From a virus (lineage: Duplodnaviria > Caudoviricetes): a stretch of 64,000 bases of DNA. Below, one piece after another: positions 1-64,000 of the stretch. The notes beneath the pieces were generated by a model. It ran no database searches, had not been told where the DNA came from, and saw only the letters and a list, made by a program, of their open reading frames with translations. Both the position numbers and the translations under genes were made by a program. Every line of letters begins with the position of its first letter. The stretch's first letter is position 1. Where the stretch lies: IMG/VR virus record IMGVR_UViG_3300017700_000931, positions 224,001 through 288,000 of that record; one strand, 5' to 3'.

Positions 1-319
1 CTTGAACTATTGGAATCATATTTCTAACCGCTTCCATAGGTTCGGCGGTTTCTGAATCAAATTGTTTCTTATAATTTTTAAGAACGTCACCAAATCTTTT
101 CGACATGATTTTTTCTTCAAAATGAGATTCATCACTCTCAGGAAAAATAGGGTGATTACCTAGACTATGATTTCTGTCTCTCAGTTGTTTAACTAAAATT
201 GAATTCATTTTTTCAGGATGACCATCTTCATAAACAATTCTACTTTCGTTGATTGGTTTATTAGTACTGGCCAATGCCTTTTCTAATGCTCTTTTTCTTA
301 TTTCGTCTAATCTACTCAT
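1..319 (-). CDS. Hypothetical protein, 5' part only (runs off window start)
   Basis: ATG at 319-317 overlaps the upstream TAA (TAATG); open frame MSRLDEIRKRALEKALAS...NHSLGNHPIFPESDESHFEEKIMSKRF continues to base 1; not in the ORF track. Confidence 0.8.
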   Translation of the reverse strand, partial: MSRLDEIRKRALEKALASTNKPINESRIVYEDGHPEKMNSILVKQLRDRNHSLGNHPIFPESDESHFEEKIMSKRFGDVLKNYKKQFDSETAEPMEAVRNMIPIVQ

Positions 320-1074
320 TATTTTTTTGTTTTTAGTATGTGTTCAACCAAATCAGATTTCTTCATCCTTGGGTTAACGTTTTCTGATACGGATTTTAAT
401 GATTGTAATATCATTGGTAATTTTGCTCTAGGAATTCCGATTCTCTCACCGAACGCTGCAATTATTTCAGCTTGCTCAATGGGTTTATCTATCTTAGCAA
501 ATAAAGCTTCAAACTGACCTAGATTTAATTTATCCATAAATTTTTGTACGTCGGATTTTAATTTAACTTGGTCAACAGGAATGGTTTCTAAATTTTCTTC
601 AGTAAGTCCATTATTTTTTTTCTTCAACGCTTTAACGTATTGTTTTTTAATATTTAACAATGTTGGTATACCGTCAAATTCCATATTTCTTTTTAGAATT
701 ACTTCAGTGTTAGGTTTCCCACCAGTATCATACACACTTCTAGAAGTTATTTTTAACACACCATTTTTATAAATAATTGGAGTGTAAACCATAGGCTCTT
801 CCCAAGTACCTGTAGTATCAATTACACCTATCGGGTCACCGTCAGTATCGATTGCATCAGTAATCATTTGATTAATTAGATTAACCAATTTCTCTACTTT
901 AGGTTCATTACGATTAGTACCAGCATTATCGGCCTCATCAACAATCTTCACAACAGTATCGTCTGGTAATTCATCAACACTATCTTGATATTGTTGCAAA
1001 TTCATAACAACTTTCTTTTGTTCAGCTTCAACAACCTTATGAAGTTCACCAGTGATTTTATTTTTTAAGTTCAT
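319..1074 (-). CDS. Hypothetical protein, probably virion/head-associated
   Basis: 251-aa ORF coupled to its neighbours; function inferred from operon context only. Confidence 0.75.
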   Translation of the reverse strand: MNLKNKITGELHKVVEAEQKKVVMNLQQYQDSVDELPDDTVVKIVDEADNAGTNRNEPKVEKLVNLINQMITDAIDTDGDPIGVIDTTGTWEEPMVYTPIIYKNGVLKITSRSVYDTGGKPNTEVILKRNMEFDGIPTLLNIKKQYVKALKKKNNGLTEENLETIPVDQVKLKSDVQKFMDKLNLGQFEALFAKIDKPIEQAEIIAAFGERIGIPRAKLPMILQSLKSVSENVNPRMKKSDLVEHILKTKK

Positions 1075-1477
1075 TTTTTTTGACTTTATATTCTAGTACG
1101 AAATCTTTCTCGTACAAAGAGTCTTCAACAGACTTTATTGTTTGTCCAAATTTAAACCTAAGTCTAGAATTTGGGTATTCTTCATAATCAGAAATATCTT
1201 CCCAAGCTAATGCTATGATATCATCAACAGCATCCCAAACAGCAAAGGTGTCGCTATTTTGTACTGTTTCAAGCTTTAATTTTGAAGTCAATACACCAAC
1301 AGCCTTAACCAAATCTTTTCTAGGTGGGCTAGGTTGTCCCGATGCCGGATACAAGTCCCAATCTTCACCATCAATATTTTCTTTAGTATCTGAAAAAATG
1401 AATTCATAAATGTTCTCATTCTCCCAATCACTACCTAAAACATTTACATAAATCAAAAACAATCCGTCTTTATTCAT
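1058..1477 (-). CDS. Conserved-looking hypothetical phage protein
   Basis: 139-aa ORF, start overlaps the stop of 1477..2565. Confidence 0.75.
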   Translation of the reverse strand: MNKDGLFLIYVNVLGSDWENENIYEFIFSDTKENIDGEDWDLYPASGQPSPPRKDLVKAVGVLTSKLKLETVQNSDTFAVWDAVDDIIALAWEDISDYEEYPNSRLRFKFGQTIKSVEDSLYEKDFVLEYKVKKNELKK

Positions 1478-2565
1478 TATTTTTTCTCTTCAATATAATC
1501 ATCAGCAACACCTGAAACATCCAAATTTGTTTCTGGATTACCATTAAATTCTACCTTCACAGTATAATTTTTCTCATCCGGTGCATCAACTGATTTATAA
1601 ATATAAAGCCATGGCTCATCGCTGTTAGTTGGCTTTTCAGTGTATTCACCTGAATTTTCAAACTTCATATCAATCTCATTGTCATCTAAACTAACTTTAA
1701 GAATTGCTATTTTGCTATCTAAAAATTTAACATCAATGATTTTACCACTAGCACCATTACCTTCAGATAATACATCAGATGCTTTAGGATTTGTTTTAGG
1801 TTGAATACTTGGCCTCCAAGGTTTTTGTCTTCTAGATGGTTTAACATCCGGTGTACTAGGTTTGATTGTTGGTTTAACAATCGGTTCTACTTCAGACATC
1901 TCATTTAACTTGCTCATAATTTTAGCTTTAGTCACAAAGTTACGCTTTTTTTCTGAATCTACCAACGATTTAGTCGGTGTTTTTCCCTCACCTAATTTAA
2001 AATTTTCTTCGGCAACATCTTCTCCACCTAAATCCGGTGCATCATTACCACCATCTCCATTGGTTGTATCAACATTAGCATCAGTATTATCTGAATTAGT
2101 ATCAACATCGACATTAACGTCTACATTATTTTTATCGTTACCAGCTGATTTAACCTTGTCAATGATATCCTTTTGGTCAGAATCATCCATTTGGCCTGTG
2201 TGAGTAGCTGAAAGAACTGAATTAACAGCAAATTTTTCTAAATCAAAATCAGGATTACCTTGTTGTCCACTATATGACCTCAATGATTGACCTAATTTAC
2301 CAGCTAATTGTTGTATGAATGTTTTTGGGTCTGATTCTTCATCAGCTTCAACACCAGCATCGAATGGTTCATCATCAAAAGGTTTATCATCAACTGGTGC
2401 ATCACCACCCATATCCTCTAAACTTCCTAAATCACCACCCATGTCTTCCAATCCATCCAATGAATTAGCATCAGGTGCTGGGGCTTGAGCCCCCAACTTT
2501 AATTTGAATTTTGTTTCATCGATATTATATCCATTTTCCTCATCAGAGAAAAGGCCAGTGGACAT
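1477..2565 (-). CDS. Acidic low-complexity protein; probably the C-terminal part of a -1 frameshift fusion with 2586..3419
   Basis: Frame stays open upstream of the ATG back to the A10 run (KKSLTETKLDG-MSTGLF). Confidence 0.75.
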   Translation of the reverse strand: MSTGLFSDEENGYNIDETKFKLKLGAQAPAPDANSLDGLEDMGGDLGSLEDMGGDAPVDDKPFDDEPFDAGVEADEESDPKTFIQQLAGKLGQSLRSYSGQQGNPDFDLEKFAVNSVLSATHTGQMDDSDQKDIIDKVKSAGNDKNNVDVNVDVDTNSDNTDANVDTTNGDGGNDAPDLGGEDVAEENFKLGEGKTPTKSLVDSEKKRNFVTKAKIMSKLNEMSEVEPIVKPTIKPSTPDVKPSRRQKPWRPSIQPKTNPKASDVLSEGNGASGKIIDVKFLDSKIAILKVSLDDNEIDMKFENSGEYTEKPTNSDEPWLYIYKSVDAPDEKNYTVKVEFNGNPETNLDVSGVADDYIEEKK

Positions 2566-2569
2566 ACCA

Positions 2570-2604
2570 TCTAACTTAGTTTCAGTTAGACTTTTTTTTT
2601 TAAA
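2570..2604 (-). other. Candidate -1 programmed ribosomal frameshift signal
   Basis: Minus strand T-TTA-AAA heptamer, 7-nt spacer, then 7-bp hairpin TCTAACT/AGTTAGA. Confidence 0.7.
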
Positions 2605-3419
2605 GCTTCAGAAAGAGCTTTAATTTCTTGTGGAGTTAGGCTATTAAGCATTTTATTCAATCTATCTTCGTTTTCACCGATAGAAATTGCTTTACCTATT
2701 TTAAGTCTTTTGTTCACAAGGTAATCATCTGATTCATCAGAGTCACCATCGTTATCAACATCAGAATCTTCTTTACCAACTGCATCCAATGATTCACCAG
2801 TAATCATTTTATCAATTGCTTCTTCATCTTCAGTCAATTCAACATCGTCTTCTTTTATAATTTCAGTATCATGGCCAGCACCTCTTGCTTTACCAGTATT
2901 TTTTGAGCTAGCTTTTGGTTTTTCTTTAAAATCACCTTCTAGATTATCTCCAGATGTATCTTTGTCAACCGGAGCGGCATCACCATTCATGTCCTCTATT
3001 TCACCAACAAATCCCCAAGAACCACCAGCAATGGCATTATCTTCTTTAAGTAATCTATCGTTCTCAAATACATTAACTCTTTCACCACCAAATGATTCAT
3101 TGATGCTTAAGAATTTAAGATTTAATTGCTTAATAGCTTTTGCGTATGTTGGGTAAGCTTCAGCTTTTTTATTTTGAAGTCCACCAATATATTTAAAATC
3201 TTCAGTAACAAGATTAGATTTTTTATCAGATATCTTGATATAATATTCATGATTTTCTCTAACGATTCCGTAGACAACACCATTAGGCCCAACTTTTGTC
3301 AACTCAACAACAGAATTATTTGTAGATTCATTAACGAATGTACCCATCAATTGTCTGATACGGTCCAATTCTTGATTTCCTTTTAGACCTGTTGGTTTAA
3401 TTGTATTAATTTTCTTCAT
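2586..3419 (-). CDS. Acidic hypothetical protein (head scaffold/core-like by inference), ends LKKKV-stop at the slippery site
   Basis: 277-aa ORF, ATATTTAT motif 18 nt upstream. Confidence 0.8.
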   Translation of the reverse strand: MKKINTIKPTGLKGNQELDRIRQLMGTFVNESTNNSVVELTKVGPNGVVYGIVRENHEYYIKISDKKSNLVTEDFKYIGGLQNKKAEAYPTYAKAIKQLNLKFLSINESFGGERVNVFENDRLLKEDNAIAGGSWGFVGEIEDMNGDAAPVDKDTSGDNLEGDFKEKPKASSKNTGKARGAGHDTEIIKEDDVELTEDEEAIDKMITGESLDAVGKEDSDVDNDGDSDESDDYLVNKRLKIGKAISIGENEDRLNKMLNSLTPQEIKALSEALKKKV

Positions 3420-3455
3420 CTTAATATGATTTTATAATAAATATCTTTTTATTGT

Positions 3456-3707
3456 TTAAAGTACCTGACTACCAAGATTTGTATTTTGGTACAGAGTATT
3501 CATAGGTGAACCTATAACGTATACGTTAGCTGTCGAGCTAATTGATTTAACTCTAATATCTAGTACAGTCCCAGCTGCCATCACAACACTCGTACCATTG
3601 ATGGTAGGTGTAGCATTTGCCCCAGCATAAACTTGAGTATAAGTAAATGCGCTCAAATTTGCAGATGATGATAGGTGAATTATTGAATTATCTTTTAGAA
3701 GTCCCAT
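3456..3707 (-). CDS. Small beta-rich hypothetical protein (possible virion decoration)
   Basis: 83 aa, S/T/A/G/V-rich, ATATTTAT motif upstream. Confidence 0.7.
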   Translation of the reverse strand: MGLLKDNSIIHLSSSANLSAFTYTQVYAGANATPTINGTSVVMAAGTVLDIRVKSISSTANVYVIGSPMNTLYQNTNLGSQVL

Positions 3708-3741
3708 ACTTACAATTATTTAATTATAAATATATCCATGG

Positions 3742-3773
3742 AATAAAAAAAGTCCCCGAAGGGACTTTTTATT
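3742..3773. terminator. Intrinsic terminator, bidirectional
   Basis: AAAAAAAGTCCC-CGAA-GGGACTTTTT. Confidence 0.85.
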
Positions 3774-3930
3774 GGCATTTAACGCAACCACTTATTGAGT
3801 TGAAAGATTCTAACGTAAGAAATCTGATTTTACGTTTATGTTTTCGCAACCTCTCTAACCTCTCGTATACTTCTTGATGTCTAATTTTTACTTGCAGCAC
3901 TGGTGTTTCCACCTCATTTATTGTATTCAT
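3769..3930 (-). CDS. Small hypothetical protein (53 aa)
   Basis: MNTINEVETPVLQVKIRHQ...SGCVKCQ read by hand; AGAGGA upstream; ends at the terminator. Confidence 0.55.
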   Translation of the reverse strand: MNTINEVETPVLQVKIRHQEVYERLERLRKHKRKIRFLTLESFNSISGCVKCQ

Positions 3931-3958
3931 TTTTCCTCTTTAATATTAAATAGATTAC

Positions 3959-5074
3959 TTAGTTAGAAAGTTTTGCAATTATAGCCGGATGTGGGTCATA
4001 ATTTGAAATCTTAACGTTCTCATAACAATAAGTAAAAAGATTATCTGCTTTTTCTAGATTTAATTTGGGTAATTCTCTAGGCTCCCTAGATAATAATTCA
4101 TTTACTTGGTCAATATGATTCTTGTAAATATGCACATCACCTAACGACCCAATCAATTCATCTGGTACCATATTAACTTCCTTCGCAATCATATGTAATA
4201 GAAGTGCATATGATGCAATGTTAAATGGTAACCCCAAGAATGTATCAACTGAACGTTGAATCCATTTTAATGAAATAGCCCTAGTTGGTATATTAAATGA
4301 ATCAAAATATTCATGAGATTCTTTACTTCGTTCTAGAACTTCCGGTTTAGTCAAGCGATTAAAATATTCATCTCTACGTTCCTCTAAATCCAACACCCTT
4401 GTATTTAGTTCAAAACCATAGTGACACGGCGGCAATACCATATCTTTAATTTCACCAACATTCCACGCATTAACAATAAGCCTTCTAGAATCAGGATTAT
4501 TTTTCAATTCATTAATTAAATTTGCAATTTGATTTATACCTTTGAAATGAACACCCATATTACCAGCTCTATCAGCATGGCCAGCGGAGAAATAACCACC
4601 CCAGTTTACCCACTGCTTACCATAGATAGGTCCTAAATCACCCCATTTTTTTGCAAATGATTCAGACCCATATTCATGACAATTTTTTATCATATCTATA
4701 AAGTCTGCTTCGGATAAAATAATATCCTTGTTTTCACCATTCAATTTTTTAACCATCTGAGTTGTACCAGAAGCATTCCCTTTTTCAAATTCACTTTTAT
4801 AATGTTTATAAGCATCACCATTCCAAATGTGAACTCCATTATCTACAAGATATTTTATGTTCGTATCACCATTCAAAAACCATAGAAGTTCATGAACAAT
4901 ACCCTTCATATACATTTTCTTTGTGGTTAACAATGGAAATCCGTCTGACATTTTAAATCTAACATCTCTGGAAAAAACAGAAATGGTACCAGTTCCAGTT
5001 CTATCACTTTTACTAGTACCATTTTCTAAAATGTCTTTCAATAGTTTTTGGTAAACTACATCTACTTTATCCAT
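3959..5074 (-). CDS. thyA: Thymidylate synthase
   Basis: DRTGTGT, FPLLTTK, ELLWF, LGPIYGKQW, MVLPPCH, QRSVDTFLGLPFNIASY, GDVHIYKNH motifs. Confidence 0.98.
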   Translation of the reverse strand: MDKVDVVYQKLLKDILENGTSKSDRTGTGTISVFSRDVRFKMSDGFPLLTTKKMYMKGIVHELLWFLNGDTNIKYLVDNGVHIWNGDAYKHYKSEFEKGNASGTTQMVKKLNGENKDIILSEADFIDMIKNCHEYGSESFAKKWGDLGPIYGKQWVNWGGYFSAGHADRAGNMGVHFKGINQIANLINELKNNPDSRRLIVNAWNVGEIKDMVLPPCHYGFELNTRVLDLEERRDEYFNRLTKPEVLERSKESHEYFDSFNIPTRAISLKWIQRSVDTFLGLPFNIASYALLLHMIAKEVNMVPDELIGSLGDVHIYKNHIDQVNELLSREPRELPKLNLEKADNLFTYCYENVKISNYDPHPAIIAKLSN

Positions 5075-5498
5075 TCTTTTCGTTGTTTAATTTGGAAATT
5101 AAATATTGAATTTTAGTTAACAATGCTGCATCCATAACAGATTTGCTAGCATAGGTACTAATTGTTTTATCCATAGCTTTAATCAAATCACCCTCAATCA
5201 TTTTGATTTCATTTTCTTGATGTTTTTCAACTTCCTCAATGATTTTGCTTGGGTCTATTGCTTCACCTTGAGTGAATGGATACTTCTTAATCACTTCATT
5301 CAATACTTTACCTTGTGATTCAGCAATTTCAAATCTAGTGTAATCCGTAACCGGAACACCAGTATAAGTATAGTTGGTACCCTTAGCGAAAGTTATTGTC
5401 AAGGCTCCATTGGCTTTATCGTATTTTGAAGCTAATACGTTAGAAGATTTGTAAATCGATTTTACAATTCCATCTTTTTCTACTCTTTTTAAAATCAT
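5067..5498 (-). CDS. KTSC-domain protein
   Basis: SSNVLASKYD...LTITF.KGTNYTYTGVP...AESQGK pattern typical of KTSC. Confidence 0.8.
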   Translation of the reverse strand: MILKRVEKDGIVKSIYKSSNVLASKYDKANGALTITFAKGTNYTYTGVPVTDYTRFEIAESQGKVLNEVIKKYPFTQGEAIDPSKIIEEVEKHQENEIKMIEGDLIKAMDKTISTYASKSVMDAALLTKIQYLISKLNNEKNG

Positions 5499-5507
5499 TA
5501 ATTAAAT

Positions 5508-5717
5508 TTATTTTGCTTTATATGTTATGTATTTTTTCATGTTGGATAATTCAAATACTTGACCCTCAGTTTTTTGTGACCCGCTGATGCTATCCAATTT
5601 ATCACTAATGACAATAATTTTGTCAGCGGTTAGAATCATTCCACAATCTTTAAAATCTGTCATGGTATCATCTCGCCAATATAATTCTATTGTTTCGTAT
5701 TTTGGGGCTCCTTGCAT
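5508..5717 (-). CDS. Hypothetical protein
   Basis: 69-aa ORF at the head of the thyA operon. Confidence 0.65.
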   Translation of the reverse strand: MQGAPKYETIELYWRDDTMTDFKDCGMILTADKIIVISDKLDSISGSQKTEGQVFELSNMKKYITYKAK

Positions 5718-5744
5718 TTGATTATTTTTATGCTTTTGTTATCT

Positions 5745-5812
5745 GATACAAAGATACTGGATTTTTTTATAAAATCAACCTTGTTTTTTAAAAAATAAAC
5801 CATATATTTGCA
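5745..5812. promoter_or_regulatory. Divergent Bacteroidota-type promoters
   Basis: TATCTTTG on minus (~5750) and TATATTTG on plus (5803-5810) between the thyA operon and clpC. Confidence 0.65.
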
Positions 5813-5830
5813 GTAAAGTTAGTTTGATTA

Positions 5831-8347
5831 ATGAAGAAGGATGTTCTACCGAAGGTAAAAATTGTTATGAAGAATGCCTTCGAAGAAGCGAAGGCTTTTA
5901 GTGATATTAAACTAAGACCGGAGCATATAATGATGTCAATGATTACTGATGATGACAACAAATGTGTTGATATCCTAAAAGAATTAAAGGTTGACTTAAG
6001 TGAATTATATGATAGATTGAGTAGATATTTGATTGAAAGTGATTTGATACCAAGAATTACTACTTCAGCAAATGTTGATTTACCACCAAGTGAACTAACA
6101 ACTAAAATTTTTAAAACAATTGATAACGAATGCGACGAATTAGGTGATGCCGCAATAGATTTAACACATATAATGTTAGCTATCTTAAATCAAGATTCAC
6201 CAACAACTAGTATCCTACTTGAAATGGGAGTAAACTATAAAAATTTCAAAAACCTTATTATGAATAAAAACGAAGAAACAAAAGGTTCATACGATGAATC
6301 AGATGAAATGAATGAAGGTTCTAAATCAATCAACAATAAGAAAAAAAACACGACAACGAAAACACCAGTTTTAGATAACTTCTGTAGGGACGTTAGTAAG
6401 GCTGCTGAAGATGGTTTAATTGACCCAGTAGTTGGTAGACATAATGAAATCAAACGTGTTTCAACAATCCTATCTAGAAGAAAGAAAAACAATCCAGTTT
6501 TAATTGGAGAACCCGGAGTTGGTAAAACTTCTATTGTAGAAGGATTAGCCCAACTTATCAAAGATAAAAAAGCACCAAGATGCCTTTTAGAAAAAAGAAT
6601 TTATTCATTGGACCTTGCTTCAATTGTTGCTGGTACAAAGTATCGTGGACAATTTGAAGAAAGAATGAAAGCGATTCTTGAAGAATTGAAAGAGAACCCA
6701 AATGTAGTATTGTTTATTGATGAGTTACATACCATCGTAGGTGCTGGTAATGCTAGTGGTTCGTTGGATGCATCCAATATCTTTAAACCAGCATTGGCTC
6801 GTGGTGAGATACAAGTAATTGGTGCTACAACACTTGATGAGTTCCGTGAAAACATCGAAAAAGATGGTGCATTAACTCGTAGATTCCAACAAGTTTTAAT
6901 TGAGGAACCGACTAACGAAGAAACTGTCACAATCCTTATGAATATTAAGGATAAATACGAAAATCACCACAAGGTTAAGTATACACGAGAAGCAATTGAA
7001 GAATGTGTTAAGATGGCTGATAGATATATCTCTGATAGAGCTATGCCAGACAAAGCAATCGATATTCTAGATGAAGCTGGAGCTATTACTAATGTTGACA
7101 TTGAAGTTCCAGATAATATTAAAAAATTAGAAATCAAAAAGGTTGAAATTGAAGCTAAAAAAGTTGCTGTTGTTGCAAAACAACAATATGAAGAAGCTGC
7201 TAAATTGAGAGATGACGAAAAGAAAGTTGAGGAAGATATTGAAAAAGCTAAAAAAGAATGGATTGAAAGTTTAGATAAAGAACGAACAATCATTACTGTT
7301 GAATTGGTTGCCGAAGTAGTTTCCAATATGACTGGTATTCCACTTAGTAAAGTTTCAACTGAAGACACTAAACAATTGGCTCAAATGGAAGCTAATCTTT
7401 CTGGAGCTGTAATCGGACAAGATGAGGCTGTTATTAAGGTTTCTAAAGCAATCAAAAGAAGTAGATTGGGGATTAGAAAAGGTGGTAAACCAATCGGTTC
7501 ATTTATTTTCTTAGGACCAACTGGTGTAGGTAAAACTTATCTGGCCAAATTACTCGCCGAATATGTTTTTGGTGATAAAGATGCGTTGGTTCGTATTGAT
7601 ATGAGTGAATACATGGAGAAATTCTCTACATCCAGATTAATCGGGGCACCTCCGGGGTATGTCGGATATGAAGAAGGTGGTAAATTGACTGAAGCAATTC
7701 GTCGTAAACCTTACTCAGTCGTATTGTTTGATGAAATTGAAAAAGCACATCCTGATGTCTTCAATCTATTATTACAATTACTAGATGAAGGACAACTTAC
7801 TGATTCACTTGGACGTAAAATCGATTTCAAAAATACTATGGTAATCATGACATCAAATATTGGTGTTAAAGAATTGAATAGTTTTGGAACTGCGGTTGGA
7901 TTTGCTACTGGTGATACTATCGTAAAAGAAGAAAAAAGAGCTCACGATATTATCGAAAAAGCACTAAAGAAAAAATTCCCACCAGAATTTCTTAATCGTT
8001 TGGATGATACAATCATCTTCAATTCATTGAAAGAAGAAGACATTCATAAAATCATTAAAATTGAAATTAAAGATGTCGAAAGTAGAATGGCCGAACTTGG
8101 TTATAAAATTAAGTTAGACAAAAAAGGGATGGAATATATTGCCAAACAAGGTTACGACCAAGAATTTGGTGCCAGACCATTAAGTCGTGCAATTCAAAGA
8201 TACATCGAAGATACAATTGCCGATGAAGTGATTAATGGGAATGTCCAACAAGGGGATACCATCAAAATTAGTTACAATAAAACTAAGGATGAAATGGTCA
8301 TCAGCACGGAAAAATCTTCCAAGGAAGAAACTACCGATGAAGAGTAA
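5831..8347 (+). CDS. clpC: ATP-dependent Clp protease ATPase subunit, ClpC type
   Basis: Clp N-domain, Walker A GEPGVGKT and GPTGVGKT, FIDELH, UVR-like KQQYEEAAKLRD, GAPPGYVGYEEGG, FGARPL. Confidence 0.95.
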   Translation: MKKDVLPKVKIVMKNAFEEAKAFSDIKLRPEHIMMSMITDDDNKCVDILKELKVDLSELYDRLSRYLIESDLIPRITTSANVDLPPSELTTKIFKTIDNECDELGDAAIDLTHIMLAILNQDSPTTSILLEMGVNYKNFKNLIMNKNEETKGSYDESDEMNEGSKSINNKKKNTTTKTPVLDNFCRDVSKAAEDGLIDPVVGRHNEIKRVSTILSRRKKNNPVLIGEPGVGKTSIVEGLAQLIKDKKAPRCLLEKRIYSLDLASIVAGTKYRGQFEERMKAILEELKENPNVVLFIDELHTIVGAGNASGSLDASNIFKPALARGEIQVIGATTLDEFRENIEKDGALTRRFQQVLIEEPTNEETVTILMNIKDKYENHHKVKYTREAIEECVKMADRYISDRAMPDKAIDILDEAGAITNVDIEVPDNIKKLEIKKVEIEAKKVAVVAKQQYEEAAKLRDDEKKVEEDIEKAKKEWIESLDKERTIITVELVAEVVSNMTGIPLSKVSTEDTKQLAQMEANLSGAVIGQDEAVIKVSKAIKRSRLGIRKGGKPIGSFIFLGPTGVGKTYLAKLLAEYVFGDKDALVRIDMSEYMEKFSTSRLIGAPPGYVGYEEGGKLTEAIRRKPYSVVLFDEIEKAHPDVFNLLLQLLDEGQLTDSLGRKIDFKNTMVIMTSNIGVKELNSFGTAVGFATGDTIVKEEKRAHDIIEKALKKKFPPEFLNRLDDTIIFNSLKEEDIHKIIKIEIKDVESRMAELGYKIKLDKKGMEYIAKQGYDQEFGARPLSRAIQRYIEDTIADEVINGNVQQGDTIKISYNKTKDEMVISTEKSSKEETTDEE

Positions 8348-8365
8348 TTCATAATATTTTTAAAT

Positions 8366-8393
8366 AAAACCCAGCCTTAAGCTGGGTTTTTTT
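8366..8393 (+). terminator. Intrinsic terminator
   Basis: AAAACCCAGC-CTTAA-GCTGGGTTTTTTT. Confidence 0.85.
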
Positions 8394-8405
8394 ATATTTA
8401 TAAGT

Positions 8406-9020
8406 ATGAAATCGGAAAAAATTAAGGGCGGATTAGCGGATAAAATGACAGCAAAGGACCTTGCAGAAAAACATGGTGTATCATTAAAACAGATAAATCG
8501 TGAGATTGAAATGGGTATAAAGGTTGAATTAGAGCACGTTGACGATAAAGTACTAGCTAAAGAAATTGCTATGGACCACTTATTTGAAATCCCAGATTAT
8601 TATACTAGATTGAAAAAGATGGAAACTGAAGCCAAAAAAGAATTGAAGATTAAAGAATCACTACAAAAAGAACTGATTAAAAAATTAATCAGAGAAAATA
8701 TTGAATTGATTATTGCCGATAAAACATCAACCACAAATCAATTCGACATTTACTATAAAAAAAGGTTAGCCGGAAAACTGACCCTTGGGACAGCACCTTC
8801 AGCATTAGGACCTGACACACTTGAAATCATTGATTTGTATTTGGATGATGAATATACAAATCTTAATGTGGCAAATCAAGCAATAAAATCTTTATGGGTG
8901 GCATTACCAGACACCAATAGATTCGTGGTAAACGTTCCAAAACCTAGCGAACAATTTTGGAACAAATTAGGATTCCAAAGACTTAATGATTATTATCATA
9001 TGATAATGAGAGGTCATTAA
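8406..9020 (+). CDS. DUF5661-like N-terminal domain plus a possible GNAT-like C-terminal domain
   Basis: GIKVELEH...AKEIAMDHL.E.PDYYTRL; C-terminal FWNKLGF. Confidence 0.7.
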   Translation: MKSEKIKGGLADKMTAKDLAEKHGVSLKQINREIEMGIKVELEHVDDKVLAKEIAMDHLFEIPDYYTRLKKMETEAKKELKIKESLQKELIKKLIRENIELIIADKTSTTNQFDIYYKKRLAGKLTLGTAPSALGPDTLEIIDLYLDDEYTNLNVANQAIKSLWVALPDTNRFVVNVPKPSEQFWNKLGFQRLNDYYHMIMRGH

Positions 9021-9790
9021 TAAGGTCCAACCTTAGTTAATTTAGATTCAATACCTCTGATATATGAGTGGTTATGTAAATTACCTCCATTATTTACATA
9101 GGCAAGCATAGAATTGGTTCCAGAATTATAACCAACCAACGCTCTTAAATGTCCGCCATCTTTATCAATTTTTATCCTCATAATGACTGCCCAGAGTATT
9201 ATATTATTTGTTTCATCGGTGAGCCACTTTGTGGTTTGACTAAGTTTATTCGTTTGTCCAATAGATTCATCATACGCAAAACTGAAATCACTAGCACCTA
9301 ATAAATGCATGGTTTCAACCATACTAGAATCAATTCTTTTTCTGAAATAACCAAGAGCGGTTGTAGGAATTATTTGACAGAATCCAATCGCACCATTAGG
9401 GCTTTTAACTAATTGCCCAGCCTTTGGGTGTCCTGTCTGATAGTATTGTTTTGCACCGGATTCAAGTATTACTTGTCCAACACTCCATTTAAACATTTGT
9501 TCCGTAGAATCTAATCTAAAATGATTAACGACTTCTAAAAATGTTACGACGGTACAGGAATCAATATCATTATTAAATCTTTTAAATGCATTAAAGGTAT
9601 AATTGAATTTCTTCACGTTTTCTTCAGTTGAAACAACCAAGTCGAAAAACACTCCGTTTATTTTTGCATCAGTTTGGGTGTTAGATTCTACCCCTAGATT
9701 TTTTATTTCATTAACTTCACTGGTTAATGAAATGATACCAATTAAATTAATTATCACTCCACCTATTAACATTATTCTCAAATTTTTCAT
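9017..9790 (-). CDS. Membrane-anchored lytic transglycosylase (SLT-like) / cell-wall hydrolase
   Basis: N-terminal TM segment; ILESG, GAIGFCQIIPTTA and YNSG motifs of the SLT/lysozyme-like fold. Confidence 0.75.
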   Translation of the reverse strand: MKNLRIMLIGGVIINLIGIISLTSEVNEIKNLGVESNTQTDAKINGVFFDLVVSTEENVKKFNYTFNAFKRFNNDIDSCTVVTFLEVVNHFRLDSTEQMFKWSVGQVILESGAKQYYQTGHPKAGQLVKSPNGAIGFCQIIPTTALGYFRKRIDSSMVETMHLLGASDFSFAYDESIGQTNKLSQTTKWLTDETNNIILWAVIMRIKIDKDGGHLRALVGYNSGTNSMLAYVNNGGNLHNHSYIRGIESKLTKVGPY

Positions 9791-9834
9791 AAATTCGTTT
9801 TAGTTCAATTACAAATATACCAATAATAAATCAT

Positions 9835-10257
9835 TTATGCAACTTTTTCACCTATAAATTCATAACTAAAGCAGACCCTTTTATTGTCAACATAGTGATT
9901 CTTAAATAGATTGGTGTGATTCACATCGATTCTTAGCTTCTTATTTTTAGTGGTCGGTTTCCATAATGGAGAATGTTGCATATAATATCCCATTCTGGGG
10001 TGGGCCGCTCTAGAAAAGAACCTCTTACCTTCGTCAAGGTGTAATTGAGCACAAGCGTTAATAAACCTAACCCCGATACCCAAGCCTTGATAATCAGGTA
10101 ATATGACAACCCTATGGCCACGCCACGCATTTTTAACATATCCAGTTGGCATTGCAATACTGGCTAAAAAACCAACCACATTACCGTTCCATGTGGCAAC
10201 ATAACATCTGGTCGCAACATGTAAGTCATCATTTAAATAATGATGCTCTTTAAACAT
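9835..10257 (-). CDS. GNAT-family acetyltransferase (C-terminal part of a probable frameshift fusion)
   Basis: HRVVILPDYQGLGIG acetyl-CoA binding motif. Confidence 0.85.
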   Translation of the reverse strand: MFKEHHYLNDDLHVATRCYVATWNGNVVGFLASIAMPTGYVKNAWRGHRVVILPDYQGLGIGVRFINACAQLHLDEGKRFFSRAAHPRMGYYMQHSPLWKPTTKNKKLRIDVNHTNLFKNHYVDNKRVCFSYEFIGEKVA

Positions 10258-10922
10258 GGGCCAGATACTGCGATTTGCTCTATGTATTTGGAGATTGATT
10301 TCTGGTCGGACAAAAAAAAACCATCGTAGATTTCTCCATTATTAGCATTTATTACCCAGTCCGGTTCTAACCAATCAATCACATCATCATGACAAGTAGC
10401 AATAACCACGTTTTTTATATTATTTTTTTTAATGTATTTTGAAAGAGATACTGATGCAGCCTTCGCTACATTTCTATCTACAACCGACGTGAATTCATCC
10501 AATACTGCATTGTCTTTAATTTTTCTGGCTAAATCGGCCCTAAATTTTTCACCATTGGATAACACATGGTATGGTTTATACCAACTTGGGATAGTATTCA
10601 ATCCAACGGCACCTAATTTATTTATAGCTTCATCTGGCGTATCAAAATGAGACATGATGGATTTATTTATTTCCCAGCTAGGTTGTAATTCTTGACCAAA
10701 TTCATTCAATAGGGTACTTTTTCCAGAACCACTGGAGCCATAAATAACGCCAATATTAAATTCAGATGGTAATAGTTTTGGTTTTTCCCATGGGAAGAAT
10801 CTTGAGGTTCCGTCAAAAGTACAATCAAATGCTTTCTCACTAGCCATGATAAACTCATCCTTTTCAACGGACGAAGTTAGTGGTATTAGTTGTTTTGATA
10901 ATTGTTCTATGATATTCCTCAT
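10233..10922 (-). CDS. Soluble ABC-type ATPase
   Basis: Walker A GSSGSGKS, signature LSNGE, Walker B LDEFTS, switch ATCH; no TM partner nearby. Confidence 0.9.
   Translation of the reverse strand: MRNIIEQLSKQLIPLTSSVEKDEFIMASEKAFDCTFDGTSRFFPWEKPKLLPSEFNIGVIYGSSGSGKSTLLNEFGQELQPSWEINKSIMSHFDTPDEAINKLGAVGLNTIPSWYKPYHVLSNGEKFRADLARKIKDNAVLDEFTSVVDRNVAKAASVSLSKYIKKNNIKNVVIATCHDDVIDWLEPDWVINANNGEIYDGFFLSDQKSISKYIEQIAVSGPCLKSIII
10312..10320 (-). other. Candidate -1 slippery site (U9) joining the ABC ATPase to the GNAT
   Basis: GGT TTT TTT TTG; the -1 frame reads FVRPEINLQIHRANRSIWP-MFKEHHYL. Confidence 0.65.
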
Positions 10923-11040
10923 AGAACAATTCTATTATTTATTGTTCGAAAATCAATAGATAGACTAGAACTTTTTAAACATAAGAATAGCCAGACAACT
11001 TAATGCCTAGCTATTTATTTTTTACTTAATTGCTTCTAAA

Positions 11041-11250
11041 TTACTTAGTTGCAGCTTTTGAATCCGTTAAAAGAGCGATTTTTTTCTCAAGGCTTTTAAT
11101 TCTAGTTTCAAGAATATTATTACCTTTAGATGCGTTTTCAGCAATCCATTCTTTTTTCTTTAATTCTACGGCCTCAGTTACGATACCATCAATTAATTCA
11201 ACTAGTTTGCTTTCAGTGAATCTTACAACTTTTACTTTTTTTCCAGACAT
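11041..11250 (-). CDS. Small hypothetical protein with an FTESKL motif
   Basis: 69 aa, ATATTTAT upstream. Confidence 0.7.
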   Translation of the reverse strand: MSGKKVKVVRFTESKLVELIDGIVTEAVELKKKEWIAENASKGNNILETRIKSLEKKIALLTDSKAATK

Positions 11251-11334
11251 GGTTTAACCTTTTAAATATACTTGTTAGTCTACTTAATAAATATAGATTA
11301 AATCCTGAAAGTTAAATAAATTTTTATTTTTATC

Positions 11335-11487
11335 TTAAGATACTTTCTCAACAATGAAAATGCTGACCAATAAATCCTCAGTCAGCATTTTCATCTTAGC
11401 AAAATAACTTATAGCGTCTGACCTATCATTGGCTGTAATCTTTTTAATCACATCACCATTTGTGGTCCTTAATTCATACTCTCCCAT
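11335..11487 (-). CDS. Small hypothetical protein (50 aa)
   Basis: MGEYELRTTNGDVIKKI... read by hand. Confidence 0.5.
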   Translation of the reverse strand: MGEYELRTTNGDVIKKITANDRSDAISYFAKMKMLTEDLLVSIFIVEKVS

Positions 11488-11537
11488 ACTATCACAAATA
11501 TATGATAAATATTGAAAATCACAAGTAAAAATTAGAA

Positions 11538-12131
11538 TTATTTACATATTTTATCAGCCCCCTTTGAAGCAGCATAAGCATCCGGTTTAATTTTGCTCTC
11601 CCAACCCATACCAATGATATAACCAATCGCATCACCTAATGCAACATGTGATTCATATCTTGGGTCTGGATTAATATCAGCATGTATTTCCATAGTGATA
11701 CCATATAAATCAAGTAATGGCCAAACCTCCAAACCAACTTCGATAGATGAACTAACTTCCCTCAACATCCGTTGATTGATTATTTCAATCTCTCTATGTT
11801 TTTTCTTATTGGTTGTCGCTCTCATTTCTTCCCAGAAAGTTGCACCAATGACCATTGCACCCCTACCGGAGTAGATAGGAACTTTAGTTTTTGTCCCATC
11901 CCAGTTTTTCTTATACTCAAAACCCATATGCTCTCTAGTCTCAACAACTATAGCAGTAGCGAATTTATATCCCTTACCAGCTTTTTGTGAGTCAGTACCA
12001 ATACATACTTTAAGTTCAAAACCCTTTTCAAGTTCTGCTTCAAAAAGTCTTTCTAAATAATCAACTAATGGTTCTTCAATAGGACCATGGTTTACTCGTT
12101 TCCATTTCATAATATGTTTTGTTTTAAGCAC
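11538..12131 (-). CDS. RNase H-like YkuK-family protein
   Basis: CIGTDSQ, FATAIV, RMLREV, EIHADINPD, AYAAS.GAD motifs. Confidence 0.8.
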   Translation of the reverse strand: MLKTKHIMKWKRVNHGPIEEPLVDYLERLFEAELEKGFELKVCIGTDSQKAGKGYKFATAIVVETREHMGFEYKKNWDGTKTKVPIYSGRGAMVIGATFWEEMRATTNKKKHREIEIINQRMLREVSSSIEVGLEVWPLLDLYGITMEIHADINPDPRYESHVALGDAIGYIIGMGWESKIKPDAYAASKGADKICK

Positions 12132-12187
12132 GAAAACCTCTCCTTTTTTTAAGAAGAGGTTTTCATAATTTATTAAAAATTTTTCAT

Positions 12188-13645
12188 CTACGCTTCAACT
12201 ATATCTGACAACATAGCTGATGGTAAAAGTCTTTTTAATTTTTTATAATTCTTCTCTCCAATTTCAGCCTCTCTAACTGAAATTCTATAAAGTTTTCCAC
12301 CTCTACTCATATCCAACTGCCCAATTTCTTCTGGAATATCAGTAATCTTGTTACCAACAAGATTTAGGAATATCAAACTTTTACAATCACCAATTTCTTT
12401 TGGTATTGACGTTAATTTGTTTTTGGGAACTGACAATACTTCTAACTTAGGTAAGCTAAACATACTCGGATTTAATTCCCTCAGAGATGTCTCCCCCAAG
12501 TAAATGGTTTCAACGTTTTTAAATCTAGACAAATCAGGTAATTTTGGTATCTCTCTCTTTTTAAATCTTATTGTTGGTTGGTCCACATCTTGAATATCAA
12601 ATAAAATATCCGTAAAACCAAACGAAATTAAATAATCAATGTAAAAATTCTCATTTAAATTTCCATTAAATGCTTTCGCTAATGGCGTTAGTTCTTCGTA
12701 GAAGAAATTTGATAATGCTTCACTCTTCGAAAGAATCGAATCATAAATATTCTTATTGGCACCATTACTTCTATCTCTCAACTGTTTGCTTTCAAAATGG
12801 ATTTGATACATCATATCGTTCGGAATAGAACTTGTATCAAATTCACCATTTAAAAATCTGTTATCTATGATAATATATATTCTAGATTTATTTGAAATTG
12901 GTGTTTTATAATTAGTGTAACTATCAAACATACCATTACCTTGTTTAGTCGTACACCAACTAGCAAACCCATCAAACAAAACATTAGCATCCCTAGTTAA
13001 TGGAATAAATAATGTGAAATTTCTATCTCTAACTGGCATCAAAGCATGTCCGGCATCAACAAAACGCTTCATAGCTCTTTCAAAATCTGATGCATCTCGC
13101 TCAATAAACGGGTCAACCGAATCAAAGAGTTGTGCTAGGTTTTGATATTGATTGATATTTGTGGTATCAGTCATATTTTTAAGAGCGTAGTTTGATTCTG
13201 TTAATTCTTTGAACAGACGTTTACGTTTGTTGCTATCAAACAACTCTAGATACTCATTAGCTTGCGGTAAATCTTCAGCACCAAATCTAATTGCGTCATC
13301 AATCTTACCATCCTTAATCAATCTAGTGAAAACAGTTAACATCCACTGTAAGTAGATTTTATTAGGCGTTGGGTCAGCCGCAATCATTGCGGCAAAAATG
13401 TCCTCATGGATTCTTACAGTTTTTCTAACCCTAGATTTATCCTCATTAGTAATGATTGTATCAAGGATAGCAAGTGTTTTCTTGGTCATAACACCCATAT
13501 GAGTGTCAGTGTGGTCAGCTACTTCAATTTTAGTAATCTCACGACCTTCATTAGTTAATGATTCAACAATACCATTCATTTCTTCTTCCATGAATACATT
13601 GTATTTATCAGCCAAAAATTCTATCCTCTTTTCAATCTTTACCAT
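12188..13645 (-). CDS. Leucine-rich-repeat protein with an N-terminal WCT-motif domain
   Basis: C-terminal LRRs (LEVLSVPKNKLTSIPKEIGDCKSLIFLNLVGNKITDIPEEIG); FASWCTT; start placed at MVKIEKRI. Confidence 0.8.
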   Translation of the reverse strand: MVKIEKRIEFLADKYNVFMEEEMNGIVESLTNEGREITKIEVADHTDTHMGVMTKKTLAILDTIITNEDKSRVRKTVRIHEDIFAAMIAADPTPNKIYLQWMLTVFTRLIKDGKIDDAIRFGAEDLPQANEYLELFDSNKRKRLFKELTESNYALKNMTDTTNINQYQNLAQLFDSVDPFIERDASDFERAMKRFVDAGHALMPVRDRNFTLFIPLTRDANVLFDGFASWCTTKQGNGMFDSYTNYKTPISNKSRIYIIIDNRFLNGEFDTSSIPNDMMYQIHFESKQLRDRSNGANKNIYDSILSKSEALSNFFYEELTPLAKAFNGNLNENFYIDYLISFGFTDILFDIQDVDQPTIRFKKREIPKLPDLSRFKNVETIYLGETSLRELNPSMFSLPKLEVLSVPKNKLTSIPKEIGDCKSLIFLNLVGNKITDIPEEIGQLDMSRGGKLYRISVREAEIGEKNYKKLKRLLPSAMLSDIVEA

Positions 13646-13702
13646 AACAATCTTTTTGCAAATATACAAAGAATTATTTAAATAATCAATATAATGACAA
13701 AA

Positions 13703-13730
13703 AAAAGGTGCAACCATGGTTGCACCTTTT
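13703..13730. terminator. Perfect palindromic terminator
   Basis: AAAAGGTGCAACCATGGTTGCACCTTTT. Confidence 0.8.
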
Positions 13731-13733
13731 AAG

Positions 13734-14072
13734 TTATTTATAGAATCGCCTCAATAAATCAAGGTTTTCATAATCTCTAATTTTCAATATGTGGGCCCAG
13801 AGATATTTTTTAATTTCATTGTCTCTATCAATGATATCTGAAATAATATCATTCGGATTCTCCCCACCAGTTAATCGATATTTTATTTCATCAAAATAAT
13901 CAGCCCTATCCAATCTTACCAGTTCTGCTATTATTGATTCATAAGTGTGCCATCTTTCTTTCGTTTCTTCGTTGGTATTTCTTAAGTAGTTTTTAATAAA
14001 TCTGTTATACATTTTATCTAGCGTATTGTACGTGCCAGACCCCGCCCTGATAGTAATTTTAGAAGTCTCCAT
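13734..14072 (-). CDS. Hypothetical protein
   Basis: 112 aa; shares a Y.L...E.P motif with 14490..14840. Confidence 0.7.
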   Translation of the reverse strand: METSKITIRAGSGTYNTLDKMYNRFIKNYLRNTNEETKERWHTYESIIAELVRLDRADYFDEIKYRLTGGENPNDIISDIIDRDNEIKKYLWAHILKIRDYENLDLLRRFYK

Positions 14073-14202
14073 GTTACTATAAATTTAACATTGTTATTTG
14101 ATAATAAATATCATTTCGAACAACAATGTCGGGGTGTTTTGAATATAAAAAAGATTAACCTTTGATAGGATTAAATTAGGCCGGATTTAATATATAAAAA
14201 AA

Positions 14203-14490
14203 TTATTCATATAAATCCGCAATGAATTTTTCTACTTTATCATCAATCATTTTGGTAATGTTTTCATCGTTTGGGTCATCCCTTAAAATGTTGAATTCAT
14301 TATCCAACCCCTCAAAAATTTCTGATTTAATATTACCATCCATGAAATGTTCTATTTTGATGATGAACTCAGGATTTAAGATATAATGTTTGTCAACATA
14401 CTTAGAAAGAATCCTAACTCTTTGTTTATTGAAAATTTCTTCAACCTCTTCTTGGGTATAGACTTTCCCATTAATTCTAATTTTCGACAT
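14203..14490 (-). CDS. Hypothetical protein
   Basis: 95-aa coupled ORF. Confidence 0.65.
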   Translation of the reverse strand: MSKIRINGKVYTQEEVEEIFNKQRVRILSKYVDKHYILNPEFIIKIEHFMDGNIKSEIFEGLDNEFNILRDDPNDENITKMIDDKVEKFIADLYE

Positions 14491-14840
14491 TATCCAAATT
14501 TTATTATTTTTTTGTACAATCGCTCCAACTCAGATGAACGCTCTTTTACTTCACTTATTACTTCAATGCAAACATTTTTCGGGTCCTCAACATCGGTTAG
14601 CCTATATTGTAATTCTTTAACCCTAACCATGTCTTTCAGATTATTTTTGAATTCGATAATAACCTGATTGTAGGTGGCCCAAGCTCTTTTAATACTCAAC
14701 GCCTCAGATGTTAGCCTTTTATTTAAATGCTCTTCATAAAGTTTTTCAACGATAGTTTCTTCATACTTGTGTTCTAAATAAGTTTCAAAGTTACCATACG
14801 ATTCTCTAAGCTCTTTTTTTATCTTATCCCTTAAGTCCAT
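14490..14840 (-). CDS. Hypothetical protein
   Basis: Start placed at MDLRDKIKKELRES. Confidence 0.65.
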   Translation of the reverse strand: MDLRDKIKKELRESYGNFETYLEHKYEETIVEKLYEEHLNKRLTSEALSIKRAWATYNQVIIEFKNNLKDMVRVKELQYRLTDVEDPKNVCIEVISEVKERSSELERLYKKIIKFG

Positions 14841-14844
14841 CGCA

Positions 14845-15105
14845 CTAAGTTTGAATATGAATATTTTTAAGATGCTGAAACACTTCATCACTATCAATAC
14901 CAAGTTCTACACTCAATTTTTCCGACATCATCTCGAATAAATCTATAACCCCATCAAAAATCTTTTGTTGATGAATAAATTCTAAATCAGTTTTGTCACC
15001 TTTTAATCTTGAATGATAATAATTAACCATACTTCTCTCAATGAGTTTGTTTTCATTGACATAATGTTTTTTTGTATAGGCTAATATTTTATCAGCATTT
15101 GTCAT
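14845..15105 (-). CDS. Hypothetical protein
   Basis: 86 aa, ATGA-coupled. Confidence 0.6.
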   Translation of the reverse strand: MTNADKILAYTKKHYVNENKLIERSMVNYYHSRLKGDKTDLEFIHQQKIFDGVIDLFEMMSEKLSVELGIDSDEVFQHLKNIHIQT

Positions 15106-15443
15106 GCAATAGGTGTGTTTTTTGACAGAGTACCAGTCTTATCTAAATTACCTTTAAACCAATCAGTAATAACTTGCTTAACAAAAGTCGCACCAAGTTT
15201 ATACTTATACATCATGTAATCAAATAAAGACTTTGGAGTCATTAACTCTTGATTGACCTTATTGAGCACCATAGGTTGTTCATGAAACTCACCACCCTTT
15301 TTATAGGTTCCTTTTGATGGTTCATAATTCAAATCCAAATCTGCCGCAATACGTCTAACTAATATCTCATGATTATTTGATTCATAGATATAGTCCCTCA
15401 GCACCAATAGCTGACTTTCCGATATTAATACTCTTTTTGCCAT
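15102..15443 (-). CDS. Hypothetical protein with an ISESQL motif
   Basis: 113 aa, ATATTTAT 5 nt upstream. Confidence 0.7.
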   Translation of the reverse strand: MAKRVLISESQLLVLRDYIYESNNHEILVRRIAADLDLNYEPSKGTYKKGGEFHEQPMVLNKVNQELMTPKSLFDYMMYKYKLGATFVKQVITDWFKGNLDKTGTLSKNTPIA

Positions 15444-15486
15444 ACTAATAAATATTTGGCAAATATGAAATATAGTCCTAGTGGGA

Positions 15487-15813
15487 CTACTTTAAAGCAT
15501 TAATTTTATTTTGGTAAGCTGATTTTGGGTTGGCCCCCAATAATCTATCAACCACAACACCATTTTTTATAAAAAGAATCGCCGGAATACTTCTAATACC
15601 GTAGTTAGTAGCACTAACCGGATTCTCATCCACGTTTATTTTACCAACCATAATATCTGGGTTGTCATTTGCTAGTTCATCAATCACCGGACCTACCATT
15701 CGACAAGGTCCACACCAAGCCGCCCAAAAATCAATTACTACTAATTCTGAATTTAAAACCTCACCAATATTTGAATCTGTTATCTCTAAAGCCATTTCAC
15801 ATTTTTTTATCAT
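15487..15813 (-). CDS. trxA: Thioredoxin
   Basis: DFWAAWCGPCRM, KINVDE, GIRSIP. Confidence 0.97.
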   Translation of the reverse strand: MIKKCEMALEITDSNIGEVLNSELVVIDFWAAWCGPCRMVGPVIDELANDNPDIMVGKINVDENPVSATNYGIRSIPAILFIKNGVVVDRLLGANPKSAYQNKINALK

Positions 15814-15855
15814 TCGTTATATTATACAAATATATCTATTTATTATTAAAAATCA

Positions 15856-16128
15856 ATGTCTAAAACAACATTTATTTGGCGATATTTCTTTACGAAAATT
15901 ATTACCCAGTCACACCCAGCAGTGTATCAGTACATTAAGGGTGGTGTTAGGAGTAAGGAAACTGCTATTAGTAGAGTTACAGAAGAAATGTATGATTGGT
16001 GTAACCCCTATTGGTTAGATGATGAAGATATTGACATCATTTTTATCCGAGGGATATCCAGACAATACCTAAAAAGTATGGAAGAACAATGGAAAGCTGG
16101 AAAAATTAAGATACGAGAAATATATTAA
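15856..16128 (+). CDS. Hypothetical protein
   Basis: 90-aa ORF. Confidence 0.55.
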   Translation: MSKTTFIWRYFFTKIITQSHPAVYQYIKGGVRSKETAISRVTEEMYDWCNPYWLDDEDIDIIFIRGISRQYLKSMEEQWKAGKIKIREIY

Positions 16129-16423
16129 ACTGATTTCTTATTTGATTAATCGGGTCATAATAAATTTCCCACTTCTTTTCTTTAAAATACTTGGCAACAT
16201 ACATTGCCGCCTCTCTCGGAGGTAAGCCCATAATTTCAGACAATTCTAAAACTATCGGCGTAAGGTATTGTTCAATAGCATTGAAATTTTTTGCTTGAAT
16301 ACTATTAAATATGAATTCACCAAACAACCGATATGTGGTGAATTGAGTTTTTTTCTTACTAATGACAATAGAGGCATCAGTAATTACCAAATGAATATGA
16401 TGTTCAAACAATTTTTTGCTCAT
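16106..16423 (-). CDS. Hypothetical protein
   Basis: 105-aa ORF. Confidence 0.6.
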   Translation of the reverse strand: MSKKLFEHHIHLVITDASIVISKKKTQFTTYRLFGEFIFNSIQAKNFNAIEQYLTPIVLELSEIMGLPPREAAMYVAKYFKEKKWEIYYDPINQIRNQFNIFLVS

Positions 16424-16575
16424 TATGCAAATTTAGGCTTTTTAGATGACATCCGCAAATATTTATTACTAAATTTAATATAATGGATGAAATAGAAGAT
16501 TGGGGAGATTTTGGTGACCATAGTATCACCTCGTTTTGACTTGACTAGTCAAAATATTTTTAGTAGATTTAATCT

Positions 16576-17109
16576 ATGAAAAAAACTATTGATAAAAAAC
16601 TTGAGAAAATTATAATTAAGACAATCAAGACCCAATACATCGTAAATGATTCCAAAGAATTAATATCTATTGATGATAACCTAATTAATTCACCCAAAAA
16701 TCTATCTGATTTTATTATTGAAATGTTTGATATTCGAAATGACTTGGCTGATTTAATTACGTACAATTGGCTATTCAAAAATGGTTATGAAAATATCCTA
16801 GCTAGTTGGGACGTAATATTCTTACAGTATCGTGATTATGACCCATACGTACCCGGAGGATATGGAATTCATATAACCAGCTCTGCCTCAACAACCACTA
16901 GTGATTTATTCATATCTACTGATGTAATTAGACCGAGTTTCGACTATTCAAGTCTACCAACATTACAAGTGGATGATTGTTCCTTTTCTGCATCATCTAG
17001 TGTAAACTATATTATTGGGTGTGATACAGCCGCCGCATCACCATTAGTATCGTACTCAACTGTAACCCTTCGACAACTGAATGGTACTAACACACTTGAA
17101 TACACATAA
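16576..17109 (+). CDS. Hypothetical protein, S/T-rich C-terminus
   Basis: 177-aa ORF. Confidence 0.6.
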   Translation: MKKTIDKKLEKIIIKTIKTQYIVNDSKELISIDDNLINSPKNLSDFIIEMFDIRNDLADLITYNWLFKNGYENILASWDVIFLQYRDYDPYVPGGYGIHITSSASTTTSDLFISTDVIRPSFDYSSLPTLQVDDCSFSASSSVNYIIGCDTAAASPLVSYSTVTLRQLNGTNTLEYT

Positions 17110-17141
17110 GGCTTTATTTTAGCTCACTTCATAATATATTT

Positions 17142-17420
17142 ATGAAGATGAAAGAACTAGACCAATACTCACAAGACATTATGCTGAAATTTCTTCAGGC
17201 ATACTTTCCAGTGAAAAAATTGAAAGATGGTAGACGATTTAAACGTGGTATAATTATTGAGCCCGGATTCTCGGTTGGCCCAACTAGAAAAATATACCTT
17301 AAACCACAAAGTGAATTACATGCTTTATTTGTAATTCTCTATTCTATTCTAGAGGATGTTTTTGATTTTTCAAAACTAGAAATCAATATGGTACTCCTTA
17401 AGTACCTTAATGTTATTTAA
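17142..17420 (+). CDS. Hypothetical protein
   Basis: 92 aa; likely start 17148 after ATATTTAT. Confidence 0.6.
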   Translation: MKMKELDQYSQDIMLKFLQAYFPVKKLKDGRRFKRGIIIEPGFSVGPTRKIYLKPQSELHALFVILYSILEDVFDFSKLEINMVLLKYLNVI

Positions 17421-17515
17421 TTTTTCTTAGGGAATCTTCTTCCCAATTTGAATCCAACAATAAACACAGCTATTAAAGCAATGATTGTTATAATGTTTCC
17501 GAATATTAACATAAT

Positions 17516-17776
17516 TTATCTTTTGTTTTTTTTCTTTAAAAATTCCATGTATTGAGTGGTGGACATACCAGCGGCTTCAGCTTCTTTCTCAATTTTATTA
17601 ATCGTAGCTAATTTCAATCCAAAATAAAGTATGAAAAATAAATAAATAAAAAACCACCCATCATGTAATATGAATAATGAACGACATAGTTGAACTAGTA
17701 AGCCAATACTAACAATATGTAAGAACCATTTATATATTTTAACCCCGTTTTCTTTGGCCGCAGTATCTTTATCCAT
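17516..17776 (-). CDS. Small 2-TM membrane protein
   Basis: Two hydrophobic segments. Confidence 0.6.
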   Translation of the reverse strand: MDKDTAAKENGVKIYKWFLHIVSIGLLVQLCRSLFILHDGWFFIYLFFILYFGLKLATINKIEKEAEAAGMSTTQYMEFLKKKNKR

Positions 17777-17784
17777 AGAATAAT

Positions 17785-18333
17785 TTATTGTTTGACAAAG
17801 GTTAACTCAGAAAAGTATTTATAATTAACACCACCAATACTCTCATACGTTTCTTGGACATAAAAGTTAACTGAATTCTCCGAGTAATCAGACAAATAAG
17901 CCGACAGAGGTCTGCTAGACCCACCTAATTGTGTTGGTCCGGTACTCCATTCAACAATACTCATATTAGAAGTGGTTAAATTGAACCCATATGGGTTTAA
18001 ACTATCGTAATTTAGCCAAAATTCACCCATGTTTGGTATATGGTCGGGTGAAATGAAAGACCAAACAGTGCTATCCACGACAATTCTTTCAAATTCAAAC
18101 ATTTGTCCCTCATATCTTAAGCTAGAAACCGTTTTTGTATCATCAAAATGTTCATAAACAGTCTTCTCACCCGTCTCCAAGTTCTCCATGTACATCTTAC
18201 CATCAACTAAAAGCCAATCCCCAAAGACTGAAATGGCTTCAACTGGTGGAATTGGGTCCTCAACTGGTGGTGGCAATTCTTTTTCACATGAAAAAAATAT
18301 AATTGAAACAAATAATAGGATTAAATTTTTCAT
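17785..18333 (-). CDS. Lipoprotein (lipocalin-like by inference)
   Basis: MKNLILLFVSIIFFS-CEKE lipobox; GDWLLVDG. Confidence 0.7.
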   Translation of the reverse strand: MKNLILLFVSIIFFSCEKELPPPVEDPIPPVEAISVFGDWLLVDGKMYMENLETGEKTVYEHFDDTKTVSSLRYEGQMFEFERIVVDSTVWSFISPDHIPNMGEFWLNYDSLNPYGFNLTTSNMSIVEWSTGPTQLGGSSRPLSAYLSDYSENSVNFYVQETYESIGGVNYKYFSELTFVKQ

Positions 18334-18593
18334 AATTATAGGTTTTAATGATTAATGATATGCCAAAGATAAGCATAATTATTTAATCTACCAAATTTAA
18401 TTGTGAATATTTTTATTTCTGGGTATTCTAACGCTATGAATAAAGTTATTACAAGCTAACTTAGTACCAGTAAATAGAACATCATCAGTAACCAAAACTT
18501 CAGATGGTGTTTTGGTTGTCATGAAACCATAATTTGTAATAACGACTTTGTAATCTTCCATAAATAATGCAAAGATACAAATATTTTAATAAT

Positions 18594-19031
18594 TTACAAG
18601 TCGATTTTTTTAATATCCTTAAAATTATTATCAATATTAGCCTCAGCAAATTTGTTTAATTCCTCGATAAGGTCTTCTAAAACATCAATTTTATGGTATA
18701 CAACTTCTTGGAAGATATCATCGCACTTCGTATCAGCTTCCTCCCATTTAGTTTCAAACTCTTCATCTGGTAATCCCTTAAAAAAAGATTCTACTTTGTT
18801 TTTATGAGTGTACATTACGGTTCTCAATTGCTCTAGCTTACGAAGCATAATACTTAAATCACTATTACCATCTATGATTTCAGCTAATGTAGTAAAGGTC
18901 AATTGGCTATACATTCTATTAACCACTTCCTTTGTTTCATCACCCTTTGTTATAAAGGTATCAATAATTTCACGACCCTCAGTAATGAGCCTAGCTTTAT
19001 TTAATTGTGATTCCCTTAATTTGACTTTCAT
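18594..19031 (-). CDS. Hypothetical coiled-coil protein with an LRESQL motif
   Basis: 145 aa, ATATTTAT 5 nt upstream. Confidence 0.7.
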   Translation of the reverse strand: MKVKLRESQLNKARLITEGREIIDTFITKGDETKEVVNRMYSQLTFTTLAEIIDGNSDLSIMLRKLEQLRTVMYTHKNKVESFFKGLPDEEFETKWEEADTKCDDIFQEVVYHKIDVLEDLIEELNKFAEANIDNNFKDIKKIDL

Positions 19032-19077
19032 AGTAATAAATATCTGTACTTTTTATAAAAATAACCTATATTTAATC

Positions 19078-19557
19078 ATGGCAAACTACGATTTTACCAA
19101 AGATATACATACTGGCGAAGCCGGAGAGAAAATTGTTGTAATGGACCTAGAAACGCTTGGTCTTAAATTATTATCAGATAATAAAACCAATACCTATGAT
19201 TTATTAATGGATAAAGATGGTAGAGAAATTACCTATGAGGTCAAAACCGATGTACTAATTAGACCAGAAAGTGATACTGGAAATATGTTCATAGAATTTG
19301 AATCAAGATATAATCCATCTGGTATCAGCACATCAAAAGCAGAATGGTTTGTAACCTTCTTCCAACATCTAAGAGAAATCTGGTACATCCGAACCACGGA
19401 CCTTATCCAATTATTGGCCGAAATTGAATGTCCTATTACCGAATCAGCTGGTGACATAGATAGTAATACCAAGGGATATTTATTGAATAGATACAAATAC
19501 CAAAATAAATTTATAGTAAGACGAGTACCAAAATCATGGCTAAACCCCCAAAATTAA
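19078..19557 (+). CDS. PD-(D/E)XK-family nuclease
   Basis: GEAGE...YDLL...TYEVKTD...GNMFIEFES pattern; start placed at MANYDF. Confidence 0.75.
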   Translation: MANYDFTKDIHTGEAGEKIVVMDLETLGLKLLSDNKTNTYDLLMDKDGREITYEVKTDVLIRPESDTGNMFIEFESRYNPSGISTSKAEWFVTFFQHLREIWYIRTTDLIQLLAEIECPITESAGDIDSNTKGYLLNRYKYQNKFIVRRVPKSWLNPQN

Positions 19558-20012
19558 CAATCGAATTAGTTCCATCAACATGTTGGTTCTCTAATGTAAG
19601 GAGCCAACTTCCAACGAAAGAATGGGATAGGCTTAGAAAAGAATCATATGCTAAGGCAAATCATAAATGTGAAATTTGTAATGGCTCCGGCTTAGAACAA
19701 GGCTATAAGCATCCGGTGGAGTGTCACGAAATATGGTCCTATGATGATGAAAAGAAAATTCAAAAACTTGAGGGTCTAATTTCATTATGCCCACAATGTC
19801 ACCAAGTGAAACATATTGGAAGAACTACTATTATCGGAAAACAACCAGAAGCATTTAAGCAATTAGAAGACGTTAACGGATGGAACCATAAAGAAGTGGT
19901 TGAATATGTTGCTGAGTCTTTTTTATTACACAGATGGCGTTCCAATTTTGATTGGACCCTAGACATTGGGATTCTAACCGAATCTTATGGCGTGGATAAA
20001 AAATTCTTGTAA
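19536..20012 (+). CDS. HNH endonuclease
   Basis: CEIC...ECHEIW...LCPQCHQVKH. Confidence 0.85.
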   Translation: MAKPPKLTIELVPSTCWFSNVRSQLPTKEWDRLRKESYAKANHKCEICNGSGLEQGYKHPVECHEIWSYDDEKKIQKLEGLISLCPQCHQVKHIGRTTIIGKQPEAFKQLEDVNGWNHKEVVEYVAESFLLHRWRSNFDWTLDIGILTESYGVDKKFL

Positions 20013-20158
20013 TCAATTTTTCTTTTGAAGTAACGATTGTATTTGTTCATCCTTAGATAAATTGAACATTATTTCAGCCTCGTTATCTGTTATTGCAGCT
20101 TCATCGAGTTCCATTAACAAAACATACAACTTACGTTTTGCTTCTAAAATCTCTTCTT

Positions 20159-20371
20159 TCACGTTAATGCTTTTAATGGTTTGTGCTCACCAGTTAAATT
20201 GTTTACACTGCCATTATCAGTTATGCTAACATAAGTACTCCGGTCATACGTAAAACTAGGATTAACTGTGAATAACGCCGATTGATTTGTGTTCAACCAT
20301 TTCTTATACAAGAGATGGCCGTTCATCCAAACATAAACTTCCTTACCAATTATTTCTGAATGTGCTGCCAT
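20159..20371 (-). CDS. Hypothetical protein
   Basis: 70-aa coupled ORF. Confidence 0.6.
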   Translation of the reverse strand: MAAHSEIIGKEVYVWMNGHLLYKKWLNTNQSALFTVNPSFTYDRSTYVSITDNGSVNNLTGEHKPLKALT

Positions 20372-20775
20372 TATTCTTCCTCCTCTTTATCGTTATAATA
20401 ATTACCATACTTTTCTGGATAGTTATCCATCATGCTTTTAATAATACCCTCGAACTTAACTAAGGTCTCATAATCCAACGCAGAAATCGCATTGTGTGAC
20501 CTTAAATCAATCAAAGATATCATAGGGCCAGTATTGGTTTCTTTCTGATTCCTACGTTTAACAGAAATCATCTCTTTTTTTGGTGGTTCAACATTTGGAA
20601 CCACTCCGGCTAATTGACCATATAATTCACTAATAGGAATTGAAACAATACCAGTTTTCATTCCTTTAAGTTTCATAGAGACACCCTGACTTTCAGTCAT
20701 TGTAATAATGATTTCTCTATCGTTAACCTTAATACTTGATTCCCTAGTAATGTCTTTCTCTAATTTAGTCGCCAT
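20371..20775 (-). CDS. Hypothetical protein
   Basis: 134-aa ORF. Confidence 0.65.
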   Translation of the reverse strand: MATKLEKDITRESSIKVNDREIIITMTESQGVSMKLKGMKTGIVSIPISELYGQLAGVVPNVEPPKKEMISVKRRNQKETNTGPMISLIDLRSHNAISALDYETLVKFEGIIKSMMDNYPEKYGNYYNDKEEEE

Positions 20776-20778
20776 AGT

Positions 20779-21387
20779 TTAAGCTCTAAGTTTAGTTAGT
20801 AGTTCATCAAATATTGGGTAGTAATCCCTTGTGTCAAAATCATCTGGGTCAATCGCTTTGAATTTAAAATACAATTCATTACATGCACCAAAATCTACAA
20901 TCTTTTGATGTTTCTTTAATTGTAATCCGAATTCTAGAATCCTCAATGCATGGAACATACCTTTCTTGGCTCTATCCGCATAACCACTCTTAGCTTGTTG
21001 GTCAGCAATGTGACGACTGGCAGAAGCTTTCTGAATAATCTTTTTCACCATTTGTTTTTCATCCCAGCTACCAATCTTAAATGGCCATTTTTTCAAGATG
21101 ACATCATCCGGTGCTAATGAAAGACACTCTAAAGCACCAATCTCATAATTGTTGATTGCGTCAATGAATCCACCTCTAGAATAAACCACGCCTTGAATTT
21201 TCCAATCCTTACTGGTGATAGCGTTGTTTTTAAATGCTCCACTATCAAGCATGGCATTCTTCATTACAATAATATAATCGTAATCAGACTTTTCATCGGC
21301 GGTTCCGTAAACACGGCTACCGTAAGGGAAGATACCAATTACCTCACCTTCAATTCCTAACTCACTTAATATTTTTTCTGTGTTCAT
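20779..21387 (-). CDS. Pol-beta-superfamily nucleotidyltransferase
   Basis: YGSRVYGTADEKSDYDY; helical C-terminus with FHALRIL. Confidence 0.85.
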   Translation of the reverse strand: MNTEKILSELGIEGEVIGIFPYGSRVYGTADEKSDYDYIIVMKNAMLDSGAFKNNAITSKDWKIQGVVYSRGGFIDAINNYEIGALECLSLAPDDVILKKWPFKIGSWDEKQMVKKIIQKASASRHIADQQAKSGYADRAKKGMFHALRILEFGLQLKKHQKIVDFGACNELYFKFKAIDPDDFDTRDYYPIFDELLTKLRA

Positions 21388-22237
21388 CAGTATAAGATTT
21401 TATTATGTCATAAGATATCCCAGTCCCCTCAACTACTTTATCATCAATTATATCCAAAGCAGCTAATTTATCTTCTTTGGTTTCTAAACGGGATAAAATA
21501 TTTCTTATTCTAGTATTGATGATAATATCTTTTTCTGTCTCACTATCTTCTTCTCGTTTTCTTTTTAATTCACCAAGACTCATTAGGAAAAATAGAACAG
21601 AGATTATCATCCCAGTAATACTCCAAAATGTAATTGACCACCAAAATAAAGCAACGCAAAATATTTGTGTCACAATGATTGAGATTTGAAATCCCTTCTT
21701 AATATTAAAATGTTCAAACATGTGTCTTAAAAATAAACCACCATCCATTGGATAGATAGGCAAGAGATTAAAAACGAACATCAATGCATTCATCACTAAT
21801 CCGGTTAACACAAGATTCTGGCCAACACTCATATTTTCCAAAGCCTTTATTGAACCACCTTCAAAATCTTGAAAAGCAAAGAACCCAAGACCGATGAATA
21901 AAATAAACATTATCAAATTAGTGAGCGGCCCAGCAAAAGCAATCCACATGATTTGTTTTGGTTTTAGTTTTTCCATATCACCATCAACCAATGCAACCCC
22001 ACCGAGAAAAGATAATACAACCGTTGGTGTATTCACACCATATTTCCTAGCTGCAAAGATGTGGCCGAATTCATGAACCAATACAAAGGCATAAATCATT
22101 AAGATTGTAAGTGAACTTAACAACATCTTAGATACCGGACCAGTGAAATCAATCACAAATAAAAAGACCAATAACAATGACCAATGTATTTTTACATCAA
22201 CCGAAAACAAATTAAATAATTTAAAACTCTTTAGCAT
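21362..22237 (-). CDS. Site-2 protease (M50) intramembrane metalloprotease
   Basis: VHEFGH, AFAGPLTN, FNLLPIYPMDGG, multiple TM segments. Confidence 0.95.
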   Translation of the reverse strand: MLKSFKLFNLFSVDVKIHWSLLLVFLFVIDFTGPVSKMLLSSLTILMIYAFVLVHEFGHIFAARKYGVNTPTVVLSFLGGVALVDGDMEKLKPKQIMWIAFAGPLTNLIMFILFIGLGFFAFQDFEGGSIKALENMSVGQNLVLTGLVMNALMFVFNLLPIYPMDGGLFLRHMFEHFNIKKGFQISIIVTQIFCVALFWWSITFWSITGMIISVLFFLMSLGELKRKREEDSETEKDIIINTRIRNILSRLETKEDKLAALDIIDDKVVEGTGISYDIIKSYTDEHRKNIK

Positions 22238-22246
22238 AATTTTTTT

Positions 22247-22540
22247 TTAAAAGGGTAAATCGTTGTTTATATAACCATAACCCAATATCGAGTCATCCGG
22301 TTTCACATAATCTGGGTTATCAATCTTATCTACTACGATGGTATTATTTATCGGGTAGAAAGAAATCGCATCATATGGTTCATACCTATTAAGTGGGGGC
22401 TCATTTTCCACTGAAAATACATATGCAATACCATTAATTTGCATGATATCAGCAAATACTTCCTTCTGAATCACTGATAAACCACATAAAATCTCTAATT
22501 TAAAGATAAATCTAGGGTGTCTAACCTCATTTTTCTTCAT
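22247..22540 (-). CDS. Hypothetical protein
   Basis: 97-aa ORF. Confidence 0.55.
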   Translation of the reverse strand: MKKNEVRHPRFIFKLEILCGLSVIQKEVFADIMQINGIAYVFSVENEPPLNRYEPYDAISFYPINNTIVVDKIDNPDYVKPDDSILGYGYINNDLPF

Positions 22541-22844
22541 TTTTAATCGTTAATAACTCTTTTTCGTTATTTTTTACCACCTCAGAGTACTTATCGTGGT
22601 ACATATTCTCCCCATTTACACGCTTCATGAACTTAATTCGAGCATAAAAAGCTGAAAATACGAAGAAAATGATGTTTGTTAGGAACAATTTCCCTACAAT
22701 ATCTGGAAAATCAAGCCAAATTCCCAAAATTAATGTCCCAAAAAAGCTAAAAAAGCAAATACTGACCGCTTTATTGACCATATGGTCGATAAAAGTGAAG
22801 TTTCGCTTGTCCAATTTCCTGTTATTATACCTATATTCACCCAT
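22527..22844 (-). CDS. Small 2-TM membrane protein
   Basis: Hydrophobic segments. Confidence 0.6.
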   Translation of the reverse strand: MGEYRYNNRKLDKRNFTFIDHMVNKAVSICFFSFFGTLILGIWLDFPDIVGKLFLTNIIFFVFSAFYARIKFMKRVNGENMYHDKYSEVVKNNEKELLTIKNEEK

Positions 22845-22942
22845 ATTTTATGTGTTAAATTGACTCAAAATCAACGATTTAAGCCTTATTTTATGCTAAA
22901 AACACCCCTTTTTGACCATTTTTAGGCCCAAAAACAGCATTT

Positions 22943-23692
22943 TTACCCCTTTTTATCCAGTTTTTTCTGGTATTTACCCTGTACTACCTCTATAACAAGC
23001 ATAATAAAGATGATAAAGTAGAAAGTAGTACTACTCATAGGGGTAATATGCTCCCCAAATAGCTCCATATGGGCCAAATGACCCCCTTCTGTCACCAACA
23101 TTATACCCACTACAAACAAAACAAACAGTCCTAATACCTCATACATCCGGTTTCTATTGATAAAATCTGATACCCTATTAGACATCCATATCATTATTAC
23201 ACCAGAAACGACCACAGCTGCCGCCATTAATACAAACGAATCACTTAATGCTATTGCCGCTAACGTACTATCGAAGGAAAACACTAGATTCATCAATAAA
23301 ATCATTACGATTATCTTAAATGTGGATGATTTTTTCTTGGTTTCTTCCCCATGGTCCTCTTTAAGCATATGAATGATTTCTTTCATGGCCGTATAGATGA
23401 TGAAAATCCCACCCAATAATACGATTAGACTATGAACATTAAATTCACCACCAATAACAAAGTTACAAACTTCAAATAATGGCTCCTGAAAATCCTTAAT
23501 CAAATGAACTAACAAAAATAATAATACAACCCTGAGCACTATCGCCAAACCAAGAGCCCAACGTCTAACCATGACCTCCTTATCCTTGGGTGCTCTTTTA
23601 GCTTCAATAGAAATGTATAATAGGTTATCAAAACCTAAAACCAATTGCAATAAAACCAGCATCAAAAATGTTAATGTATACTCTGCCCACAT
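22943..23692 (-). CDS. terC: TerC-family integral membrane protein
   Basis: LQLVLGFDNLLYI, LVFSFDS, LMAAAV, FVVGIMLVTEG; about 7 TM segments. Confidence 0.92.
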   Translation of the reverse strand: MWAEYTLTFLMLVLLQLVLGFDNLLYISIEAKRAPKDKEVMVRRWALGLAIVLRVVLLFLLVHLIKDFQEPLFEVCNFVIGGEFNVHSLIVLLGGIFIIYTAMKEIIHMLKEDHGEETKKKSSTFKIIVMILLMNLVFSFDSTLAAIALSDSFVLMAAAVVVSGVIMIWMSNRVSDFINRNRMYEVLGLFVLFVVGIMLVTEGGHLAHMELFGEHITPMSSTTFYFIIFIMLVIEVVQGKYQKKLDKKG

Positions 23693-23695
23693 AAA

Positions 23696-24109
23696 TTACC
23701 AATCGTATGTAAAACTATTAATATTATTATTCATGAATTCTTCAAAGATTGGTTGATATTCCTTTTTCAACAAATCTATCGCTTCTGGAGAATGTGTAAG
23801 CGTATAACACTCTGGGTCCAGAAATAAACTTAATTGTTCTTCAAATAAATTTTCTAGTTCATATGTTCTATGCCTATCAAATTCAAATCGTTTTTCTTTT
23901 GCCCATTTCGTAAAGTTAGGAAATTTACCACCAATTGATGGTGCATAACCTAAATTCCTACCACCAGAACCATAATACCATGTACTAAACCTAATTGCGA
24001 AATCTGCTGAACTATTAATAATTTCTTTTTGTAGTTCATTCCGCCTTTGTGTTAAAACACTAATTTGCTTATCCACCGAATCAAGTTCAGCCATTAAATT
24101 CTCAATCAT
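23696..24109 (-). CDS. Hypothetical protein
   Basis: 137-aa ORF. Confidence 0.6.
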   Translation of the reverse strand: MIENLMAELDSVDKQISVLTQRRNELQKEIINSSADFAIRFSTWYYGSGGRNLGYAPSIGGKFPNFTKWAKEKRFEFDRHRTYELENLFEEQLSLFLDPECYTLTHSPEAIDLLKKEYQPIFEEFMNNNINSFTYDW

Positions 24110-24699
24110 TCTACATCCAAGTTTAAAGTCGCAAAGGTTTTAACCTCATAGTGACTAATGAATTTTGTGAATTCAATTTTTTGCCCACCAACCAATTTAT
24201 AGTTGGGCTTAAAATTAATAACACCTAAGTTAATATTAACTGAACCAATGGTCGCATCATCAGACAACATAATTCCTCTATGAGCCGGAGAACAATGCCA
24301 AGAATAAACAACATATAGTAACATGTATTTAATCACATCAGCAGTATCCTTAGTAGAAGCTGGGTCAACATAAGCCATGTTGAAATATCTCATCAGAAAA
24401 GTCTCGAACCCAATTTTAATGTCATTGGTAGGAGCCAGTGTGTATTCCATCATAACACATTCGTAAGTGTCATTACCAGAATGTAACAATGTATCACCCT
24501 CTAGCATTTTATTTGTGTTGGCCTTAGCAGCAAAATACAAATCATTATCCCAACGTAATGTACTAACACCATTAGCTTTACGGTATGTATTAACATATCC
24601 GAATAGCTCAGAATCTTGTCCGAAAACAATGCTGGTTAAAAATAATATTGGGAATAATAATTTCATAGTGGTTGGTTTCAATACATCAAAGATAAACAT
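24106..24699 (-). CDS. Secreted CAP/SCP-domain protein
   Basis: Signal peptide; VNTYRKANGVSTLRWD...LLHS...WHCSPAHRGIML. Confidence 0.85.
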   Translation of the reverse strand: MFIFDVLKPTTMKLLFPILFLTSIVFGQDSELFGYVNTYRKANGVSTLRWDNDLYFAAKANTNKMLEGDTLLHSGNDTYECVMMEYTLAPTNDIKIGFETFLMRYFNMAYVDPASTKDTADVIKYMLLYVVYSWHCSPAHRGIMLSDDATIGSVNINLGVINFKPNYKLVGGQKIEFTKFISHYEVKTFATLNLDVE

Positions 24700-24739
24700 A
24701 ATATTTTAATCCACCAAATAATTTTGAAACAATTTTTAA

Positions 24740-25039
24740 TTAAAATGTAATCTTCTCAACGCTACGAACACTCGAATCATCATCTTTTTGACATAGTCTA
24801 ACATAAGACATCACCTCGGATTGAATATGTTTTTTAGCAATATCTTCAGTTAAAAATTTCTTTGGAACTATAGCCCCAAGTTGATAATCAGTAACATCAC
24901 ACCAATAAAAAAATATCGATTTGTATTGCACGTTAAAATAAACATCACCACCAACTAATTTATATTTTAGAATTCGCCAGTTCTTTGGTAATGAGCGTTT
25001 CCTATTAATTTTTCTCTCAATTATTCCTGTCCAACTCAT
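24740..25039 (-). CDS. Hypothetical protein
   Basis: 99-aa ORF. Confidence 0.6.
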   Translation of the reverse strand: MSWTGIIERKINRKRSLPKNWRILKYKLVGGDVYFNVQYKSIFFYWCDVTDYQLGAIVPKKFLTEDIAKKHIQSEVMSYVRLCQKDDDSSVRSVEKITF

Positions 25040-25259
25040 CCTTTAAATACTTTTCAAATTTAACTATCGTAGCAATCTTATGATGACTGCTATCACTCCA
25101 AACCAATGCTTTACCTTCTAATGAAATAACAATCAATTTATCATATTCCATTACATCAAAACCTAATTCACGATAAGATGTAAATTTGTCCCTAACAAAA
25201 ATATCACGTTCCTCAGATGTCATCTGATTCCAGTTAGAAACAATTTTACAATGTACCAT
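25017..25259 (-). CDS. Hypothetical protein
   Basis: 80-aa ORF. Confidence 0.55.
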   Translation of the reverse strand: MVHCKIVSNWNQMTSEERDIFVRDKFTSYRELGFDVMEYDKLIVISLEGKALVWSDSSHHKIATIVKFEKYLKDELDRNN

Positions 25260-25533
25260 ATTACTAAACGTTTTTAATTCATTAGGGAAGAAGGGGGCTG
25301 GGGGATGATGGGTCGGGTTTAGCGACCTAACGCTAAAAAACGGCCTTTTTAGCCCAAAAACCCAGTTTTAGTCTACTTTCTTAAAGTTAACCTTACCGTG
25401 CTTAAAAACCCTCTCAAGTTTTGCTGTAACCGGATTAGAATCCCTTTTAGTTTTTACCTTTAGGATAATATTATCCTTACCAGTAAATCTTACTTCCTTA
25501 TTTAATGCTTCAATGAAATCCTTCATATCTTAT

Positions 25534-25905
25534 TTAATTTGCACCTATGCGCTCAATTTCTTCTGTTAAAATCTTCTTAGTCTCAATGCTAACACACTCC
25601 TCAACCTGAGCCTTCGCTTTTTCTTTTCTTAAAAAAGCAAATCTACTCTCATGAGCCCAATGTATATCCTTACCTTGAATTTGTTTTCCCCCACATGGAA
25701 CACAAACTGTATACCGATGATGAAATGGGTCTAATGTTAAACCAATATCATAACACCAAACTCGACAACAAGTGGTTTTTGTCCTATTAAGTATTTTATA
25801 TTCTTGACCAAATTTAATTGTATGCTCTCGGTCATCAATACACTTTACGATATCACCAACTTCAAATTTTGGTTTCTTACTAAATAATCTGCTTAACCAA
25901 CTCAT
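25534..25905 (-). CDS. Hypothetical protein (KOW/SH3-like FEVGDIVKC start, Cys-rich)
   Basis: 123-aa ORF behind a TATCTTTG promoter. Confidence 0.6.
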   Translation of the reverse strand: MSWLSRLFSKKPKFEVGDIVKCIDDREHTIKFGQEYKILNRTKTTCCRVWCYDIGLTLDPFHHRYTVCVPCGGKQIQGKDIHWAHESRFAFLRKEKAKAQVEECVSIETKKILTEEIERIGAN

Positions 25906-25968
25906 ACCAAATCCAATTTTTTACAAAGATACAATTTATTACCTAAGAATCCAAATATTTATAATTAA

Positions 25969-26652
25969 ATGATGAAAAATTTTATAGGATATAGACTTAA
26001 ACAATTACTTGAAGGTAGATTAGCTTCTCACTCACCTAGTAATCCTGTAGGAAAGGACCCTAAGTTATCGAGCGATAACGATATTGCCAGAACTACCCAT
26101 AAGATTATAACCCTAAATGATAAATACGGAGATGACCCATACTTCCAAAATGCCCACGAGGGTGATGGAATCTATATGGCAACCATCCATACGAATGGAA
26201 GCGTTAGCATTAAAACACCTAACACTAAAAATAGGATTTCAGATTCTGACATAGGTATGCTATCCACCGGAACGGGTGGAAATAAACACGTATTTATTAA
26301 AGCTTATCGTGGAATCGAACACCCAGAATTTAAGGATAGAAAGGGTAATGTCAGAACTTCATCACCAGCTAATGATGCTGCAATAAAAACATATCTTCTA
26401 TTCGGTAAAGATATCCTAGACTTTGTGAAACAAAACCAACATGGAGAAAATCAATATACTTCCGATGAAAAAGATTTCAAATCACAAACCCCTGATAAAT
26501 GGCAATATAAATACGCCAAGCTCGATAAGGAAAAAAATCAATCTAAAAGTAAAATCACCATGGACCCAGATAAAGCGTCTGAAATGGAATTAAAACAAAA
26601 AGAACTTCAAGATAAAATCGCTAAGCTTAAACTAAGAAGAGGTCTATCCTAA
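25969..26652 (+). CDS. Hypothetical protein, probably late/virion
   Basis: 227 aa, ATATTTAT upstream, N-terminal LKQLLE. Confidence 0.7.
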   Translation: MMKNFIGYRLKQLLEGRLASHSPSNPVGKDPKLSSDNDIARTTHKIITLNDKYGDDPYFQNAHEGDGIYMATIHTNGSVSIKTPNTKNRISDSDIGMLSTGTGGNKHVFIKAYRGIEHPEFKDRKGNVRTSSPANDAAIKTYLLFGKDILDFVKQNQHGENQYTSDEKDFKSQTPDKWQYKYAKLDKEKNQSKSKITMDPDKASEMELKQKELQDKIAKLKLRRGLS

Positions 26653-27107
26653 TCTTTATCATGAACAGCTTTGTTCATTTTCTTTAAATTCGTAAGCGTC
26701 TTTGATTGAATCTCAGCTTCCAGCTCTAAAGCAATCTTATTTAACTTTCGATTGAATAATCTAGTTAAAAAAGCATCCTGTTTTTCAGTTAACGCAAATG
26801 AATCGGCATGATGACCATCCTGAATCGTTATCACCTTATAATCAATAATCACAAAGAAATTATCGTTATGAATAAACATCTTCTTTGTAATCGGTGCAAC
26901 AAATAAAATACTATCCTTTTTATTTATTAATCCAGTTGCAAGACTTATGGCCTCACGCTGCATCGCAGTCATTTGTAAATCTCTACGTTTACCAGCAATT
27001 CGCAGCTTTAATTTTTTCATCTTGAATCTCCAACCAAGCCTAATACGCTCCAATCCCAATATGAGATTAGCCAAGTCAAATCTATGGTTAAATAATATAG
27101 CCTTCAT
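26649..27107 (-). CDS. Hypothetical protein
   Basis: 152-aa ORF. Confidence 0.65.
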   Translation of the reverse strand: MKAILFNHRFDLANLILGLERIRLGWRFKMKKLKLRIAGKRRDLQMTAMQREAISLATGLINKKDSILFVAPITKKMFIHNDNFFVIIDYKVITIQDGHHADSFALTEKQDAFLTRLFNRKLNKIALELEAEIQSKTLTNLKKMNKAVHDKD

Positions 27108-27244
27108 CTTTTAATTTGATTTTAAATTCATTGTATTTTTTCAGGCTCTTACACTCAATTAAGCTTAATAGCTTACGCAATGTTAGAGCCTCAAGTTCCT
27201 CTTTAGTGTGTTTGTATAAACCCTTAACACACTCTCGCATTTCT

Positions 27245-27682
27245 TCAATCACCATCAGTTATTACTATTAAAGTGGTTAAATTAAATTCGGTTTTTAAAC
27301 GTTCAACCCATTCCTTAGCCTCAGAAGTGTATTTAAATTCTTTTCTGATTATTTCACAACCAAGAAGATTCATTTCAACAGACGCTCGGTGAGCCCAAAA
27401 ACCATCTGAAGTTATTTCATCAGATGCATTACCATCCTTATCTAAGAATACATAACCGGATTTTTTAATATAATCAGGTTCTAATGTTAAATCCTCAAAC
27501 AAAGAATACCAACCAGCTGGAGTGTAATTTCTAATAATAGATTTTTTACCCCAGAAATTTGTTTTACTTATTTCAGCAAGTTCATTTTTCCACCCGAATT
27601 GTTTTGTCCTTTTATTTGGGAAAATTTTAATGGTTTGGATATTACCAAGATTGAAATGCGTTTCTATACCTGTTGTTTCCAT
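27245..27682 (-). CDS. Hypothetical protein
   Basis: 145-aa ORF. Confidence 0.65.
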   Translation of the reverse strand: METTGIETHFNLGNIQTIKIFPNKRTKQFGWKNELAEISKTNFWGKKSIIRNYTPAGWYSLFEDLTLEPDYIKKSGYVFLDKDGNASDEITSDGFWAHRASVEMNLLGCEIIRKEFKYTSEAKEWVERLKTEFNLTTLIVITDGD

Positions 27683-27685
27683 GAT

Positions 27686-28021
27686 TTATGCTTTTAAATA
27701 CCAATCACGTTTCTTACTTAATATAAGCATAAACATCTCCTCATTGCCGATTGGGGTCTCTTCTGAGCCATGTGATTTATACTTTTCCTTATAATCACCT
27801 TGAATTATTAGTTGATACTTCTTTGTATTGTTAACCGTAAACGTAAGTAATAACGTAAATGGATTAATAAAGTTGCAACTAGGGTTAGAAATTGTCGTCA
27901 TATTGCCCTTAGCAATAAACTTGCTTCCTCGACCAATATACCAGTTGCCAATCTTAGTTAGTAGGTTACCATACCATATGGCCGTTTTACTCCCTCCGAA
28001 TTTCCTTGTGGTTTCTTCCAT
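27686..28021 (-). CDS. Hypothetical protein
   Basis: 111-aa ORF. Confidence 0.6.
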   Translation of the reverse strand: MEETTRKFGGSKTAIWYGNLLTKIGNWYIGRGSKFIAKGNMTTISNPSCNFINPFTLLLTFTVNNTKKYQLIIQGDYKEKYKSHGSEETPIGNEEMFMLILSKKRDWYLKA

Positions 28022-28073
28022 GATGCAAATTTAGACATTTAATTTGAATCTACCAAACTATTTTTAATAATAA

Positions 28074-28622
28074 TTAACAACTAGCAGACTTTATCTTTAA
28101 ACCTAATTCCTCTAAACCCTTATCATGACAGTCCCTAACACTAGCCATCCCATGCTTAGTAGCAATCTTTTGAAGTATCTTTGCATGGTAGGATTCTTCT
28201 GGCTCTATAATAGCAAACATATCCCGTAGGTCATCCGGTGTGTTTTCATCATTTATTATAACACGCATTCTACGTAAGGATAATCCTTCAGCATAGGCAC
28301 CGATGGCCGCAGCTGTTTGCATGTCACAGACGCAAGGTAATGCGTTTTTCCAGTACCTTCCATCCTTAGTTGATTTGGAATATAATTCGATTCCACGAGC
28401 ACGTAGGATATTATCAACTAATATGGCGTGATTGTGTTCTTGCTGAGCAATCTCAATGAAAATATCGTAGGCTTCTTTATCCTCTAGACAATATGTATTA
28501 GCGAAGTCTATAAAACGCTCTTCAGCATCCTTTTCATTATTATATAGGCCGACTAACCAGTGTTGCAGTTTTTCTGGATTATTTATACACTCGGTCCACC
28601 AAGCTTCAGTGATTTTATTCAT
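28074..28622 (-). CDS. Ferritin-like di-iron four-helix-bundle protein
   Basis: E..(QQEHNH)..E..(EESYH) duplicated ExxH ligand pattern. Confidence 0.8.
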   Translation of the reverse strand: MNKITEAWWTECINNPEKLQHWLVGLYNNEKDAEERFIDFANTYCLEDKEAYDIFIEIAQQEHNHAILVDNILRARGIELYSKSTKDGRYWKNALPCVCDMQTAAAIGAYAEGLSLRRMRVIINDENTPDDLRDMFAIIEPEESYHAKILQKIATKHGMASVRDCHDKGLEELGLKIKSASC

Positions 28623-28745
28623 AGGGGTTTAAAATATTTGGCCAAAATTTTCTGGGAAATTTTTTTTTGAAATAGGCATAGGTCACTTTTTACTTCGAAA
28701 AATTTCTGGAAAAAATTTGTTTGTCACTCCATATGCCCTATTAAG

Positions 28746-28822
28746 CACCCCCACACAGGGGGGGTGTAAGAGGGTTTACGGGGGGAGGGGTACGTAGGGG
28801 GTGTTACCCACCCCTCCCCCCG
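28746..28822. repeat. GC-rich inverted repeats / G-tract cluster
   Basis: Perfect 13-bp IR CGGGGGGAGGGGT (28779-28791) / ACCCCTCCCCCCG (28810-28822); CACCCCC/GGGGGTG hairpin (28746-28766). Confidence 0.85.
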
Positions 28823-28833
28823 CTAACAAAGGG

Positions 28834-29367
28834 TTAGGAGAACATCAATGTATCTCCTTTCATGGTCACCTTTGCCATGTTCGTAAGGTTGTAGTTTCGG
28901 TATTGCGTTGACTTCATCTCTTTGCGTATGTCATCTTTCGCAATGGTAAGTGGTTTTCTGGTATCTTCTTTATAGTCACCACTCACTAGCACTTCTTTTT
29001 TTACTTTCATTCCCACCACGTACAATTCGTTGGTTTCGTTGTGAATTTTTAATCCATTTGTCAGGTAAGTATAGGCATTTGTTTGACCTTCACTCATTGC
29101 TTTGCTAGGGCTAATTAGCGCACCTAACAGGGCTTTACGTGCCTCTTCTAATAATGCAGTACCCTGAGTACTTTTAATGGTTTTAACATCGAGGTTTTTA
29201 AGGTATTCAATATCCTTCAGTTTTGCATTCTCATAAGAGACACCGACGTTAATGAGTGTTTTTTGTGTTTCATTTGCTTCGTTTGTGTACACAATTGAAA
29301 CGAATGAGCAACCTGTAATGTTTTTCAGGTTTCCGAATAGTGTTGTAAGTGCTTGTAGAATTTTCAT
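28834..29367 (-). CDS. Hypothetical early protein
   Basis: 177 aa, own promoter-leader module. Confidence 0.75.
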   Translation of the reverse strand: MKILQALTTLFGNLKNITGCSFVSIVYTNEANETQKTLINVGVSYENAKLKDIEYLKNLDVKTIKSTQGTALLEEARKALLGALISPSKAMSEGQTNAYTYLTNGLKIHNETNELYVVGMKVKKEVLVSGDYKEDTRKPLTIAKDDIRKEMKSTQYRNYNLTNMAKVTMKGDTLMFS

Positions 29368-29449
29368 ACCTTAGTTGTTTGACAATACAAATATACGAAC
29401 AAAGTTTGAATCCACCAAATAATTAATGAATTATATTTTTATAAAGTTA

Positions 29450-30085
29450 TTAACCATTCTTTCTTAATTCTTTTGCAATGGCTTTGAGTTGAATCATTTC
29501 AGTTGTATTCACAATACCATCACCAATATTAGTAGTGAACACCTCCAAGCCACCTTGGTTATTAGGGTTTGAGAATGTCCAACGGTGGTTTTTCGTTTCA
29601 ATAATATACAAGGTACTTGTCTTTGTTTTTTCCATTCGGCATCTACCAGTAATAACGTTTTTTATTCTGCTTTTATTTGGCTTTGCTTTAAACTTAGGGT
29701 TGAACCAAAATTCATTAATATAATCCTGTGTTTCTCTATCTACCATATAGGCTGTAAAGTTCCAACGAAAGTGACCTTTATGAATGGTTTCAAAACTTCT
29801 ATTCATTTGTGTAACGTGCATCCCTCTGAGTTGTACACCTCGTGTAAATCGTTCATTAGACTTCACCTTAGAGTAATCACCCCAACGCTTTATTGTGCCT
29901 TTAGAAATGCTCTTTAACATTCCTTCAATAGACGAAGGTGAACCAATGTTAAAAGCCATGTGGTTCATTTTGTCAGCTAAGGCAGAAATAACGTGCGGTT
30001 GTAATCCTGAATAGCACATTACGAATCTTTCAATTTCCTTTAAGAAATTTTGTTTGAAGTTGGTTACAATTTCTAGTGGTGTCAT
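29450..30085 (-). CDS. Hypothetical early protein
   Basis: 211-aa ORF. Confidence 0.7.
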   Translation of the reverse strand: MTPLEIVTNFKQNFLKEIERFVMCYSGLQPHVISALADKMNHMAFNIGSPSSIEGMLKSISKGTIKRWGDYSKVKSNERFTRGVQLRGMHVTQMNRSFETIHKGHFRWNFTAYMVDRETQDYINEFWFNPKFKAKPNKSRIKNVITGRCRMEKTKTSTLYIIETKNHRWTFSNPNNQGGLEVFTTNIGDGIVNTTEMIQLKAIAKELRKNG

Positions 30086-30091
30086 AGTGGT

Positions 30092-30511
30092 TTATTGGTT
30101 ATTTAAAAATGTGTTTAGTTCTTCTTTATTGTTTGCGTATTGGGCTTCAATCGGGTTATCGTTTGTATCCCATTCAATTCTATTTCCGTCTGAGTCAATC
30201 GGGTAAATAACCCAGAGTTTTTGTATTCTATCGTAGAAGTATTCAAAGCCTTTTTTCTGGTAGGTTTTCATTTCTTTCATGGCTATTTTTTTCAATTGTA
30301 TTTTACCCCATTTATTAGCAATATCAAAACGAACTTCTTTTTCAATATCACCAAATTGAAGTGTTAACACCTCTCCAATCCCACCAACAATTAACGCAGA
30401 GGTAATTTCTTTATTTGTTTCATTTTTAGCAACTAAAAATTTGCGACCTTCAACCTCAACAATTTTAATATTGTTATCAAGGTATTGTATTATTTTACCT
30501 TCAATTTTCAT
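30092..30511 (-). CDS. Hypothetical early protein
   Basis: 139-aa ORF. Confidence 0.65.
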   Translation of the reverse strand: MKIEGKIIQYLDNNIKIVEVEGRKFLVAKNETNKEITSALIVGGIGEVLTLQFGDIEKEVRFDIANKWGKIQLKKIAMKEMKTYQKKGFEYFYDRIQKLWVIYPIDSDGNRIEWDTNDNPIEAQYANNKEELNTFLNNQ

Positions 30512-30688
30512 GGCTATTTTTTAAGTTGAATTTGTTCACGAATACATTTTGCCATTCGTTCGAGGTGGTCTGCTTTATCCTCATCGGAGCGGTTTTGTTT
30601 GTAGGTATCGAATAAGCGTTTTTCTTCTTTCTTCAATTCCTCTAGCCGGAGTGCTTTATTGTTTCCTTTCATTTGGGTAGTTAATTTG

Positions 30689-30868
30689 TTACCAAGCCAT
30701 TACGCTATATGGGTTATAGCCTTGTGTACGTAATTCATCTCTTAGTTTAATGAATTTTTTTTCACTTACTTTAAAAACTGAGGTGTTGGTACTGGCTTCA
30801 ATGAATGTTACCTTTGGTAATATTTTTTTGAATATTGGTTCGTTTTGTTTTGCGATTAATACGTTCAT
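30689..30868 (-). CDS. Small hypothetical early protein
   Basis: Start placed at MNVLIAKQ after the leader. Confidence 0.65.
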   Translation of the reverse strand: MNVLIAKQNEPIFKKILPKVTFIEASTNTSVFKVSEKKFIKLRDELRTQGYNPYSVMAW

Positions 30869-30944
30869 GTGGTTTAGTTTATTAGTTTGACAGGACAAAT
30901 ATAAAACAATATTTGATATAAACCTAATTTTTTATGAATTATTT

Positions 30945-31014
30945 TTGAATAAAAAAAGAAAAGTCCCTAGTGTAGTTTTGGTTAGCTACGATACTAGGGA
31001 CTTTATAACCAATA
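30945..31014 (-). terminator. Long-stem terminator closing the ncRNA/tRNA transcript
   Basis: AAAGTCCCTAGT/ACTAGGGACTTT 12-bp stem plus a T-tract on minus. Confidence 0.75.
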
Positions 31015-31252
31015 AACATGAAGTAACCAGCTGCATGTATCTTTTTGCGTTGTTACGCAAATGGGAGGGGACACAAATGATAAACTACATACGTCTCATC
31101 TATCAATTGTTAATAAGTTCCGTTGTCGTACTAACAACTTCTTTATTAAGTCCCCATGTATCTTAAAACACTATCAAAGTCCCATAATTAATGACCTTTG
31201 GGTATTAGTAGACGGAACGGTCATGCGCCCTACTTTGGTAATGTTAATTTAG

Positions 31253-31324
31253 CGCACGAGGTGGGACTCGAACCCACAACTATCCGTTGAAAAGACGGTG
31301 CTTTACCAGTTAAGCTACTGTGCT
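31253..31324 (-). tRNA. Degenerate tRNA (anticodon ambiguous: Lys-UUU or Glu-UUC)
   Basis: TAGCTTAACTGGTAAAGC D-arm and GTGGG-TTCGAGT-CCCAC T-arm intact; bulged acceptor stem, 4-bp anticodon stem CCGT/ACGG, no CCA. Confidence 0.7.
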
Positions 31325-31620
31325 GGGGTTTCCCCCATTTTAGGTGTGCACACCTACTAAGGCCGTACCTTGCCTTAGTGCTACGTTTGGTCAGACGGCC
31401 ATCCAACCTAAAGGGGTGTTTGCTTGCCCACTTTTGCTATTCGGCAACCTCTGTCAACCGCCTTGTTGGGAGGTTGTACACATTATGCCGATACTAGCTT
31501 CTTTCAACCGCTTGGTACACACCGGAGCGAACTCCGAAAACCTAAGCGGTTATCATATCTATTGTTGTCACTTTATCGGGTTTGCTGGTCTTGGTAGGAC
31601 AACTCACCTTAACACCCAAC
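31325..31620 (-). ncRNA. Candidate structured ncRNA (~300 nt) upstream of the tRNA
   Basis: Own TATCTTTG promoter (~31628-31635), about 50% GC by eye, at least six stems including UUCG and GAAA tetraloops. Confidence 0.6.
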
Positions 31621-31665
31621 TGAGGAACAAAGATAAAACAAATATTTCATTCCACCAAATTATTT

Positions 31666-31857
31666 TTAATCTTTTTTAAAAATAATGAAGAACATATTTA
31701 CAAACGCCCCAACAATTCCACCAATCAACGGAATTAAAAAATTCCAGTTTGCTGGGTCATGGTTAATAATGTAATCTGCACCCTCAACAATTCCCCAAAT
31801 TGCACCTGAAATATATGCAATTGCACAAAGGAAGTGAATCAAAATGTTCATAGCCAT
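31666..31857 (-). CDS. Small 2-TM membrane protein
   Basis: 63 aa, hydrophobic. Confidence 0.6.
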   Translation of the reverse strand: MAMNILIHFLCAIAYISGAIWGIVEGADYIINHDPANWNFLIPLIGGIVGAFVNMFFIIFKKD

Positions 31858-32066
31858 ACGGTTACTTTTTTATGTTTTGATGATAACATTAGGTAGTGAC
31901 CTCGTGCCGTTGATAAGAATTACGCTTTCGCCACCTCAACGTGTGTATCCTCTACCTAGTGTTATTGTTTTAGATTACTTTTTCATAACGGGGCGTGTTT
32001 TTGGTTAATACTTTGAATAAATAATATCAGGAAACAAATATAAGTATAATATTTTAATCTACCAAA

Positions 32067-32420
32067 TTAAAATTCAAGTTTTATTTTAGTTATTAATTGG
32101 TTATCGTACATTTGTTCTTTACCCTCAGTATATTCGTATGCTTGTATAATGTATGACAACCAACTTTGTTTGTCATCAAATTCTGAGCGGTTTTCATAAT
32201 CAAAATGAACATCAATAATAGTTCCATCCAATAATGTAACACTCGTCCATTCATCAGAATCATTAAAAACTATTGTTTGTTTACATTTAATGCTAGACTT
32301 TGAATCTTTTTGGAATGTCTCCCAACTTTTATCTTCAAAATCCAAAACAAGTTCAGTACCTTTTTTTAATGTGTATTCTAATACAACACTTCTAAATCCT
32401 AAATTTAATATCGCTTTCAT
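32067..32420 (-). CDS. Hypothetical early protein
   Basis: Start placed at MKAILNLG after the hairpin-leader. Confidence 0.7.
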   Translation of the reverse strand: MKAILNLGFRSVVLEYTLKKGTELVLDFEDKSWETFQKDSKSSIKCKQTIVFNDSDEWTSVTLLDGTIIDVHFDYENRSEFDDKQSWLSYIIQAYEYTEGKEQMYDNQLITKIKLEF

Positions 32421-32823
32421 GGTTATCCGGTTAAATTGGTTATTTGATAAAGGGCATAAAGCCCTTTGGTTAACCACCCATATCCTCTGAAACCTCAGAC
32501 ATCAATGTGCCGTCTTCAAATTCTTTGCCTTCTGCAAGGGCTTCAATTTCCTCACCCTCAATAGAACGAGTAACGGCTCTTAATGCTGACAAAATTTGTT
32601 CCTTTGTTCCTGAACCAGTAATTTTAATTTGTAATTGCATATCGTTTGTTTTAGTTTGACTGATACAAATATAATACTATATTTTCAATTGACCAAATTA
32701 TTTTGAACTTATTTTATGAATTAATTTCACAACAATTGGTTGAACATAAGAAAGTGTTATAATCATTCCGCTCACAATTAAAATAAAGTACATAGGTTGA
32801 GTTTTTGATAAGGGTTTTACCCC

Positions 32824-33015
32824 TTATTCTTCTTCCTCAACATCAATAATATCGGAGGCAGAAATATCTGAAATGAAAATCTTTGGTTCTGCTTCCAGTT
32901 CACTAGCACCAACAATATTATTCATTACCTCTAAGGTGTCCTGAACCTCTGTCAAATCATTCCCACCCTCTTTAATTAACAATTGAATTTGTACGGTTAC
33001 TGTAATTGCTTTCAT
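32824..33015 (-). CDS. Small acidic early protein
   Basis: 63 aa, cassette leader. Confidence 0.7.
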   Translation of the reverse strand: MKAITVTVQIQLLIKEGGNDLTEVQDTLEVMNNIVGASELEAEPKIFISDISASDIIDVEEEE

Positions 33016-33060
33016 ATCTGGTTACTTTTATTAGTTTGATAAAGGGGTTTCCCCCTTTAT

Positions 33061-33390
33061 TTAGTTAGTCGTATAAGCAATTGAAACAACAATATATTCT
33101 TCATCGACTGTATGTGTGTTAACCTCAACCGCAACATAGAAATCACTCTCAGTTTGGGCTTCAACACATTCGTGAATAATATCAATTGGTTGGTCATAAG
33201 TTTCAAGTGTTTCTTCAATCACTCGTTCTGCTTCTGAAACGAAACCTTTTTCTAAGGTATCCTCTCTATACTGTTCTACATTTTCTGTGAAGTCAGCATC
33301 AAAGAATAATTCTAAGAGGCTTTCTTTTGTAAGTTTACCATCTTCACCGAATCGAACAATTACTAATTTTGAATTTAATGTTACTTGCAT
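33061..33390 (-). CDS. Acidic early protein
   Basis: 109 aa, cassette leader. Confidence 0.75.
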   Translation of the reverse strand: MQVTLNSKLVIVRFGEDGKLTKESLLELFFDADFTENVEQYREDTLEKGFVSEAERVIEETLETYDQPIDIIHECVEAQTESDFYVAVEVNTHTVDEEYIVVSIAYTTN

Positions 33391-33436
33391 ATCTGGTTAC
33401 TTTTTAGTTTGATATTGGGGGCAATTGCCCCCAAAT

Positions 33437-33622
33437 TTAAATACTTTCTTCAAAATTATGGTCAATAGCTTGGTCAACAATACCAGAGTCAACAACTTTA
33501 ACGCCATCAGTATTGGTTGTAATTGTACAATCAAGTTCTTCAGCAATTTTTCTCAATTGTTTTGGGGTTACTGGTTTGTCAAGTTCAACTCGTACATTTA
33601 AATAAAAAACATTCACTTTCAT
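33437..33622 (-). CDS. Small early protein
   Basis: 61 aa, cassette leader. Confidence 0.7.
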   Translation of the reverse strand: MKVNVFYLNVRVELDKPVTPKQLRKIAEELDCTITTNTDGVKVVDSGIVDQAIDHNFEESI

Positions 33623-33846
33623 ATCTGGTTACATTTTTAGTTTGATAAAAGAGGGGAATTAATTCCACCCCTTTTTGTGCTTATCCTTTCGGTTATAAGC
33701 CTTTTTGTTTTTTTGCACCATTGGGCGTACCGCTTGGTGAATTTCGTGTTGGGTGAGTTGAATTGTTTGCAGTTTCATAATTGGTTATTTTAGTTTGACA
33801 TGACAAATATAATACAATATTTCTTATCCACCAAACTTTTTTGCAA

Positions 33847-34179
33847 TTATTTTTTACTTAAATCGTAAGGCACTGCATCCAAGCCATATTCACAGGTATA
33901 TCCAATGGCTTCCAATTTCTCCACTAAGGTAGCACAAGCCTCATAAGTCATCGTATCAGTTGAGTACTTGTCTAATACTGCTTTAACCTCGTCCGGCAAG
34001 TTGTCGTAATCCTCAAATAAATCGGTACTTTGGTTAAATAACTCCAACCATTGTTTGGTTGTATATAAACCATATTTATTTCTACATTCGTCAATACTTA
34101 GATTGAATCTAATTGACGCAATATTCAAATATTTTCTGTAGGTTGAAATTGCTGGTAATTTGTCCTCTATTTGGTTCAT
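33847..34179 (-). CDS. Hypothetical early protein
   Basis: 110 aa, cassette leader. Confidence 0.7.
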   Translation of the reverse strand: MNQIEDKLPAISTYRKYLNIASIRFNLSIDECRNKYGLYTTKQWLELFNQSTDLFEDYDNLPDEVKAVLDKYSTDTMTYEACATLVEKLEAIGYTCEYGLDAVPYDLSKK

Positions 34180-34222
34180 ACTGGTTACATTTATTAGTTT
34201 GATAAGGGGTTAACCCCCTTGC

Positions 34223-34435
34223 TTATAATCTCTCAATTATAAGCATTGACTTTTTGAATTCATGGTTACACCCATCACATGCCATACTGAAATAAATTTC
34301 ATTATCGTGACCCAATAATTTGTATGCTTTTTTTAAATCTGGGTCAGCCTCCTGAATTTGGTTTTTACTGGAATGTGCCAATGGTTCGTTGTCGGTTGTA
34401 CGCACCATGAAAGAATTGCATTTTGGACAGTTCAT
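34223..34435 (-). CDS. Small zinc-ribbon protein
   Basis: MNCPKC...ACDGCNHEF; start after the leader. Confidence 0.7.
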   Translation of the reverse strand: MNCPKCNSFMVRTTDNEPLAHSSKNQIQEADPDLKKAYKLLGHDNEIYFSMACDGCNHEFKKSMLIIERL

Positions 34436-34482
34436 AAAGTTGTTTATTAGTTTGATATTTGTGGGGCAATTGCCCCACAAAT

Positions 34483-34767
34483 TTAATAAACACAAATTTC
34501 CTCCATCTTAATATCCTCATAGAAATCTGAATCCTCAGCCTCAATTAAAACGTGTGCTGACAATACAACGGTTGTGCTTAATTGAAGACTTTCAACTGTA
34601 ACAATTTTCACCGGACAAGAATAATGTTCTTTCAATGCCAAAACTAGTTTTGGCTCAACAATTTCTCTTAGGTTAATTTTTTTAGTATCGTTGACTTCAC
34701 CTAAGTCAATAACACCAACATTTTTTTGACCTTCAATCGCAATGTTTACAAAGATTCTTCTTTTCAT
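34483..34767 (-). CDS. Hypothetical early protein
   Basis: Start placed at MKRRIF. Confidence 0.7.
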   Translation of the reverse strand: MKRRIFVNIAIEGQKNVGVIDLGEVNDTKKINLREIVEPKLVLALKEHYSCPVKIVTVESLQLSTTVVLSAHVLIEAEDSDFYEDIKMEEICVY

Positions 34768-34870
34768 AATGGTTACGTTTATTAGTTTGACAATACAAAT
34801 ATAATACAATATTTGATATAAACCAAATTATTTGTAATTAATTTTGATAAAGGGGTTTCCCCCTTTGTGG

Positions 34871-35380
34871 TTATCTGTAATACTCCCTTACAGTATAATC
34901 AATGGTTTGCTTGAACGCATCCAATTCCTTTTGCATCTCGTTTAGCTTAGCCAGTTTTTTCAATTCAGCATCCAAATCAATGGTTTTATCCAAATCGTAC
35001 TCAGTGACTAGTTTATCGTAATCCTCGACGCTAATCAATAAGCCGTCTTTAATTTGACCAATTGCAATTCTTCGCTCAAAGTATTCTGTATATGCAGTGC
35101 TTGGACGAACGTCATAAGAACCACCGAATTTGCATATCTTGAAATTAATATACATACATCCATGAGCAAAGGTAATATACCCAACGGAACGCTCACCTTT
35201 TTCATCCTTTACAATAAGAGGTAATAACGAATCAGCACTTTTAACCAGTACGTTACTTGCTTTAACAATTTTTTTGCCTAGGAAAAATACTAAGGCGGGT
35301 AGAATTTGTTTTAGGGTTTCTTTAATTGCGGTATTCAATTCCTTGTTACCTTCAATCACAATGTTAATAGGTGTTTTCAT
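34871..35380 (-). CDS. Hypothetical early protein
   Basis: 169 aa, promoter-leader module. Confidence 0.75.
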   Translation of the reverse strand: MKTPINIVIEGNKELNTAIKETLKQILPALVFFLGKKIVKASNVLVKSADSLLPLIVKDEKGERSVGYITFAHGCMYINFKICKFGGSYDVRPSTAYTEYFERRIAIGQIKDGLLISVEDYDKLVTEYDLDKTIDLDAELKKLAKLNEMQKELDAFKQTIDYTVREYYR

Positions 35381-35537
35381 AATTTAGTGGTTTAGTTTAT
35401 TAGTTTGACTGGTACAAATATAATACTATATTTTTAATCTACCAAATAAAAAGTGAATTATTTTTAAATAAAAAAACCCCATCCAGACCGGACAGGGTTT
35501 TCCTCGTGAAATTGTCGTCAAACTATAACCACGGAAA

Positions 35538-35732
35538 TTATTTTGTTTTGTTATGGTTGTCCATAACTTGTTTATACTCTTTCATCAGGTCGTCGTGCAT
35601 ACCCTCATTGAGCGGTTTTAACTTAGCAAAAAAGAATCCACAATTTGCCTCCGCAGGTGTTTTGCTACCAGACTTTATTGCTCTCATTCCGGCTCTAATT
35701 TTATCAATACTCATTTCCTCGGTTGTCTTCAT
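35538..35732 (-). CDS. Small hypothetical protein with the late-type upstream motif
   Basis: 64 aa; ATATTTAT at 35753-35760; terminator at ~35471-35500. Confidence 0.65.
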   Translation of the reverse strand: MKTTEEMSIDKIRAGMRAIKSGSKTPAEANCGFFFAKLKPLNEGMHDDLMKEYKQVMDNHNKTK

Positions 35733-36010
35733 AGTGGTTTATTGGTTTGTTGATAAATATAAGACTATATAAATAAAGTTGGGTCCGTAACTGGGTAGGG
35801 TTGTTACGGACCCTCTTTATTAGTCAAACTAAAAACTACTTAAAGTATTTTGCGTAATATGGTCTACGTTTTTGTTTGTGCTTGTATTCCTTTACCAATT
35901 GTGGCAACACAATTCGTTTAGGTAATACGGCACTGAATTGAACAGGTGAAAATAATAACAAGAATGCGAAAATAATTGCTTTCATAATAATTTGGTTTTT
36001 GTGGTTAATA

Positions 36011-36265
36011 TTAATTCATTGCAAGGTTGTAAGCCTTAGAAATCTTGGTGAGGTTTTCATTAATAATACGAATATCATTCTTAATATCATTAATGGTAAT
36101 ATCACCCGTACCTTTAAGCCCATCAAACATTTTGGTGGCTTCAATTAACATTCGGTTACCATGTCGTTTTGCGACCATTAAAGCGAATAAATCCATATCC
36201 ATCAAAAAATGTTCTGGGGTCTGGTTTGTCTCTTCCAGAAACAACTCAGTTAATTGGTTTGCCAT
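36011..36265 (-). CDS. Hypothetical early protein
   Basis: Start placed at MANQLT. Confidence 0.65.
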   Translation of the reverse strand: MANQLTELFLEETNQTPEHFLMDMDLFALMVAKRHGNRMLIEATKMFDGLKGTGDITINDIKNDIRIINENLTKISKAYNLAMN

Positions 36266-36337
36266 ATTGGTTAATTTAGTTTGACTGGATAAAGGTAAGA
36301 ACAACTTTTCAATATTCCAAATTATTCTTACCTTTTT

Positions 36338-36736
36338 TTATGCTTTTTTCAATTTCAGTCGTTGAATGTTATTTGTGTGCTTATCTTTGAAGCGTCTCCA
36401 ACCAAGACCAGACCAATAAGCATAACATTCAACAAAATCATCCTTTGCCTCATCTTTATAGGCTTGTGGGTCGAGTTCTTTTAACACCTCTCTGAATTCA
36501 TCAAACTCTGCTTTAGAAATTCCATCAGTATATTGAATTGGGTCTGTGTCAGTTGGGAGTGTCCCGAATGGGCATTCTTTGTCATCCTCAATGCTTTCAA
36601 CATTATCAGACAAATCATGGTCAAGTTGTGTTTGAAGTCCTTTTTTTGCTTTTGAAAGCGTTTCTTCTCTTGTCGCAGTTTCATCAACAATAACACGAGT
36701 TAAAAGAGTTACATGTACTAGTTTGGCTACTTTCAT
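36338..36736 (-). CDS. Hypothetical early protein
   Basis: 132 aa, cassette leader. Confidence 0.7.
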   Translation of the reverse strand: MKVAKLVHVTLLTRVIVDETATREETLSKAKKGLQTQLDHDLSDNVESIEDDKECPFGTLPTDTDPIQYTDGISKAEFDEFREVLKELDPQAYKDEAKDDFVECYAYWSGLGWRRFKDKHTNNIQRLKLKKA

Positions 36737-36787
36737 ATTTGGTTACTTTTAGTTTGATAATGGTGGGGCGGTTAAGCCCCCACCAAT

Positions 36788-37171
36788 TTACTCTTCTTCT
36801 TCAATAGCTTCTAACCCTGCATCCTCACCATGCACTCCAATAGCAAACCAAATTTGTTCCATTGTGGCTTCATTTTTTAAAGCGTTGTGTAGAACTTTTT
36901 GTGCCTCTTCATCAGTGCATTTGAATTTCGCTTTAACATCAGCAACACTCCAAAGGTTATCAGTATAGAATCCGGCTTTTCTCAATAGTTCTTTAGCCAA
37001 TTCAACATCACTTTTTACCACATCGAATTCAGTGTTTTTCACTTTAATCCAAATATCTTTTCTTGGGTGTTTAACACTCATCAAAGTGTCAGAAAATTCC
37101 AGTGGAAGCCCTTGTGGAAATACAACACCGAATTTTTTACTTACTTTTTGTTTTTTTAGAATAACTTTCAT
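36788..37171 (-). CDS. Hypothetical early protein
   Basis: Start placed at MKVILKK. Confidence 0.7.
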   Translation of the reverse strand: MKVILKKQKVSKKFGVVFPQGLPLEFSDTLMSVKHPRKDIWIKVKNTEFDVVKSDVELAKELLRKAGFYTDNLWSVADVKAKFKCTDEEAQKVLHNALKNEATMEQIWFAIGVHGEDAGLEAIEEEE

Positions 37172-37214
37172 AGTATGTGTTTTAGTTTGACGATACAAAT
37201 ATAATACTATATTT

Positions 37215-37694
37215 CTAATTAACCAAATTTTTTATAATCTTTTTTACACTTTTTTTTATTTGGGGAATTTGGTTACGTCGGAATCTAGGATTCCAGCCCG
37301 TTTCACATAAGGCAATAGATTCCATTGTCGACCAAGAAATATTGGTTATTGCAGTATATCCAGACCAACCACTGTTGGCTAAATCTTTATAGACTCCTTT
37401 AGAGTCCATATAGCAAGTGCCTAATTTAACGAAACAATGGGCTAAATACATACCCTCTGAATTGAATTCAGCTAATGTGGGTTTGTTGTTCGTTTCTAAT
37501 ATTTTATTGAATTTATCCTCAGTACAATTACGACCTAACCAAACAATTTCGGCTTTATATCCGGCTTTGCAAAGTTCCTTTGCTAGTAAATAAGCAACAA
37601 TACCACATCCACCTGCATTCAGGTTAAAATAATTTCCTTCAAGTTCATCAGGGAGTAGTACGTTAAGTTTGGTTAAGACTTTTTTGGTTACCAT
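37215..37694 (-). CDS. Possible papain/transglutaminase-like Cys-His-Asp protein
   Basis: LNAGGCGIVAYLL...AHCFVK...YMDSKG. Confidence 0.55.
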   Translation of the reverse strand: MVTKKVLTKLNVLLPDELEGNYFNLNAGGCGIVAYLLAKELCKAGYKAEIVWLGRNCTEDKFNKILETNNKPTLAEFNSEGMYLAHCFVKLGTCYMDSKGVYKDLANSGWSGYTAITNISWSTMESIALCETGWNPRFRRNQIPQIKKSVKKIIKNLVN

Positions 37695-37741
37695 ATTTGG
37701 TTAGGTTTTTGATAAATGGGGGTATTGCTACCCCCATTCTT

Positions 37742-38554
37742 TTATTTGAAACGTTTCAAAATGTCCTTAACGCTTTCGCTTTTCAGGGCAATGTACAACT
37801 CAATCAATTTGGTTGCTTCGTCGCTTTTGTCCTCACGTTTGTCAAGGGCTTCAACAACCTCTTTCAATTTTTGCATTGGGCTTTTTGCTGTCAAAGTAGC
37901 AACGTGTTTTGTTGTCGCTTTTTTCGGTGCTTTGCCAGTTTCAACTGCCGTTGCTTTTGCTGAATCAATTGCCTCGGTAACAATTTTCAATTGCTCATCA
38001 GCATTTTTTGTTTGCTTCACAATTTGAACAACTGTACCACCAGAAATCAAACCTTCAATTACGAAGTTTTTAATTTGTTTCCCAACGTTGGCAAGTGACA
38101 ACAAGTTGTAAATGTGTGGAACTGACTTCGCAATTTTTTGTGAAATCTCTTCTGGTTTGTAGTGCATTGCAACAAGGCGTTTAATTGCCTCAGCTTGCTC
38201 CACTTCATTCAGGGCTTTTTGCCCCGTACCAGTCACAATCATTGTGAAAATCTGGTCTTCCTCATTCCCTGTGTAAGGCGCAACCTCAACGTAAGGAATT
38301 GACTCACCTCTTTTCAAAAGAATCTGAATCGCTGCGAAACGTCTGTGACCGTCAACCAATTCGTAGGTATCTTCACCACGAGTTTTTTTAGCCTTCAATG
38401 GAACTTCCAGACCAATTGAGGCAATTGAATCTGCTAGGGCTTCCAAATCACCCATGTCAAGACGCACGTTGAATCCCTCACGTACCACAATGTTGCGTGG
38501 GTCAACAAGCATTGTATCTTTTCTTTTTGTAACTAATACTGCTCCTTTTTTCAT
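37742..38554 (-). CDS. ParB/Srx-like N-terminal domain protein with HTH
   Basis: GFNVR...LADSI...GLEVPL...YELVDGHRRFAAI; LNEVEQAEAIKRL. Confidence 0.9.
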   Translation of the reverse strand: MKKGAVLVTKRKDTMLVDPRNIVVREGFNVRLDMGDLEALADSIASIGLEVPLKAKKTRGEDTYELVDGHRRFAAIQILLKRGESIPYVEVAPYTGNEEDQIFTMIVTGTGQKALNEVEQAEAIKRLVAMHYKPEEISQKIAKSVPHIYNLLSLANVGKQIKNFVIEGLISGGTVVQIVKQTKNADEQLKIVTEAIDSAKATAVETGKAPKKATTKHVATLTAKSPMQKLKEVVEALDKREDKSDEATKLIELYIALKSESVKDILKRFK

Positions 38555-38872
38555 AACTTTTTTGGTTTTTAATTAATAATGATGTGACAAATATAATAGG
38601 ATATTTTTAATTGACCAAATAATATTATAATTATTTTCGTCAAAGTTATTAACAATTTAGAAATTCGTAGTGTTTTTGCCGGGTTCAGGAGCATTCTTTT
38701 TTATTACTAGGAACGCATTGCCGAAAATATTGCTAGTGAATCCAACAATAATATGTTCACCCTTTGGAGTGTCAACAACCAAATTTCCTTTTGGGTCAAT
38801 CGAAAGTTGTGAAAGTTCTTTGTTATGGTTCATAATAATATTATTTTGATAAAGGGCTTTAAAGCCCTTTGG

Positions 38873-39130
38873 TTAAGTGTGAATTACAAATCTGCTCTCT
38901 GACCCATAATACGAATATAATAACGGGTAAGTATTGCTAATCTCACTCAAATATCTCACTTCAATGTTAATGGTTGCACCATCCTTGCAAATTGCTTTAT
39001 ACTTGTTGTGCAAGTGTTCCAAGGCTAATTGAATTAAGTTTACATCGGTTTCCTTTAACACCGTATCAAATACAACTGGTTTCCCATCGGTTTTAACTTC
39101 AACACTTACTTTTAGAATATCGTTTTTCAT
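38873..39130 (-). CDS. Hypothetical early protein
   Basis: 85 aa, cassette leader. Confidence 0.7.
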   Translation of the reverse strand: MKNDILKVSVEVKTDGKPVVFDTVLKETDVNLIQLALEHLHNKYKAICKDGATINIEVRYLSEISNTYPLLYSYYGSESRFVIHT

Positions 39131-39179
39131 AGTTGGTTACATTCATTGGTTTGATAAGGGGTATTAACCCCTATTATTA

Positions 39180-39620
39180 TTATTTTACATTATATTCAAT
39201 AATTCTTAAACTTTTGAATGGCGCACCAGTAACCGACATACCACCACTCGAATTTGTTTTAAGAATTTCAAGGTGACAAGGAATAAAACCAGTTGACTTA
39301 CCTACAATAAATCTTCTCTTTTCTCCGTATTTGTCAACAACCTCAACTCTGTGACCTTCTTTACCAATTAATTCAGGTATTAACTGGGACTGACTTCTCC
39401 AACCAGTTTTATCATTTCTATCACTAGCAATTTTTACTAAATTAGTATAATTGGTGTATGCTTTTTTTGTACCTTTTTTCTTTGGAATTAAATCCTCCAT
39501 TCCAAGTTCTTTGGCTAAGGCAATGGTTCTATCCTGACATACATCAAAACCAAGGCAAGTGAATCCACTACCACAATTTAATACAAATAACTGTTGTTCT
39601 TTATTTATTGAATTTAACAT
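39180..39620 (-). CDS. Conserved-looking phage hypothetical protein
   Basis: Start placed at MLNSINK; C-terminal RRFIVGKSTGFIPCHLE. Confidence 0.75.
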   Translation of the reverse strand: MLNSINKEQQLFVLNCGSGFTCLGFDVCQDRTIALAKELGMEDLIPKKKGTKKAYTNYTNLVKIASDRNDKTGWRSQSQLIPELIGKEGHRVEVVDKYGEKRRFIVGKSTGFIPCHLEILKTNSSGGMSVTGAPFKSLRIIEYNVK

Positions 39621-39876
39621 ATCTAATAGTTTTAGTTTGACAGGACAAATATAATACAATATTTGATATAAACCAAATTATTTGTATTCTTTTTTAAAAT
39701 AAGTTTTTAACTCAGCTAATGTGAATAACTTTTGGTATTGTGTACATTGTGTTCTATAACCCCCATCCACCGGAATGACGTTATCAGACTTTAACCATTT
39801 GTTGAATTCTTTCATAGGATAAAGGAGGTCTTTCGACCTCCCTTGTAACTTGGTAATGAATTTGTACATTCCATAC

Positions 39877-40188
39877 CTAAGCCTTGTTTTTAATCTCAGT
39901 CCATTCACCGTTCCACTCTGTGCCGTTCAAATACCATGTACCTTGACGTTGGCTAATTCTTACGTTAGGTAGGCCGTTCAAACGCTCCTTAGTGGTGTTA
40001 CTTTTCCAACCTGCATTTGTAATGCTTAGTTTGGACTTTGTTAGACTGGTCAATTCTCTTTTTGCAATTACATTGCCATGCAATAAAAGTGTTGTAACTT
40101 TATCAGAAACTTCAACACTCATGTTCGCTTTTTTGAAAGGAGTCCCAGTCAAAAATGCCTCAATACTTTCTTCAGTAATTTTTTTCAT
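39877..40188 (-). CDS. Hypothetical early protein
   Basis: Start placed at MKKITEES; AGWKSNTTKERLNG. Confidence 0.75.
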   Translation of the reverse strand: MKKITEESIEAFLTGTPFKKANMSVEVSDKVTTLLLHGNVIAKRELTSLTKSKLSITNAGWKSNTTKERLNGLPNVRISQRQGTWYLNGTEWNGEWTEIKNKA

Positions 40189-40285
40189 AATGGTTACGTT
40201 TATTAGTTTGACAATACAAATATAATACAATATTTGATATAAACCAAATTATTTGTAATTATTTTTGATAAAGGGTTTTACCCCC

Positions 40286-40543
40286 TTACCATGCTTCCCC
40301 GTCACCAATAAATAATTTACCATTCTGGAAACTTGGCTCATATTCTTTATGGTCTGCAACCATATCACCAGTTTCATAGAATGTACTTAAATCAGCTAAT
40401 TCTAATTCGTGACAAACACAAACAACAAAGGTATCCCCACCATGTATAGGGTGTTCAACAAATTGAATTTTCTGACCTAATGAATTAACCATTTCACTGT
40501 AAACAGTTGGGTTCAATTCCATTAATTTTTTATAGTTTAACAT
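40286..40543 (-). CDS. Hypothetical early protein
   Basis: Start placed at MLNYKKL. Confidence 0.65.
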   Translation of the reverse strand: MLNYKKLMELNPTVYSEMVNSLGQKIQFVEHPIHGGDTFVVCVCHELELADLSTFYETGDMVADHKEYEPSFQNGKLFIGDGEAW

Positions 40544-40577
40544 GGTATAGAATTTAGTTTGACAATAGAATATTATT

Positions 40578-40778
40578 TTAACTACATTGACAAGTTCCAT
40601 AATCACAACAACAAGTACTACTATATACTTGACAAGTGTTACACCAATTCATTTCACCAGTGTGGCATAAGTGACATATTTTAGTATGGTCATGGCATGC
40701 CTCACATAAATCAGGGTTACCATCATGTGAATTATTAACAATTGTTAATTCAATATTACAGTCTTCGCAGTGATTCAT
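40578..40778 (-). CDS. Small Cys/His-rich metal-binding protein
   Basis: Several CxxC pairs in 66 aa. Confidence 0.65.
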   Translation of the reverse strand: MNHCEDCNIELTIVNNSHDGNPDLCEACHDHTKICHLCHTGEMNWCNTCQVYSSTCCCDYGTCQCS

Positions 40779-40891
40779 ATTGGTTTAGTTTGACGATACA
40801 AATATAATACTATATTTCTAATTGACCAAATAATATTATAATTATTTTCTTATTTATACTCATTCTAAATTAAAAAATAAATGCAAAAAAG

Positions 40892-40997
40892 TTTGGTGGA
40901 ACGAAATATTATGCTTACCTTTGTCTTGTCGGTTGGAAACAGAGACAGGTCAGGTGCGACAATCCTGAGAGAGTAGACTCCGTCACGCCCTATAACC
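40892..40997 (+). ncRNA. Promoter plus candidate small RNA, copy 1 (antisense to the array)
   Basis: TTTGG...TACCTTTG promoter; shares GAGACRGGTC and TGAGAGAGTAGACTCC with copy 2; no ORF. Confidence 0.5.
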
Positions 40998-41129
40998 AAA
41001 TCCACCCATTTTAAAAAAAGCTACAAAGGTAATACTTAATTTTGATATATCCTAATTATTTAACATTTACTTATTAACACAAAAAAAGGGGTAGTTGTTG
41101 AAAACTACCCCCTCAATAATTAGGAATTC

Positions 41130-42038
41130 TTAAATTTTAATTCCGGCGTAATCTAAGGCGAATGCCAGACTTTCTTGGTTGGTACGGTAGTTTGTACCAA
41201 CTGTCAAACTCTCAATTCGACCATTCTCACGTTTTGGTGCTGACTTGTCGTGCGTTGTCCAACGGGTTACTCCCGAATGAAGTCCCCAAAGGTTTTGCCC
41301 CTTTTGGTTCATCTCAATTTCAATGGCGTTGTATAATGACTCCATCGCATTCATTGAGCGGGTTGACTTGTCAATCAATTCGCTTGTCATTGTACGGTCA
41401 AAGCCTAAAATGTGCTTTACCATTTTGTTAGCCAATTCTTTGCTAACTTTGTTCGACTGGAACGCATTGTAAATCTCAATCATTCTCAGGCTCTCAGAAA
41501 GTGACAATTCAATCAATGAAGGAATCGTAGCCATTTTTTCAACCAAGTTAGCTGAATGTCTCCATTTAGCCTGACCAGAACGGTAGAAACGAAAGAACTG
41601 GTTTTGACATGACATTGTTAAGTCACCAATACCAACTGACAATCCGGTGCTACCGTCGTTAGAGTCAATAATGGTCACATAACGTTTAATGCTATCCTCA
41701 CCAACTTTTGACATACCGTCAACGGCTAATTGAATAAACACTTTACGACCACCATCAAGCGCACCTGCTTTTGAAACTGACAACTCACCGAATTTGTTCA
41801 TTCCTGTTAATACCAGTTCAACCAATTCGTCGTTTTGACTCACCACATACGAACCTTTAACAGTATTCAGAATCTCACCGCTCTTGTCATTGTATAGACC
41901 GAAATAATCGCTCTTTACATTATCCACGCTTTGAACACCCTCTGGTGAGGTAATAATACGTGGAGCAACCAATGGCAATTTTTCAATGCGGAAATCTAAA
42001 CCGAACTGAGCTAAAATTTGTTGTGCTTTTTCTTTCAT
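41130..42038 (-). CDS. DUF932-family (phage/plasmid-like) protein
   Basis: YVVSQNDE, AGALDGGRKVFI, NDGSTG, CQNQF, NLWGLHSGVT motifs. Confidence 0.88.
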   Translation of the reverse strand: MKEKAQQILAQFGLDFRIEKLPLVAPRIITSPEGVQSVDNVKSDYFGLYNDKSGEILNTVKGSYVVSQNDELVELVLTGMNKFGELSVSKAGALDGGRKVFIQLAVDGMSKVGEDSIKRYVTIIDSNDGSTGLSVGIGDLTMSCQNQFFRFYRSGQAKWRHSANLVEKMATIPSLIELSLSESLRMIEIYNAFQSNKVSKELANKMVKHILGFDRTMTSELIDKSTRSMNAMESLYNAIEIEMNQKGQNLWGLHSGVTRWTTHDKSAPKRENGRIESLTVGTNYRTNQESLAFALDYAGIKI

Positions 42039-42208
42039 AATAAGGAGTTAATTTAAGTTAGTAATTTATTTGACTGGTACAAATATAAGATAGTATTTCC
42101 GAATAAACAAATATATTATAGTATATTTTCAATTTATTTTTAAAATCCTAACGTTTATGCGGGTTTGAGTTAGTGAAATAAAATAATACGAAAATATATG
42201 CTTTTTTA

Positions 42209-42312
42209 TTTGGTAGATTGAAATAAAGTTCTTATCTTTGTTTTGTCAGTGGTGAATAACTGAGACGGGTCGACCAGAAAAGTTGAGAGAGTAGACTCCA
42301 CTGTGCCTTATA
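42209..42312 (+). ncRNA. Promoter plus candidate small RNA, copy 2
   Basis: TTTGG...TATCTTTG promoter; same conserved blocks as copy 1. Confidence 0.5.
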
Positions 42313-42372
42313 TTTTTTTACACATGAATTTTCGACCTGTATAATATTTGACATGACCAAATAATTTACACA

Positions 42373-42405
42373 AAAGTTATTAACAATTATTTTGTTAATA
42401 ACTTT
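42373..42405. repeat. 14-bp perfect inverted repeat containing DnaA-box-like TTATTAACA
   Basis: AAAGTTATTAACAA / TTGTTAATAACTTT. Confidence 0.75.
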
Positions 42406-43016
42406 GATGAAAAAAGTTACATAAAAATTTGGTAGAACCGAATTAATGTATTATCTTTGTTATGTACATTCCATATCTGCATAAACGGCAGACAGCCACC
42501 CCCTACCCTTTACACTGGGTTTTAGGGGGTAGAGTCGTTACACCTCTTTTTTAGGGGGTACCGAAAGGAACCGTTACATACCTATGTTAATAGCCTGTTT
42601 TTGCCTTACTGCAAAGATACTAAAAATATCTGACAACTGCAAGGAATAGAGGATATTAGACCACGCTTTTTATAAAAATATAATTGCTCAAAAACTTGCA
42701 TATTTCAAAAAATTTGTGTAAAGTATTGAGCGTGTTTATGTTGTACTTCATATTTTTTAGAGGTATCCGGTGCATCACATATCCAATAAGCAGGGTTTTT
42801 GGTATAATTTACCACGATTTACCACTTTCTACCATTTAATGACAACGTGCTAACTCAAGTACAAAAAGGACGCATAACCTATCTGAATGCGGATGCCATA
42901 TTACACAAGATGTAGCACACAATGGGCCTTGAGCTGGGGTATACACAAATGTGTACTAGGGTATGTCATGGTACAGGGTGTCCTGTGGGATTTAGGGTAC
43001 ACAAATGTGTCCTTAC

Positions 43017-43253
43017 TTACTGTGACCCCCAAGCACAATAATGTTCTTCATTAACAAAAAATCCTTTAGATAGGTCTTCACCAAAATCAACGAAATTATC
43101 TTTAATATGTTCTATGGAAAAGAAGTATTGTTTAACCGGATTAGATTCATTAATTACATTATAATATAATTTACCATTAAGTGATTTAATAAATCTAGTT
43201 CCAGCTGGACAAGATGGTAAAGCCATATATAGTATTACTACATCAGGTAGCAT
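43017..43253 (-). CDS. LPxCP-family paralog 1
   Basis: ALPSCPAGTRFIKSLNGKLYYN...KQYFFS. Confidence 0.8.
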   Translation of the reverse strand: MLPDVVILYMALPSCPAGTRFIKSLNGKLYYNVINESNPVKQYFFSIEHIKDNFVDFGEDLSKGFFVNEEHYCAWGSQ

Positions 43254-43474
43254 TATAGGGATATGTATGGAGTATTATCATCGAAGAAGAAGTCATAGTT
43301 ATTGAGGATTTCTTCTCTGGTGAATGAGTAGTCTTTAAAGTTGTTATTGATTCTATCTTCATCGGATAGGATGAGATAATAGAATGATTGGTTAAGAGAT
43401 GCTTTGAAGAACATTCCGGCTGGGCAAGATGGGAGGTCTTTGAGCAGTTTAATATTTTGAGGGAATTGCATCAT
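43253..43474 (-). CDS. LPxCP-family paralog 2
   Basis: DLPSCPAGMFF...KDYSFTREEI. Confidence 0.8.
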   Translation of the reverse strand: MMQFPQNIKLLKDLPSCPAGMFFKASLNQSFYYLILSDEDRINNNFKDYSFTREEILNNYDFFFDDNTPYISL

Positions 43475-43764
43475 AAGCTACAGAATGTATTAAACCATTT
43501 GGTATGAATATCTGCTGCATCTAGTGTATTTCCAAACGTTAAAAATTCAGCACTAAAATTATGTGAGAAGAATGTTGTTATTATGTCTGGCGTAATGATT
43601 GTGGATAATTCATTAATTGAAAAAAAGTATTGTTTTATTTCATTTGAACCCTCATTATAGTAGAAGTTACCATCGATGGTTTTAATGAATGATGTACCTG
43701 CTGGGCAGTTAGGTAGTTCTTTAACTAGGGTTAATATGCTAGGTTGTATTTTAAATTGCATCAT
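43471..43764 (-). CDS. LPxCP-family paralog 3
   Basis: ELPNCPAGTSFIKTIDG. Confidence 0.8.
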   Translation of the reverse strand: MMQFKIQPSILTLVKELPNCPAGTSFIKTIDGNFYYNEGSNEIKQYFFSINELSTIITPDIITTFFSHNFSAEFLTFGNTLDAADIHTKWFNTFCSL

Positions 43765-44060
43765 AAGTTTGACCAACTCCAATTATCGGCAATATGTTTG
43801 AGAAAGCGTTCATGTGAAATATTACAATGCGTTGTATGGTGATTATTATATGCAGCATATGTAACTATTGTTGTAAAAAATGATTCTGTTACGTTTGTAC
43901 TAAGAGACTTTAATACTTCATCAATTGTAAATATATAATCCTTAATATCATTAGATGATTCATTAAAATAGAATTTATTATCTAATGATAAATAGAACTT
44001 TGTACCAACCGGACAAGATGGTAGAGACTTAAATAATATGAGTATATGAGGTAATGTCAT
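43761..44060 (-). CDS. LPxCP-family paralog 4
   Basis: SLPSCPVGTKFYLSLDN. Confidence 0.8.
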   Translation of the reverse strand: MTLPHILILFKSLPSCPVGTKFYLSLDNKFYFNESSNDIKDYIFTIDEVLKSLSTNVTESFFTTIVTYAAYNNHHTTHCNISHERFLKHIADNWSWSNL

Positions 44061-44365
44061 TCGAGGTGTAGCCAATTGCTATAGTAAGTGCGCCAAATTG
44101 CTTTATAATCTTCTCGACCAGATACGGTTTGATAAAACTCCATATTTTCATGAGTATCTTTAAATACAAAGAATGTTTTATCTAATATGGGTGACATGGC
44201 CATTAGGATTTCTTCTATTGTGAATACATATTGCTTGGTTGAATCCTCTGGGGTATTATAATACTGACTACCATCGAATGACTTAATGAACTTAGTGCCT
44301 ACTGGACAAGATGGAAGGTTCCTGTGCAATACTAGAATATGTGGTATGTATTTAGGTCTAATCAT
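44057..44365 (-). CDS. LPxCP-family paralog 5
   Basis: NLPSCPVGTKFIKSFDG. Confidence 0.8.
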   Translation of the reverse strand: MIRPKYIPHILVLHRNLPSCPVGTKFIKSFDGSQYYNTPEDSTKQYVFTIEEILMAMSPILDKTFFVFKDTHENMEFYQTVSGREDYKAIWRTYYSNWLHLE

Positions 44366-44622
44366 TATAGTGTATGATTAAAGAGTGTATCCATTATAGT
44401 AGATGAGACAATATAAGTTTTACCGAATGGTATGAAGAAATCTGGATTAGTTAGTATTTCTTCTCTAGAGAATATGTATTGTTTTTCTGATTGGGATGTT
44501 TCGTTTGTTATGTTATAGAAGAATTGCCCATCTAGGGTTATTTTGAAGATGGTTAATTTAGGGCAGCATGGCAAATCCTTGACCAATAAGGTTTCTGTGA
44601 AGGATATATCTCGTGTATTCAT
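44365..44622 (-). CDS. LPxCP-family paralog 6
   Basis: DLPCCPKLTIFKITLDG. Confidence 0.8.
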   Translation of the reverse strand: MNTRDISFTETLLVKDLPCCPKLTIFKITLDGQFFYNITNETSQSEKQYIFSREEILTNPDFFIPFGKTYIVSSTIMDTLFNHTL

Positions 44623-44661
44623 TGTTTTGTTGATGTTTGTGGTGTTATAGAAGAATAATGG

Positions 44662-45072
44662 TTATTTTAAGAAGGCAGTATGGGAAATCTGTATTCCAGA
44701 ATTAAAGCCAACACTTAATGAGTGTGACTTATTTTTTGTTTGATTAGGTTCATCCTCATATTCATCCCATTTAATATCATCGCTCATATGAAATGACTCA
44801 GGGTATCTAATCATTCGTTCCTTTATATCAGGGAATATTCTTTCCCAATCCGTTAGTACGCATCTGAACTTATAATGAATTAATGCCCCATGAAAGAAGA
44901 AGTCTGGATTATCTATTACCTCTTGTATTGTGAATGAATATTCTTTTATATTAGCTTCATCATCCGGCATGACAAGTGTATAGTGTTTTTCATCAAGGCT
45001 AAGGTTGAATTGGCTTAACCTAGGACAATTCGGTAGGCTTTTTAATAGCGTTATAGTTTTATCCAGCATCAT
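44662..45072 (-). CDS. LPxCP-family paralog 7
   Basis: SLPNCPRLSQFNLSLDE. Confidence 0.8.
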   Translation of the reverse strand: MMLDKTITLLKSLPNCPRLSQFNLSLDEKHYTLVMPDDEANIKEYSFTIQEVIDNPDFFFHGALIHYKFRCVLTDWERIFPDIKERMIRYPESFHMSDDIKWDEYEDEPNQTKNKSHSLSVGFNSGIQISHTAFLK

Positions 45073-45370
45073 GAATAGATTTGAATAGGGTGTTTAAATC
45101 AAGACCCAGCGATGTATTAAAATATTTCTCTTCTGGTACTAGAGTACCTAATGCATTAGCCCAAACTAAAAGCCTTTTGTAAGTTGTTTTATCACCCATA
45201 TAAAAGAATTCTTTATTGGATTCAACTTCATCAATTGAAAATATGTATTGCTTTGTGGTATCATCAGGTTCATTATAATAATATTTCTCATCTAATGATA
45301 GATAGAATTCTGTCCCAAGTGGACAATTAGGTAACGATTGCTTTAGCGTTATGATTTGGTGCTTACTCAT
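45059..45370 (-). CDS. LPxCP-family paralog 8
   Basis: SLPNCPLGTEFYLSLDE. Confidence 0.8.
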   Translation of the reverse strand: MSKHQIITLKQSLPNCPLGTEFYLSLDEKYYYNEPDDTTKQYIFSIDEVESNKEFFYMGDKTTYKRLLVWANALGTLVPEEKYFNTSLGLDLNTLFKSIHDAG

Positions 45371-45698
45371 TTAAAAATCTTCTTCTATGTGATGGTGAAG
45401 CACCATATATTTCATTAAAAGCATCACCTCTATCATGATGAAGCCAGATTTCTTTATTTCCATGAAAAAAGAAAGCATTATTAAATATAACCTCATTAGG
45501 CAAGAACATATATTGTTTTATATTTCCCCTCATGTCATCCTCGATGAGTGGATTATAGTAACATGATTCATCTAGTGCTAGGACGAATGATTCACCTCTT
45601 GGGCAATTGGGTAGATTAACCATAAGGATTACTTCTTTGGGCAATTCGGTTAATTGTATGTCTTCTGGTTTCATTGGTCTGCAAGCCATTTGTTTCAT
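45363..45698 (-). CDS. LPxCP-family paralog 9
   Basis: NLPNCPRGESFVLALDE. Confidence 0.8.
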   Translation of the reverse strand: MKQMACRPMKPEDIQLTELPKEVILMVNLPNCPRGESFVLALDESCYYNPLIEDDMRGNIKQYMFLPNEVIFNNAFFFHGNKEIWLHHDRGDAFNEIYGASPSHRRRFLNE

Positions 45699-46000
45699 TG
45701 GTTTAGTACTTGTATTATTTGGTTAAGCATATGATTGATTCTTTGATTGGTATTATCATGAATATCAATTTCACCACATGGGTTCATGTTATATGATATG
45801 AAGAAATCTGGATTGGTTAGGATTTCTTCCATGGTAAAGAAATATTGTTTAAACTTATCATTAATGACTTCTTCATCTGTCATTATGTGATAATACTGAC
45901 TACCATCTAATGTGGCTCTAAATTCTCGGCCACTTGGACAAGACGGTAGACTTTTACATAGGATTAGGTGGTCAGGTAATTCCATTATATGTTTGTTCAT
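45695..46000 (-). CDS. LPxCP-family paralog 10
   Basis: SLPSCPSGREFRATLDG; start placed at MNKHIMELP. Confidence 0.8.
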   Translation of the reverse strand: MNKHIMELPDHLILCKSLPSCPSGREFRATLDGSQYYHIMTDEEVINDKFKQYFFTMEEILTNPDFFISYNMNPCGEIDIHDNTNQRINHMLNQIIQVLNQ

Positions 46001-46230
46001 TAAGTAATAGTTGCTTAATAGAATACCTTCTAAAAAAACCATCAAGAAATTCTTTAAAGGCATCCTTATCACTATATATTAAAATTTGATTACCACAAAG
46101 AATAACATTATTTCTATGACGTATTTCCCACCTAATACTCATTGATGTTATAGATAATATTTTCACCTTTAATTTTAAGTTATGTTTCTTACCTACCTTA
46201 ATAATCAATTTAACCATAGATTGAGAGCTT

Positions 46231-47011
46231 TTAAAGTTTTTCATCTATCAAAGCATGCGTTAACCAGAAAGCAATTGAGGTTGCTTTGGCTAGGTTATAA
46301 TCGTTATATCTCATGAAGGCATTTTCATCCCAAGGTTCCGGCTCTGGGCTATCACCAATGAATGCTGTATTCTGCTGTATTGGTTTTATCCTGATAGGAT
46401 TTGCACATTGAAAGTAATTCATCAAGTGATTTTGACATTGGTTTTCGATTATCTGCATCAAATGCATCATAACCCCATCTACCTCTCATGAAGTTCATAA
46501 TATCTGTTGGGGTTCTGAAGATATCATCAGCTTTCTCAGTTCTTATAGCCAAACGAACATCATAACCATTTCTCTGATATTTTTCACCATCCGGCAGATA
46601 TAGTTGTTCCATTAAAGCATTTTGTGGTACTTCTGATGGCACTACAAGAAAATATGGTTTGTCGTATGTATCTGGGTGAACCTTTGATGCAATTGGGGCC
46701 AACTGGGAGTTCAGTGCTTCTTCTAGTTTGGTTAAACTTTCTTTCACCAAATCATCTAGTTTACCATACCAATTTTTATTATGTGGATTACTACCATATT
46801 CAAATTTTTCTAAGTCAATCCAATATTGATAGACAAATGAATGTGTTGGTTCGGAACAACCTGTTCTTTCGGTGATATTAGCGAATGACCAAACACCATC
46901 AGAATTGGTATGAGGTTTTAACACTAGGATATTTTCGTTTTGCATTTTTGGTGCAACCGGATTTGAACCTCTTACAGCACTTACTTCAAAATAGATGTAT
47001 TTAATCTTCAT
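46231..47011 (-). pseudogene. Gene apparently frameshifted by a 10-bp tandem duplication
   Basis: TGCTGTATT-C-TGCTGTATT at 46363-46381; removing 10 bp gives one 257-codon frame. Confidence 0.6.
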
Positions 47012-47339
47012 AATTTTCCTTTATGTTTTTCTTTCTGAATTCTTCAATATCTTCAGTCTTTATTTTACCAGCCGCTACATTCTTACCTAGGGCCTGAAGA
47101 TAACCTTCTTCTTCAATATCACCTAGGAAGAAAAATTCAGAATTATATACAACTTCTTTAACTGAGAAGATGTATGCTTTTAGCTTACCACTTATAGCTT
47201 CTTCATCAGTCATTGAGTGATAGTAATGATTGCCATCAACGGTTAGTTTAAACAATCGCCCAACCGGACAATTAGGTAATGCTTTTTTGACCATTACGAT
47301 TTTAGGTGGTTCAAGTAATTCTTTTGGAGGATTTGCCAT
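47001..47339 (-). CDS. LPxCP-family paralog 11
   Basis: ALPNCPVGRLFKLTVDG...KAYIFSVKEV. Confidence 0.8.
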   Translation of the reverse strand: MANPPKELLEPPKIVMVKKALPNCPVGRLFKLTVDGNHYYHSMTDEEAISGKLKAYIFSVKEVVYNSEFFFLGDIEEEGYLQALGKNVAAGKIKTEDIEEFRKKNIKENYED

Positions 47340-47340
47340 G

Positions 47341-50300
47341 TTATTCAGGTTTAAATTCTTTTGCGTCTAATAAATCTATTATGGAATCAAGGTGTTCGAG
47401 GTTTTCAATTACTGTTATGAGTTGTGGTTCGCCAACGCCATCATTAATATCAAATAGCTCGTGTGTATTGGTATTGTACATGTAATCCCAATTACCATAA
47501 ATGAATTCAATGTTATTACCTTTAAGGCAAACGAATCCACGTTCTTTGAGAATATCTGGTGTAATCATATTTTACAAAGATAAGAATTATAAATCATGTT
47601 TGACAGCAAAATCAAAAATATAATTTAAAAATAAATCACTAGTATCAGATGGTCCTTTACCAATTAATAGAATTGGAATCCACCATGTGATTGGTAGTAG
47701 AACAATGTATACCACGAAAATGATATAAATAATTCCCAGATATATTCGTTTAATTATCTTCATGTACAAACATTATAAATTGCAGCAATAAAAAAGCTAA
47801 TTATCATTCCTATTGCGATACCTAGTTTTAGTGTTGCTTTATCTTCTTCGGTAATATCTGGGACGACAATCCCATTTTCTTTAACGTATCGTGGTGGAAC
47901 AATAATTGTTTTGACTTGTGATTTAACATCATCTAAGCTAATATTGAATTTCTTTTCAATATCGGCCTTTGTACCATATATGGTTTTACCAATGTTTAAT
48001 TGATGAGCATCCTCATATACTACCATGAATTTATCCACGAAACCAGTTTCGATAACGTGTATTAATTCCGGCTCACCTTCCCATTGGAATGTTTTGCAAT
48101 TATTCTTGATTGGTATCCATTTAATATTTTCGTGCTCTTCCATGATGTCAAGTTAATATTACTTCTAGTTCGTGTCTCAATGCAATAAGTAGTGTCTCTT
48201 TATCCACTTCATAGCATTTTTTAGTTGTGTTAACACTGTTACGACTATCGCCGGAATGATAATATTTTTCACCTTGTCTTGGTATCACATCTAACATAAG
48301 GTCTAATGAATCTGATATATCAAATTCTTCTGAATCATTATACATTCTGTATGCCCATAATTCAGAAAACCATATACGTTTTACTTCATCAAATAATAGT
48401 TTATCAGGAAGACTATCAGACACTCTTTTAATGAACTCATCAATCTTAGCTCTTTTGAATTCAGTTGGGTCACATGGTTTAAAATGCTGTAGGTCCAAAT
48501 TATAATCTCTGTTAACATAGTTACCATTTTCATCAAAGAAGCAACTAATTGAGCCATATCCTTTAAAATATTCGAATTTAAAACCATGATATGTTGAAAT
48601 CTCAATTCTCTCATGGTATCTAGCAGCTACGCTAACTTCATCATATCCTTCAACTCTATGTGGATTCTTAGGCATAGCATCTTTAATACCTAATAAGATA
48701 TCATGTCCATCAGTTACGGTACCAAAGTTTTGTGTGAAGTAATCACCAACATAAAATTGTTTATTGATTTCCGTCAGCAATTTTTCTTTGGATGATGCTG
48801 GTTCAACAATGACATGTTTACCATGTCTATTTTTCACTAAGACTTCGGTATCACTAATGCGATTTATTACTTCACATTTACCTTGAAACATATCCTCTAT
48901 GATATTCTTATCTTCGATAACCCTAACGGCTTTAATTTTTGCTACCAATTCTTTATCAGTATTCTCAAATACTGAATAACCTTTTTGGTCAGCGTAATCC
49001 CCAATTCGTTTCATAATTATTTTTAATTAAATAGAAATTTATCACTTGTTGCTTCTACTTTAAAATCTGGTTGTTCTCTGTGGTGTGCCTTTATTACTGC
49101 AACCAATTTCTTGTCACTAGTTGGGTTGTTTTCTCTTATCTCAATACTATCAATAATGAAAAACCCTTTAAGACTAAAATTTTCACTGTATATTTCAGTA
49201 CTATTGGTTGGAGTGCAAGAAATCTTTTTCATATTTAAAGTAGAAATCTTTTCTGTTGTCCTAGCTATTTTTATTAACCTTTCCAAACATTTAGATTCTG
49301 CCTCTTCGTATGTTCCATTATAATTGATATCAGAAGTAACAAGTTTATCCGTTTTAGTATTGTATATCCTATAGGAAAATTCTTGTGAACCAATTTCTGG
49401 TAATCCAGCTAAGGCGTATTCAGTTCTAAACCATCTAAACACTTGTTGGTATGTTGGTGCCTTACATATTGAAATATTAGTTCTCATGTATGATTCAATT
49501 TCACTAGGTTTACCAACTCCAAGTCCGATTATATTTTTATTTTCTGGTTCTCCAGAAGTGCCAGAATTATAATAATAAGCGAAACAAGGTTCATTGAAAT
49601 CTAAATCTTTCAAACCTAACGCTTCTTCATATGTAATAAAATCTTTATTTACCATAACTTATCCATTTGATATTGTAATATCTTTAGGGTATTTAGCTTC
49701 CATTTTTTCGACGAAATCAATTATATCGTCAGCAATTTCGTCTCGCTCACCATGTGGTTGATTTGCTAGAAGCCTTTCCAGTTTATCGATGTGTTCTTTC
49801 GCCACAACATAATCTACATCCATTCCCATAATTCCTTAGTTATTTGTATAACCTTTATCTTCCCACCATTTTAACAAATCTGAGTCAGTAATTTTGTATA
49901 AGTCATCCTCACATTCCATCTTCAGAACCATTTGATTATATCCGGCATATGCAGAAATACAAACTTCAATGCACATACCAACTTTACTTGATAGATACTT
50001 TAAAAATTCCATAGCTAATTCAGGAAGGTCTTTCATTGGTAAGCTAAGCATTTTAATTGCTTCTTCTACTGCAAGATTGTTCGTTGTTTGTTCCATTATA
50101 TTGATGATTTAATTATCAGTAAACATAAATTCTGCAACAGGTTCCTTTGTTTTGGACCATAAGACAATCAATTCATTTCGTTTGGCCTCCATGTCTTTAA
50201 TCAATTGCAATTCTCTTTCTTCACCGTTTTCTTCCCACCAATTGGACCGGATAGAACATTCAATTGGGTCTTGGTTAATTAACCTCACTTCAAAGCTAAT

Positions 50301-50942
50301 GATATTAATCTTCATGTTTTTTATTCCCTCAACCACAACTGGTGTTATCTCACAACAATACTTTAAATCGATAAGTGAATCATCTATCTTCACGAGCATA
50401 TCCCTTGAGGATTCATTGTTGAATCGTTTATCTATGAAGGCTTCTACCATGTTAAGTATTCTGACTTCATTGGCTCCGCTTTCAAAGATATGGTCTATCT
50501 CAAGTTTGAGTTGTCTGGTAAATTCTTGGTTCATAAATTATGAGTTTTTTTGTTGTTTTTTTACAACTTCAATTAGTTTTCTAAGTACTTCCAATTGTGC
50601 TTCAGGATGTGAATTGTAAACACCCACTGAATTATATTCACCTCTTTGCCAATACCGTCCTTCATAGGTTCTCGGTTCTTTTGTTAAATAAGGTTGAATC
50701 CAACTTTCGATAGGCCATTCAACATATACAGTTGTTTTAGCAAACCATCTAAATGCTTGTTGATATAATGGAGCGGATGTTACATCACCATTGACCAGAT
50801 TATCATTCCAATTTCTTGGTTCAGGGTTTATGTTTAAAAAATTATCAGTTCCTTCAACAAAAACACCATAACATGGTTCATTAAAACCTAATTGTTTTAG
50901 AGCTAATGCCTCATCCGGTGCAACAAAATCTTTTTTTTCCAT
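47341..50942 (-). other. Run of short hypothetical CDSs (47341..47568, 47587..47769, 47760..48143, 48148..49014, 49023..49655, 49836..50096, 50109..50534, 50538..50942)
   Basis: Closely spaced ORFs; 49023 and 50538 share the F(V/I)..E.AL.LK.L.F.EPC...AP.YQQ.FRWF family motif. Confidence 0.7.
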
Positions 50943-50943
50943 A

Positions 50944-52578
50944 TTAATTAATACAATGAAATTCTTGAAGTATTGGTTTTAATGTTAATCCATTAATGTC
51001 ATTACTATACTCCAATAAATTAAGTTTAATATTTAAATCTTTAAATTTTTTGTTAATTTTATTAGTATAATCAATAACTTTATTTGGAAATTCTTCAGCT
51101 ACTAGATATCCATTATTTGAGTCCAATTCAATCATGTATTGTAATAATTGAGAAACATCTTTAACTTCTGCTTTATATAGTTTAACTTCCCACGGAATAT
51201 TATCTTCTTTGATGTATATATCTAATTTATTACCTGAACCAGACAAGACATATTCCTCCTTAGTTGAACCAATAATTGTTTTACCATAATACATACTACC
51301 AAAACTATTTAAACTTTGAGCGATTGTATCACGTAATTGATGTTCATCTGACATTTTTTGTTGTCTAATATATGGGTTAGATATCAAATTCATCCCACTT
51401 TTGTTGATGCTATTTTTAAATGATTTTGCTGATTCTTCATTATAAAATTTAAAATTATCTGAAGAACTAATTTTACCATTTTTCAAAAACAATTTTATTT
51501 GTTCTAGAATATTTAAAACATCATCACTTCTAATAATTCTATTTTTTGTAATAACAGTTTCCACACCATACCAACGTACTTGTCCTCGTAAAAATTGAGT
51601 CCAATTACTACCTGTATCATTAATAAAATCAACAACATGTTCTTCTATAAGAATGTCATAAATAAAAAAATCAAAACCACCATACTTAGCAGCAATATTA
51701 TATGGATAATTACTTCCTGATTTTAATAATTTTGGGTCCATATCAAGCATTTGATAATGCTTGATTCCTATAATATCATTTTTAGGTGAATAACCAAATT
51801 TTAATATTGCTTTAACATTACCACATGTGAACTCTTTACCATCAATTATAGGGTCTTCAATCTTTTTTGTCTTGTCAGCATCCCATTCTGGAGGATAATA
51901 ATATATTGGTTTAACACTATTGATTATTTCAGTCCTTATTTTTTCTTCATCAACAATTGTTAAGTTAAATTTGATTGAGGTATCAGTTAAAATTAATTGA
52001 TATTTTTTTCCTAAAATATTCTTCATTTGATTAATACCTTTATGAGTTGAAATTTTAAAAAATTTGTTCTTATCTTTTGAAACAAATATTTCAACTTCAG
52101 TTCCGTGGTCACCATCAAAATTAATAGGCGTTAGACTTATATCATCTCCAATACTAAATTCATCAATAGAATAACCATCTATTAATTTTATATGTTCTTC
52201 ATTAATAGCTTTTGTTTTAACTTCAAATTTTTCGCCTAAAAATAAAACACTAGATTTTAAACCAACATCATGTTCATTAATACTATTTTGAGTTTCCTTT
52301 GCGAATGGTGTAAGGGCCATATTTATTTCATGAGATGGTATCCCACACCCATTATCCTTTATAATAACTTTATCAACAACTTTAATATATTTGTCACCCT
52401 CCAATTCTGATTTAATGATAAACTTAAGTTCTATTGATAAATTATTAACTTTACTAGCGATAGAATTATTTATTAATTCATATATTGCTTCTTCTGGTGA
52501 CTCATATGGTGTTTTACTTAACCCCTTAAGTAAATTGACTGGTTTAGTACCTTTTATTTTAATTTGTGTTGGTTTCAT
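50944..52578 (-). CDS. GHKL (MORC/Hsp90-like) ATPase fused to a C-terminal PD-(D/E)XK nuclease
   Basis: AIYELINNS, IKDNGCGI, VGLKSS, HGTEVEI; C-terminal KLDI...WEVK...VSQLLQYM. Confidence 0.85.
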   Translation of the reverse strand: MKPTQIKIKGTKPVNLLKGLSKTPYESPEEAIYELINNSIASKVNNLSIELKFIIKSELEGDKYIKVVDKVIIKDNGCGIPSHEINMALTPFAKETQNSINEHDVGLKSSVLFLGEKFEVKTKAINEEHIKLIDGYSIDEFSIGDDISLTPINFDGDHGTEVEIFVSKDKNKFFKISTHKGINQMKNILGKKYQLILTDTSIKFNLTIVDEEKIRTEIINSVKPIYYYPPEWDADKTKKIEDPIIDGKEFTCGNVKAILKFGYSPKNDIIGIKHYQMLDMDPKLLKSGSNYPYNIAAKYGGFDFFIYDILIEEHVVDFINDTGSNWTQFLRGQVRWYGVETVITKNRIIRSDDVLNILEQIKLFLKNGKISSSDNFKFYNEESAKSFKNSINKSGMNLISNPYIRQQKMSDEHQLRDTIAQSLNSFGSMYYGKTIIGSTKEEYVLSGSGNKLDIYIKEDNIPWEVKLYKAEVKDVSQLLQYMIELDSNNGYLVAEEFPNKVIDYTNKINKKFKDLNIKLNLLEYSNDINGLTLKPILQEFHCIN

Positions 52579-52762
52579 TTTACTATTATTTGTACTTTAA
52601 ATTACTGTATTTCCAGCTTCAATCAATCTTTTTATTGCTGCATCCATTTCTTCTTTACCTTTGGGGGTCCGGTTCCAAGACTTAACATCTTTCCAACCAT
52701 ACCAGACTTTCATTTGGATGAGATAGATTTCAGCTCCATCCCAATCTTCCCACGGACCGTAC

Positions 52763-55422
52763 CTATACGTTTTCATTTTGATTGGCCTTAATAATATTTT
52801 CTAATTCTTTAATCTTATTATCTTTTTCAGACAACAATTTAGCGGCATGGTCTCTTACAATCACAATGTGTGGTAAGTAACGATTTATTAATTCTGGATA
52901 GATATAATTTCTTGCCCATTCTAAATGGTCTTTATCAAATTCTAAATCGAAATCTTTACTTAAATGAGAAATAATATTTTCTTTTATTTCATCATCAGTT
53001 GGTAACACATCTGGTTTTGGGTAAATCATATCACTCATATTACATACTAAATGGCATTTCGAGCCATCTACCTAATTTAATTTTAACTGTTACGGTTCCG
53101 ACCCAACAATCACCTGTCTCACCAACACTACGTTGGTCAATCCAAGCACGTTTTATCTTACCATGATTCTCGTATTGATAGTTGCCAACAGGTTTCCTAA
53201 CAATCTTAAATTTGTCACAAACTTGAGAATCTTCCATGAATGACAATAGGTCCTCATAGAACCTATCTGATTTAATGCTTTTGATTGCTTTAAGTATCCG
53301 GTAGTTTACTCGGTTACATTCATCATTATATTCATTCACAGATTTGGTATAATCATCCATCACCTTATCGAATTCTTTTTGGTTATCTTCCATTATATTT
53401 TGGTTATCTCTCCGTTAGTTGAACGATAATACTTATCACTTTTATAATCACCTAACACATTAACTTGTGTTGCATAGCTATTAAACATTCCGAATTGTTC
53501 CATCACAGGTTCAACACCTTCTTTGTATTCACAGAAGATAGTAAACTTATCCTTTGGGTCAAGCCAATATGGTGCTGCAAGAAATGTATCACCTGTTTCA
53601 ATTTCTTGTACTATTTTAAATGTGTTATTCATTTATTTTTTTGTTGGTACATTGTATGTATCCATTAACCACATTGAGAATGACCTTGTGGTTTTAACTT
53701 CATCATACTCATTCATAATATCCCACCAAGTTTTTGCTTTTTCAGCAATTAATATGTTAGCACGACTATCAGATAGTCGTGGAGTATAATAATCTTCAGC
53801 GTGGATAAAAAGACCACCAGTTAAATCAGCATCAATACCATCAGAGTTTAAACCTCTTCGATATAATTCTACATGAACATTATCACCATCATGGATTTTA
53901 CCATCAACAATATCCTCTAGTGTTGTATTAGATATTTGTTCTGATAAGACAAGTACTTTGTAAAACGCTCTGTCACATGGGCCAGATAAAATTGCTGCAT
54001 TGTAATTTATGTTTTCATCGTCAGCAATTCCAAAATTATTTAACCTTGGATTGAAATACTGGTCTCCCAATTTTATATCCTGTGTTTTAGAAATAATAGC
54101 TGGTTGTAAATTTGCAATTTGATTATTCAGTGGAATAATTATTAAAACACCATTAGTAATAATAGCTTCATGATTAAGAAATCTAAAATATTTAACATGT
54201 TTTGCTTCAATACGAATCATAATTTCTTTTTTAGTGTGTTCCATCAGTTAATGAAATGCCATGCTTAAATCCTCTTAAAAATTCTTCTTTGTTAAAGTCT
54301 TTCTCACCTTCACGTTCTTTAATAGCTGTACCAATAATAAAACCGACTGTATTCCCTAAATCGGATAAATCTGGCTTGAGTGTTGGCCTTATTTTCTCAA
54401 ACTTCTCAAACATGATTTTATCTTTGTTTAAAGCGGCGATTAATTTATCAATAGTATCTATCATATTAAGATTTATTTAAGTCTTTTTAATTTACCAAGT
54501 TCATCAACAAACTCTCTGTGACTTTCACCCATACCATTACTATAATTGTTTAGTGCATAATATGTATTATTTATTGAGGCAACAATAGCTGACTTTTCCT
54601 TTTTATTTAGTAGAAGGCTAATGAAAAAATATCTAACTTTTTTCATAACTTAAGTTTCTGTTGATTCAACTAACTCAAATCCTTGTTCAATTGCCATGAG
54701 GAATTCTGCTTTAGTGAATCCGGCTTTACCAATGTTATCCTTTACAGCTAATGCCATAACAACACCTACTGTACTACCAATATCCTTTAGTGTTCCAGTG
54801 GTCTTACATCTCGCATGGGTTTCTTTTTCCTTATTGAGCTCACGTATTAAAAGGTCAATTGTTTTATTCATTCTTTTTTTTGTTAATGTTGTCATTAATT
54901 GTTTTCAAAGCAATAAAAATATCTCTAAGATACATGAATAATGCTGCTATAAGTAAACCAAACGTTAATGATGTCCAAAAATCAAATGATATTCTAAGTA
55001 TTAAATGTATTATTAATACTTTTATAAAAAACAATTGAGGTACGCTTAAATCCTCAGTAAATTTATCACTCATTAGATTTACACGATTTATGTCTAAGTT
55101 TATTCATACTAATTTGAAGTTCTTTAATCTCAATTAGTCTAACACATTTCATCGAATCAATGAACTCATAACTTCCTTTATCAGTAAAAGAAAAATCTGG
55201 TGACTTAGTAATTAAGACATACCCAGTGAAATCTTTATGAAATATAAGTGGATGGGTATCATCATCACCAAAAGAAATTGTATCAAGAGTATGATACTCC
55301 CAACTATCCTCAACATACGAAATAGTTTGTTGGATGTCGAATTCATCGCTTGATGTTTCCTCAAGGCATGATGTCATGCTGATTAATAAACTTGCGAATA
55401 ATGTGTAGATTGCTATTTTCAT
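52763..55422 (-). other. Run of short hypothetical CDSs (52763..53038, 53040..53393, 53393..53632, 53633..54244, 54231..54464, 54650..54895, 54864..55073, 55066..55422)
   Basis: Coupled ORFs; 54231 and 54650 are paralogs; 55066 has a lipobox (MTS-CLEE). Confidence 0.7.
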
Positions 55423-55460
55423 AAAACAAAATTATACTTTTTTATTTAATACCACAAGAC

Positions 55461-56585
55461 CTATTCTTCAATAGGATTGAAAATGCTCCAAATTGTAATT
55501 GCAATTGTCACAATTAGTGTAGTAATATGGCACCATGTAATTGCCCATCCGGGTGGGTCTACAGTCAAATAACTGAATTCTTTAAAGTCCTTTCTAATGA
55601 ATTTTTCACTAAGTTCTGTTTCAACAAATCCGGCTAAGGCAAGTAAGTCTAATTTAGATTGCTTCATGACAAAATCCCTCACATTAATCTTTGGTTCTTG
55701 CACTTCGGACCATGAGAATACATGGCACCAATTGATTGCTGAATAAGATGAATCAGTTCCAATACAAATAACGAATTCATTATCATTACCACCCTTCCAA
55801 TAACGCTCTTGCATTTGTCCAGTTGATGGTGTATGACTACCATATAATAGAACCCAAACTCTTAGGCCCTTAGCTTTACCCAATTTGGAGTTGAGCCAAG
55901 TGAATTCTCTTTCAGCATCTTTATGTAATTCTTTGTTCGCACCTAAGATAGAATGTTGATAACGTCCATTATAAATGTTAGCATACTTATGTAGTCCGTG
56001 GTGTTTAGCTTCTTCTTCACTTACATCAGGATAATTGTATACTGAGTGTGATGCTTGAACTCTATTTTCGTATGTGTGTTCAGTGTACATTGGTTCGAAT
56101 GTTTCCTTCTCACCTTGCCAATAGAATACATACTTATCACCATCATTTGTATATGAATTTCGAGCTAGCTCAACAAAGCTTGGTTTTTGTTTGAATTGCC
56201 TCATTAGACGATTGTATTCGGATTCACTAATACTTTGTACAATACCATTGTTATCTGTGATTTGCCAAGATGCTGGATGATACTTCACATATGAACAATC
56301 GTATGGTCTACTACATGTACTCTTACCACATTTATAATGGTGATAACAAGTCTTATGTATATACTCATTCCAATCCTCGTAATACTCTACCTTTTGGACA
56401 GTCCCACCCCAATACTCAGTATCACTTGTTATGGATTTAATAACAAAGAAACGGAATACGATAATGAATAGTATTGCCACACCAATTGGGATGAGTGCTT
56501 CCCACCAGATGACCTTGTGTTTAAAAAAGTACATTGCTAAGGCACCGATAATTATCGGGTACAATAAGGGAATCCAAATTTCCAT
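55461..56585 (-). CDS. Membrane protein with N- and C-terminal TM segments
   Basis: 374 aa; two N-terminal TM segments, one C-terminal, Cys-rich loop. Confidence 0.8.
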   Translation of the reverse strand: MEIWIPLLYPIIIGALAMYFFKHKVIWWEALIPIGVAILFIIVFRFFVIKSITSDTEYWGGTVQKVEYYEDWNEYIHKTCYHHYKCGKSTCSRPYDCSYVKYHPASWQITDNNGIVQSISESEYNRLMRQFKQKPSFVELARNSYTNDGDKYVFYWQGEKETFEPMYTEHTYENRVQASHSVYNYPDVSEEEAKHHGLHKYANIYNGRYQHSILGANKELHKDAEREFTWLNSKLGKAKGLRVWVLLYGSHTPSTGQMQERYWKGGNDNEFVICIGTDSSYSAINWCHVFSWSEVQEPKINVRDFVMKQSKLDLLALAGFVETELSEKFIRKDFKEFSYLTVDPPGWAITWCHITTLIVTIAITIWSIFNPIEE

Positions 56586-56610
56586 AGGAAGATTTTAAAT
56601 TGTTTTTTAA

Positions 56611-57156
56611 TTAGAATTCTAGATTCTTTTCATCATGTCCGGTTGCCCAAGTATCTTCAGTATATTGGTCAGTGATAACAACTAATTCAAGTTCTGAAGC
56701 ATCATCAATAAACCACTTATAAGGTTTTTGATTTCTTAGTTTATCATGTTCAGCCTTAATAGATATTTTCTTCTTTTGTTCCTCATGAAATTGTGTACGT
56801 GTAGCATTAACTGTTGTCATCAATTTCTCATGTGTAGCCAATGAATATTCTGGATTAGATTCAGCAATCCATTCGAATAATGGTTGACCCTTTTCTCCAT
56901 ATCTACCTTCCATAAGTGGTTGATAAATCTTAAGGAAATCATCAGATGTTTTGCTAACAACATTAGCTTCATCTTCAATGATGGACCACATTGTTTTAAA
57001 GTATGATTTGCATACTTCGTCCTGTGCTTTAAAGTCAGCACGTAATGCAACGTCTTTGTTGTCAGTGTGCCAATCAATACCCCAGATGGTGATAACGAAT
57101 ATCAGTGTTACTACACCACCAAAAATTAATCCCGCTTTTTTCAATTTGTTTTTCAT
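56611..57156 (-). CDS. LemA-like membrane-anchored helical protein
   Basis: Single N-terminal TM, then a helical bundle (WIAESNP, EHDKLRNQKPY); family call is tentative. Confidence 0.55.
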   Translation of the reverse strand: MKNKLKKAGLIFGGVVTLIFVITIWGIDWHTDNKDVALRADFKAQDEVCKSYFKTMWSIIEDEANVVSKTSDDFLKIYQPLMEGRYGEKGQPLFEWIAESNPEYSLATHEKLMTTVNATRTQFHEEQKKKISIKAEHDKLRNQKPYKWFIDDASELELVVITDQYTEDTWATGHDEKNLEF

Positions 57157-57171
57157 ATATTTGTTTTTAAA

Positions 57172-61299
<4,128 letters not shown>

Positions 61300-61314
61300 A
61301 GTTTTGTTTTAAAA

Positions 61315-61448
61315 GTGAGCATGGTGTAGCTGTTAACTCCGGCATCCGAAAGGGTGAAAAGGATACCTTCATAGTCATTTGCGCCTCCACGTTTATTATT
61401 TACCCTTCGTATTTAACGTGCAACACAAGCCACTTCCGCCATGCTCAC
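61315..61448 (-). ncRNA. Candidate structured RNA with a kissing-loop
   Basis: 10-bp closing stem, two internal hairpins with complementary loops. Confidence 0.55.
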
Positions 61449-61452
61449 AATA

Positions 61453-63940
61453 TTATGTTTGAAAACAACCATTATCACAACCCAATTCACCACATCGCCA
61501 GATACCATGAGGTGAAACTTTAAGCATTGCTCCGTGTCTAATACAATATGGCGATTGTAAGCCATCGTTATGGTCTTTTAAATACACCTTACCGCTTGAC
61601 ACGCTATCAATACCGTTTGGTACTGATGGGTTAAAGTTGGCCATTTCTTTAATGTCAATTATTTTCATGTTGGTAAACCAAATTAGTCTTGGTAATTCCT
61701 TTATTATTTTTACCTGCACAAGTAATCATGAATCGACCATCTTCAAACAATTCCGGCTGACCATCCTTATCAAGTTTGCACATATGTATGGTTTCATCTT
61801 CTTCCTTAACAATAAAGAATAATCCATCGTTCCAAGAGAAGGAAGGTAATTCACATTTCATATGAATCACCTCAAATGTTGTAATGTTTGTTTTAGACAT
61901 ACTAAGTTATTTAATACAATATTACTTTTTGCGTAAATTCTTTTTACGTCTTTCTTCGGCATACTTTTTCAATCGCTCTTTATCCTCACGAGTTAAGAGT
62001 TCACCTTTTCGCTGTTTGAATTGTAATTCCTCAATTGAAAAAACGTGGGCTTTATAGTAATCTATTGTTCTTGGTAACATCATAACTAATTACTTTGCTT
62101 GTTTAATTGCGTGAAATGCGTTATAAATTTTAACTTCTTTTTCGTCATCAGTATGAACAAATTTTGGAAGTACTGCTTCAATACCAATCATTGCAACATC
62201 TAATGCTTTCTTCATTTTGTCATTTTGTTCAATAAGCTGTCCGGCATCAGTCTCAGCAAGTTTTTTTAGGTCCTCAATTATATTAAGAACTTGTCTCATC
62301 TCAGAACGCAAAAACAATGCTTCGTTTTCACTTAAATTATGGTACTTATCATACTCAGACAATAACTTAGCATGTTGGTCTTCCCACTTTTTAATCAATG
62401 TTTTAATCATACCTTATGGTTTAATAATGTTAGAAATCGTAATCAATTCTTCTTCATTCGGAGCTGACTCAAATAGGCCATCATCAAAATGTTTAATCAA
62501 TTGTCGCACATCATCATCTGCATGTTCATCACCAAAATATAATTGTACAATTCCTTCAATGGCTGAATTATCGTCAGGCAATGTTCGTGCAACAACCTCC
62601 AGAATTTTCTGACTTTCCACATATTTTCGACTGACCACCCAATCTTCTCGTGGTTCAAGCACATTAGCAATAGCAATTAATTGCTCATCACTTAATGTTT
62701 CTAAATCTTTTCTGGTATACATAGCAAATTGATTTTGACAAATGTAGTGATTATTTTTGAATCCACCAAATTAAATATGAATCTTATTTTTACAAGTGGT
62801 GCATTCCCACCAAAATTGACGACCAGCAAACCCAAGACCCATTGTTAATATACCAAAGAATAATGTTTCACCAGCACTTTGGTCCGAGCGTTTAATGTGA
62901 CTTGTTTCTTTCTTACATTTTGAGCAATCCAATTTTTGAACCTTCATAATTATTTGAATAACGATTGTCTGGTAAAAACCTTTACATATTCCTTATTAAA
63001 TAATTCAGCATAGACTAGTGTTGGTACTCTATCTGGTAGAACATCGCCTTCATCCTTATAAGTAACAGTGAATAATTCTAATGCATCAGTAATGCTGTTC
63101 TTCTTCACTTCAAAGGCCACGCCTTCTTTAAACGACTGAGATTTATACAATCCCTCAGCGGCAAAAATATCTTGAAATTTCATATTAGTAAGGAAAATGG
63201 AAGTAAGTATTGTTTAATGCACATAAAAACACGGAATACATTAGTATCATCCCCGCTGACAAGAATATAAAATATGCTGTTGACATATCATCTTGCCCAT
63301 AGAATTTATACAACTTCTTTACGGAATCACCAACTGTTGCTGCAATGAATACATGTGTAAGGAATGTCATCGCAATTGAAATCAGAATAATAATTGTTGC
63401 TGTCATGTGACAAATATAATGATTAATTTTGATTCCACCAAATAAATTTTATTCTTTATTTGATGCTCTGGTTGGAATGCCAATCATCATATCCCAGATT
63501 TTATATACGTCACCTTTAGTTAGTTCATCAGTTCCTTCCGATTGTGGTTTACCAAATATGAGATGATTAAGTTCTTTTTGTTCTGATTCAGATTTTGATT
63601 CCCACCAAATTAATGCTTCTTCCATTGGTTTAGTTTGATTATACCATTCAATACCTCTAACCAATGAAGCCCACGTTTTTTCAATTGAATGAAATGCTAA
63701 ATAATTACCAGTTAATGACCTATGTTCAGAATGTTCGAATTCATGCTTACCTAATTTAAATTTCAAGTCCCTGAATTTAACCCAAGCTATCATTAACCAC
63801 TGATAATTACTATGAAATTGTAAACTAAATGATGGTGATGGAACTCCTTTAGTTGGGTCATCGCACATTCCATTTACGTGTACTTTTAGGTCTATGAACT
63901 CAGCAATAATTGAATTACCATATTTAAATCTTTCTTCCAT
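61453..63940 (-). other. Run of short hypothetical CDSs (61453, 61655, 62090, 62414, 62950, 63185, 63449)
   Basis: ORF track plus Bacteroidota-type promoters near 62738 and 63412. Confidence 0.65.
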
Positions 63941-64000
63941 AATTATTTCGTTAGTGTATTAACCTCAATCTTCTTTGATATCCAATGGCCATGTGAATTA

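Follow-up and report, generated by a model that had tools for sequence, protein, structure and literature searches.

A conserved run of ten adenines as a probable programmed recoding site between two genes of uncultivated T4-like phages

Examination of a 64,000-nucleotide stretch (the window; positions 224,001 to 288,000 of IMG/VR record IMGVR_UViG_3300017700_000931) of an uncultivated, T4-like phage genome of 362,532 bp (~362 kb) revealed a run of ten adenines at the joint of two overlapping reading frames, here named A and B. Comparison with related loci provides strong evidence that this A10 run serves for programmed recoding and is kept under selection across a large family of T4-like phages that have not been cultivated. 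On comparative grounds, the occurrence of recoding and its target frame, -1, can be taken as established. This supports the earlier proposal, made in a first-pass annotation of the same DNA, that a programmed -1 shift gives rise to a short and a long isoform. Slippage of RNA polymerase on the run is the explanation that we favour, with limited confidence, over ribosomal -1 frameshifting.

Both frames lie on the minus strand. ORF A (2586..3419; P0001) encodes the default short product of 277 amino acids, which has the C terminus L-K-K-K-V-stop, and homologues are present in 235 IMG/VR stretches. The 3' end of the ORF reads GAA GCT TTA AAA AAA AAA GTC TAA, with the proposed slip site, A10, at 2592..2601 (T10 on the plus strand) and the 0-frame stop codon TAA at 2586-2588, two codons past the run. 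The -1 frame opens just two codons 5' of the run, following a TGA at 2608-2610. From there it reads S F K K K S L T E T K L D G M S T G... and is free of stops to position 1477 (1477..2607), thereby including ORF B, which is annotated from an ATG at 2565 with 362 amino acids (P0002). Because the TGA and the TAA bound the segment that is open in both frames, the shift is confined to 2589..2607; in some relatives the corresponding segment measures only 10 nt, nearly all of it inside the A run. The two isoforms would thus be A alone (277 amino acids) and an A-B fusion of 647 amino acids, the C-terminal 371 residues of which are encoded by the -1 frame. A heptamer U UUA AAA (T TTA AAA) is located at 2598-2604, along with two in-frame A AAA AAA heptamers. 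With respect to this layout, the first-pass annotation was accurate: the LKKKV-stop end of ORF A, the stop-free -1 frame leading into ORF B, the heptamer and the isoform sizes of 277 and ~647 amino acids were all confirmed in the sequence.

Homopolymer runs of at least 10 nt occur only twice in the whole 362,532-bp genome, the A10 among them, where ~10 are expected from base composition. Since such runs are so few and the same layout recurs in 148 of 153 related loci, the presence of A10 at the A/B junction is more than chance. There is no terminator between A and B.

The comparison set comprised 153 IMG/VR loci holding both A and B homologues, with 89 distinct -1 junctions; the loci share descent, and locus counts are therefore not independent events. 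Relative to A, the B frame is -1 in 148 loci, +1 in none and in frame in five, while random placement would give about one-third for each frame. All 148 of the -1 loci have an A run of at least nine inside an overlap of 10 to 46 nt. Counted over the 89 distinct junctions, the run is A10 in 80, A9 in six, A11 in two and A12 in one; in relative L007, for example, an A10 run joins a 249-amino-acid A to a B of 376 codons. These figures make it hardly credible that the true gene is a single A11 ORF that appears split through misassembly, a sequencing error or recent pseudogenization. Homopolymers are error-prone and in-frame A11 relatives do exist, but errors would not land on ten every time, and the same A10 appears in 80 distinct junctions from many separate metagenome assemblies, encoding proteins 42 to 73% identical to those of this genome. 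The short overlap and the 0-frame stop immediately after the run are likewise conserved.

We also considered that A and B might be two separate genes, with B initiating at ATG 2565 (MSTGLF), perhaps by re-initiation, and the A run being incidental. This ATG lies 14 codons past the run in this genome and its closest relatives, and the TAA is only 20 nt upstream of 2565. Nevertheless, 40 of 55 relatives have no ATG in the B frame before the motif ETK[YF]KLKL, and 38 of the 55 lack any ATG, GTG or TTG there, so that the independent start at MSTGLF, brought up in the first-pass annotation as the competing outcome, is not borne out. Furthermore, conservation of the -1-frame peptide KKKSLTE..TK[YF]KLKL begins at the run and includes the residues upstream of that methionine, which itself is replaced by isoleucine in L014. 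No good Shine-Dalgarno (SD) sequence precedes ATG 2565, and independent genes would not hold a fixed offset in 148 of 153 loci. Separate genes are accordingly very improbable.

The run falls into the three possible codon phases in 74, 11 and 4 junctions, respectively. As its length is constant over all three, the constraint acts on the nucleotides and not on a Lys-Lys-Lys peptide. Across the 89 junctions, T-A10-G is the sole conserved junction element, irrespective of codon phase. Elsewhere in the A and B genes, KKK triplets are encoded as AAA-AAA-AAA in only 6 of 64 cases, compared with ~49% expected (AAA makes up 79% of lysine codons); judged by this codon usage, the joint is the exception in genes that otherwise avoid long A runs.

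In the mechanism that we favour, standard expression would yield the 277-amino-acid A, ending two codons past the run. For some of the transcripts, slippage of the host RNA polymerase on the ten A:T pairs would add one untemplated A, and ordinary translation of this A11 mRNA would produce the 647-amino-acid A-B fusion with the junction ...ALKKKSLTETK.... The polymerase is suggested as the slipping agent by the behaviour of the run length and by the studied bacterial cases. In vivo, A/T runs of at least 9 cause efficient slippage of bacterial RNA polymerase, whose RNA:DNA hybrid comprises 9 to 10 bp (PMC5009743). We infer that ten may be the minimal run on which a 9- to 10-bp hybrid can move one position and still be fully paired. 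The junction has two features of the transcriptional-slippage class, namely, an A run of at least nine at the joint and conservation of run length rather than of phase or flanks. The long form would be a minority product, at a guess ~10 to 30%, and A and A-B probably work together at a set ratio.

A less probable, though serious, alternative is programmed -1 ribosomal frameshifting on U UUA AAA or A AAA AAA, helped by a 3' hairpin or an upstream SD-like word. Such a shift on the in-frame heptamers would yield an identical junction peptide. Every relative junction offers a slippery heptamer in frame, either A AAA AAA or A AAA AAG, the latter, which is the dnaX heptamer, in phase-1 relatives, and phage precedents exist in lambda G/GT, T7 gene 10 and the head and tail genes of phage A2 (PMC5009743; PMC10885494). 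On the other hand, one heptamer would be enough, yet ten adenines are retained in all three phases. The U UUA AAA heptamer requires TTT before the run, which is present in 18 of the first 55 junctions, i.e., about one-third, and about two-thirds of junctions lack it. Moreover, ribosomal sites usually need nearby stimulators according to the authors of the tssM1 study (PMC4256274), and the flanks of the run were analyzed in this respect.

The hairpin described in the first-pass annotation is real in this genome: an 8-bp stem-loop at 2569..2591 (minus strand; RNAfold, -7.9 kcal/mol) starts at the base after the run, 7 nt past U UUA AAA. It is modest, with a z score of -2.1 and 8 of 200 shuffles folding equally well, and lineage-specific, being reduced to a 5-bp variant in the closest relative, L004. 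Stems of at least 5 bp were not enriched 3' of the run (20% of the 89 junctions versus 18% of 1,068 control windows; p 0.57). Nor was the 3' folding energy of the junctions better than that of the controls (mean, -2.7 versus -2.9 kcal/mol). A conserved 3' hairpin was rejected on the basis of this match in frequency and mean energy. The homologue comparison proposed in the first-pass annotation thus came out divided: the A run is kept, as exactly A10 in most junctions, and the hairpin is not. Its canonical heptamer and hairpin are therefore poor candidates for the driver of the shift.

SD-like 4-mers occur within 22 nt upstream of the run in 43 of the 89 junctions but not in this genome. These G-rich words peak at positions -10 to -8, roughly the spacing of the dnaX stimulator, which would suit a ribosomal shift; the word (GAAGG or GAGG type) coincides with conserved Glu-Gly codons. 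A search of Rfam returned no family at the junction and four weak matches elsewhere in the 600 nt searched, all far below threshold. We also evaluated a 5' nascent-RNA hairpin abutting the run, as in the Roseiflexus IS or a terminator. It had seemed promising by eye and by folding energy and was rejected when the signal disappeared against controls matched for the preceding trinucleotide. Conservation of the A10 length in three phases without a conserved flanking hairpin points to polymerase slippage and not to a heptamer plus structure.

Several lineages depart from the split arrangement. L123, L126 and L168 carry A11 and represent a natural in-frame A-B form, whereas L165 to L167 have B in frame and keep A10. 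In both groups, stops follow within 0 to 3 codons in the shifted frames, and slippage there would consequently give the short form. The default product thus appears to be reversed, i.e., long, in lineages with an in-frame run. These naturally fused forms also show that A-B functions as a single protein and that the run has kept its importance. One lineage has a second A10 joint, at which A-B is followed by a domain with the pattern KKYYVYV..RHxC..YWSC.

In one lineage, the flanks are near-identical but the run differs between samples, being A10, A11, A12 or A10 plus G; the second site of this lineage is A9 or A10 (P0011 versus P0012). This could reflect variation at the DNA level, with replication slippage generating A10 and A11 subpopulations so that different genomes make A or A-B in the style of a contingency locus; assemblies report the majority run length only. 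We consider this improbable, as the run is exactly A10 in 80 of 89 distinct junctions and deep lineages hold one state. The frame also stays -1 in other lineages with A9, A11 or A12, and these are thus not simple toggles of one another. Variation in run length would be less of a burden if the mRNAs differ in length in any case. The A12 variant (L172) would call for the loss of one base or a shift of +1 or -2, none of which a -1 ribosomal shift can supply.

The predicted proteins gave few leads on function. In A, a conserved N-terminal domain (residues ~9 to 125; 3045..3395, minus strand) is defined by invariant alignment columns, and the structural model consists of a confident alpha/beta domain (pLDDT of ~70 to 92 over residues 31 to 110) followed by a disordered acidic middle. 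B contains a helical core (residues ~57 to 142; 2140..2397, minus strand) with the invariant columns DKPFDDEPFDAGVEA ... IIxKVK and model helices at residues 80 to 141, as well as a C-terminal beta domain (residues 272 to 360; 1486..1752, minus strand) modelled with a pLDDT of >90. Comparison with PDB gave no convincing match, the best Z scores of 5.6 for A and 5.3 for B (the latter for the beta domain) being within the noise range of the tool. No significant Pfam match was obtained for A, for B, for the fused forms or for the neighbouring ORFs 1058..1477, 3456..3707 and 319..1074. PHROG matches were limited to families of unknown function, over the acidic part of A, the ESM Atlas search provided no lead on function, and a BFVD fold search returned two uncharacterised phage proteins only. 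When A, B, the A N-terminal domain and the B core were searched with tblastn against 50,697 GenBank phages, nothing was found even at E<=1. With blastn, only an acidic DxDxDG-like stretch of 45 to 72 nt was recovered, from cyanophages and a single Paraglaciecola virus; the P-SSM3 copy is part of a hypothetical gene, which makes the match uninformative.

The A-B gene, at 225.5 to 227.4 kb of the genome, adjoins a thymidylate synthase gene and is accompanied by genes for a KTSC-domain protein and a ClpB-like AAA+ protein and by small ORFs, a synteny that is kept in relatives. The capsid gene is located 11 kb away at 212.8 to 214.4 kb. A-B is not part of the head-gene module, its nearby genes being related to nucleotide metabolism or uncharacterised. 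A tail-chaperone assignment does not fit either, as the position is wrong and A and B have no chaperone match in Pfam or PHROG; in this, our analysis agrees with the first-pass annotation, which had placed the pair outside the tail-chaperone context. An NCLDV origin of the genome was also considered and rejected, since there was no NCLDV capsid match and a clear match to T4 Gp23.

The head scaffold or core-type function proposed in the first-pass annotation is unproven, as Pfam, PHROGs and the fold comparisons yielded no known family or fold. A role of A/B in the prohead or head core is weakly hinted at by two findings. First, a segment of A (residues 143 to 206; 2802..2993, minus strand) is shared with a 412-amino-acid gene product encoded just upstream of the major capsid gene (BLASTP, 44% identity over 64 amino acids, E of 8e-9), including the identical APVDKDTSGDNLEG, and a 47-nt stretch of this segment is 96% identical at genome positions 215227-215274. 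The 412-amino-acid gene occupies the gp22 position, between a gp21-like protease gene and the gp23-like capsid gene; PHROG gave no match for it or for the A N-terminal domain. Second, [LIV]-x-E occurs within 12 residues past the run in 84 of 89 junctions, compared with 19% of background windows, and may simply belong to the conserved N terminus of B. The processing site of the T4 gp21-type protease is (L/I)-x-E, and the genome encodes a Peptidase_S77 protease.

A wider reading, which we regard as speculative and rather doubtful, would be that these are modular, largely disordered acidic phage proteins with A10 joints at domain boundaries, where the proportion of short to extended forms would be determined by the polymerase. 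A might carry B into the prohead, where a T4-type protease would cut at the [LIV]-x-E past the first joint and free B. Lineages would shift between default-short (A10 split), default-long (A11 or in-frame A10) and fully fused states, with at least one lineage having two joints in series. If this were true, the joint would meter packaged cargo.

Recoding of this kind is already known, and in the literature that we searched, there was no report of the A-B gene family or its use of it. The family is a well-supported addition to the natural examples of programmed recoding on a homopolymer alone, outside the tail-chaperone setting, and extends over 235 related IMG/VR stretches and ~900 clusters of public metagenome proteins. 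A-B genes are split or given wrong starts by gene callers, and the 647-amino-acid product is therefore absent from annotations. The analysis also flags an abundant, conserved protein pair in a clade of 160- to 360-kb T4-like phages without a cultured member. With split, reversed and fused states plus a second joint among close relatives, the family is a natural experiment that could serve to measure how run length determines the isoform ratio and to separate polymerase from ribosomal slippage.

Among known systems, lambda G/GT, T7 10A/10B and Lactobacillus phage A2 resemble A-B in having a short protein and a C-terminal extension encoded by overlapping frames, presumably at a fixed ratio. Those pairs use short heptamers (e.g., G GGA AAG) in structural genes at defined positions, whereas A-B lies between thymidylate synthase and small ORFs, belongs to no Pfam family and has a ten-base homopolymer as its signal. 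dnaX also gives two products with a common N terminus, in a defined proportion, from a slip site rich in A, by transcriptional slippage on A9 in T. thermophilus and by -1 ribosomal frameshifting on A AAA AAG with an SD and a stem-loop in E. coli (PMC5009743), and the E. coli heptamer recurs in our phase-1 relatives. In contrast to this phage genome, the long form of dnaX is the in-frame product and the short one results from the shift; the protein families are unrelated, and of the two E. coli stimulators, the stem-loop has no conserved counterpart at the phage junctions, while an SD-like word occurs in about half of them.

The closest parallels are C. rodentium tssM1 (A11) and Y. pseudotuberculosis tssM3, a bacterial secretion-system gene with transcriptional frameshifting on poly-A (PMC4256274). 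There, too, a run of 10 to 11 adenines lies a few bases before a stop, and added adenines restore the frame to give a short and a long variant. Neither needs a nearby SD or structure, and the phage junctions have no conserved hairpin. Reversed relatives, in which the default is in frame and slippage leads to the short form, are likewise known for tssM1/tssM3 and have counterparts here in L165 to L167 and L123/L168. Slippage of tssM1 was shown experimentally (~20 to 25%; PMC4256274), while the phage A10 case is known from sequence comparison. Unlike tssM1/tssM3, which are confined to few species, the phage site is kept family-wide, in 89 distinct junctions and with a second joint in one lineage.

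Minus-strand ORF A (positions 2586 to 3419, 277 aa) ends in GCT TTA AAA AAA AAA GTC TAA, with the run of ten A's at positions 2592 to 2601. The -1 frame is shut by a TGA two codons 5' of the run and thereafter stays open as SFKKKSLTETKLDGMSTGLF... through ORF B down to position 1477. On re-reading of the sequence, the heptamer, spacer, hairpin, and isoform sizes (277 aa for A, 647 aa for the A-B fusion) described in the first-pass annotation were all correct, and RNAfold predicted a hairpin of 8 bp at this junction (-7.9 kcal/mol, z = -2.1). Besides the A10 run, the whole genome has just one other homopolymer of at least 10 nt, an A12 at genome positions 347973 to 347984, outside the window, which has no long frame open around it and is apparently intergenic.

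The genome record (362,532 bp, GC content of 32.7%, the window being its bases 224001 to 288000) carries direct terminal repeats. Its genes include those for a T4-type major capsid protein (Pfam Gp23, E = 3e-62) and for a prohead protease of the T4 gp21 type; no match to an NCLDV capsid was found. The closest GenBank capsid proteins, those of an uncultured 484-kb phage, Flavobacterium 'immuto' phages, and a Microcystis phage, share just ~38 to 43% identity with the capsid protein of this genome.

Two IMG/VR scans, one using B and one using an alignment of A homologues as the query (the latter matched 235 stretches), yielded 160 loci, in which A and B homologues were sought by tblastn before the frames were traced. 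Relative to A, the B frame was -1 in 148 of the 153 loci with both homologues, in frame in 5, and +1 in none. A run of at least nine A's was present within the stretch open in both frames in all 148 -1 loci; this stretch spans 10 to 46 nt and in some loci comprises just 10 nt, nearly all of it the run. The run is kept in homologues, with A10 in 80 of 89 distinct junction sequences (A9 in six, A11 in two, and A12 in one). The A homologues share only 42 to 73% identity with ORF A of this genome; therefore, the lineages are old. Of the B frames at the first 55 distinct junctions, 40 lack an ATG 5' of the conserved ETK[YF]KLKL motif, and 38 have none of ATG, GTG, and TTG there. Residue conservation in the -1 frame begins at the run, and the Met of MSTGLF is replaced by Ile in one homologous locus (L014). 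Given the frame bias, the kept run, and the missing start codons, it is very unlikely that the split reflects an assembly error, that the locus is a pseudogene, or that A and B are two independent genes; the A-B fusion is a selected product.

When the 89 junctions were aligned by anchoring on the run, conservation at the nucleotide level was limited to T-A10-G plus, in most loci, a 0-frame TAA three bases later. Of the first 55 distinct junctions, 18 have TTT directly ahead of the run, so the U UUA AAA heptamer does not hold as a general signal. Neither does the 3' hairpin: stems of at least 5 bp adjoin the run in 20% of the 89 junctions versus 18% of 1,068 control windows drawn from the same genes (P = 0.57), and 3' folding energy did not differ between these two sets. 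A 5' hairpin abutting the run was attractive at first and was lost against controls matched for the preceding trinucleotide. Shine-Dalgarno-like words occur in 43 of the 89 junctions, at positions coinciding with Glu-Gly codons. The run falls into each of the three codon phases (in 74, 11, and 4 junctions) and is still ten long. Outside the joint, 6 of 64 KKK triplets in these genes are all-AAA, though AAA makes up 79% of the Lys codons; selection thus acts against long A runs everywhere but at the joint. Elsewhere in the window, a junction-like U9 (minus-strand sense, positions 10312 to 10320) lies between ORFs 10233..10922 and 9835..10257. Here, a minus-strand frame open for 203 codons 5' of the run is shut 29 codons 3' of it, and the -1 frame is open from 6 codons 5' of the run and continues for 161 codons.

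Bacterial RNA polymerase, whose hybrid is 9 to 10 bp, slips efficiently in vivo on nine A's or T's (PMC5009743), and the A11 of Citrobacter rodentium tssM1 gives 20 to 25% transcriptional frameshifting without nearby stimulators (PMC4256274). By analogy, the polymerase would slip on the A10 run and add one A. Judged from sequence features, such slippage fits better than a ribosomal heptamer-plus-structure signal because the run is fixed at ten irrespective of codon phase, a conserved stimulator is absent, and the genes otherwise avoid long A runs; we regard it as the somewhat more probable source of the shift. A -1 shift by the ribosome on A AAA AAA/G could occur at every junction and may contribute, and the junction peptide would be identical by either route; as the main source, ribosomal shifting seems less probable.

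Neither A nor B matched a significant Pfam family, and PHROG matches of A were to families of unknown function only, over its acidic part. AlphaFold models built from 47-sequence alignments predict long disordered acidic stretches between three ordered parts. One of these, a small alpha/beta domain modelled with confidence, lies in A (residues ~12 to 110); the other two, three helices in the conserved core and a C-terminal beta domain, lie in B. Structural searches with these models returned nothing beyond the noise range given by the tool. An acidic DxDxDG-like stretch (DSDVDNDGDSDESDDY; positions 2719 to 2790, A residues ~211 to 233) may be a calcium-binding motif and shares 81 to 89% DNA identity over 45 to 72 nt with hypothetical genes of Synechococcus phages B3 and B23, Prochlorococcus phage P-SSM3, and a Paraglaciecola virus.

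The proposed head scaffold or core function has two hints in its favor. Residues 143 to 206 of A resemble a 412-aa gene (44% identity, E = 8e-9) in the gp22 position, flanked by the genes for the gp21-like protease and the capsid. Within this 64-aa segment, 47 nt encoding APVDKDTSGDNLEG are 96% identical between positions 2929 to 2975 and genome positions 215227 to 215274 (within the 412-aa gene), suggesting either that gene conversion took place recently or that the two share a functional module. Furthermore, 84 of 89 junctions, versus 19% of background windows, have an [LIV]-x-E motif, presumably resembling the T4 prohead-protease site, within 12 residues after the run. The neighborhood is not a head module. 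The gene order kept in relatives comprises a ClpB-like two-ring AAA+ protein (838 aa, 5831 to 8347, plus strand), a KTSC-domain protein (5067 to 5498, minus), thymidylate synthase (3959 to 5074, minus), an 83-aa ORF, A/B, and a 139-aa ORF (1058 to 1477, minus) that overlaps the B stop (TAATG). The latter, found in 155 loci with up to 80% identity, is more conserved than A and B and has no Pfam or PHROG match. A prohead role for A/B is suggested with low confidence.

Slippage and recoding are a known class of mechanism; no paper on the A/B family was found in the literature, and no homologues were found in cultured phages. When a natural fused form was used to search 5.8 billion proteins, 903 related clusters were returned, among which one clade has continuous ORFs. 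In loci L123, L126, and L168, an A11 is read straight through, and both shifted frames meet stops within 1 to 3 codons. In L165 to L167, the A10 is kept in frame, so that one added A leads to an immediate AAG TAA. Plain fusions occur in L164 (A7) and in L060 and L061 (no run). A single lineage with near-identical flanks carries A10 (split; L173:3045), A11 (L123:5451 and L168:2451), A12 (L172:1488), or A10 plus G (L175:1984) in different samples. The fused ORFs of L165 and L168 terminate at a second A10 (...HLKKKLK-stop; L165:1693-1702 and L168:3054-3063), where an ATG-less -1 frame enters the next ORF. This ORF (in L168, 3111 to 3599, 162 aa) carries a KKYYVYV..FG..RHxC..YWSC domain, which matches no Pfam family and in other lineages lies inside B. 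In P0011, from the lineage with near-identical flanks, the second site is an A9. These variants indicate that the A-B fusion is functional, that most lineages can make both isoforms, and that more than one domain boundary is marked by an A10 run. The reversed arrangement parallels that of C. rodentium tssM1 versus Yersinia pseudotuberculosis tssM3 (PMC4256274).

Follow-up and report, generated by a model that had tools for sequence, protein, structure and literature searches.

In tailed phages, the tail assembly chaperone gene G/GT carries a conserved −1 frameshift through which a short protein and a C-terminally extended one are made in a fixed ratio. The phage gene considered here, which encodes an ABC-type ATPase and a GNAT acetyltransferase in two different frames, differs from G/GT (a frameshift mentioned in PMC5009743) in that the latter is a structural-assembly gene, usually uses heptamers rather than nine-base runs, and has a non-catalytic extension. 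A further parallel is dnaX, which in Escherichia coli undergoes −1 ribosomal frameshifting at A_AAA_AAG with a hairpin and in Thermus thermophilus transcriptional slippage on a nine-base run (PMC5009743). As with the tau and gamma products of dnaX, the ABC-GNAT gene would yield two proteins with a common N-terminal ATPase in a set ratio from one gene, and in both cases lineages use either a heptamer plus hairpin or a nine-base homopolymer (PMC5009743). The gene family is unrelated to dnaX, and here it is the shift that would lengthen the product, by an entire enzymatic domain; both types of signal are found within a single shallow phage clade. The slippage tract of mxiE is also a T9, to which one extra nucleotide is added. 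In Shigella flexneri, transcriptional slippage fuses the two mxiE ORFs (PMC5009743), and as in the ABC-GNAT gene the extended product is joined from two frames; mxiE, however, is a transcription activator, and slippage there has been shown by experiment, whereas for ABC-GNAT we infer it.

According to Iyer et al. 2021 (PMC7824862), a GNAT coupled to an ABC ATPase was predicted to acylate a DNA base, the modification itself being uncharacterised; DNA-base acylation by the ABC-GNAT enzyme is taken here as a prediction from the literature only. The in-frame genes of PHROG 11143, such as Nonlabens phage P12024S gp24 and Aeromonas phage PX29 gp085, share the domains, their order, the linker and the motifs with our gene; these are single ORFs, whereas the clade described below needs a −1 shift and would also make an ATPase-only product. 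A literature search found no published description of a T9 frameshift site in an ABC-GNAT gene. Annotation pipelines list the two parts of the gene separately, one as an “ABC transporter ATP-binding protein” and the other as a truncated acetyltransferase, and a widespread phage enzyme is therefore mis-described in hundreds of genomes.

The query gene lies on the minus strand of the window (the whole 64-kb stretch of DNA that was analysed) and comprises two ORFs, an ABC ATPase and a GNAT. The 0 frame opens with an ATG at 10922 and closes with a TAA stop at 10235-10233; this ORF (10922-10233, minus strand) encodes 229 aa, of which residues 1-203 form the ABC domain and the rest a 26-residue tail. 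The listed GNAT ORF (10257-9835, minus strand, 140 aa) is in frame −1 relative to the ABC ORF. Between the two domains lies a run of nine T’s (U9 in the mRNA; 10320-10312, minus strand, appearing as A9 on the plus strand), which the 0 frame reads as GAT GGT TTT TTT TTG TCC (..DGFFLSDQK..) before reaching its stop 26 codons on. Two slippery heptamers on the same strand, U_UUU_UUU (10320-10314) inside the run and U_UUU_UUG (10317-10311) overlapping it, are both in phase with the 0 frame, as programmed ribosomal frameshifting (PRF) would demand. The −1 frame is blocked by two stops six codons upstream of the run and is open from the run on, continuing through FFFVRPEINLQIHRANRSIWP-MFKEHHYL into the GNAT ORF and ending at 9835; its translation from T9 onward is FFFVRPEINLQIHRANRSIWPMFKEHHYL. 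A −1 shift at T9 gives a 362-aa product composed of residues 1-203 and the −1 segment (10314-9835, minus strand, base 10314 being read twice), which consists of a linker (GNAT strand 1 plus helix 1) and the GNAT domain. The junction peptide of the fusion is ..DGFFFVRPEINLQIHR and that of the short form ..DGFFLSDQK. Over 10311-10233 (minus strand; 26 codons plus stop) the 0-frame tail and the −1 linker overlap and both frames are coding; the ATG of the 140-aa ORF (10257-10255, minus strand) is probably an internal Met rather than a start.

Several lines of evidence bear on whether this is one gene or two. The ABC ORF matches Pfam ABC_tran with 27 bits (cut-off 25) and covers positions 37-195 of the 357-position PHROG 11143 profile (E 6.6e-62), while the GNAT ORF alone covers positions 217-353; when the linker is added, the GNAT-side match reaches back to position 200 and rises from 112.8 to 137.8 bits, and only after the −1 shift is the C-terminal GNAT (PHROG 11143 positions 200-353) colinear with the ATPase. 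The ABC domain conserves the Walker A, LSNGE signature, Walker B and H-loop expected of its family, and the GNAT domain the QGLGIG acetyl-CoA motif and the HHYL motif. In the annotated phage homologs PX29, P12024S and VmeM-32 the gene is a single ORF of 379-392 aa, with which the linker in the −1 frame aligns residue for residue, and a protein search over 1.8 billion representatives (E <= 0.001) returned 2748 relatives, mostly in frame and 350-400 aa long, together with short 230-aa representatives. For L066, a relative whose fusion is naturally in frame, the AlphaFold model (pLDDT 94.5, pTM 0.89) has the ABC domain stopping at the slip site and the linker making up strand 1 and helix 1 of the GNAT fold; because of this the 140-aa GNAT ORF would be an incomplete domain, and the −1 shift is the only route to a complete one. 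In the same model, the residue equivalent to the ATG of the GNAT ORF sits within GNAT helix 1; this ATG is replaced by CTG, ATC and GTG in L036, L068 and L014, and the position is Leu or Ile in the in-frame homologs. The model of the short product is confident over residues 1-203, with a tail of pLDDT below 50 that is predicted to be disordered. Searches for a more specific identity gave general matches: the GNAT part matched only Acetyltransf_1 (E 3.7e-8), Acetyltransf_7 and Acetyltransf_10 in Pfam, with no specific link to Mom found; among the 50 PDB matches listed by Foldseek, all were either nucleotide-binding domains of ABC type or generic GNATs, and the name Mom did not occur; matches in NCBIfam and PADLOC were of the generic P-loop/ABC sort and far under the cut-offs, and a sequence search of the PDB gave only ABC domains. 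Taken together, the profile matches, the alignments and the predicted structure confirm the two ORFs as halves of one PHROG 11143 gene.

A preliminary description of this DNA had proposed much of this from the letters of the window. ORF translation bears out its coordinates, its −1 offset and the peptide it quoted at T9, and its background on ABC-ATPase-GNAT proteins and the predicted acylation of DNA bases agrees with the literature (PMC7824862). Its central claim, that an ABC ATPase and a GNAT are parts of one gene which a −1 slip at U9 connects into a fusion of ~362 aa, holds, the site being conserved in about 60 diverged relatives. The linker, which it took for the true N-terminal strand of the GNAT, has that place both in the in-frame homologs and in the AlphaFold model of the in-frame relative, and is homologous to fused relatives, as judged from the gain on the PHROG 11143 profile and from PX29, P12024S and VmeM-32. 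The alignment of homologs that it called for finds the distant relatives fused in frame and the close ones split at a conserved T9. The DNA-modifying, anti-restriction role that it suggested for the enzyme is a putative one.

A scan of IMG/VR yielded 80 loci, 66 of which share 63-80% amino acid identity and come from about 60 metagenome datasets. In 58 of these 66 related jumbo-phage loci, T9 is present and the GNAT follows in the −1 frame, joined at the identical nucleotide; the remaining eight comprise one T8, four that have no run and keep the same −1 offset, and three T10 forms that are in frame. More distant viral relatives are in-frame fusions, and so are 77 of the 80 relatives from assemblies of prokaryotic genomes. 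In a protein tree the frameshifted forms make up one clade (SH-aLRT 91), within which the T10 in-frame forms (L064, L066 and L067 in IMG/VR) are nested at two separate places. In these T10 variants the former 0-frame tail, now in the +1 frame, is still open and has its stop at the same position.

Conservation at the site exceeds what the protein asks for. The GGT codon and three TTT codons at the run (GGT TTT TTT TTT) never vary among the distinct sequences (46 of 46) even though synonymous alternatives exist, and all nine T’s, including those at the free third position of Gly and the third position of Phe, are unchanged, whereas fourfold sites elsewhere in the gene average 1.4 bits. Positional variability peaks at the third positions of the 0 frame upstream of the site and at those of the −1 frame downstream of it. 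Across the overlap, third-position entropy at codons for conserved amino acids is 0.42 compared with 1.05 elsewhere (Mann-Whitney p 1.1e-5), and this dip in synonymous variability is confined to residues 194-235 and stops at the 0-frame stop. The 0-frame tail is 26 codons long in all 63 frameshifted loci, with a conserved sequence of roughly LSDQKS.SKYI.Q....G.CLKTITI, and the GNAT part is under normal purifying selection. Since the loss of synonymous variation coincides exactly with the 26-codon overlap, both frames appear constrained, as would be expected were both products made, and part of the constraint could reflect an RNA signal rather than dual coding. Comparison across the relatives shows the site, the offset and both frames to be under selection.

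Seven distinct relatives lack T9: four have A_AAU_UUU in phase with the 0 frame (L062, L069/70, L086/87/92 and L209), two G_GAU_UUU (L010 and L208) and one U8 (L056). All seven carry a 10-13 bp hairpin of −14 to −24 kcal/mol that starts 6 nt past the heptamer. In alignment A5, which combines these seven with L005 (a T9 sequence with a hairpin), 86.5% of cells are paired compared with 25-38% when the partners are slid, six pairs have changed on both sides in a compensatory manner, one pair is seen as AU, GC and CG, and the covariation score is 0.374 against 0.163 when shuffled. Because polymerase slippage needs longer runs than T4-T5, the shift in the short-run relatives can only be ribosomal; judged by its heptamer, 6-nt spacer and hairpin, it is classic −1 ribosomal frameshifting. 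In the protein tree, the heptamer-plus-hairpin forms lie at the base of the clade, beside the query gene. The lone U8 member, within the crown of U9 forms, has a rebuilt hairpin in which 12 of 13 positions pair, and L005 keeps a strong hairpin alongside its T9. That relatives with a heptamer and hairpin make the same shift indicates real recoding rather than sequencing error, and the pairing of two architectures, a short run with a hairpin and a T9, is, as far as we can see, new.

With these comparisons in hand, simpler accounts of the split can be considered. Homopolymers are error-prone, and the real run might be a T10 within an ordinary in-frame fusion; this would require about 60 independent metagenome assemblies to have given T9 in error, and it has no answer to the non-homopolymer relatives that need the same −1 shift, to the conserved tail frame with its fixed stop, or to the fact that just 2 of the genome’s 19 long runs interrupt a reading frame, so that we regard it as exceedingly improbable. 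It might instead be supposed that there are two independent genes or a decaying one, with the ATPase acting alone and the GNAT either translated from its own ATG at 10257 or dead. An ATG with a 140-codon ORF does exist, gene callers list the halves separately, and short 230-aa representatives are on record. Against this, the 18 codons that separate the run from the ATG show protein-level conservation in the −1 frame and match the in-frame homologs, the ATG is swapped for CTG or ATC in some relatives, the GNAT ORF alone would be without strand 1 and most of helix 1, and the purifying selection on the GNAT part is not that of a dead gene; such an arrangement is highly improbable. That 58 of 66 loci have retained T9 together with the −1 offset excludes both an assembly artefact and a dead gene. 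The preliminary description had also raised heritable phase variation, in which slippage during DNA replication would toggle the gene between T9 (split) and T10 (fused) and so switch the enzyme on or off. Changes between T9 and T10 do occur, as T10 is seen in 3 of 66 loci at two places in the tree, but T9 prevails in 58 of 66 independent assemblies, the same −1 offset is kept in relatives that have no homopolymer to toggle, and the 0-frame tail and its stop are conserved; this alternative is accordingly disfavoured, and we consider it very unlikely.

For programmed recoding, the question is which machinery would carry it out at T9. In the query, the region downstream of the run holds a degenerate remnant of the hairpin (10307-10259, minus strand, with arms at 10307-10295 and 10271-10259) in which 8 of 13 positions pair, at about −5.5 kcal/mol, and a single-sequence fold of the region has a z of −1.8. 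Among 45 T9 sequences (the query included and L005 set apart), the hairpin columns pair at 60.0% compared with 60.5% when shuffled, with no covariation, and the alifold consensus over the T9 set is −4.4 kcal/mol, again with no covariation. A covarying structure 5-9 nt downstream, as PRF would lead one to expect, is found only in the eight relatives of A5 and not in the query. Selection on the hairpin is seen only with runs of fewer than nine.

We propose that the locus is one soluble ABC-ATPase-GNAT acyltransferase gene split by a −1 recoding site at its domain boundary, where standard decoding would give the 229-aa ABC ATPase with its conserved 26-residue tail and a one-base shift on T9 the 362-aa ATPase-acetyltransferase fusion. 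RNA polymerase would slip on the nine-T tract such that part of the transcripts gain one U (U9 to U10), and −1 slippage of ribosomes on U_UUU_UUU or U_UUU_UUG would be a possible second contributor. To this reading, programmed recoding that would depend mainly on RNA polymerase slippage in the query genome and on ribosomes in the basal short-run relatives, we assign a probability of roughly 0.52 on the strength of the comparisons above; the chance that polymerase slippage is the main route at T9 is a little over one half. A run of about nine bases is the length at which bacterial RNA polymerase slips efficiently, and E. coli ribosomes shift poorly on U_UUU_UUU (PMC5009743), although the E. coli data on U heptamers may not hold for the host of the query phage. 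The run at the query site reaches this length of about nine and is conserved beyond coding need, as transcriptional slippage would predict. Polymerase slippage is favoured by the dispensability of the hairpin in the T9 set exactly at a run of nine, by the invariance of all nine T’s, by the T10 in-frame variants that still have an open tail frame, by the U8 member that has its hairpin restored inside the U9 crown, and by the genome-wide depletion of long runs. The genome (362,532 bp, 32.7% GC) contains 19 A/T runs of at least nine, about threefold fewer than the roughly 58 expected under a first-order model, and shows no depletion of runs of 7-8, which is consistent with selection against slippage-prone tracts. 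Only 2 of these 19 lie at a frame change between two long ORFs, namely the T9 site and a run at 2592-2601 of the window, and the earlier suggestion that slippery homopolymers are used repeatedly in this genome comes down to these two sites.

The strongest competitor holds that the same recoding and products arise mainly or only through −1 ribosomal frameshifting on the tandem heptamers, whose double slipperiness would replace the lost hairpin. Both T9 heptamers are in phase with the 0 frame, tandem heptamers would also account for keeping all nine T’s, the seven relatives with A_AAU_UUU, G_GAU_UUU or U8 have a covarying hairpin 6 nt downstream and include the forms that diverge basally in the clade, beside the query, and L005 combines T9 with a strong hairpin; because the short-run relatives establish ribosomal frameshifting for the gene family, parsimony could favour it at T9 as well. 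What counts against it is that the selected downstream structure is absent from 45 T9 sequences, that U_UUU_UUU shifts poorly in E. coli and that a nine-base run corresponds both to the length of the RNA polymerase hybrid and to the slippage threshold (PMC5009743), and that the tail frame stays open in the T10 variants, where it is beyond the reach of −1 ribosomal slippage. We hold this account to be a substantial though minority prospect, and the polymerase and ribosomal routes may work together, with the same protein sequence resulting from both.

As to purpose, recoding with polymerase slippage as its main route would likely serve to fix the ratio of ATPase-only to ATPase-GNAT subunits, and the two kinds could come together in ATP-sandwich dimers; that short and long subunits might form mixed dimers is drawn by analogy from the way ABC ATPases dimerise. 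Conservation of the ATPase-only product suggests that the enzyme works as a mixed assembly, and this should guide any attempt at its reconstitution. A more ambitious version of the proposal, which we regard as doubtful, is that this clade of roughly 360-kb phages has switched machinery from heptamer plus hairpin to polymerase slippage on U9, the hairpin decaying at nine and being rebuilt at eight, that distant members converged on the same solution independently with A9-A10, and that the ATPase-only product, with its conserved tail, is a required partner subunit of an asymmetric, ATP-driven acyltransferase acting on nucleic acid. The distant members in question are L108 (1980-2030; a contig of a Marinilabiliaceae MAG) and L195 (1790-1840; a 160-kb viral contig), which at 39-43% identity carry A9G/A10G runs at the same domain boundary (GTA AAA AAA AAG and CAA AAA AAA AAG, respectively) with the GNAT in the −1 frame and a junction of ..KKKV..RP..; since closer relatives of both are in frame, it seems that recoding evolved at this boundary on more than one occasion. 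The clade offers a natural comparison of two recoding mechanisms used for one purpose, and the finding that hairpins are weaker where runs are longer amounts to a testable statement on when polymerase slippage can replace ribosomal frameshifting.

Some further observations concern the surroundings of the site. A Shine-Dalgarno-like stimulator upstream of the run (GGAGA/GGTGA, 12-17 nt before it) was considered and is not claimed, because it coincides with a conserved Gly-Glu pair whose third position varies freely. A second homopolymer, at 10423-10430 of the window, is A8 in the mRNA sense and falls in Lys/Asn codons of the ABC ORF; it seems not to be conserved, the consensus run of the relatives being shorter there. 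Upstream of the gene lie an RNase H-like protein (11541-12131, minus strand; PF04308, E 6.5e-24) and a 509-aa protein with leucine-rich repeats at its C-terminus (12191-13717, minus strand); the neighbouring genes (RNase H-like, LRR and SLT-like) have no evident tie to the ABC-GNAT gene and are uninformative on its function. The run at 2592-2601, which is the 2.6-kb site of the preliminary description, is T10 on the plus strand and A10 in the sense of the minus strand, and is located between two long minus-strand ORFs, with one frame open for 830 nt upstream and another for 1122 nt downstream.

Tenacibaculum phage pT24 (NC_049383; L003:1800-1910), a literature example of the ABC-GNAT family that is annotated as two CDS, was examined as a second split case and set aside, as its break is an in-frame TGA within the GNAT domain with no frameshift. 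This TGA (..WNGVPV*INV..) occupies the position of a Gly or Ala in the relatives and could be a nonsense mutation, an error or a site of readthrough. Finally, a T9 frameshifted ABC-GNAT gene with 67% identity to that of the window is also present in L100 (PLXT01000052.1), a 103-kb contig labelled Methanobacterium sp. MAG that probably derives from a phage and ended up in an archaeal MAG during binning.

Follow-up and report, generated by a model that had tools for sequence, protein, structure and literature searches.

The locus examined here raises the question of why some 13 kb of a phage genome should consist of small genes preceded, one after another, by similar repeats. The window, that is, the whole 64,000-nt stretch analysed, belongs to a complete virus record of 362.5 kb. 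Among the genes of this genome are one for a capsid protein of the T4 gp23 type and four that are sigma-70-like, a combination that would be consistent with a T4/SPO1-style cascade with early promoters read by a host sigma factor. The module is likely, in our judgement, to be a Bacteroidota version of the PeSL (promoter-early stem-loop) cassettes, forming a hyperplastic early region of a T4-like jumbo phage.

The original prediction described tiny unrelated ORFs accompanied by DUF932 and ParB-like genes, and this description held. The ORFs are of 31–302 aa, no paralogy was found among the ~33 of them, and both named genes were recovered by profile matches (Table 1). No Pfam/PHROG match above the cut-off was obtained for 24 of the 30 module ORFs scanned; the families matched by the others have no known function attached, ParB excepted. 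The host-takeover or anti-defence role proposed originally thus gains no support from these matches.

Table 1. Coordinates of the module, its repeat units and associated features in the window
Feature	Position	Strand	Context
Whole hyperplastic, presumed early module	28834..42111	-	14 promoter units of sigma-A type and 13 GC hairpins among ~33 small ORFs
Promoter (-7 G 42080) + 37-nt leader starting GTCAAATAA	42039..42111	-	before DUF932
DUF932 gene, 302 aa	41130..42038	-	PF06067, E 1e-19; 1178 homologues at E<=1e-40
Canonical intrinsic terminator	41085..41114	-	3′ of DUF932; 12-bp stem, then T7
Promoter (-7 G 40799) + GTCAAACTAA leader	40779..40830	-	before 66-aa ORF
Composite: hairpin, TTTATCAAA, promoter (-7 G 40217), GTCAAACTAATAAACGTAACCATT leader	40189..40287	-	before 103-aa Kyano_Gp96-like ORF
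Promoter (-7 G 39646) + leader	39621..39677	-	before 146-aa phrog_10759 ORF
Hairpin (AGGGGTTAATACCCCT) + TATCAAACCAA leader	39131..39172	-	before 85-aa ORF
Hairpin + TATCAAAATAA leader	38834..38869	-	before 58-aa ORF
Promoter (-7 G 38588) + second leader type CATCATTATTAATTAAAAACC	38555..38619	-	before ParB
ParB-like gene, 270 aa	37742..38554	-	HTH_ParB E 2.5e-10; phrog_1033 E 1e-39
Hairpin (-18 kcal/mol) + ATCAAAAACCTAACCAAAT leader	37695..37739	-	before 159-aa ORF
Promoter (-7 G 37196) + GTCAAACTAA leader	37172..37227	-	before 127-aa ORF
Hairpin + TTATCAAACTAAAAGTAACC leader	36737..36785	-	before 132-aa ORF
Promoter variant (TACCTTTA, -7 at 36290) + AGTCAAACTAAATTAACC leader	36266..36321	-	before 84-aa ORF
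Anti-leader box 1, TTTTTAGTTTGACT on transcript strand	35823..35835	-	after stop codon, before terminator with 11-bp stem
Anti-leader box 2, GGTTATAGTTTGAC	35518..35531	-	complementary to both leader boxes; before terminator; conserved in REL and L197
Promoter (-7 G 35415) + leader	35381..35446	-	before 169-aa ORF
3.38-kb block, 11 genes	32036..35414	-	between direct promoter repeats P35415 and P32035; absent from L197 and L198
Composite: hairpin + promoter (-7 G 34796) + leader	34768..34866	-	before 94-aa ORF
Hairpin (-19 kcal/mol) + ATCAAACTAA leader	34436..34482	-	before 70-aa ORF
Hairpin + ATCAAACTAATAAATGTAACC leader	34180..34220	-	before 110-aa ORF
Promoter (-7 G 33804) + leader	33779..33835	-	before 39-aa ORF
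Hairpin + ATCAAACTAAAAATGTAACC leader	33623..33675	-	before 61-aa ORF
Hairpin + TATCAAACTAAAAAGTAACC leader	33391..33434	-	before 109-aa ORF
Hairpin + TATCAAACTAATAAAAGTAACC leader	33016..33060	-	before 63-aa ORF
Weak hairpin + TTATCAAAAACTCAACC leader	32794..32823	-	before 31-aa ORF
Promoter (-7 G 32666) + AGTCAAACTAA leader	32641..32697	-	before 56-aa ORF
Hairpin + ATCAAATAACCAATTTAACC leader	32421..32467	-	before 117-aa ORF
Promoter P32035 without shared leader	32035..32067	-	
Promoter (-33 TTAGG, -7 G 30896) + GTCAAACTAA leader	30869..30927	-	before 59-, 52-, 139- and 211-aa ORFs
Promoter (-7 G 29388) + GTCAAACAACTAAGGT leader (GTCAAACAACTAA in place of GTCAAACTAA)	29368..29419	-	before 177-aa ORF

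Scanning of the minus strand with the pattern TTTG-N18-21-TAnnTTTG located twelve -7 boxes, ending at the positions given in Table 1 (32035 for the promoter without the shared leader); with the two variants at 30896 and 36290, all 14 promoters claimed earlier were found, each no more than 3 nt from the predicted position. Additional promoters were present on both strands: 31628 and 28026 on the minus, 40923, 42240, and 42459 on the plus. As had been proposed, the module promoters match the Bacteroidota/Flavobacteria sigma-A consensus, with the geometry of F. psychrophilum, in which the -7 box spans -12 to -5 and the median 5′UTR is 24 nt (PMC9723704). With this spacing, transcription is predicted to begin (+1) at the G of GTCAAACTAA, and the predicted 5′UTRs of the module units have a median length of 21 nt. 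Non-coding sequence lies downstream of P32035.

A leader shared behind all of the promoters had also been claimed, and this stood for most of them: GTCAAACTAA follows 10 of the 14 directly and exactly, whereas P42080, P29388, P38588, and P32035 differ. Exact copies of GTCAAACTAA on the minus strand number 11, all within 30882-40794; the eleventh (40554-40563) precedes an 84-aa gene and has neither promoter nor hairpin of its own. Allowing up to 1 mismatch, 27 matches were counted in the window versus 8.4 ± 2.8 in shuffled sequences, and none of 100 shuffles reached 27. The 13-kb module also holds 17 of the 23 copies of TCAAACTAA in the genome. In 22 leader units, A occupies position -12 in 100%, -13 in 77%, -11 in 82%, and -3 in 59%, and T occupies -1 in 91%. 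The leader is A/C-rich, with 5.8% G versus 10.1% in other genes, and the ensemble dG from -22 to +18 was -1.29 versus -2.81 kcal/mol for other start regions of the phage (Mann-Whitney P = 1e-4). In F. johnsoniae, A-3, A-6, A-12, A-13, and low structure are positive determinants of translation start (PMC6847099). Judged by its base composition and folding, the leader fits these determinants at -12/-13 and -3 and in its low structure, and may thus be the common Shine-Dalgarno-independent translation leader suggested originally. Its C-containing boxes (TCAAACTAA and AACCA) are unexplained by the A-rich rule. The leader is retained in the JABAO contigs although the genes there are without DNA homology, and a different fixed leader, GTCTAATTA..AAAACA, takes its place in L012 and L013, two more distant records with analogous arrays and with 66 and 54 plus-strand promoters, respectively.

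A second type of unit, missed in the original prediction, occurs in 11 promoter-less copies with the order stop codon, GC hairpin, TATCAAA(CTAA), module leader, and ATG. Two further hairpins are placed ahead of promoters. Strong hairpin-TATCAAA sites are concentrated here, 12 of the 22 in the genome lying on the module strand between 32449 and 40270. The distance from hairpin foot to ATG, ~18–27 nt, is near the 5′UTR length of the promoter units. In a classical terminator scan of the module strand the hairpins failed (fewer than 5 T in 8); the term attenuator is therefore a guess.

From this anatomy the following mechanism can be proposed. Host RNA polymerase with its primary sigma factor would start at ~14 near-consensus promoters (TTTG-N20-TAnnTTTG), and cistrons behind promoters and those behind hairpins would all receive the same 16–30-nt leader, whose A/C-rich, G-poor, and unstructured sequence may serve as a strong start region independent of Shine-Dalgarno pairing. 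The GC-rich hairpins, with short U tails and directly 3′ of stop codons, probably attenuate read-through or stabilise and insulate cistrons, and a single promoter could thereby serve between one and five genes, at graded levels. The promoter, the hairpin, and the leader are all direct repeats, met every 0.2–1.5 kb, and homologous recombination between them would therefore delete, insert, replace, and move single-gene cassettes.

Comparison with relatives, which were metagenomic contigs, bore out the claim of diversification by recombination between repeats. In place of the 3.38-kb block, the close relative L197 has a hybrid promoter identical to P35415 (upstream half) through the -33 box and to P32035 (downstream half) from the spacer on; the junction was seen in contigs from two runs, and the crossover maps inside the shared TTTGGTAGATTAAAA core in the promoter spacer. 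Upstream of the ParB ortholog, L197–L200 have a hairpin unit, whereas the window and REL have a promoter unit. In L194–L196, the DUF932 gene, 94–97% identical, is immediately followed by a composite hairpin-promoter-leader unit and an allele of the 40188 gene with 74% identity. REL, a 70–83% relative, has 7 slots replaced and one cassette, the whole P35415 cassette with its 169-aa ORF, translocated; it is also missing the hairpin unit at 36737..36785, and the two flanking ORFs form a single 191-aa ORF. Between L012 and L013, each block of homology corresponds to one cassette, and the order is changed. Within the window, a 109-nt repeat, 95% identical between the 40189-40287 unit and 34758-34866, precedes two unrelated genes 5.4 kb apart.

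The breakpoints, expected to fall in the repeats, did so in part. Repeat units make up 15.6% of the region and contained 12 of 32 BLAST boundaries (P = 0.002), but the other 20 lay outside, several at bare gene ends such as 30518 and 41130; these boundaries are approximate, and intergenic space is mostly repeat in any case. The boundaries outside the units, some at bare stop codons, would suit an explanation by expression only, in which the repeats are alike as optimal promoter and start regions and illegitimate recombination or some other route produces the rearrangements, whose ends tend to be intergenic. Orthologous promoters of the window and REL are 67–84% identical, about the value of the backbone, and most paralogous pairs are only ~61% identical and thus not homogenised wholesale, which would likewise suit it. 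We nevertheless consider this explanation unlikely, in view of the enrichment of boundaries in repeat units, the crossover within the L197 hybrid promoter, and the 92–98% mutual identity within a promoter subfamily that comprises the promoters of cassettes 40188, 39620, and 34767 as well as P30896, the three cassettes being unrelated and having no homologue on the REL contig. An integron-like, site-specific cassette system is highly improbable, as is a small mobile element of the MITE or homing type. Integron cassettes resemble the module in that single ORFs without promoters follow one another head to tail, joined by a conserved element with a hairpin in it, and inverted boxes GTCAAAC and GTTTGAC flank one gene here; however, most units have their own promoter, the flanking genes that were scanned encode neither an integrase nor a recombinase domain, target-site duplications and terminal inverted repeats are missing, and the mapped crossover, lying in a promoter spacer and not at a fixed core site, appears homologous. 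The hairpin + TATCAAACTAA units might, rather than attenuating, act as start sites used by a phage-directed polymerase or sigma factor, or be points of RNA processing that provide each cistron with a 5′ end of its own. Their spacing from the ATG, the interchange of hairpin and promoter ahead of ParB, and the four sigma-like genes would agree with this, which we regard as quite improbable: the units show no separate conserved -35/-10-like pair, no phage RNA polymerase was detected (in a T7-type search whose control was silent), and hairpins also stand upstream of full promoters, a terminator-like placement.

Somewhat less doubtful, and compatible with the cassette reading, is the idea that the fixed leader works mainly as an operator, bound at GUCAAACUA and AACCA by a trans-acting regulator that switches off or jointly stabilises the early cistrons. 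T4 RegA and RegB control early mRNAs via shared start-region motifs, and here, too, many presumed early cistrons have a common short motif near the start codon as a possible handle for post-transcriptional shut-off. The regulator could be a RegA/RegB-like protein, although no regulator protein was identified, or, unlike the T4 case, an antisense anti-leader RNA from 3′UTRs, an idea that amounts to no more than a lead. C-containing boxes are a specific feature of the promoter-linked leaders (6% elsewhere), and two leader-complementary boxes lie on the same strand between stop codons and strong terminators. Box 2 pairs with the 24 leaders at a mean duplex energy of -13.7 kcal/mol versus -6.1 for shuffled boxes, and a box layout matched to each phage's own leader variant recurs, over 16 nt in L041 (shuffle P<0.002), over 14 nt in L042 (P=0.018), and over 10 nt in L012. 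On the other hand, the boxes were chosen post hoc, the length of the match did not reach significance for the window (P=0.12), REL, or L012, box 1 is lost in L197, and each region has just 1–2 boxes.

The preferred reading, a PeSL-like cassette array, can be set beside two known systems. PeSL cassettes have been described in T4-type myoviruses, namely RB49/phi1, T4/PST, and KVP40/nt-1 (PMC2839356, PMC4122927), and the analogy drawn in the original prediction is apt; the gp23-type capsid gene is a further shared feature. Both systems combine near-consensus host primary-sigma promoters with G-run/C-run stem-loops and with a signal for translation, repeat them in direct orientation before ORFans in hyperplastic regions, and show indels or replacements between relatives with junctions in the repeats. 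They differ in that the promoter here is of the -33/-7 Bacteroidota type and not -35/-10, and in that a fixed 16–30-nt leader from the predicted +1 is used in place of a Shine-Dalgarno sequence. Hairpin and promoter are separable here, hairpin-only units carrying the same leader, whereas the stem-loop of a PeSL is part of the promoter or adjoins it. The presumed Bacteroidota host of this phage also belongs to a different phylum, and the genome is of 362 kb. The host-takeover module of SPO1, with 26 small early genes according to Stewart et al. (1998) as cited in PMC6873191, likewise packs numerous small early genes closely together under strong host-sigma promoters, in a phage encoding sigma factors of its own. 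The SPO1 genes have shut-off functions that have been shown and sit in the terminal redundancy, whereas the present module is internal in the record and its repeated units are demonstrably recombinogenic.

The putative early-gene module, a minus-strand region of small ORFs each preceded by a promoter or a hairpin and a fixed leader, lies in a single virus record of 362,532 bp (GC 32.7%), of which the window covers bases 224001-288000 and which is classed as complete with direct terminal repeats in IMG/VR. The genome carries a major capsid gene of the T4 gp23 type, along with four genes for sigma-70 region-2 proteins (see the table), and no beta-type subunit of RNA polymerase was detected in it. 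A search for a T7-type RNA polymerase was uninformative, as its control was silent. On the basis of the capsid gene, the sigma-70 proteins and the missing beta subunit, the phage is an uncultured jumbo phage, T4-like by its gp23 match, that most likely uses the host core polymerase throughout. The gp23-type capsid and the four sigma genes suggest a T4/SPO1-like transcription cascade on that polymerase.

Scanning for TTTG-N18-21-TAnnTTTG yielded 72 sites genome-wide, and the densest cluster was on the minus strand at 28-42 kb of the window. The module contained 14 predicted promoters of the form TTTG-N20-TAnnTTTG, the Bacteroidota consensus (PMC9723704), and all 14 -7 boxes of the original prediction were recovered, at most 3 nt away from the positions proposed. 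Two promoters were variants, one at 30896 with a TTAGG -33 box and one at 36290 with TACCTTTA as the -7 box. In Flavobacterium psychrophilum, the -7 box of sigma-A promoters is located at -12 to -5 and the median 5′UTR is 24 nt (PMC9723704). Applying this -7 box geometry to the module placed the predicted +1 at the G of GTCAAACTAA; predicted 5′UTRs of the module units were 16-30 nt long, with a median of 21.

The leader between this +1 and the ATG was fixed. With up to 1 mismatch, GTCAAACTAA occurred 27 times in the window versus 8.4 ± 2.8 times in shuffles, and 17 of the 23 genome copies of TCAAACTAA fell in the 13-kb module, confirming the shared motif. Among 22 units, A was present at -12 in 100%, -13 in 77%, -11 in 82% and -3 in 59%, and T at -1 in 91%. 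The leaders contained 5.8% G and 20.9% C, versus 10.1% G and 9.8% C in 353 other phage genes, and were less structured (folding of -22 to +18, -1.29 versus -2.81 kcal/mol, P = 1e-4). Start determinants in F. johnsoniae are A at -3, -6, -12 and -13 together with low structure (PMC6847099); judged from sequence, the composition and low structure of the leaders fit these determinants. No Shine-Dalgarno sequence was found at the 3′ end of the motif, and GGAG-like words preceded only 5% of the genes. Since the other phage genes displayed a generic A-rich pattern without Shine-Dalgarno, the C-containing boxes are peculiar to the promoter-linked leaders, and the A-rich rule leaves them unexplained. 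A second fixed leader family, CATCATTAATTAAAACCAACCA-NN-ATG, was observed on the opposite arm of the genome, and the ParB promoter within the module has this leader type.

A second type of unit, overlooked in the original prediction, consists of a stop codon, a GC-rich hairpin, (T)TATCAAA(CTAA), an A-rich spacer, (GT)AACCA and ATG. Eleven such hairpin-leader units had no promoter, and a further 2 hairpins were situated directly upstream of full promoters. The 13 hairpins were of the GGGG-loop-CCCC type, with energies of -7 to -19 kcal/mol. Their stems varied in sequence with pairing kept, which points to selection on structure. A scan of the minus strand for generic or classical terminators did not call them because the U tract is short; unlike these units, DUF932 ends in a canonical terminator.

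Megablast of the region against GenBank phages gave no match, and a ParB search in IMG/VR gave no relative. When viral, metagenome and genome collections were scanned for exact motifs, the hits were mostly single ones at about the chance level (by our estimate, roughly 70 would be expected for a motif with 17 fixed bases in 596 Gb), and the scans were useful only for a few multi-copy contigs. DUF932 homologues led to IMG/VR contigs L012-L016 (51-62% amino acid identity); at E ≤ 1e-40, 1178 homologous proteins were obtained, and promoter arrays were present in many of the relatives sampled. Contigs L012 and L013 carried 40 and 29 consensus promoters, respectively, on one strand within 15-21 kb (66 and 54 in the whole records). 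The leader behind nearly all of these promoters was also fixed but had another sequence, GTCTAATTA(TT)AAAACA. Yet other leader variants were found in L015 and L016, and GTCAAACTAA recurred in unrelated metagenomic contigs of 37-38% GC. What the clade has in common is therefore a fixed leader starting from the predicted +1, and each lineage has its own sequence for it. Together with the composition and low structure, these comparisons support the earlier proposal of a common translation leader. Gene content of the module differed in every relative.

Junctions between conserved and divergent parts could be followed in several of these relatives. Two contigs from two runs, L197 and L198, encode a ParB that shares a 90%-identity protein cluster with that of the window; the contigs run collinear to the window (nucleotide identity 81-95%) and lack the 3.38-kb block listed in the table. 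Their junction promoter is identical to P35415 up to the -33 box and to P32035 from the spacer onwards (promoters are named by the coordinate of the -7 G), so the crossover took place within the common TTTGGTAGATTAAAA core and is visible at base level inside a promoter. Two genes of the block have homologues in REL, a contig of 12.5 kb from the bin of a Bacteroidota MAG (70-83% nucleotide identity; DUF932, 85% amino acid identity), which suggests a deletion in the L197 lineage. In three contigs from three runs (L194-L196), the DUF932 gene, 94-97% identical in DNA to that of the window, has a composite unit (hairpin, TTTTATCAAA, promoter and GTCAAACTAA) directly behind it. Next comes an allele of the 40188 gene with 74% identity, and about 840 bp of the window are skipped at this junction. 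Orthologous ParB genes are preceded by a hairpin unit in L197-L200 and by a promoter unit in the window and REL; thus, hairpin and promoter modules are swapped ahead of the same gene.

REL has a collinear backbone with different genes in seven slots, and the 35380 cassette is located there between DUF932 and the homologue of gene 40540. It also has one 191-aa ORF (L167, 5365-5940) in place of two window genes parted by a hairpin-leader unit, and this unit appears to have split the coding region or to have been lost from it. L012 and L013 (DUF932, 92% amino acid identity) have 14 homology blocks in common, 5 of them in changed order, and most blocks run from within one promoter to the promoter or leader that follows. 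Repeat units make up 15.6% of the module, and 12 of 32 BLAST boundaries were within them (P = 0.002); 24 of the 32 were no more than 35 nt from a gene end. The original prediction was that recombination between the repeats diversifies the module. Five lines of comparative sequence, namely the hybrid promoter, the DUF932 junction, the ParB swap, REL and the L012/L013 blocks, bear this out; junctions inside the repeats were seen in the hybrid promoter, in the boundary counts and in the reordered L012/L013 blocks.

Other explanations for the repeated units were considered. Near-identical promoters could arise by wholesale concerted evolution within the genome, and some are indeed closely similar: a 109-nt repeat is present in two copies, and the promoters of cassettes 40188, 39620 and 34767 plus P30896 form one subfamily with 92-98% identity. 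These three cassettes have no homologue on REL. Paralogous promoters are mostly only about 61% identical, so there is no general homogenisation, and concerted evolution was rejected as near-identity is confined to this subfamily. An integron-type array of single-gene cassettes and a mobile element were likewise rejected, because no recombinase domain was found in the ten flanking ORFs scanned and the crossover lies in the promoter spacer, not at any fixed core.

In anatomy and behaviour the module matches the promoter-early stem-loop (PeSL) elements published for T4-type phages. PeSLs combine strong host-sigma promoters, stem-loops of G-runs and C-runs and a translation signal; in hyperplastic regions they cluster in front of ORFans, they bring about indels and replacements, and their consensus varies among T4-like lineages (PMC2839356, PMC4122927). 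The likeness proposed earlier held for the predicted host-sigma promoter, the stem-loop, the hyperplastic location, the junctions within the motif and the gp23-bearing T4-like carrier, and did not hold for the Shine-Dalgarno sequence. As in PeSLs, the stem-loops are intergenic, with hairpins upstream of the promoter or in its place. Unlike PeSLs, the module has promoters of the Bacteroidota type, its hairpin and promoter are separable, giving hairpin-only units, and a fixed leader beginning at the predicted +1 takes the place of the Shine-Dalgarno sequence, as expected for Bacteroidota. Our literature search found no paper describing such arrays in Bacteroidota phages. PeSL-type 'plug-and-play' shuffling, known from T4-like phages of enterobacteria and Vibrio, is thereby extended to Bacteroidota phages, in a clade that is large and mostly uncultured. 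With a predicted strong promoter and defined +1, a 21-nt leader without Shine-Dalgarno and a putatively insulating hairpin, the cassette is a compact, naturally occurring expression unit that appears portable and would suit Flavobacteria and other Bacteroidota, for which genetic tools are scarce.

No similarity was detectable among the module ORFs, in agreement with their description as unrelated, and profile matches upheld the DUF932 and ParB gene calls. When 30 ORFs were scanned against Pfam and PHROGs, 24 had no family match above the cut-off, as expected for a hyperplastic region with ORFans; only 4 had a Pfam match above the cut-off or a named PHROG (DUF932, ParB-like, Kyano_Gp96 and phrog_10759), and two others matched unnamed PHROGs. 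No function was obtained from these scans or from Atlas searches with three ORFs. The phrog_10759 protein shares 47-49% identity with proteins from enterobacterial phages (Chi-like, phiTE-like and KaOmega); its gene, present here in a phage of the Bacteroidota type, is an accessory gene that has travelled widely. For the 159-aa protein, which has a confident Atlas model, the nearest named clusters were phage YunG-like, transglutaminase-like and glutamine-deamidase folds (TM about 0.5), and a YunG/transglutaminase-like fold is a lead from this predicted structure. With few ORF matches and the fold as a lead only, the host-takeover or anti-defence role is one that we infer from where the genes lie and from their promoter type, on the model of SPO1 (PMC6873191); unlike the recombination and leader proposals, it finds no support in the comparative sequence evidence. 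The ORFs supply a set of candidates that could readily be screened for early phage functions.

Coordinates of features in the module, its surroundings and the phage genome (window positions unless marked genome)
Feature	Position	Strand	Remarks
gp23-type major capsid gene	genome 212812-214359		PF07068 match at genome 212812-213534 (E 3e-62)
Sigma-70 region-2 genes	genome 323321-323533, 95820-96029, 349598-349774, 204029-204208		
Exact GTCAAACTAA copies	30882-40794	minus	all 11 copies on this strand
Strong hairpin-TATCAAA sites	32449-40270	minus	12 of 22 genome-wide
109-nt repeat	34758-34866, 40179-40287		95% identical; each ahead of an unrelated gene
Block absent from L197 and L198	35414-32036		11 genes
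Gene pair corresponding to one ORF in REL	36338-37171		127 and 132 aa
Gene for 159-aa protein	37215-37694	minus	pTM 0.84
phrog_10759 gene	39180-39620	minus	146 aa
Kyano_Gp96 gene	39877-40188		
ParB promoter	38555-38619		
CATCATTAATTAAAACCAACCA-NN-ATG leaders	genome 293-318 kb	plus	after about ten consensus promoters, 2-3 kb apart
Small paralogous genes	43017-46063	minus	about ten, overlapping, in tandem; 73-136 aa
Stretch behind promoters 32035 and 31628	30930-32067	minus	
tRNA-Lys(UUU)	31252-31323		
Anti-leader boxes	35823-35835, 35518-35531	minus	after stop codon, before strong terminator; UAGUUUGAC at 35832-35823 and 35526-35518
AGUAGACUCC RNAs	40928-40995, 42245-42313	plus	

Just upstream of the module, the small paralogous genes share an N-terminal L..LPxCPxGT motif and 35-57% mutual identity; homologous stretches were found in L193 and L194 with 66-93% identity. 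Within the module, the approximately 1 kb downstream of promoters 32035 and 31628 contained no credible ORF except one of 63 aa. This stretch includes a tRNA-Lys gene, the only Rfam match at the gathering threshold, and parts of it are 81-94% conserved in L197 and REL. At E ≤ 1, Rfam gave nothing credible around DUF932 or, the tRNA apart, at 30.9-32.1 kb.

The reverse complement of the leader start, UAGUUUGAC, was found twice on the transcript strand, and these two copies account for two of the three plus-strand GTCAAACTA sites genome-wide. Box 2 (GGUUAUAGUUUGAC) pairs with both conserved boxes of the leader; against 24 leaders, its mean predicted duplex energy was -13.7 kcal/mol versus -6.1 for shuffled boxes. 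The boxes were chosen post hoc, and the length of the match in the window itself was not significant (P = 0.12). A matched layout was seen in the relatives' contigs L041 (16 nt, shuffle P < 0.002), L042 (14 nt, P = 0.018) and L012 (10 nt, not significant). Significance was taken from leader shuffles, as reversed and complement controls are invalid because TCAAACT is the same read backwards. The L012 box is at 3127, and anti-leader boxes were also present at L197 3379 and in REL. In each phage the box sequence fits the local variant of the leader; L197 has lost box 1. It is conceivable, although we consider it unlikely, that the leader is the target of such RNA boxes (UAGUUUGAC after GGUUA, in 3′UTRs shortly before terminators), co-varying with the leader variants GTCAAACTA, GTCAAATTA and GTCTAATTA. 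Our hypothesis, drawn from these sequence comparisons, is that an antisense 3′UTR or small RNA may read the shared leader. If true, this would be an RNA-based master switch, or a 5′-3′ end-pairing device, for the whole set of early cassettes, acting in a host phylum without Shine-Dalgarno control.

Also observed was a family of promoter-driven RNAs, each about 60-70 nt long and bearing a AGUAGACUCC box that hardly varies. The two members in the window flank DUF932 and are antisense to the early arm. In total, 26 distinct copies (24 aligned) were found in the window and in L012, L013, L042, L141, L201, L205, L207 and L047, with several per genome. They had no Rfam match, and RNAalifold on a MAFFT alignment gave no consensus fold; by eye, a central hairpin with compensatory changes (CAGG/CCUG, CGAC/GUUG and CAC/GUG) was observed.

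Follow-up and report, generated by a model that had tools for sequence, protein, structure and literature searches.

A stretch of ~300 nt (positions 31325–31620) in a jumbo phage sequence is probably a gene for a folded non-coding RNA, with an early promoter of its own and linked to a tRNA, and we propose that the RNA is released as a separate species by RNase P. The window analysed here comprises 64,000 nt and corresponds to bases 224001–288000 of a virus record that is 362,532 bp long and has direct terminal repeats. The phage, whose host group is Bacteroidota, encodes a major capsid protein of the T4 type and 57 tRNA genes and has a genome-wide G+C content of 32.7%. Judged by sequence comparison, the RNA is a small new family that is so far known from a few T4-type jumbo phages of Bacteroidota alone, all of them close relatives. 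A preliminary description of the same DNA had taken the stretch for a promoter-driven, highly structured and non-coding region of the minus strand, and this view is upheld by a full promoter motif, the lack of a sense ORF, the fold and the covariation. The family is of interest as it combines a compact size (~300 nt) with a defined promoter motif and helices supported by covariation.

Organization of the predicted transcription unit

The genes around the stretch lie nearly all on the minus strand. With a G+C content of 0.49–0.50, compared with a genome mean of 0.327, the stretch forms the core of a 452-bp island of 48% G+C. The non-coding gap that contains it (30899–31665) is a single unit consisting of a promoter, the structured 300 nt, the tRNA, ~250 nt more and finally a hairpin with a U run. 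No terminator is found between the promoter and the tRNA, and a strong one follows 3′ of the tRNA. The unit as a whole folds with a z score of −8.0 (20 shuffles).

The promoter is of the early host type and was identified by motif match at 31628–31659 of the minus strand, with TTTG at −33 and a −7 box TATCTTTG at 31635–31628; the complete sequence (31659–31628) is TTTGGTGGAATGAAATATTTGTTTTATCTTTG. The corresponding Bacteroidota-type motif, TTTGN17-23TANNTTTG, occurs 30 times in the window compared with 6.7 copies expected by chance. The promoter is identical in two of the homologous loci described below (L126 and L132) and is missing from a deletion form (L120). The fixed leader and start codon of the adjacent protein cassettes are missing here.

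A transcript started by this promoter would begin at ~31621 and would fold into a helix closing its 5′ and 3′ ends, six hairpins (H0–H5) and then a palindromic element (H6). It would run without a terminator into the tRNA (31323–31252) and the 3′ element that follows, and would end near 30950. Cleavage by host RNase P at the 5′ end of the tRNA (31324/31323) would then free a discrete and presumably stable RNA of ~300 nt.

The unit ends with an intrinsic terminator (30944–31005, minus strand), recognized from its fold, in which an imperfect hairpin of 17 bp precedes a U run. In L120, L126 and L132 this hairpin is inverted. A 45-nt part of the terminator (30960–31004, minus strand) lies in the opposite orientation in L120, L126, L128 and L132 and matches with 100% identity in reverse, suggestive of inversion between the two arms of an imperfect inverted repeat. 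A segment of 120 nt (31046–31165, minus strand) lies between direct repeats AAGATACATG (31034–31043 and 31155–31164, plus strand). It is present in L126 and L132 and missing in L120–L123, and the absence together with the flanking repeats suggests a repeat-mediated deletion.

Coding capacity and comparison with known RNA families

The earlier statement that the minus strand holds no credible open reading frame is correct, with none of at least 60 amino acids in the stretch. The only long open frame, unmentioned in the preliminary description, is one of 111 amino acids on the plus strand (31344–31679). It is scarcely credible that this frame is what the stretch encodes. A run of 111 codons without a stop slightly exceeds what shuffled sequences give (P ~0.04), but the frame has no match in Pfam or PHROG and no true homologue among 1.84 billion representative proteins, the sole match being a 53-aa tandem-repeat protein whose score sums 33 copies of 13/29 identities and which is therefore an artefact. 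There is no plus-strand promoter, and the frame is antisense to all neighbouring genes and crosses the minus-strand promoter. In addition, the homologues differ by indels (1, 2 and 5 nt) and by a block of replaced sequence, which would break it.

The preliminary description could assign no family, and covariance models lead to the same answer. Rfam 15 (4227 models, including GOLLD, ROOL, OLE, HEARO, 6S, RNase P, tmRNA, SRP, T-box, riboswitches and self-cleaving ribozymes) gives no match over 31310–31640 even at E ≤ 10, and over 30900–32100 it gives the tRNA alone. The homologue in L126 likewise has no Rfam match. ARAGORN, run at thresholds of 95–80%, reports only the known tRNA, with 0 hits in the stretch at 80% compared with 0.11 per shuffle. 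No tmRNA is found by ARAGORN in the window or the genome, and the Rfam tmRNA model is silent over the locus. RNase P RNA and 6S RNA are excluded by the absent Rfam match. A bacterial Y RNA of the YrlA type acting with Ro/Rsr was also rejected, as the phage has no TROVE or RtcB gene and the RNA no Rfam match. Theta (HDV-like) ribozymes are nested double pseudoknots that cleave within 5 nt of the tRNA 3′ end, a position that the ~300-nt RNA, lying 5′ of the tRNA, does not share.

Fold stability and homologues

The minus strand of the stretch folds with a minimum free energy (MFE) of −104.4 kcal/mol and a z score of −3.7, with 0/100 shuffles as stable. Among 213 windows of 300 nt on the minus strand the mean z score is −1.08 (sd 1.57), so that a value of −3.7 stands out only moderately by itself. 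None of the 213 windows has a lower free energy than the stretch, however, and its z score is the best of the G+C-rich, ORF-free islands of the genome. Most helices have pair probabilities of at least 0.9, and the homologues fold with z scores of −2.8 and −3.05.

These homologues were reached through exact-protein look-ups of the downstream 59-aa and 52-aa proteins, which occur letter-for-letter on several Logan contigs. The locus was found in four forms, L130, L126/L127, L132 and the deletion form L120–L123. L130, from another sample, is 100% identical over 1.9 kb, and the RNA body is 90.5% identical to that of this phage in L126/L127 and 73.5% identical in L132. Searches elsewhere place a limit on the family. 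Among 33 related virus records, three complete genomes among them, BLAST and two single-sequence covariance models (R1 and R2) found the phage's own copy only, and BLAST against 50,697 phage records gave a match to the tRNA only. Exact and degenerate DNA patterns of the locus had no match in viral or metagenome contigs. A scan of genome contigs gave one 30-nt match inside a gene of a Flavobacteriales MAG, which was set aside as chance since ~1 is expected. Synteny followed through the 211-aa, 139-aa, 136-aa and ParB genes led to no homologous locus, and the nearest syntenic relatives, L086/L087 (reached via a 182-aa gene), lack the locus.

Architecture of the RNA

The stems, palindrome and promoter picked out in the preliminary description all lie where it had put them on the minus strand. 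The RNA starts with a 5′ segment, AGUUGGGUGUUAAGGUGA (31604–31621), defined by the MFE and consensus folds. This segment can close the fold with the 3′ half of the palindrome by UUGGGUGU/ACACCUAA here and by UUAAGGUG/CACCUUAA in the relatives. The segment is invariant in three copies, so covariation speaks neither for nor against this closing helix. Helix H0 (31564–31603) was found by comparison and consists of GUUGUCCU (31603–31596) paired with AGUGACAAC (31572–31564), with one bulged U. It is not part of the single-sequence MFE and was overlooked by the preliminary description. All 8 of its pairs are retained in every copy, and it carries two adjacent compensating pairs, U-A/G-C here versus G-C/U-A in L126 and L132.

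Hairpin H1 (31505–31552) has a 9-bp base, a GGU/ACC middle and a CGGAG/CUCCG tip, all with pair probabilities of 0.93–1.0. Its stem AACCGCTT/AAGCGGTT (31506–31513/31544–31551) encloses CGGAG-UUCG-CUCCG. The tip described earlier is thus present in this phage, but the UUCG loop is not conserved and becomes UUUUG in the relatives. H1 has 97% of its cells paired (a cell being one pair in one copy) and shows three one-sided G-U/A-U changes. A long-range pairing of 17 bp between the region before H1 and that before the terminator, seen in a 681-nt fold, was judged compatible with chance.

Hairpin H2 (31436–31498) is built from a GCUA/UAGC base, UCGGCA/UGCCGA and CAACC/GGUUG, with pair probabilities of 0.9–1.0. 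The two helices previously listed here, TCGGCA/TGCCGA (31441–31446/31486–31491) and CAACCTC/GAGGTTG (31445–31451/31470–31476), both exist but have two bases in common, so they cannot both form in full. In L132 the GCU(U)A/UAGC base is retained, but the sequence above it is unrelated to H2 and folds into a long hairpin of its own (−24.8 kcal/mol).

Hairpin H3 (31410–31434) carries the loop AAGCAAACA, which is invariant, and shows a change from G-C to A-U in L132. H4 (31389–31408) has the form GGUUGGAU-GGCC-GUCUGACC, with three G-U pairs on the minus strand. L132 keeps a 7-bp hairpin at this point (GUUAGUU/AACUGAAC, one bulge) with a longer loop, where A-U is replaced by U-A and several G-U pairs by A-U. 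A single-stranded linker, AAACGUAGC (31380–31388), is identical in all four lineages and, with the preceding ACC, reads ACCAAACGUAGC. It leads to H5 (31356–31379), ACUAAGGC-AAGGUACG-GCCUUAGU, whose stem is ACTAAGGC/GCCTTAGT at 31356–31363/31372–31379. Across the four lineages H5 has two compensating pairs and two different U-G variants around an invariant 8-nt loop, and the chance of all its pairs surviving random substitution is ~0.004.

Apart from its last base, the 16-nt palindrome H6 (31341–31356) is conserved throughout the lineages. In all copies it can fold on itself as a hairpin; alternatively, its 3′ half can pair with the 5′ segment and its 5′ half with the H3 loop. The segments involved are invariant, and for this reason the data do not choose between these pairings. 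Finally, the GC hairpin H7 (31324–31337), UGGGG-GAAA-CCCCA, is recognized from its sequence and abuts the 5′ end of the tRNA. It is present as first described, but it occurs only in this phage and the identical copy L130; the same hairpin separates early genes at 33043–33056 and 34851–34864. H7 is thus an unconserved copy of a generic intercistronic hairpin of the early gene cassettes.

Covariation and the strand of the structure

The A5 alignment contains three distinct full-length copies, which do not differ in the promoter or the first ~58 nt. For this alignment RNAalifold gives 92 pairs, 9 with compensating changes; MAFFT misaligns L132 within H2 and H4. The structure tested has 68 pairs, made up of H0, H1, H2, H3, H4, H5 and the palindrome hairpin, and 93.1% of its cells are standard pairs. 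Eight pairs are changed on both sides, compared with 2.8±1.3 in shuffles (0/500 reach 8) and 0–2 when partners are slid by 1–3 columns as a control, statistics that are weak in absolute terms because the three sequences are all close relatives and the structure was partly derived from one of them. The covariation test named in the preliminary description thus comes out in its favour. A conserved structure with compensating changes among homologues, the generic criterion for a structured non-coding RNA, is found here in 3 distinct sequences, and the compensating changes argue for a real and selected RNA structure.

Outside the replaced block, 25/105 paired columns are variable compared with 10/108 unpaired ones (loops and junctions). 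Stems that vary more than loops are the pattern expected if loops and junctions are read by sequence.

It is very unlikely that the stretch is an element acting as DNA, such as a palindrome bound by a protein, a site of replication or recombination, or a fragment of high G+C content that was imported. Such an element would fit the almost equal MFE of the plus strand (−102.4 versus −104.4 kcal/mol), the perfect 16-bp palindrome and the nature of the locus as a hot spot of indels with an inverted terminator hairpin. The G-U pairs and one-sided G-U changes, however, suit the sense strand only. Here 93.1% of cells are paired, 15 of them G-U, compared with 87.2% and 3 G-U cells on the opposite strand, a bias that agrees with the direction of promoter, tRNA and terminator. 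Compensating changes in seven separate short hairpins are also unexpected for protein-binding sites.

A decayed array of tRNA genes, or junk RNA that is G+C-rich merely through recent acquisition, is even harder to reconcile with these data and is extremely unlikely. The stretch does adjoin a tRNA, and in related phages the same general locus contains tRNA-like genes that bear large insertions. Against this, neither ARAGORN at 80% thresholds nor the Rfam tRNA model at E ≤ 10 detects anything within the stretch, which has no second copy in its own genome and is similar to no other region of it. The compensating changes and conserved loops also show ongoing selection.

The tRNA and the 3′ element

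The tRNA (31252–31323, minus strand) is recognized by Rfam (41 bits) and ARAGORN. It has the anticodon UUU, a 6-bp acceptor stem with a bulge, a 4-bp anticodon stem and C37. Its homologues (L120 3664–3740, L126 3428–3504 and L132 3232–3308) have the anticodon CUA and A37 and share with it the T arm and the 6-bp acceptor. The combination of UUU and C37 is confined to this phage and L130, and CUA is found in three of the four lineages. The acceptor stem changes from C-G to U-A and the D stem from U-A to C-G, and the anticodon stem has 3/4 pairs changed on both sides. Close relatives thereby carry three different D and anticodon arms on one tRNA scaffold. The covariation of all its stems suggests that the tRNA is fast-evolving yet under selection. 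The name ‘pseudo-tRNA’, used for it at first, does not hold, given that the odd arms covary among relatives and that CUA stands in three of four lineages. The tRNA is predicted to be expressed from early promoters and to be of the amber-suppressor type in the relatives.

The tRNA is followed by a 3′ element of ~90 nt (31160–31249, minus strand), defined by its conservation with L120. The two copies are identical at 85/89 aligned bases, without gaps, whereas identity in the tRNA itself falls to 70%. Of the four differences, three are in the first six positions beside the tRNA end and one is further in. The element contains crossing complementary segments (AGUAG/CUACU, AUGACC/GGUCAU and GUUCC/GGGAC) and may be a pseudoknot or a ribozyme. 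Its nested fold is not significant (z +0.28), and it has no match in Rfam or to the HDV family.

Two further structured elements are found in the relatives. An identical insert of 119 nt (L126 3505–3623 and L132 3309–3427; −37 kcal/mol) lies between the CUA tRNA and the 3′ element. It has no Rfam match and is absent from this phage and L120. L126 also has a 125-nt tRNA-like gene with a large insertion (2874–2998; Rfam tRNA, 42.9 bits), which directly precedes the RNA promoter and takes the place of a gene for a 63-aa membrane protein.

A natural deletion of the 5′ body

The form L120–L123 is represented by four contigs, each from a different sequencing run and all unchanged. Only the last ~70 nt of the RNA are left in it, with the promoter and H0–H4 gone. 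The promoter and leader of the upstream gene (window 32087–31905, 94% identical) are fused to the H4 loop at the junction CAACGG joined to CAAGUAAC, with a microhomology GGC, which fits an H4 of the L132 type. One strand of the closing stem of the leader and one strand of H4 are left partnerless at the junction, and these orphaned strands indicate a deletion in L120–L123 and not an insertion in the other lineages. The deletion took the membrane-protein gene, the RNA promoter and H0–H4, and spared ACCAAACGUAGC, H5, H6 and the tRNA. That lineage can therefore do without the 5′ body, and H5 and H6, the only hairpins that the tRNA of this form retains, look tRNA-linked. We suggest that H5 and H6 would be tied to tRNA production and that H0–H4 would be an accessory module, lost in one lineage. 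Together the natural variants provide a deletion series, with a full form, a form with H2 swapped and one without H0–H4.

The region affected has features of its own. The 63-aa membrane-protein gene has a structured 5′ leader (31883–31965, minus strand; L120 3540–3600) that is 94% conserved in relatives. The deletion halves this leader in L120, leaving the 5′ strand of a 14-bp closing stem unpaired. Compared with window 32087–35414, the L120-type phage also lacks ~3.3 kb of small early genes and has a 228-aa gene in place of a 139-aa gene, a difference consistent with mosaic exchange as part of early-cassette shuffling.

Comparison with known systems and possible roles

T4 RNA C and RNA D have lengths of ~120–140 nt. 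They are stable small non-coding RNAs of the T4 tRNA region, with a role that is unknown (Virol J 2010, PMC3014915). The RNA described here is like them in belonging to a T4-type phage and in its predicted co-transcription with a tRNA gene, a likeness by context alone. It differs in length and in position: RNA C and RNA D belong to the main tRNA cluster, but the ~300-nt RNA accompanies a solitary tRNA in the early region and has its own promoter.

GOLLD and ROOL are large structured RNAs of phages and prophages that are often near tRNA islands, and tRNAs are sometimes found in the GOLLD linker (bioRxiv 10.1101/2024.12.08.627333). The preliminary remark that GOLLD often lies beside tRNAs is accurate and extends to ROOL (bioRxiv 10.1101/2024.12.08.627333). 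Like these RNAs, the unit described here has folded RNA on both sides of a tRNA. Unlike them, it has no Rfam match at E ≤ 10, is half to a third of their size and has a different architecture. Nothing in the sequence, from which the ~300-nt RNA is known here, points to the formation of multimers as in GOLLD and ROOL. The functions of such tRNA-linked structured phage RNAs (T4 RNA C/D, GOLLD and ROOL) are long-standing riddles.

Theta ribozymes, which are minimal HDV-like ribozymes, are fused to tRNAs, often suppressor tRNAs, in Bacteroidota phages; they are small, lie at the tRNA 3′ end within 5 nt and cut the trailer (Nat Commun 2024, PMC10879173). The present RNA, in contrast, has ~300 nt and lies 5′ of the tRNA, and the unit has no HDV-type Rfam match.

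A parallel in position is offered by pre-tRNA leaders and tRNA punctuation, since the ~300-nt RNA abuts the 5′ end of a tRNA with an intact D/T elbow. Cleavage by RNase P would define the 3′ end of an RNA that abuts a tRNA 5′ end. It is unlike such leaders in being unusually long and in having its own conserved fold and, in this phage, a terminal GC hairpin, with cleavage as a predicted step. We think it unlikely that the stretch serves the tRNA precursor solely as a long, structured 5′ leader, one that in cis aids the processing, stability, folding or transcription of the tRNA and gives rise to a fragment that has no job and is degraded. The same tRNA always follows the RNA immediately, with no intervening terminator, the tRNA of the deletion form has H5 and H6 only and is driven by an upstream promoter, and a positional analogue in another contig (L118, below) also has G+C-rich spacers among tRNA-like genes under early promoters. 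What such a leader would leave unexplained is the ~230 nt of conserved and compensated helices H0–H4, with loops more conserved than stems; to our knowledge, this far exceeds the needs of known bacterial pre-tRNA leaders. The other 56 tRNAs of the phage have no such leader. Were the stretch only a leader, it would be an ordinary curiosity of a hypervariable early region.

The size, conserved loops and separate promoter favour more than a passive leader. For a tRNA-linked non-coding RNA released by RNase P, possible roles are the control of maturation of a suppressor-type tRNA, or a role in trans such as that of a decoy. A bolder form of this idea, doubtful at present, is that H0–H6 is a new class of phage regulatory RNA coupled to an early, rapidly diversifying tRNA of the amber-suppressor type. 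It could then gate the maturation or level of the tRNA, or act with the tRNA as a decoy for host anticodon nucleases or other RNA-targeting defences. This would explain the fast turnover of stems and of one whole hairpin around fixed loops, and a threefold exchange of the anticodon arm on one tRNA scaffold. If the RNA does control or cooperate with the tRNA, it would link phage non-coding RNA to stop-codon suppression or anti-defence.

Analogous loci and other candidate RNAs

The upstream 63-aa membrane protein led to a positional analogue of the locus in a 169-kb metagenome contig (L118). At 5190–6346 this contig has a homologue of the membrane protein (65% identical), followed by two early promoters and by four tRNA-like genes with two spacers rich in G+C. 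Of these spacers, the second (6008–6243) folds with a z score of −4.5 and has no Rfam match. A likeness between ‘CCGAAUAG...AGUGGG’ and an L118 spacer was judged to be chance. Neither L118 nor the tRNA-like loci of G007, G024 and G014 have detectable sequence or model similarity to the ~300-nt RNA.

Related jumbo phages contain tRNA genes that large insertions (26 nt within the anticodon region, or a variable arm of ~56 nt) extend to totals of 97–129 nt. Such loci are found at L101 18300–19400 (G007 98.3–99.4 kb), G014:359201–359314, G031:88313–88424, G031:95806–95933 and G024:139823–140314. In G007 they are part of the early region and have, on either side, homologues of the genes flanking the ~300-nt RNA locus.

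Three stretches outside the window (G000:289730–290477, 13958–14516 and 15339–15682) are free of ORFs, have G+C contents of 26–44% and fold far better on the minus strand (e.g. −207 versus −162 kcal/mol). No Rfam family matches them at E ≤ 0.01, and on the basis of these predicted folds they may be more unassigned RNAs. Finally, positions 1–89 of L089 (G000:24800–24888, minus strand) give a sub-threshold match to the Bacteroidales small SRP RNA (39 bits, gathering threshold 55.2, E 1.3e-4), cut by the edge of the locus. The phage may thus encode an SRP-like RNA, and the match points to a Bacteroidota host.

Follow-up and report, generated by a model that had tools for sequence, protein, structure and literature searches.

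The 362,532-bp genome of this Bacteroidota phage joins a set of its small early genes by hairpin modules, raising the question of what these junctions are and whether their hairpins work in RNA or in DNA. We analyzed a stretch of 64,000 nucleotides (the window) and compared it with three related strains, L162, L243 and L245. A sequence-only reading had placed 13 copies on the minus strand, and all were located there, in gene orientation and within 7.8 kb; the examples it quoted, 33388-33439 and 33013-33063, also matched the sequence. The A of ATCAAA lies at 40269, 39155, 38850, 37713, 36758, 34848 and 34456 in the first seven copies and at 34203, 33646, 33413, 33040, 32809 and 32448 in the remaining six. 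The neighborhood holds 36 small, non-paralogous ORFs, most of unknown family, and by our own estimate from spacer lengths, about 40% of the local intergenic DNA belongs to hairpin modules. Scanning the whole genome for a GC hairpin plus ATCAAA returned these 13 on one strand and 8 others scattered elsewhere; the 8 had no stop-hairpin-leader-ATG layout, two of them resembled tRNA arms, and no further true module copy was found in the 362-kb genome. An Rfam covariance-model search of the 27-43 kb region gave a single convincing match, a tRNA-like sequence at 31253-31323. Weak matches below the gathering score were also recorded at 37586-37751 (plus strand) and 28740-28849.

One order of parts runs through the family. 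A TAA is followed by a stem-loop whose arms are a G-run and a C-run, and then by TATCAAA; some members have a host-type promoter of 57 nt at this point, and an A-rich, unpaired leader then leads to the ATG. Folding gave a single hairpin per module followed by an unpaired leader, with perfect stems of 4-11 contiguous pairs and loops of 4-9 nt as folded. The idea that the hairpin directly follows a stop codon held for copies in which it starts 0-9 nt past the TAA but not at 33646, where the TAA sits in the loop. Similarly, the proposed common leader TATCAAA(CTAA)..GTAACC stood in its first part, TATCAAA being invariant in 23/23 modules of the window and the three relatives, but CTAA follows it in 6 of the 13 copies and GTAACCA was likewise found in 6/13. 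Shuffled sequence gave 33 +/- 5.5 occurrences of TATCAAA, and the window itself contains 49. Eleven of the 13 copies run from the hairpin through the unpaired A-rich leader to the ATG without a promoter, with 13-29 nt between TATCAAA and ATG; the claim that all 13 do so fails at 34848 and 40269, where the hairpin is followed by a complete host-type promoter module and not by a start codon. The promoter type of this phage is that of Bacteroidota (-33 TTTG / -7 TAnnTTTG), and there is no Shine-Dalgarno sequence. The A's of the leader lie at about -11 to -14, and the Flavobacterium johnsoniae initiation region has A's at matching positions (PMC6847099).

All modules described here are on the minus strand. 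The first compound cassette, at 40189-40285, consists of TAA, a hairpin with GGGGGT and ACCCTT arms, TATCAAA, the promoter TTTGG .. TATATTTG, the leader GTCAAACTAA and ATG. From the hairpin 3' arm onward it is nearly identical to the second, at 34768-34870, in which the hairpin AAGGGGG-AAA-CCCCTTT and TATCAAA are followed by a 57-nt promoter block, the leader and the ATG of a 94-aa gene. Among the promoter-less modules, 39131-39179 carries the hairpin AGGGGT-TAAT-ACCCCT and TATCAAACCAA .. GTAACCA before the ATG of an 85-aa gene; L162 has a near-identical hairpin, with T-A in place of an A-T pair, before ParB. At 38834-38872, the hairpin AAAGGGCT-TTAA-AGCCCTTT and TATCAAAA precede the ATG of a 58-aa gene, and TATCAAA is the exact point at which, in L245, another hairpin (TTTGGTC-ATAA-GACCAAA) and an upstream gene that is unrelated are joined on. 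The module at 37695-37741 follows a ParB-like gene and has an 11-bp hairpin (-18.2 kcal/mol, z -4.8), TATCAAAA and the ATG of a 159-aa gene; in the L162 ortholog, two double changes are compensatory and preserve the hairpin, and this module is where identity to L162 falls from roughly 90% to roughly 60%. At 36737-36787, an 8-bp hairpin with a 9-nt loop leads through TATCAAACTAAAAGTAACCA to the ATG of a 132-aa gene, and this module is kept in L162 and L243, within an island of 92-93% identity between gene bodies at 65-75%.

The remaining modules are similarly built. At 34436-34482, an 11-bp hairpin (-19 kcal/mol, z -6.1) with no T past its stem precedes TATCAAACTAA and the ATG of a 70-aa zinc-ribbon-like gene, inside a 623-bp segment missing from L243; the right-hand border of that indel is the next module, 34180-34222, with the hairpin AGGGGG-TTAA-CCCCTT, TATCAAACTAATAAATGTAACCA and the ATG of a 110-aa gene. 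The hairpin at 33623-33676 starts within a 39-aa ORF whose TAA lies in the loop, and TATCAAACTAAAAATGTAACCA leads to the ATG of a 61-aa gene; a gene replacement in L243 has its left border here, with homology stopping just past the ATG. Its right border is 32794-32826, at the TAA and hairpin foot, where the TAA stop lies within the stem and TATCAAAAAC precedes the ATG of a 31-aa hydrophobic ORF that shows only synonymous changes against L243. Between them lie 33391-33436 (hairpin TTGGGGGC-AATT-GCCCCCAA, fold z -3.4, no T past the stem, TATCAAACTAAAAAGTAACCA, ATG of a 109-aa gene) and 33016-33060 (hairpin AAAGGGGG-AAA-CCCCTTT, TATCAAACTAATAAAAGTAACCA, ATG of a 63-aa gene). The last module, 32421-32469, carries the hairpin AAAGGGC-TTTAT-GCCCTTT, TATCAAATAACC and the ATG of a 117-aa gene; L243 has the same stem there, closed by a GTAA loop in place of TTTAT.

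The stems differ among copies yet keep their pairing, as the sequence-only reading had proposed: each arm paired with its own partner over a mean of 7.7 bp, against 1.4-1.7 bp with arms swapped between copies, and 0/20,000 permutations reached the observed value. Even the closing pair differs (GC, CG, TA or AT), and L162 orthologs of the hairpin modules contain compensatory changes. Judged from these comparisons, the hairpin structure is under selection. The folds of the sense and antisense strands differ little in stability, so sequence does not separate an RNA-level from a DNA-level hairpin. TATCAAA has stayed intact in all modules while the flanking genes have dS values of 0.1-0.9; a passive linker or stabilizer does not explain this invariance, which hints at specific recognition by a nuclease, a protein or a polymerase.

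The relationship between the two kinds of module was apparent at sites where strains differ. The promoter-less form equals the hairpin-plus-promoter form minus exactly 57 nt, a block flanked by a TCAAA repeat. Indeed, at 34768-34870 the window has hairpin and promoter, and L243 has the same hairpin with TATCAAA joined straight to the leader, the 57 nt being absent. Before ParB, L162 carries a hairpin module and the window a promoter module. A 72-nt promoter-like module at 36266-36337 (minus strand), in which the stem-loop arms surround the -33 box, is present in the window and L243, and L162 has just 5 nt at that junction. The promoter-less hairpin modules thus appear, from sequence, to be one branch of a family of intergenic linker cassettes. 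Since the two forms differ by this TCAAA-flanked block, the leader is common by descent, and RNA cutting, proposed earlier as giving mRNAs with the same leader as promoter-born transcripts, is not required to account for it.

The linkers are islands of 92-98% identity, with the gene bodies between them 52-75% identical, and they are kept between otherwise unrelated genes. A comparison of breakpoints between strains had been put forward as a check on the modules, and breakpoints against L243, L245 and L162 do fall in or at their edges (34843/34220, 33616, 32826, 38851 and 38574). The largest difference is a block of about 3.4 kb at 32036-35465 (minus strand), which carries 8 of the 13 modules and is absent in L162. 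Its edges are a direct repeat of about 52 nt that corresponds to the upstream part of the promoter and contains TTTGGTAGATTAAAA; L162 3440-3491 aligns to both copies (window 35465-35414 and 32087-32036). These data show that where strains differ by an inserted, deleted or replaced early gene cassette, the difference ends at the linkers. In a tightly packed region, intergenic breakpoints are expected of any viable recombinant, so where they fall does not establish that the hairpins are what promotes recombination.

We consider it probable that the modules are a Bacteroidota analog of the promoter early stem-loop (PeSL) cassettes of T4-type phages in a promoter-less version, and that the hairpin serves as a leaky attenuator and 3' stabilizer, the role in RNA being the conjectural part. 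Under this model, the host RNA polymerase would mostly read through a stem-loop that has no U-tract, and the stem-loop would both attenuate transcription leakily and cap the 3' end, shielding the upstream cistron from exonucleases. The downstream gene would be translated from the same Shine-Dalgarno-less initiation region as on promoter-born early mRNAs, and no RNA cleavage at the hairpins would be involved.

Transcription itself offers two other explanations. The position of the hairpins directly past stop codons and their G/C-rich stems look terminator-like, and a promoter lies behind two copies as in a standard terminator-promoter unit. However, when an intrinsic terminator was defined as a GC-rich hairpin with a U-tract of at least 5 T in 8, 0/13 module hairpins passed on their own (minus) strand, in line with the earlier remark that they have no long U-tract, and the intrinsic (Rho-independent) class was rejected. 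At most two T's directly follow the stem in copies 33413, 34456 and 36758, and classic T-rich terminators are in use in the same genome, where 35 hairpins, mostly with stems of 8-15 bp, carry a run of T5 or more. The genes behind the promoter-less modules have dN/dS values of 0.0-0.41, indicating purifying selection, so these 11 genes must be expressed despite having no promoter; the hairpins therefore cannot be full terminators. That they are efficient non-canonical terminators, with downstream genes silent or expressed only upon antitermination, is extremely improbable. Alternatively, the stem-loop could be the terminator of the upstream unit and TATCAAA a -10-like element of a second promoter class, read by the host polymerase with one of four phage sigma factors, like the PmSL of vibriophage nt-1. 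Four ORFs with sigma-70 region 2 and the failure to find an RNAP beta-subunit domain (PF00562) in the genome fit such a class, as do the fixed place of the invariant TATCAAA and the existence of PmSL variants of PeSLs (PMC4122927). We nevertheless regard it as very unlikely: TATCAAA is not enriched before the other 487 ORFs (12 seen, 11.5 expected), it leaves merely 13-29 nt to the ATG in the 11 promoter-less modules, the stems vary with no conserved upstream element, and a promoter has no need of the pairing that is under selection. An N4-type hairpin promoter would call for conserved stems with a 3-nt loop and for a virion RNA polymerase of the single-subunit type, and the variable stems and loops argue against membership; a search for T7-type RNAP (PF00940) found no match in the genome, nor in the control genomes.

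In an RNA-processing model, an endoribonuclease from host or phage would cleave near UAU/CAAA, at the hairpin 3' foot, leaving the upstream mRNA capped by the hairpin and the downstream one with a 5' end like the promoter-born leader. Such processing would suit the invariant TATCAAA beside stems of variable sequence and the AU-rich, unpaired leader behind them. Because the sigma-A -7 box is reported to span -12 to -5 (PMC9723704), transcription from the promoter would begin at the G or A immediately preceding TCAAAC, and a cut before AUCAAAC would imitate that primary 5' end. Yet the 57-nt indel already accounts for the common leader, both compound cassettes retain TATCAAA although the promoter behind it makes a cut needless, no Rfam family matched the modules, and no RegB/RegA homolog was found (for both families the control genomes were likewise unmatched); on balance we think processing unlikely, though it deserves some weight. 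A dedicated enzyme could instead recognize hairpin and TATCAAA on DNA and excise or insert cassettes at an integron-like junction. For comparison, an attC site is an imperfect palindrome of 57-141 bp with R''/L''-L'/R' boxes, extrahelical bases and a GTTRRRY core. Homology in L245 begins exactly at TATCAAA, with an unrelated gene and hairpin to its left, homology in L162 before ParB begins at ATCA, and TCAAA bounds the 57-nt indel. The authors who described PeSLs also speculated that GGGG..CCCC stems are targets of recombination proteins (PMC2839356). Against this, the complete genome had no match to tyrosine recombinase (PF00589, matched in all control genomes) or Y1 transposase (PF01797) and no serine recombinase, and the modules have no attC boxes or extrahelical bases, just 4-11 contiguous pairs. 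Other breakpoints fall at the hairpin 5' foot, at the ATG or within promoters, as expected under short-homology recombination. The earlier proposal of attC-like hairpins is thus not borne out by short perfect stems that have neither R/L boxes nor a recombinase or transposase of these classes, and such a junction is highly improbable. Integron attC sites proper were rejected for want of an integrase and attC boxes and for the core word TATCAAA, and REP/RAYT or IS200/IS605 hairpin ends for want of a PF01797 match and for their variable stem sequences. A broader version, in which the early arm is an integron-like array of promoter-less cassettes that a phage function outside the known recombinase families cuts and rejoins at the hairpin foot, in DNA or RNA, has a slim chance of being right; should TATCAAA prove to signal cleavage or recombination, the word would count as a new recognition element.

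Strains naturally vary in having a promoter, a hairpin or both before one standard leader at the same site. The modules flag the early accessory region and the exchangeable genes of the phage, and for synthetic biology in Bacteroidota they offer candidate parts, namely a strong promoter, a hairpin that would be read through and a standard translation leader.

Several known systems resemble the modules in part. Intercistronic stem-loops stabilize mRNA in the E. coli REP of malE-malF, in Rhodobacter puf and in the pap operon. Like these, the modules place a stable hairpin without a U-tract between co-transcribed genes, where it could stop 3' exonucleases and determine how stable each segment is relative to the others; unlike these single cases or host-wide repeats, they number 13 in 7.8 kb of phage DNA, carry a fixed 7-mer and are linked by descent to promoter cassettes. 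In T7, the polycistronic early transcript carries RNase III sites between its genes; these hairpins have long, irregular double-stranded stems suited to the enzyme, and once cut they stabilize the upstream mRNA. The modules too are hairpins between early genes, but their stems of 4-11 contiguous pairs are too short for RNase III. With integron attC sites they share a palindrome at the cassette 3' end followed by a conserved 7-nt boundary word, and cassettes that are promoter-less and read from upstream; they differ in residing in a phage without an integrase and in their short perfect stems and other core word.

The closest resemblance is to PeSLs, intergenic polyG/polyC stem-loops with an early promoter that flank ORFans, mediate indels and form mini-circles in the T4-type phages RB49/phi1, PST and nt-1, and whose stem-loops were measured as effective terminators (PMC2839356, PMC4122927). 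The modules differ from them in the absence of a U-tract, in the invariant 7-mer TATCAAA at the junction and in the host phylum, with its -33 TTTG / -7 TAnnTTTG promoter and no Shine-Dalgarno sequence; moreover, only 2/13 (34848 and 40269) carry TTTGG..TAnnTTTG. There is no sequence homology to PeSLs, making the modules an analog and not a family member by descent. Both occupy stop codon-to-ATG intergenic sites among small ORFans, both use stem-loops of G-runs and C-runs (the nt-1 consensus, A3-4 G3 - loop - C3 T3-4, is close to the modules) together with near-identical strong host-type early promoters, and in both the stem-loop can take different positions with respect to the promoter (compare 36266-36337). 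In both, indels and replacements between close relatives, here L162, L243 and L245, break inside the cassettes. The linker-cassette design for gene shuffling of T4-type phages would thus also exist, built from other parts, in a jumbo phage of a phylum without Shine-Dalgarno sequences.

The window belongs to a complete virus genome of 362,532 bp (33% G+C) that ends in direct terminal repeats. It carries four sigma-70-type ORFs and no match to the RNAP beta-subunit domain (PF00562). A search for a T7-type polymerase found no match in this genome, and the control genomes were equally without one. The early arm of the phage (window 28-42 kb, minus strand) holds about 36 small genes, few of which have family matches (a ParB-like protein, DUF932, Kyano_Gp96 and phrog_10759), and nearly all of them have one of two module types directly upstream. 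The promoter module is Bacteroidota-type: TTTGG, about 19 nt, TAnnTTTG, then GTCAAACTAA and an A-rich leader, near-identical among copies. The hairpin module, the second type, is present in 13 copies on the minus strand. Gene duplication was ruled out as the origin of these repeats, as no pair of paralogs was found among the 36 early-arm ORFs at E < 0.01. Many ATGs in the arm are also preceded, 2-5 nt 5′, by AACCA or GTAACCA, which may be a lineage-specific element; another relative, contig L247, has ACACT instead.

All 13 hairpin modules claimed in the sequence-only reading were found where it had placed them. Each begins 0-9 nt past a TAA stop codon, with the exception of module 33646 (modules are named by the window position of ATCAAA), in which the TAA lies inside the hairpin loop, and each folds into one hairpin (-8 to -19 kcal/mol), behind which the leader is unpaired. 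TATCAAA was invariant in 13/13 window modules and in 10 further modules from three related contigs. Stems were said to vary while keeping their pairing, and this was borne out: the mean was 7.7 bp with a stem's own arm, a value that none of 20,000 permutations reached, and 1.4-1.7 bp with arms exchanged, and even the closing pair varies (GC, CG, TA or AT). The leader described in that reading is present in full in only about half of the copies. Likewise, the proposed order of hairpin, leader and ATG holds for 11 promoter-less modules, whereas modules 34848 and 40269 run into a whole promoter module rather than an ATG; we refer to these two as compound cassettes. As a way of separating RNA hairpins from DNA hairpins, fold stability pointed in neither direction, the sense strand being more stable in 9 copies and the antisense strand in 6. 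A 100% identical copy of the sequence (L249) contributes no variation, but because it comes from a separate sample, the window sequence is not an assembly artefact.

Elsewhere in the genome, other hairpin and ATCAAA matches are scattered and do not have the stop-hairpin-leader-ATG layout, and a genome scan for hairpins after stop codons and without a U-tract returned one look-alike outside the 13, at 318,513. This fourteenth, look-alike module (genome 318,507-318,541, plus strand, outside the window at the equivalent of about 94,510) consists of TAA, the hairpin GAGGGGTAAAACCCTC, ATCAAG and the ATG of a 276-aa ORF. Its GGGGTAAAACCC hairpin also occurs in modules 40269 and 32809, but it is encoded on the opposite strand and at a long distance from the early arm.

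The claim that the hairpins have no long U-tract also stood, as 0/13 modules passed the T-tract rule on their own strand; T's directly 3′ of the stem number at most two, in three modules. By comparison, 35 hairpins in the genome have a run of five or more T's behind them, with stems mostly of 8-15 bp. We therefore do not regard the modules as terminators. We also ruled out terminators for antisense transcription, since the plus-strand tails are not consistently T-rich. The 11 downstream genes without a promoter of their own are under purifying selection relative to their orthologs (dN/dS 0.0-0.41) and therefore must be expressed; we infer that read-through is the simplest account of this expression.

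Protein look-ups recovered three related phage variants, L162 (10.2 kb), L243/L244 (10.3 kb) and L245/L246, with gene-by-gene amino-acid identity to the window from 40% to 100%. The sequence-only reading had proposed comparing breakpoints between strains; in alignments with these contigs, indels and replacements relative to L243, L245 and L162 end at the linkers. A 623-bp window-specific segment sits between two hairpin modules, with an alignment overlap made up of the hairpin and TATCAAA. In L243, three window genes are replaced by one different 61-aa gene; the replacement starts immediately 3′ of the start codon that follows module 33646 and stops at the TAA and hairpin foot of module 32809. 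In L245 the upstream gene is unrelated, brings a different hairpin of its own and meets window sequence exactly at TATCAAA. A 3.4-kb block with 8 of the 13 modules is absent from L162 and is flanked in the window by a repeat of the upstream part of the promoter. Against L162, the linkers form islands of 92-98% identity while the gene bodies between them are at 52-75%, and at the module that follows ParB, about 90% identity gives way to about 60%. Exchange ends within intergenic DNA are expected, because viable recombinants in a packed region must break there, and we estimate that hairpin modules make up roughly 40% of the intergenic DNA in the arm. Together, these data place the ends of exchange at the linkers, but breakpoint positions do not establish the hairpins as its cause.

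Two further features emerged from the same contigs. The early arm contains another cassette replacement, in which two genes (139 and 211 aa) at window 29450-30511 correspond in position to a single 228-aa gene at L162 4392-5078, whose match is limited to 41% identity along part of the gene. Behind module 32809, a 31-aa hydrophobic ORF (window 32698-32793, minus strand) differs from its L243 copy only synonymously and probably encodes a genuine small membrane peptide.

The hairpin modules and promoter cassettes align as one family. The promoter-less form is the hairpin-plus-promoter form minus exactly 57 nt, with a TCAAA repeat on both flanks and no other gap. Hairpin modules and both compound cassettes share the CTAATAAA-N-GTAACCA leader, which is absent from other promoter modules. 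One hairpin that stands ahead of a promoter in the window is joined in L243 directly to another gene's leader, at TATCAAA, and the site ahead of ParB has a promoter module in the window and a hairpin module in L162. The indel, the L243 joint and the ParB site thus explain the common leader by descent and interconversion. In addition, window 40189-40270 and 34768-34849 are almost identical direct repeats of about 82 nt (promoter and leader), 5.4 kb apart. Their near-identity starts at the 3′ arm of the hairpin, which differs between the two, and stops at the ATG, where unrelated genes begin; deletions or mini-circles may form between such repeats.

We consider it somewhat probable that the modules are read-through intercistronic stem-loops that stand ahead of a standard Shine-Dalgarno-less initiation region and also serve as recombination linkers. 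The stem-loop would act as a leaky attenuator and 3′ stabiliser that polymerase reads through, and the downstream gene would be translated from the initiation region. In the unpaired leader, A's fall at -11 to -14, and such A's with an unpaired initiation region have been described for F. johnsoniae (PMC6847099). The sequence-only reading had proposed, as one of its options, that RNA cutting yields mRNAs with the leader of promoter-born transcripts. The sigma-A -7 box has been reported to span -12 to -5 (PMC9723704), which sets the promoter start one base 5′ of TCAAAC, so a cut before AUCAAAC, at the hairpin foot, would mimic a primary 5′ end. Cutting is not required, however, as descent and interconversion already account for the leader, and we regard processing as unlikely. 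Searches for RegA and RegB homologs gave no match in the genome, but the controls gave none either. A second promoter class with TATCAAA as its element is more doubtful still, and we consider it very improbable, since the word occurs upstream of other genes 12 times against 11.5 expected. The read-through reading leaves one feature unaccounted for: TATCAAA never varies, although dS in the flanking genes is 0.1-0.9.

No close DNA matches came from a megablast search of the phage collection with this region. Pattern scans of IMG/VR for the leader, the promoter and the hairpin with TATCAAA gave single matches per locus, mostly chance, and no other contig with several modules; ParB-based locus searches there found nothing. 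Homologs of the 146-aa and 85-aa genes occur in unrelated phages without hairpin modules. In JGI metagenomes, the promoter pattern led to more distant phage contigs (JABAOE/JABAOH; L167, L168, L177, L181 and L191) of 37-38% G+C, with a Bacteroidota-type promoter ahead of most genes (a few genes adjoin with no gap) and the same GTCAAACTAA leader. These contigs share the leader element TGTCAAACTAA, have a stop codon abutting the -33 box and a spacing of 0 to 7 nt from the -7 box to TCAAAC, and have no hairpin modules. L247 has the leader TCACACTAA..ACACT-ATG and one U-tract-less hairpin module, without TATCAAA. Judged from these two groups of contigs, the hairpin/TATCAAA form looks specific to the window phage's lineage. 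L247 also carries NUMOD4/HNH_3 homing-endonuclease-like genes (5300-7438), a few kilobases away from the early cassette region that holds its ParB; the window genome has one GIY-YIG ORF (genome position 77,062-77,280). In an unrelated large phage (L009/L010 of IMG/VR, 168 and 142 kb), classic terminators followed by the repeated word TTGTAACTTTTTGAA .. ATCGTTATA stand ahead of many genes, in what looks like another terminator-promoter cassette family resembling the promoter-early stem-loops (PeSLs) of T4-type phages, with a different promoter consensus.

No Rfam family matched the modules. The genome has neither a tyrosine or serine recombinase nor a Y1 transposase, and the stems are short and perfect, which rejects both the earlier suggestion of attC-like hairpins and the REP/RAYT and IS200-type readings. 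The closest known match is the PeSL cassette, an intergenic polyG/polyC stem-loop combined with a strong early promoter of host type; such cassettes border ORFans in hyperplastic regions, where inter-PeSL recombination gives rise to indels and mini-circles (PMC2839356, PMC4122927). The two compound cassettes match this layout, whereas the 11 promoter-less modules have neither the defining promoter nor the U-tract that an effective terminator should have. We therefore class the modules as a PeSL analogue and a new variant, and not as members by descent.
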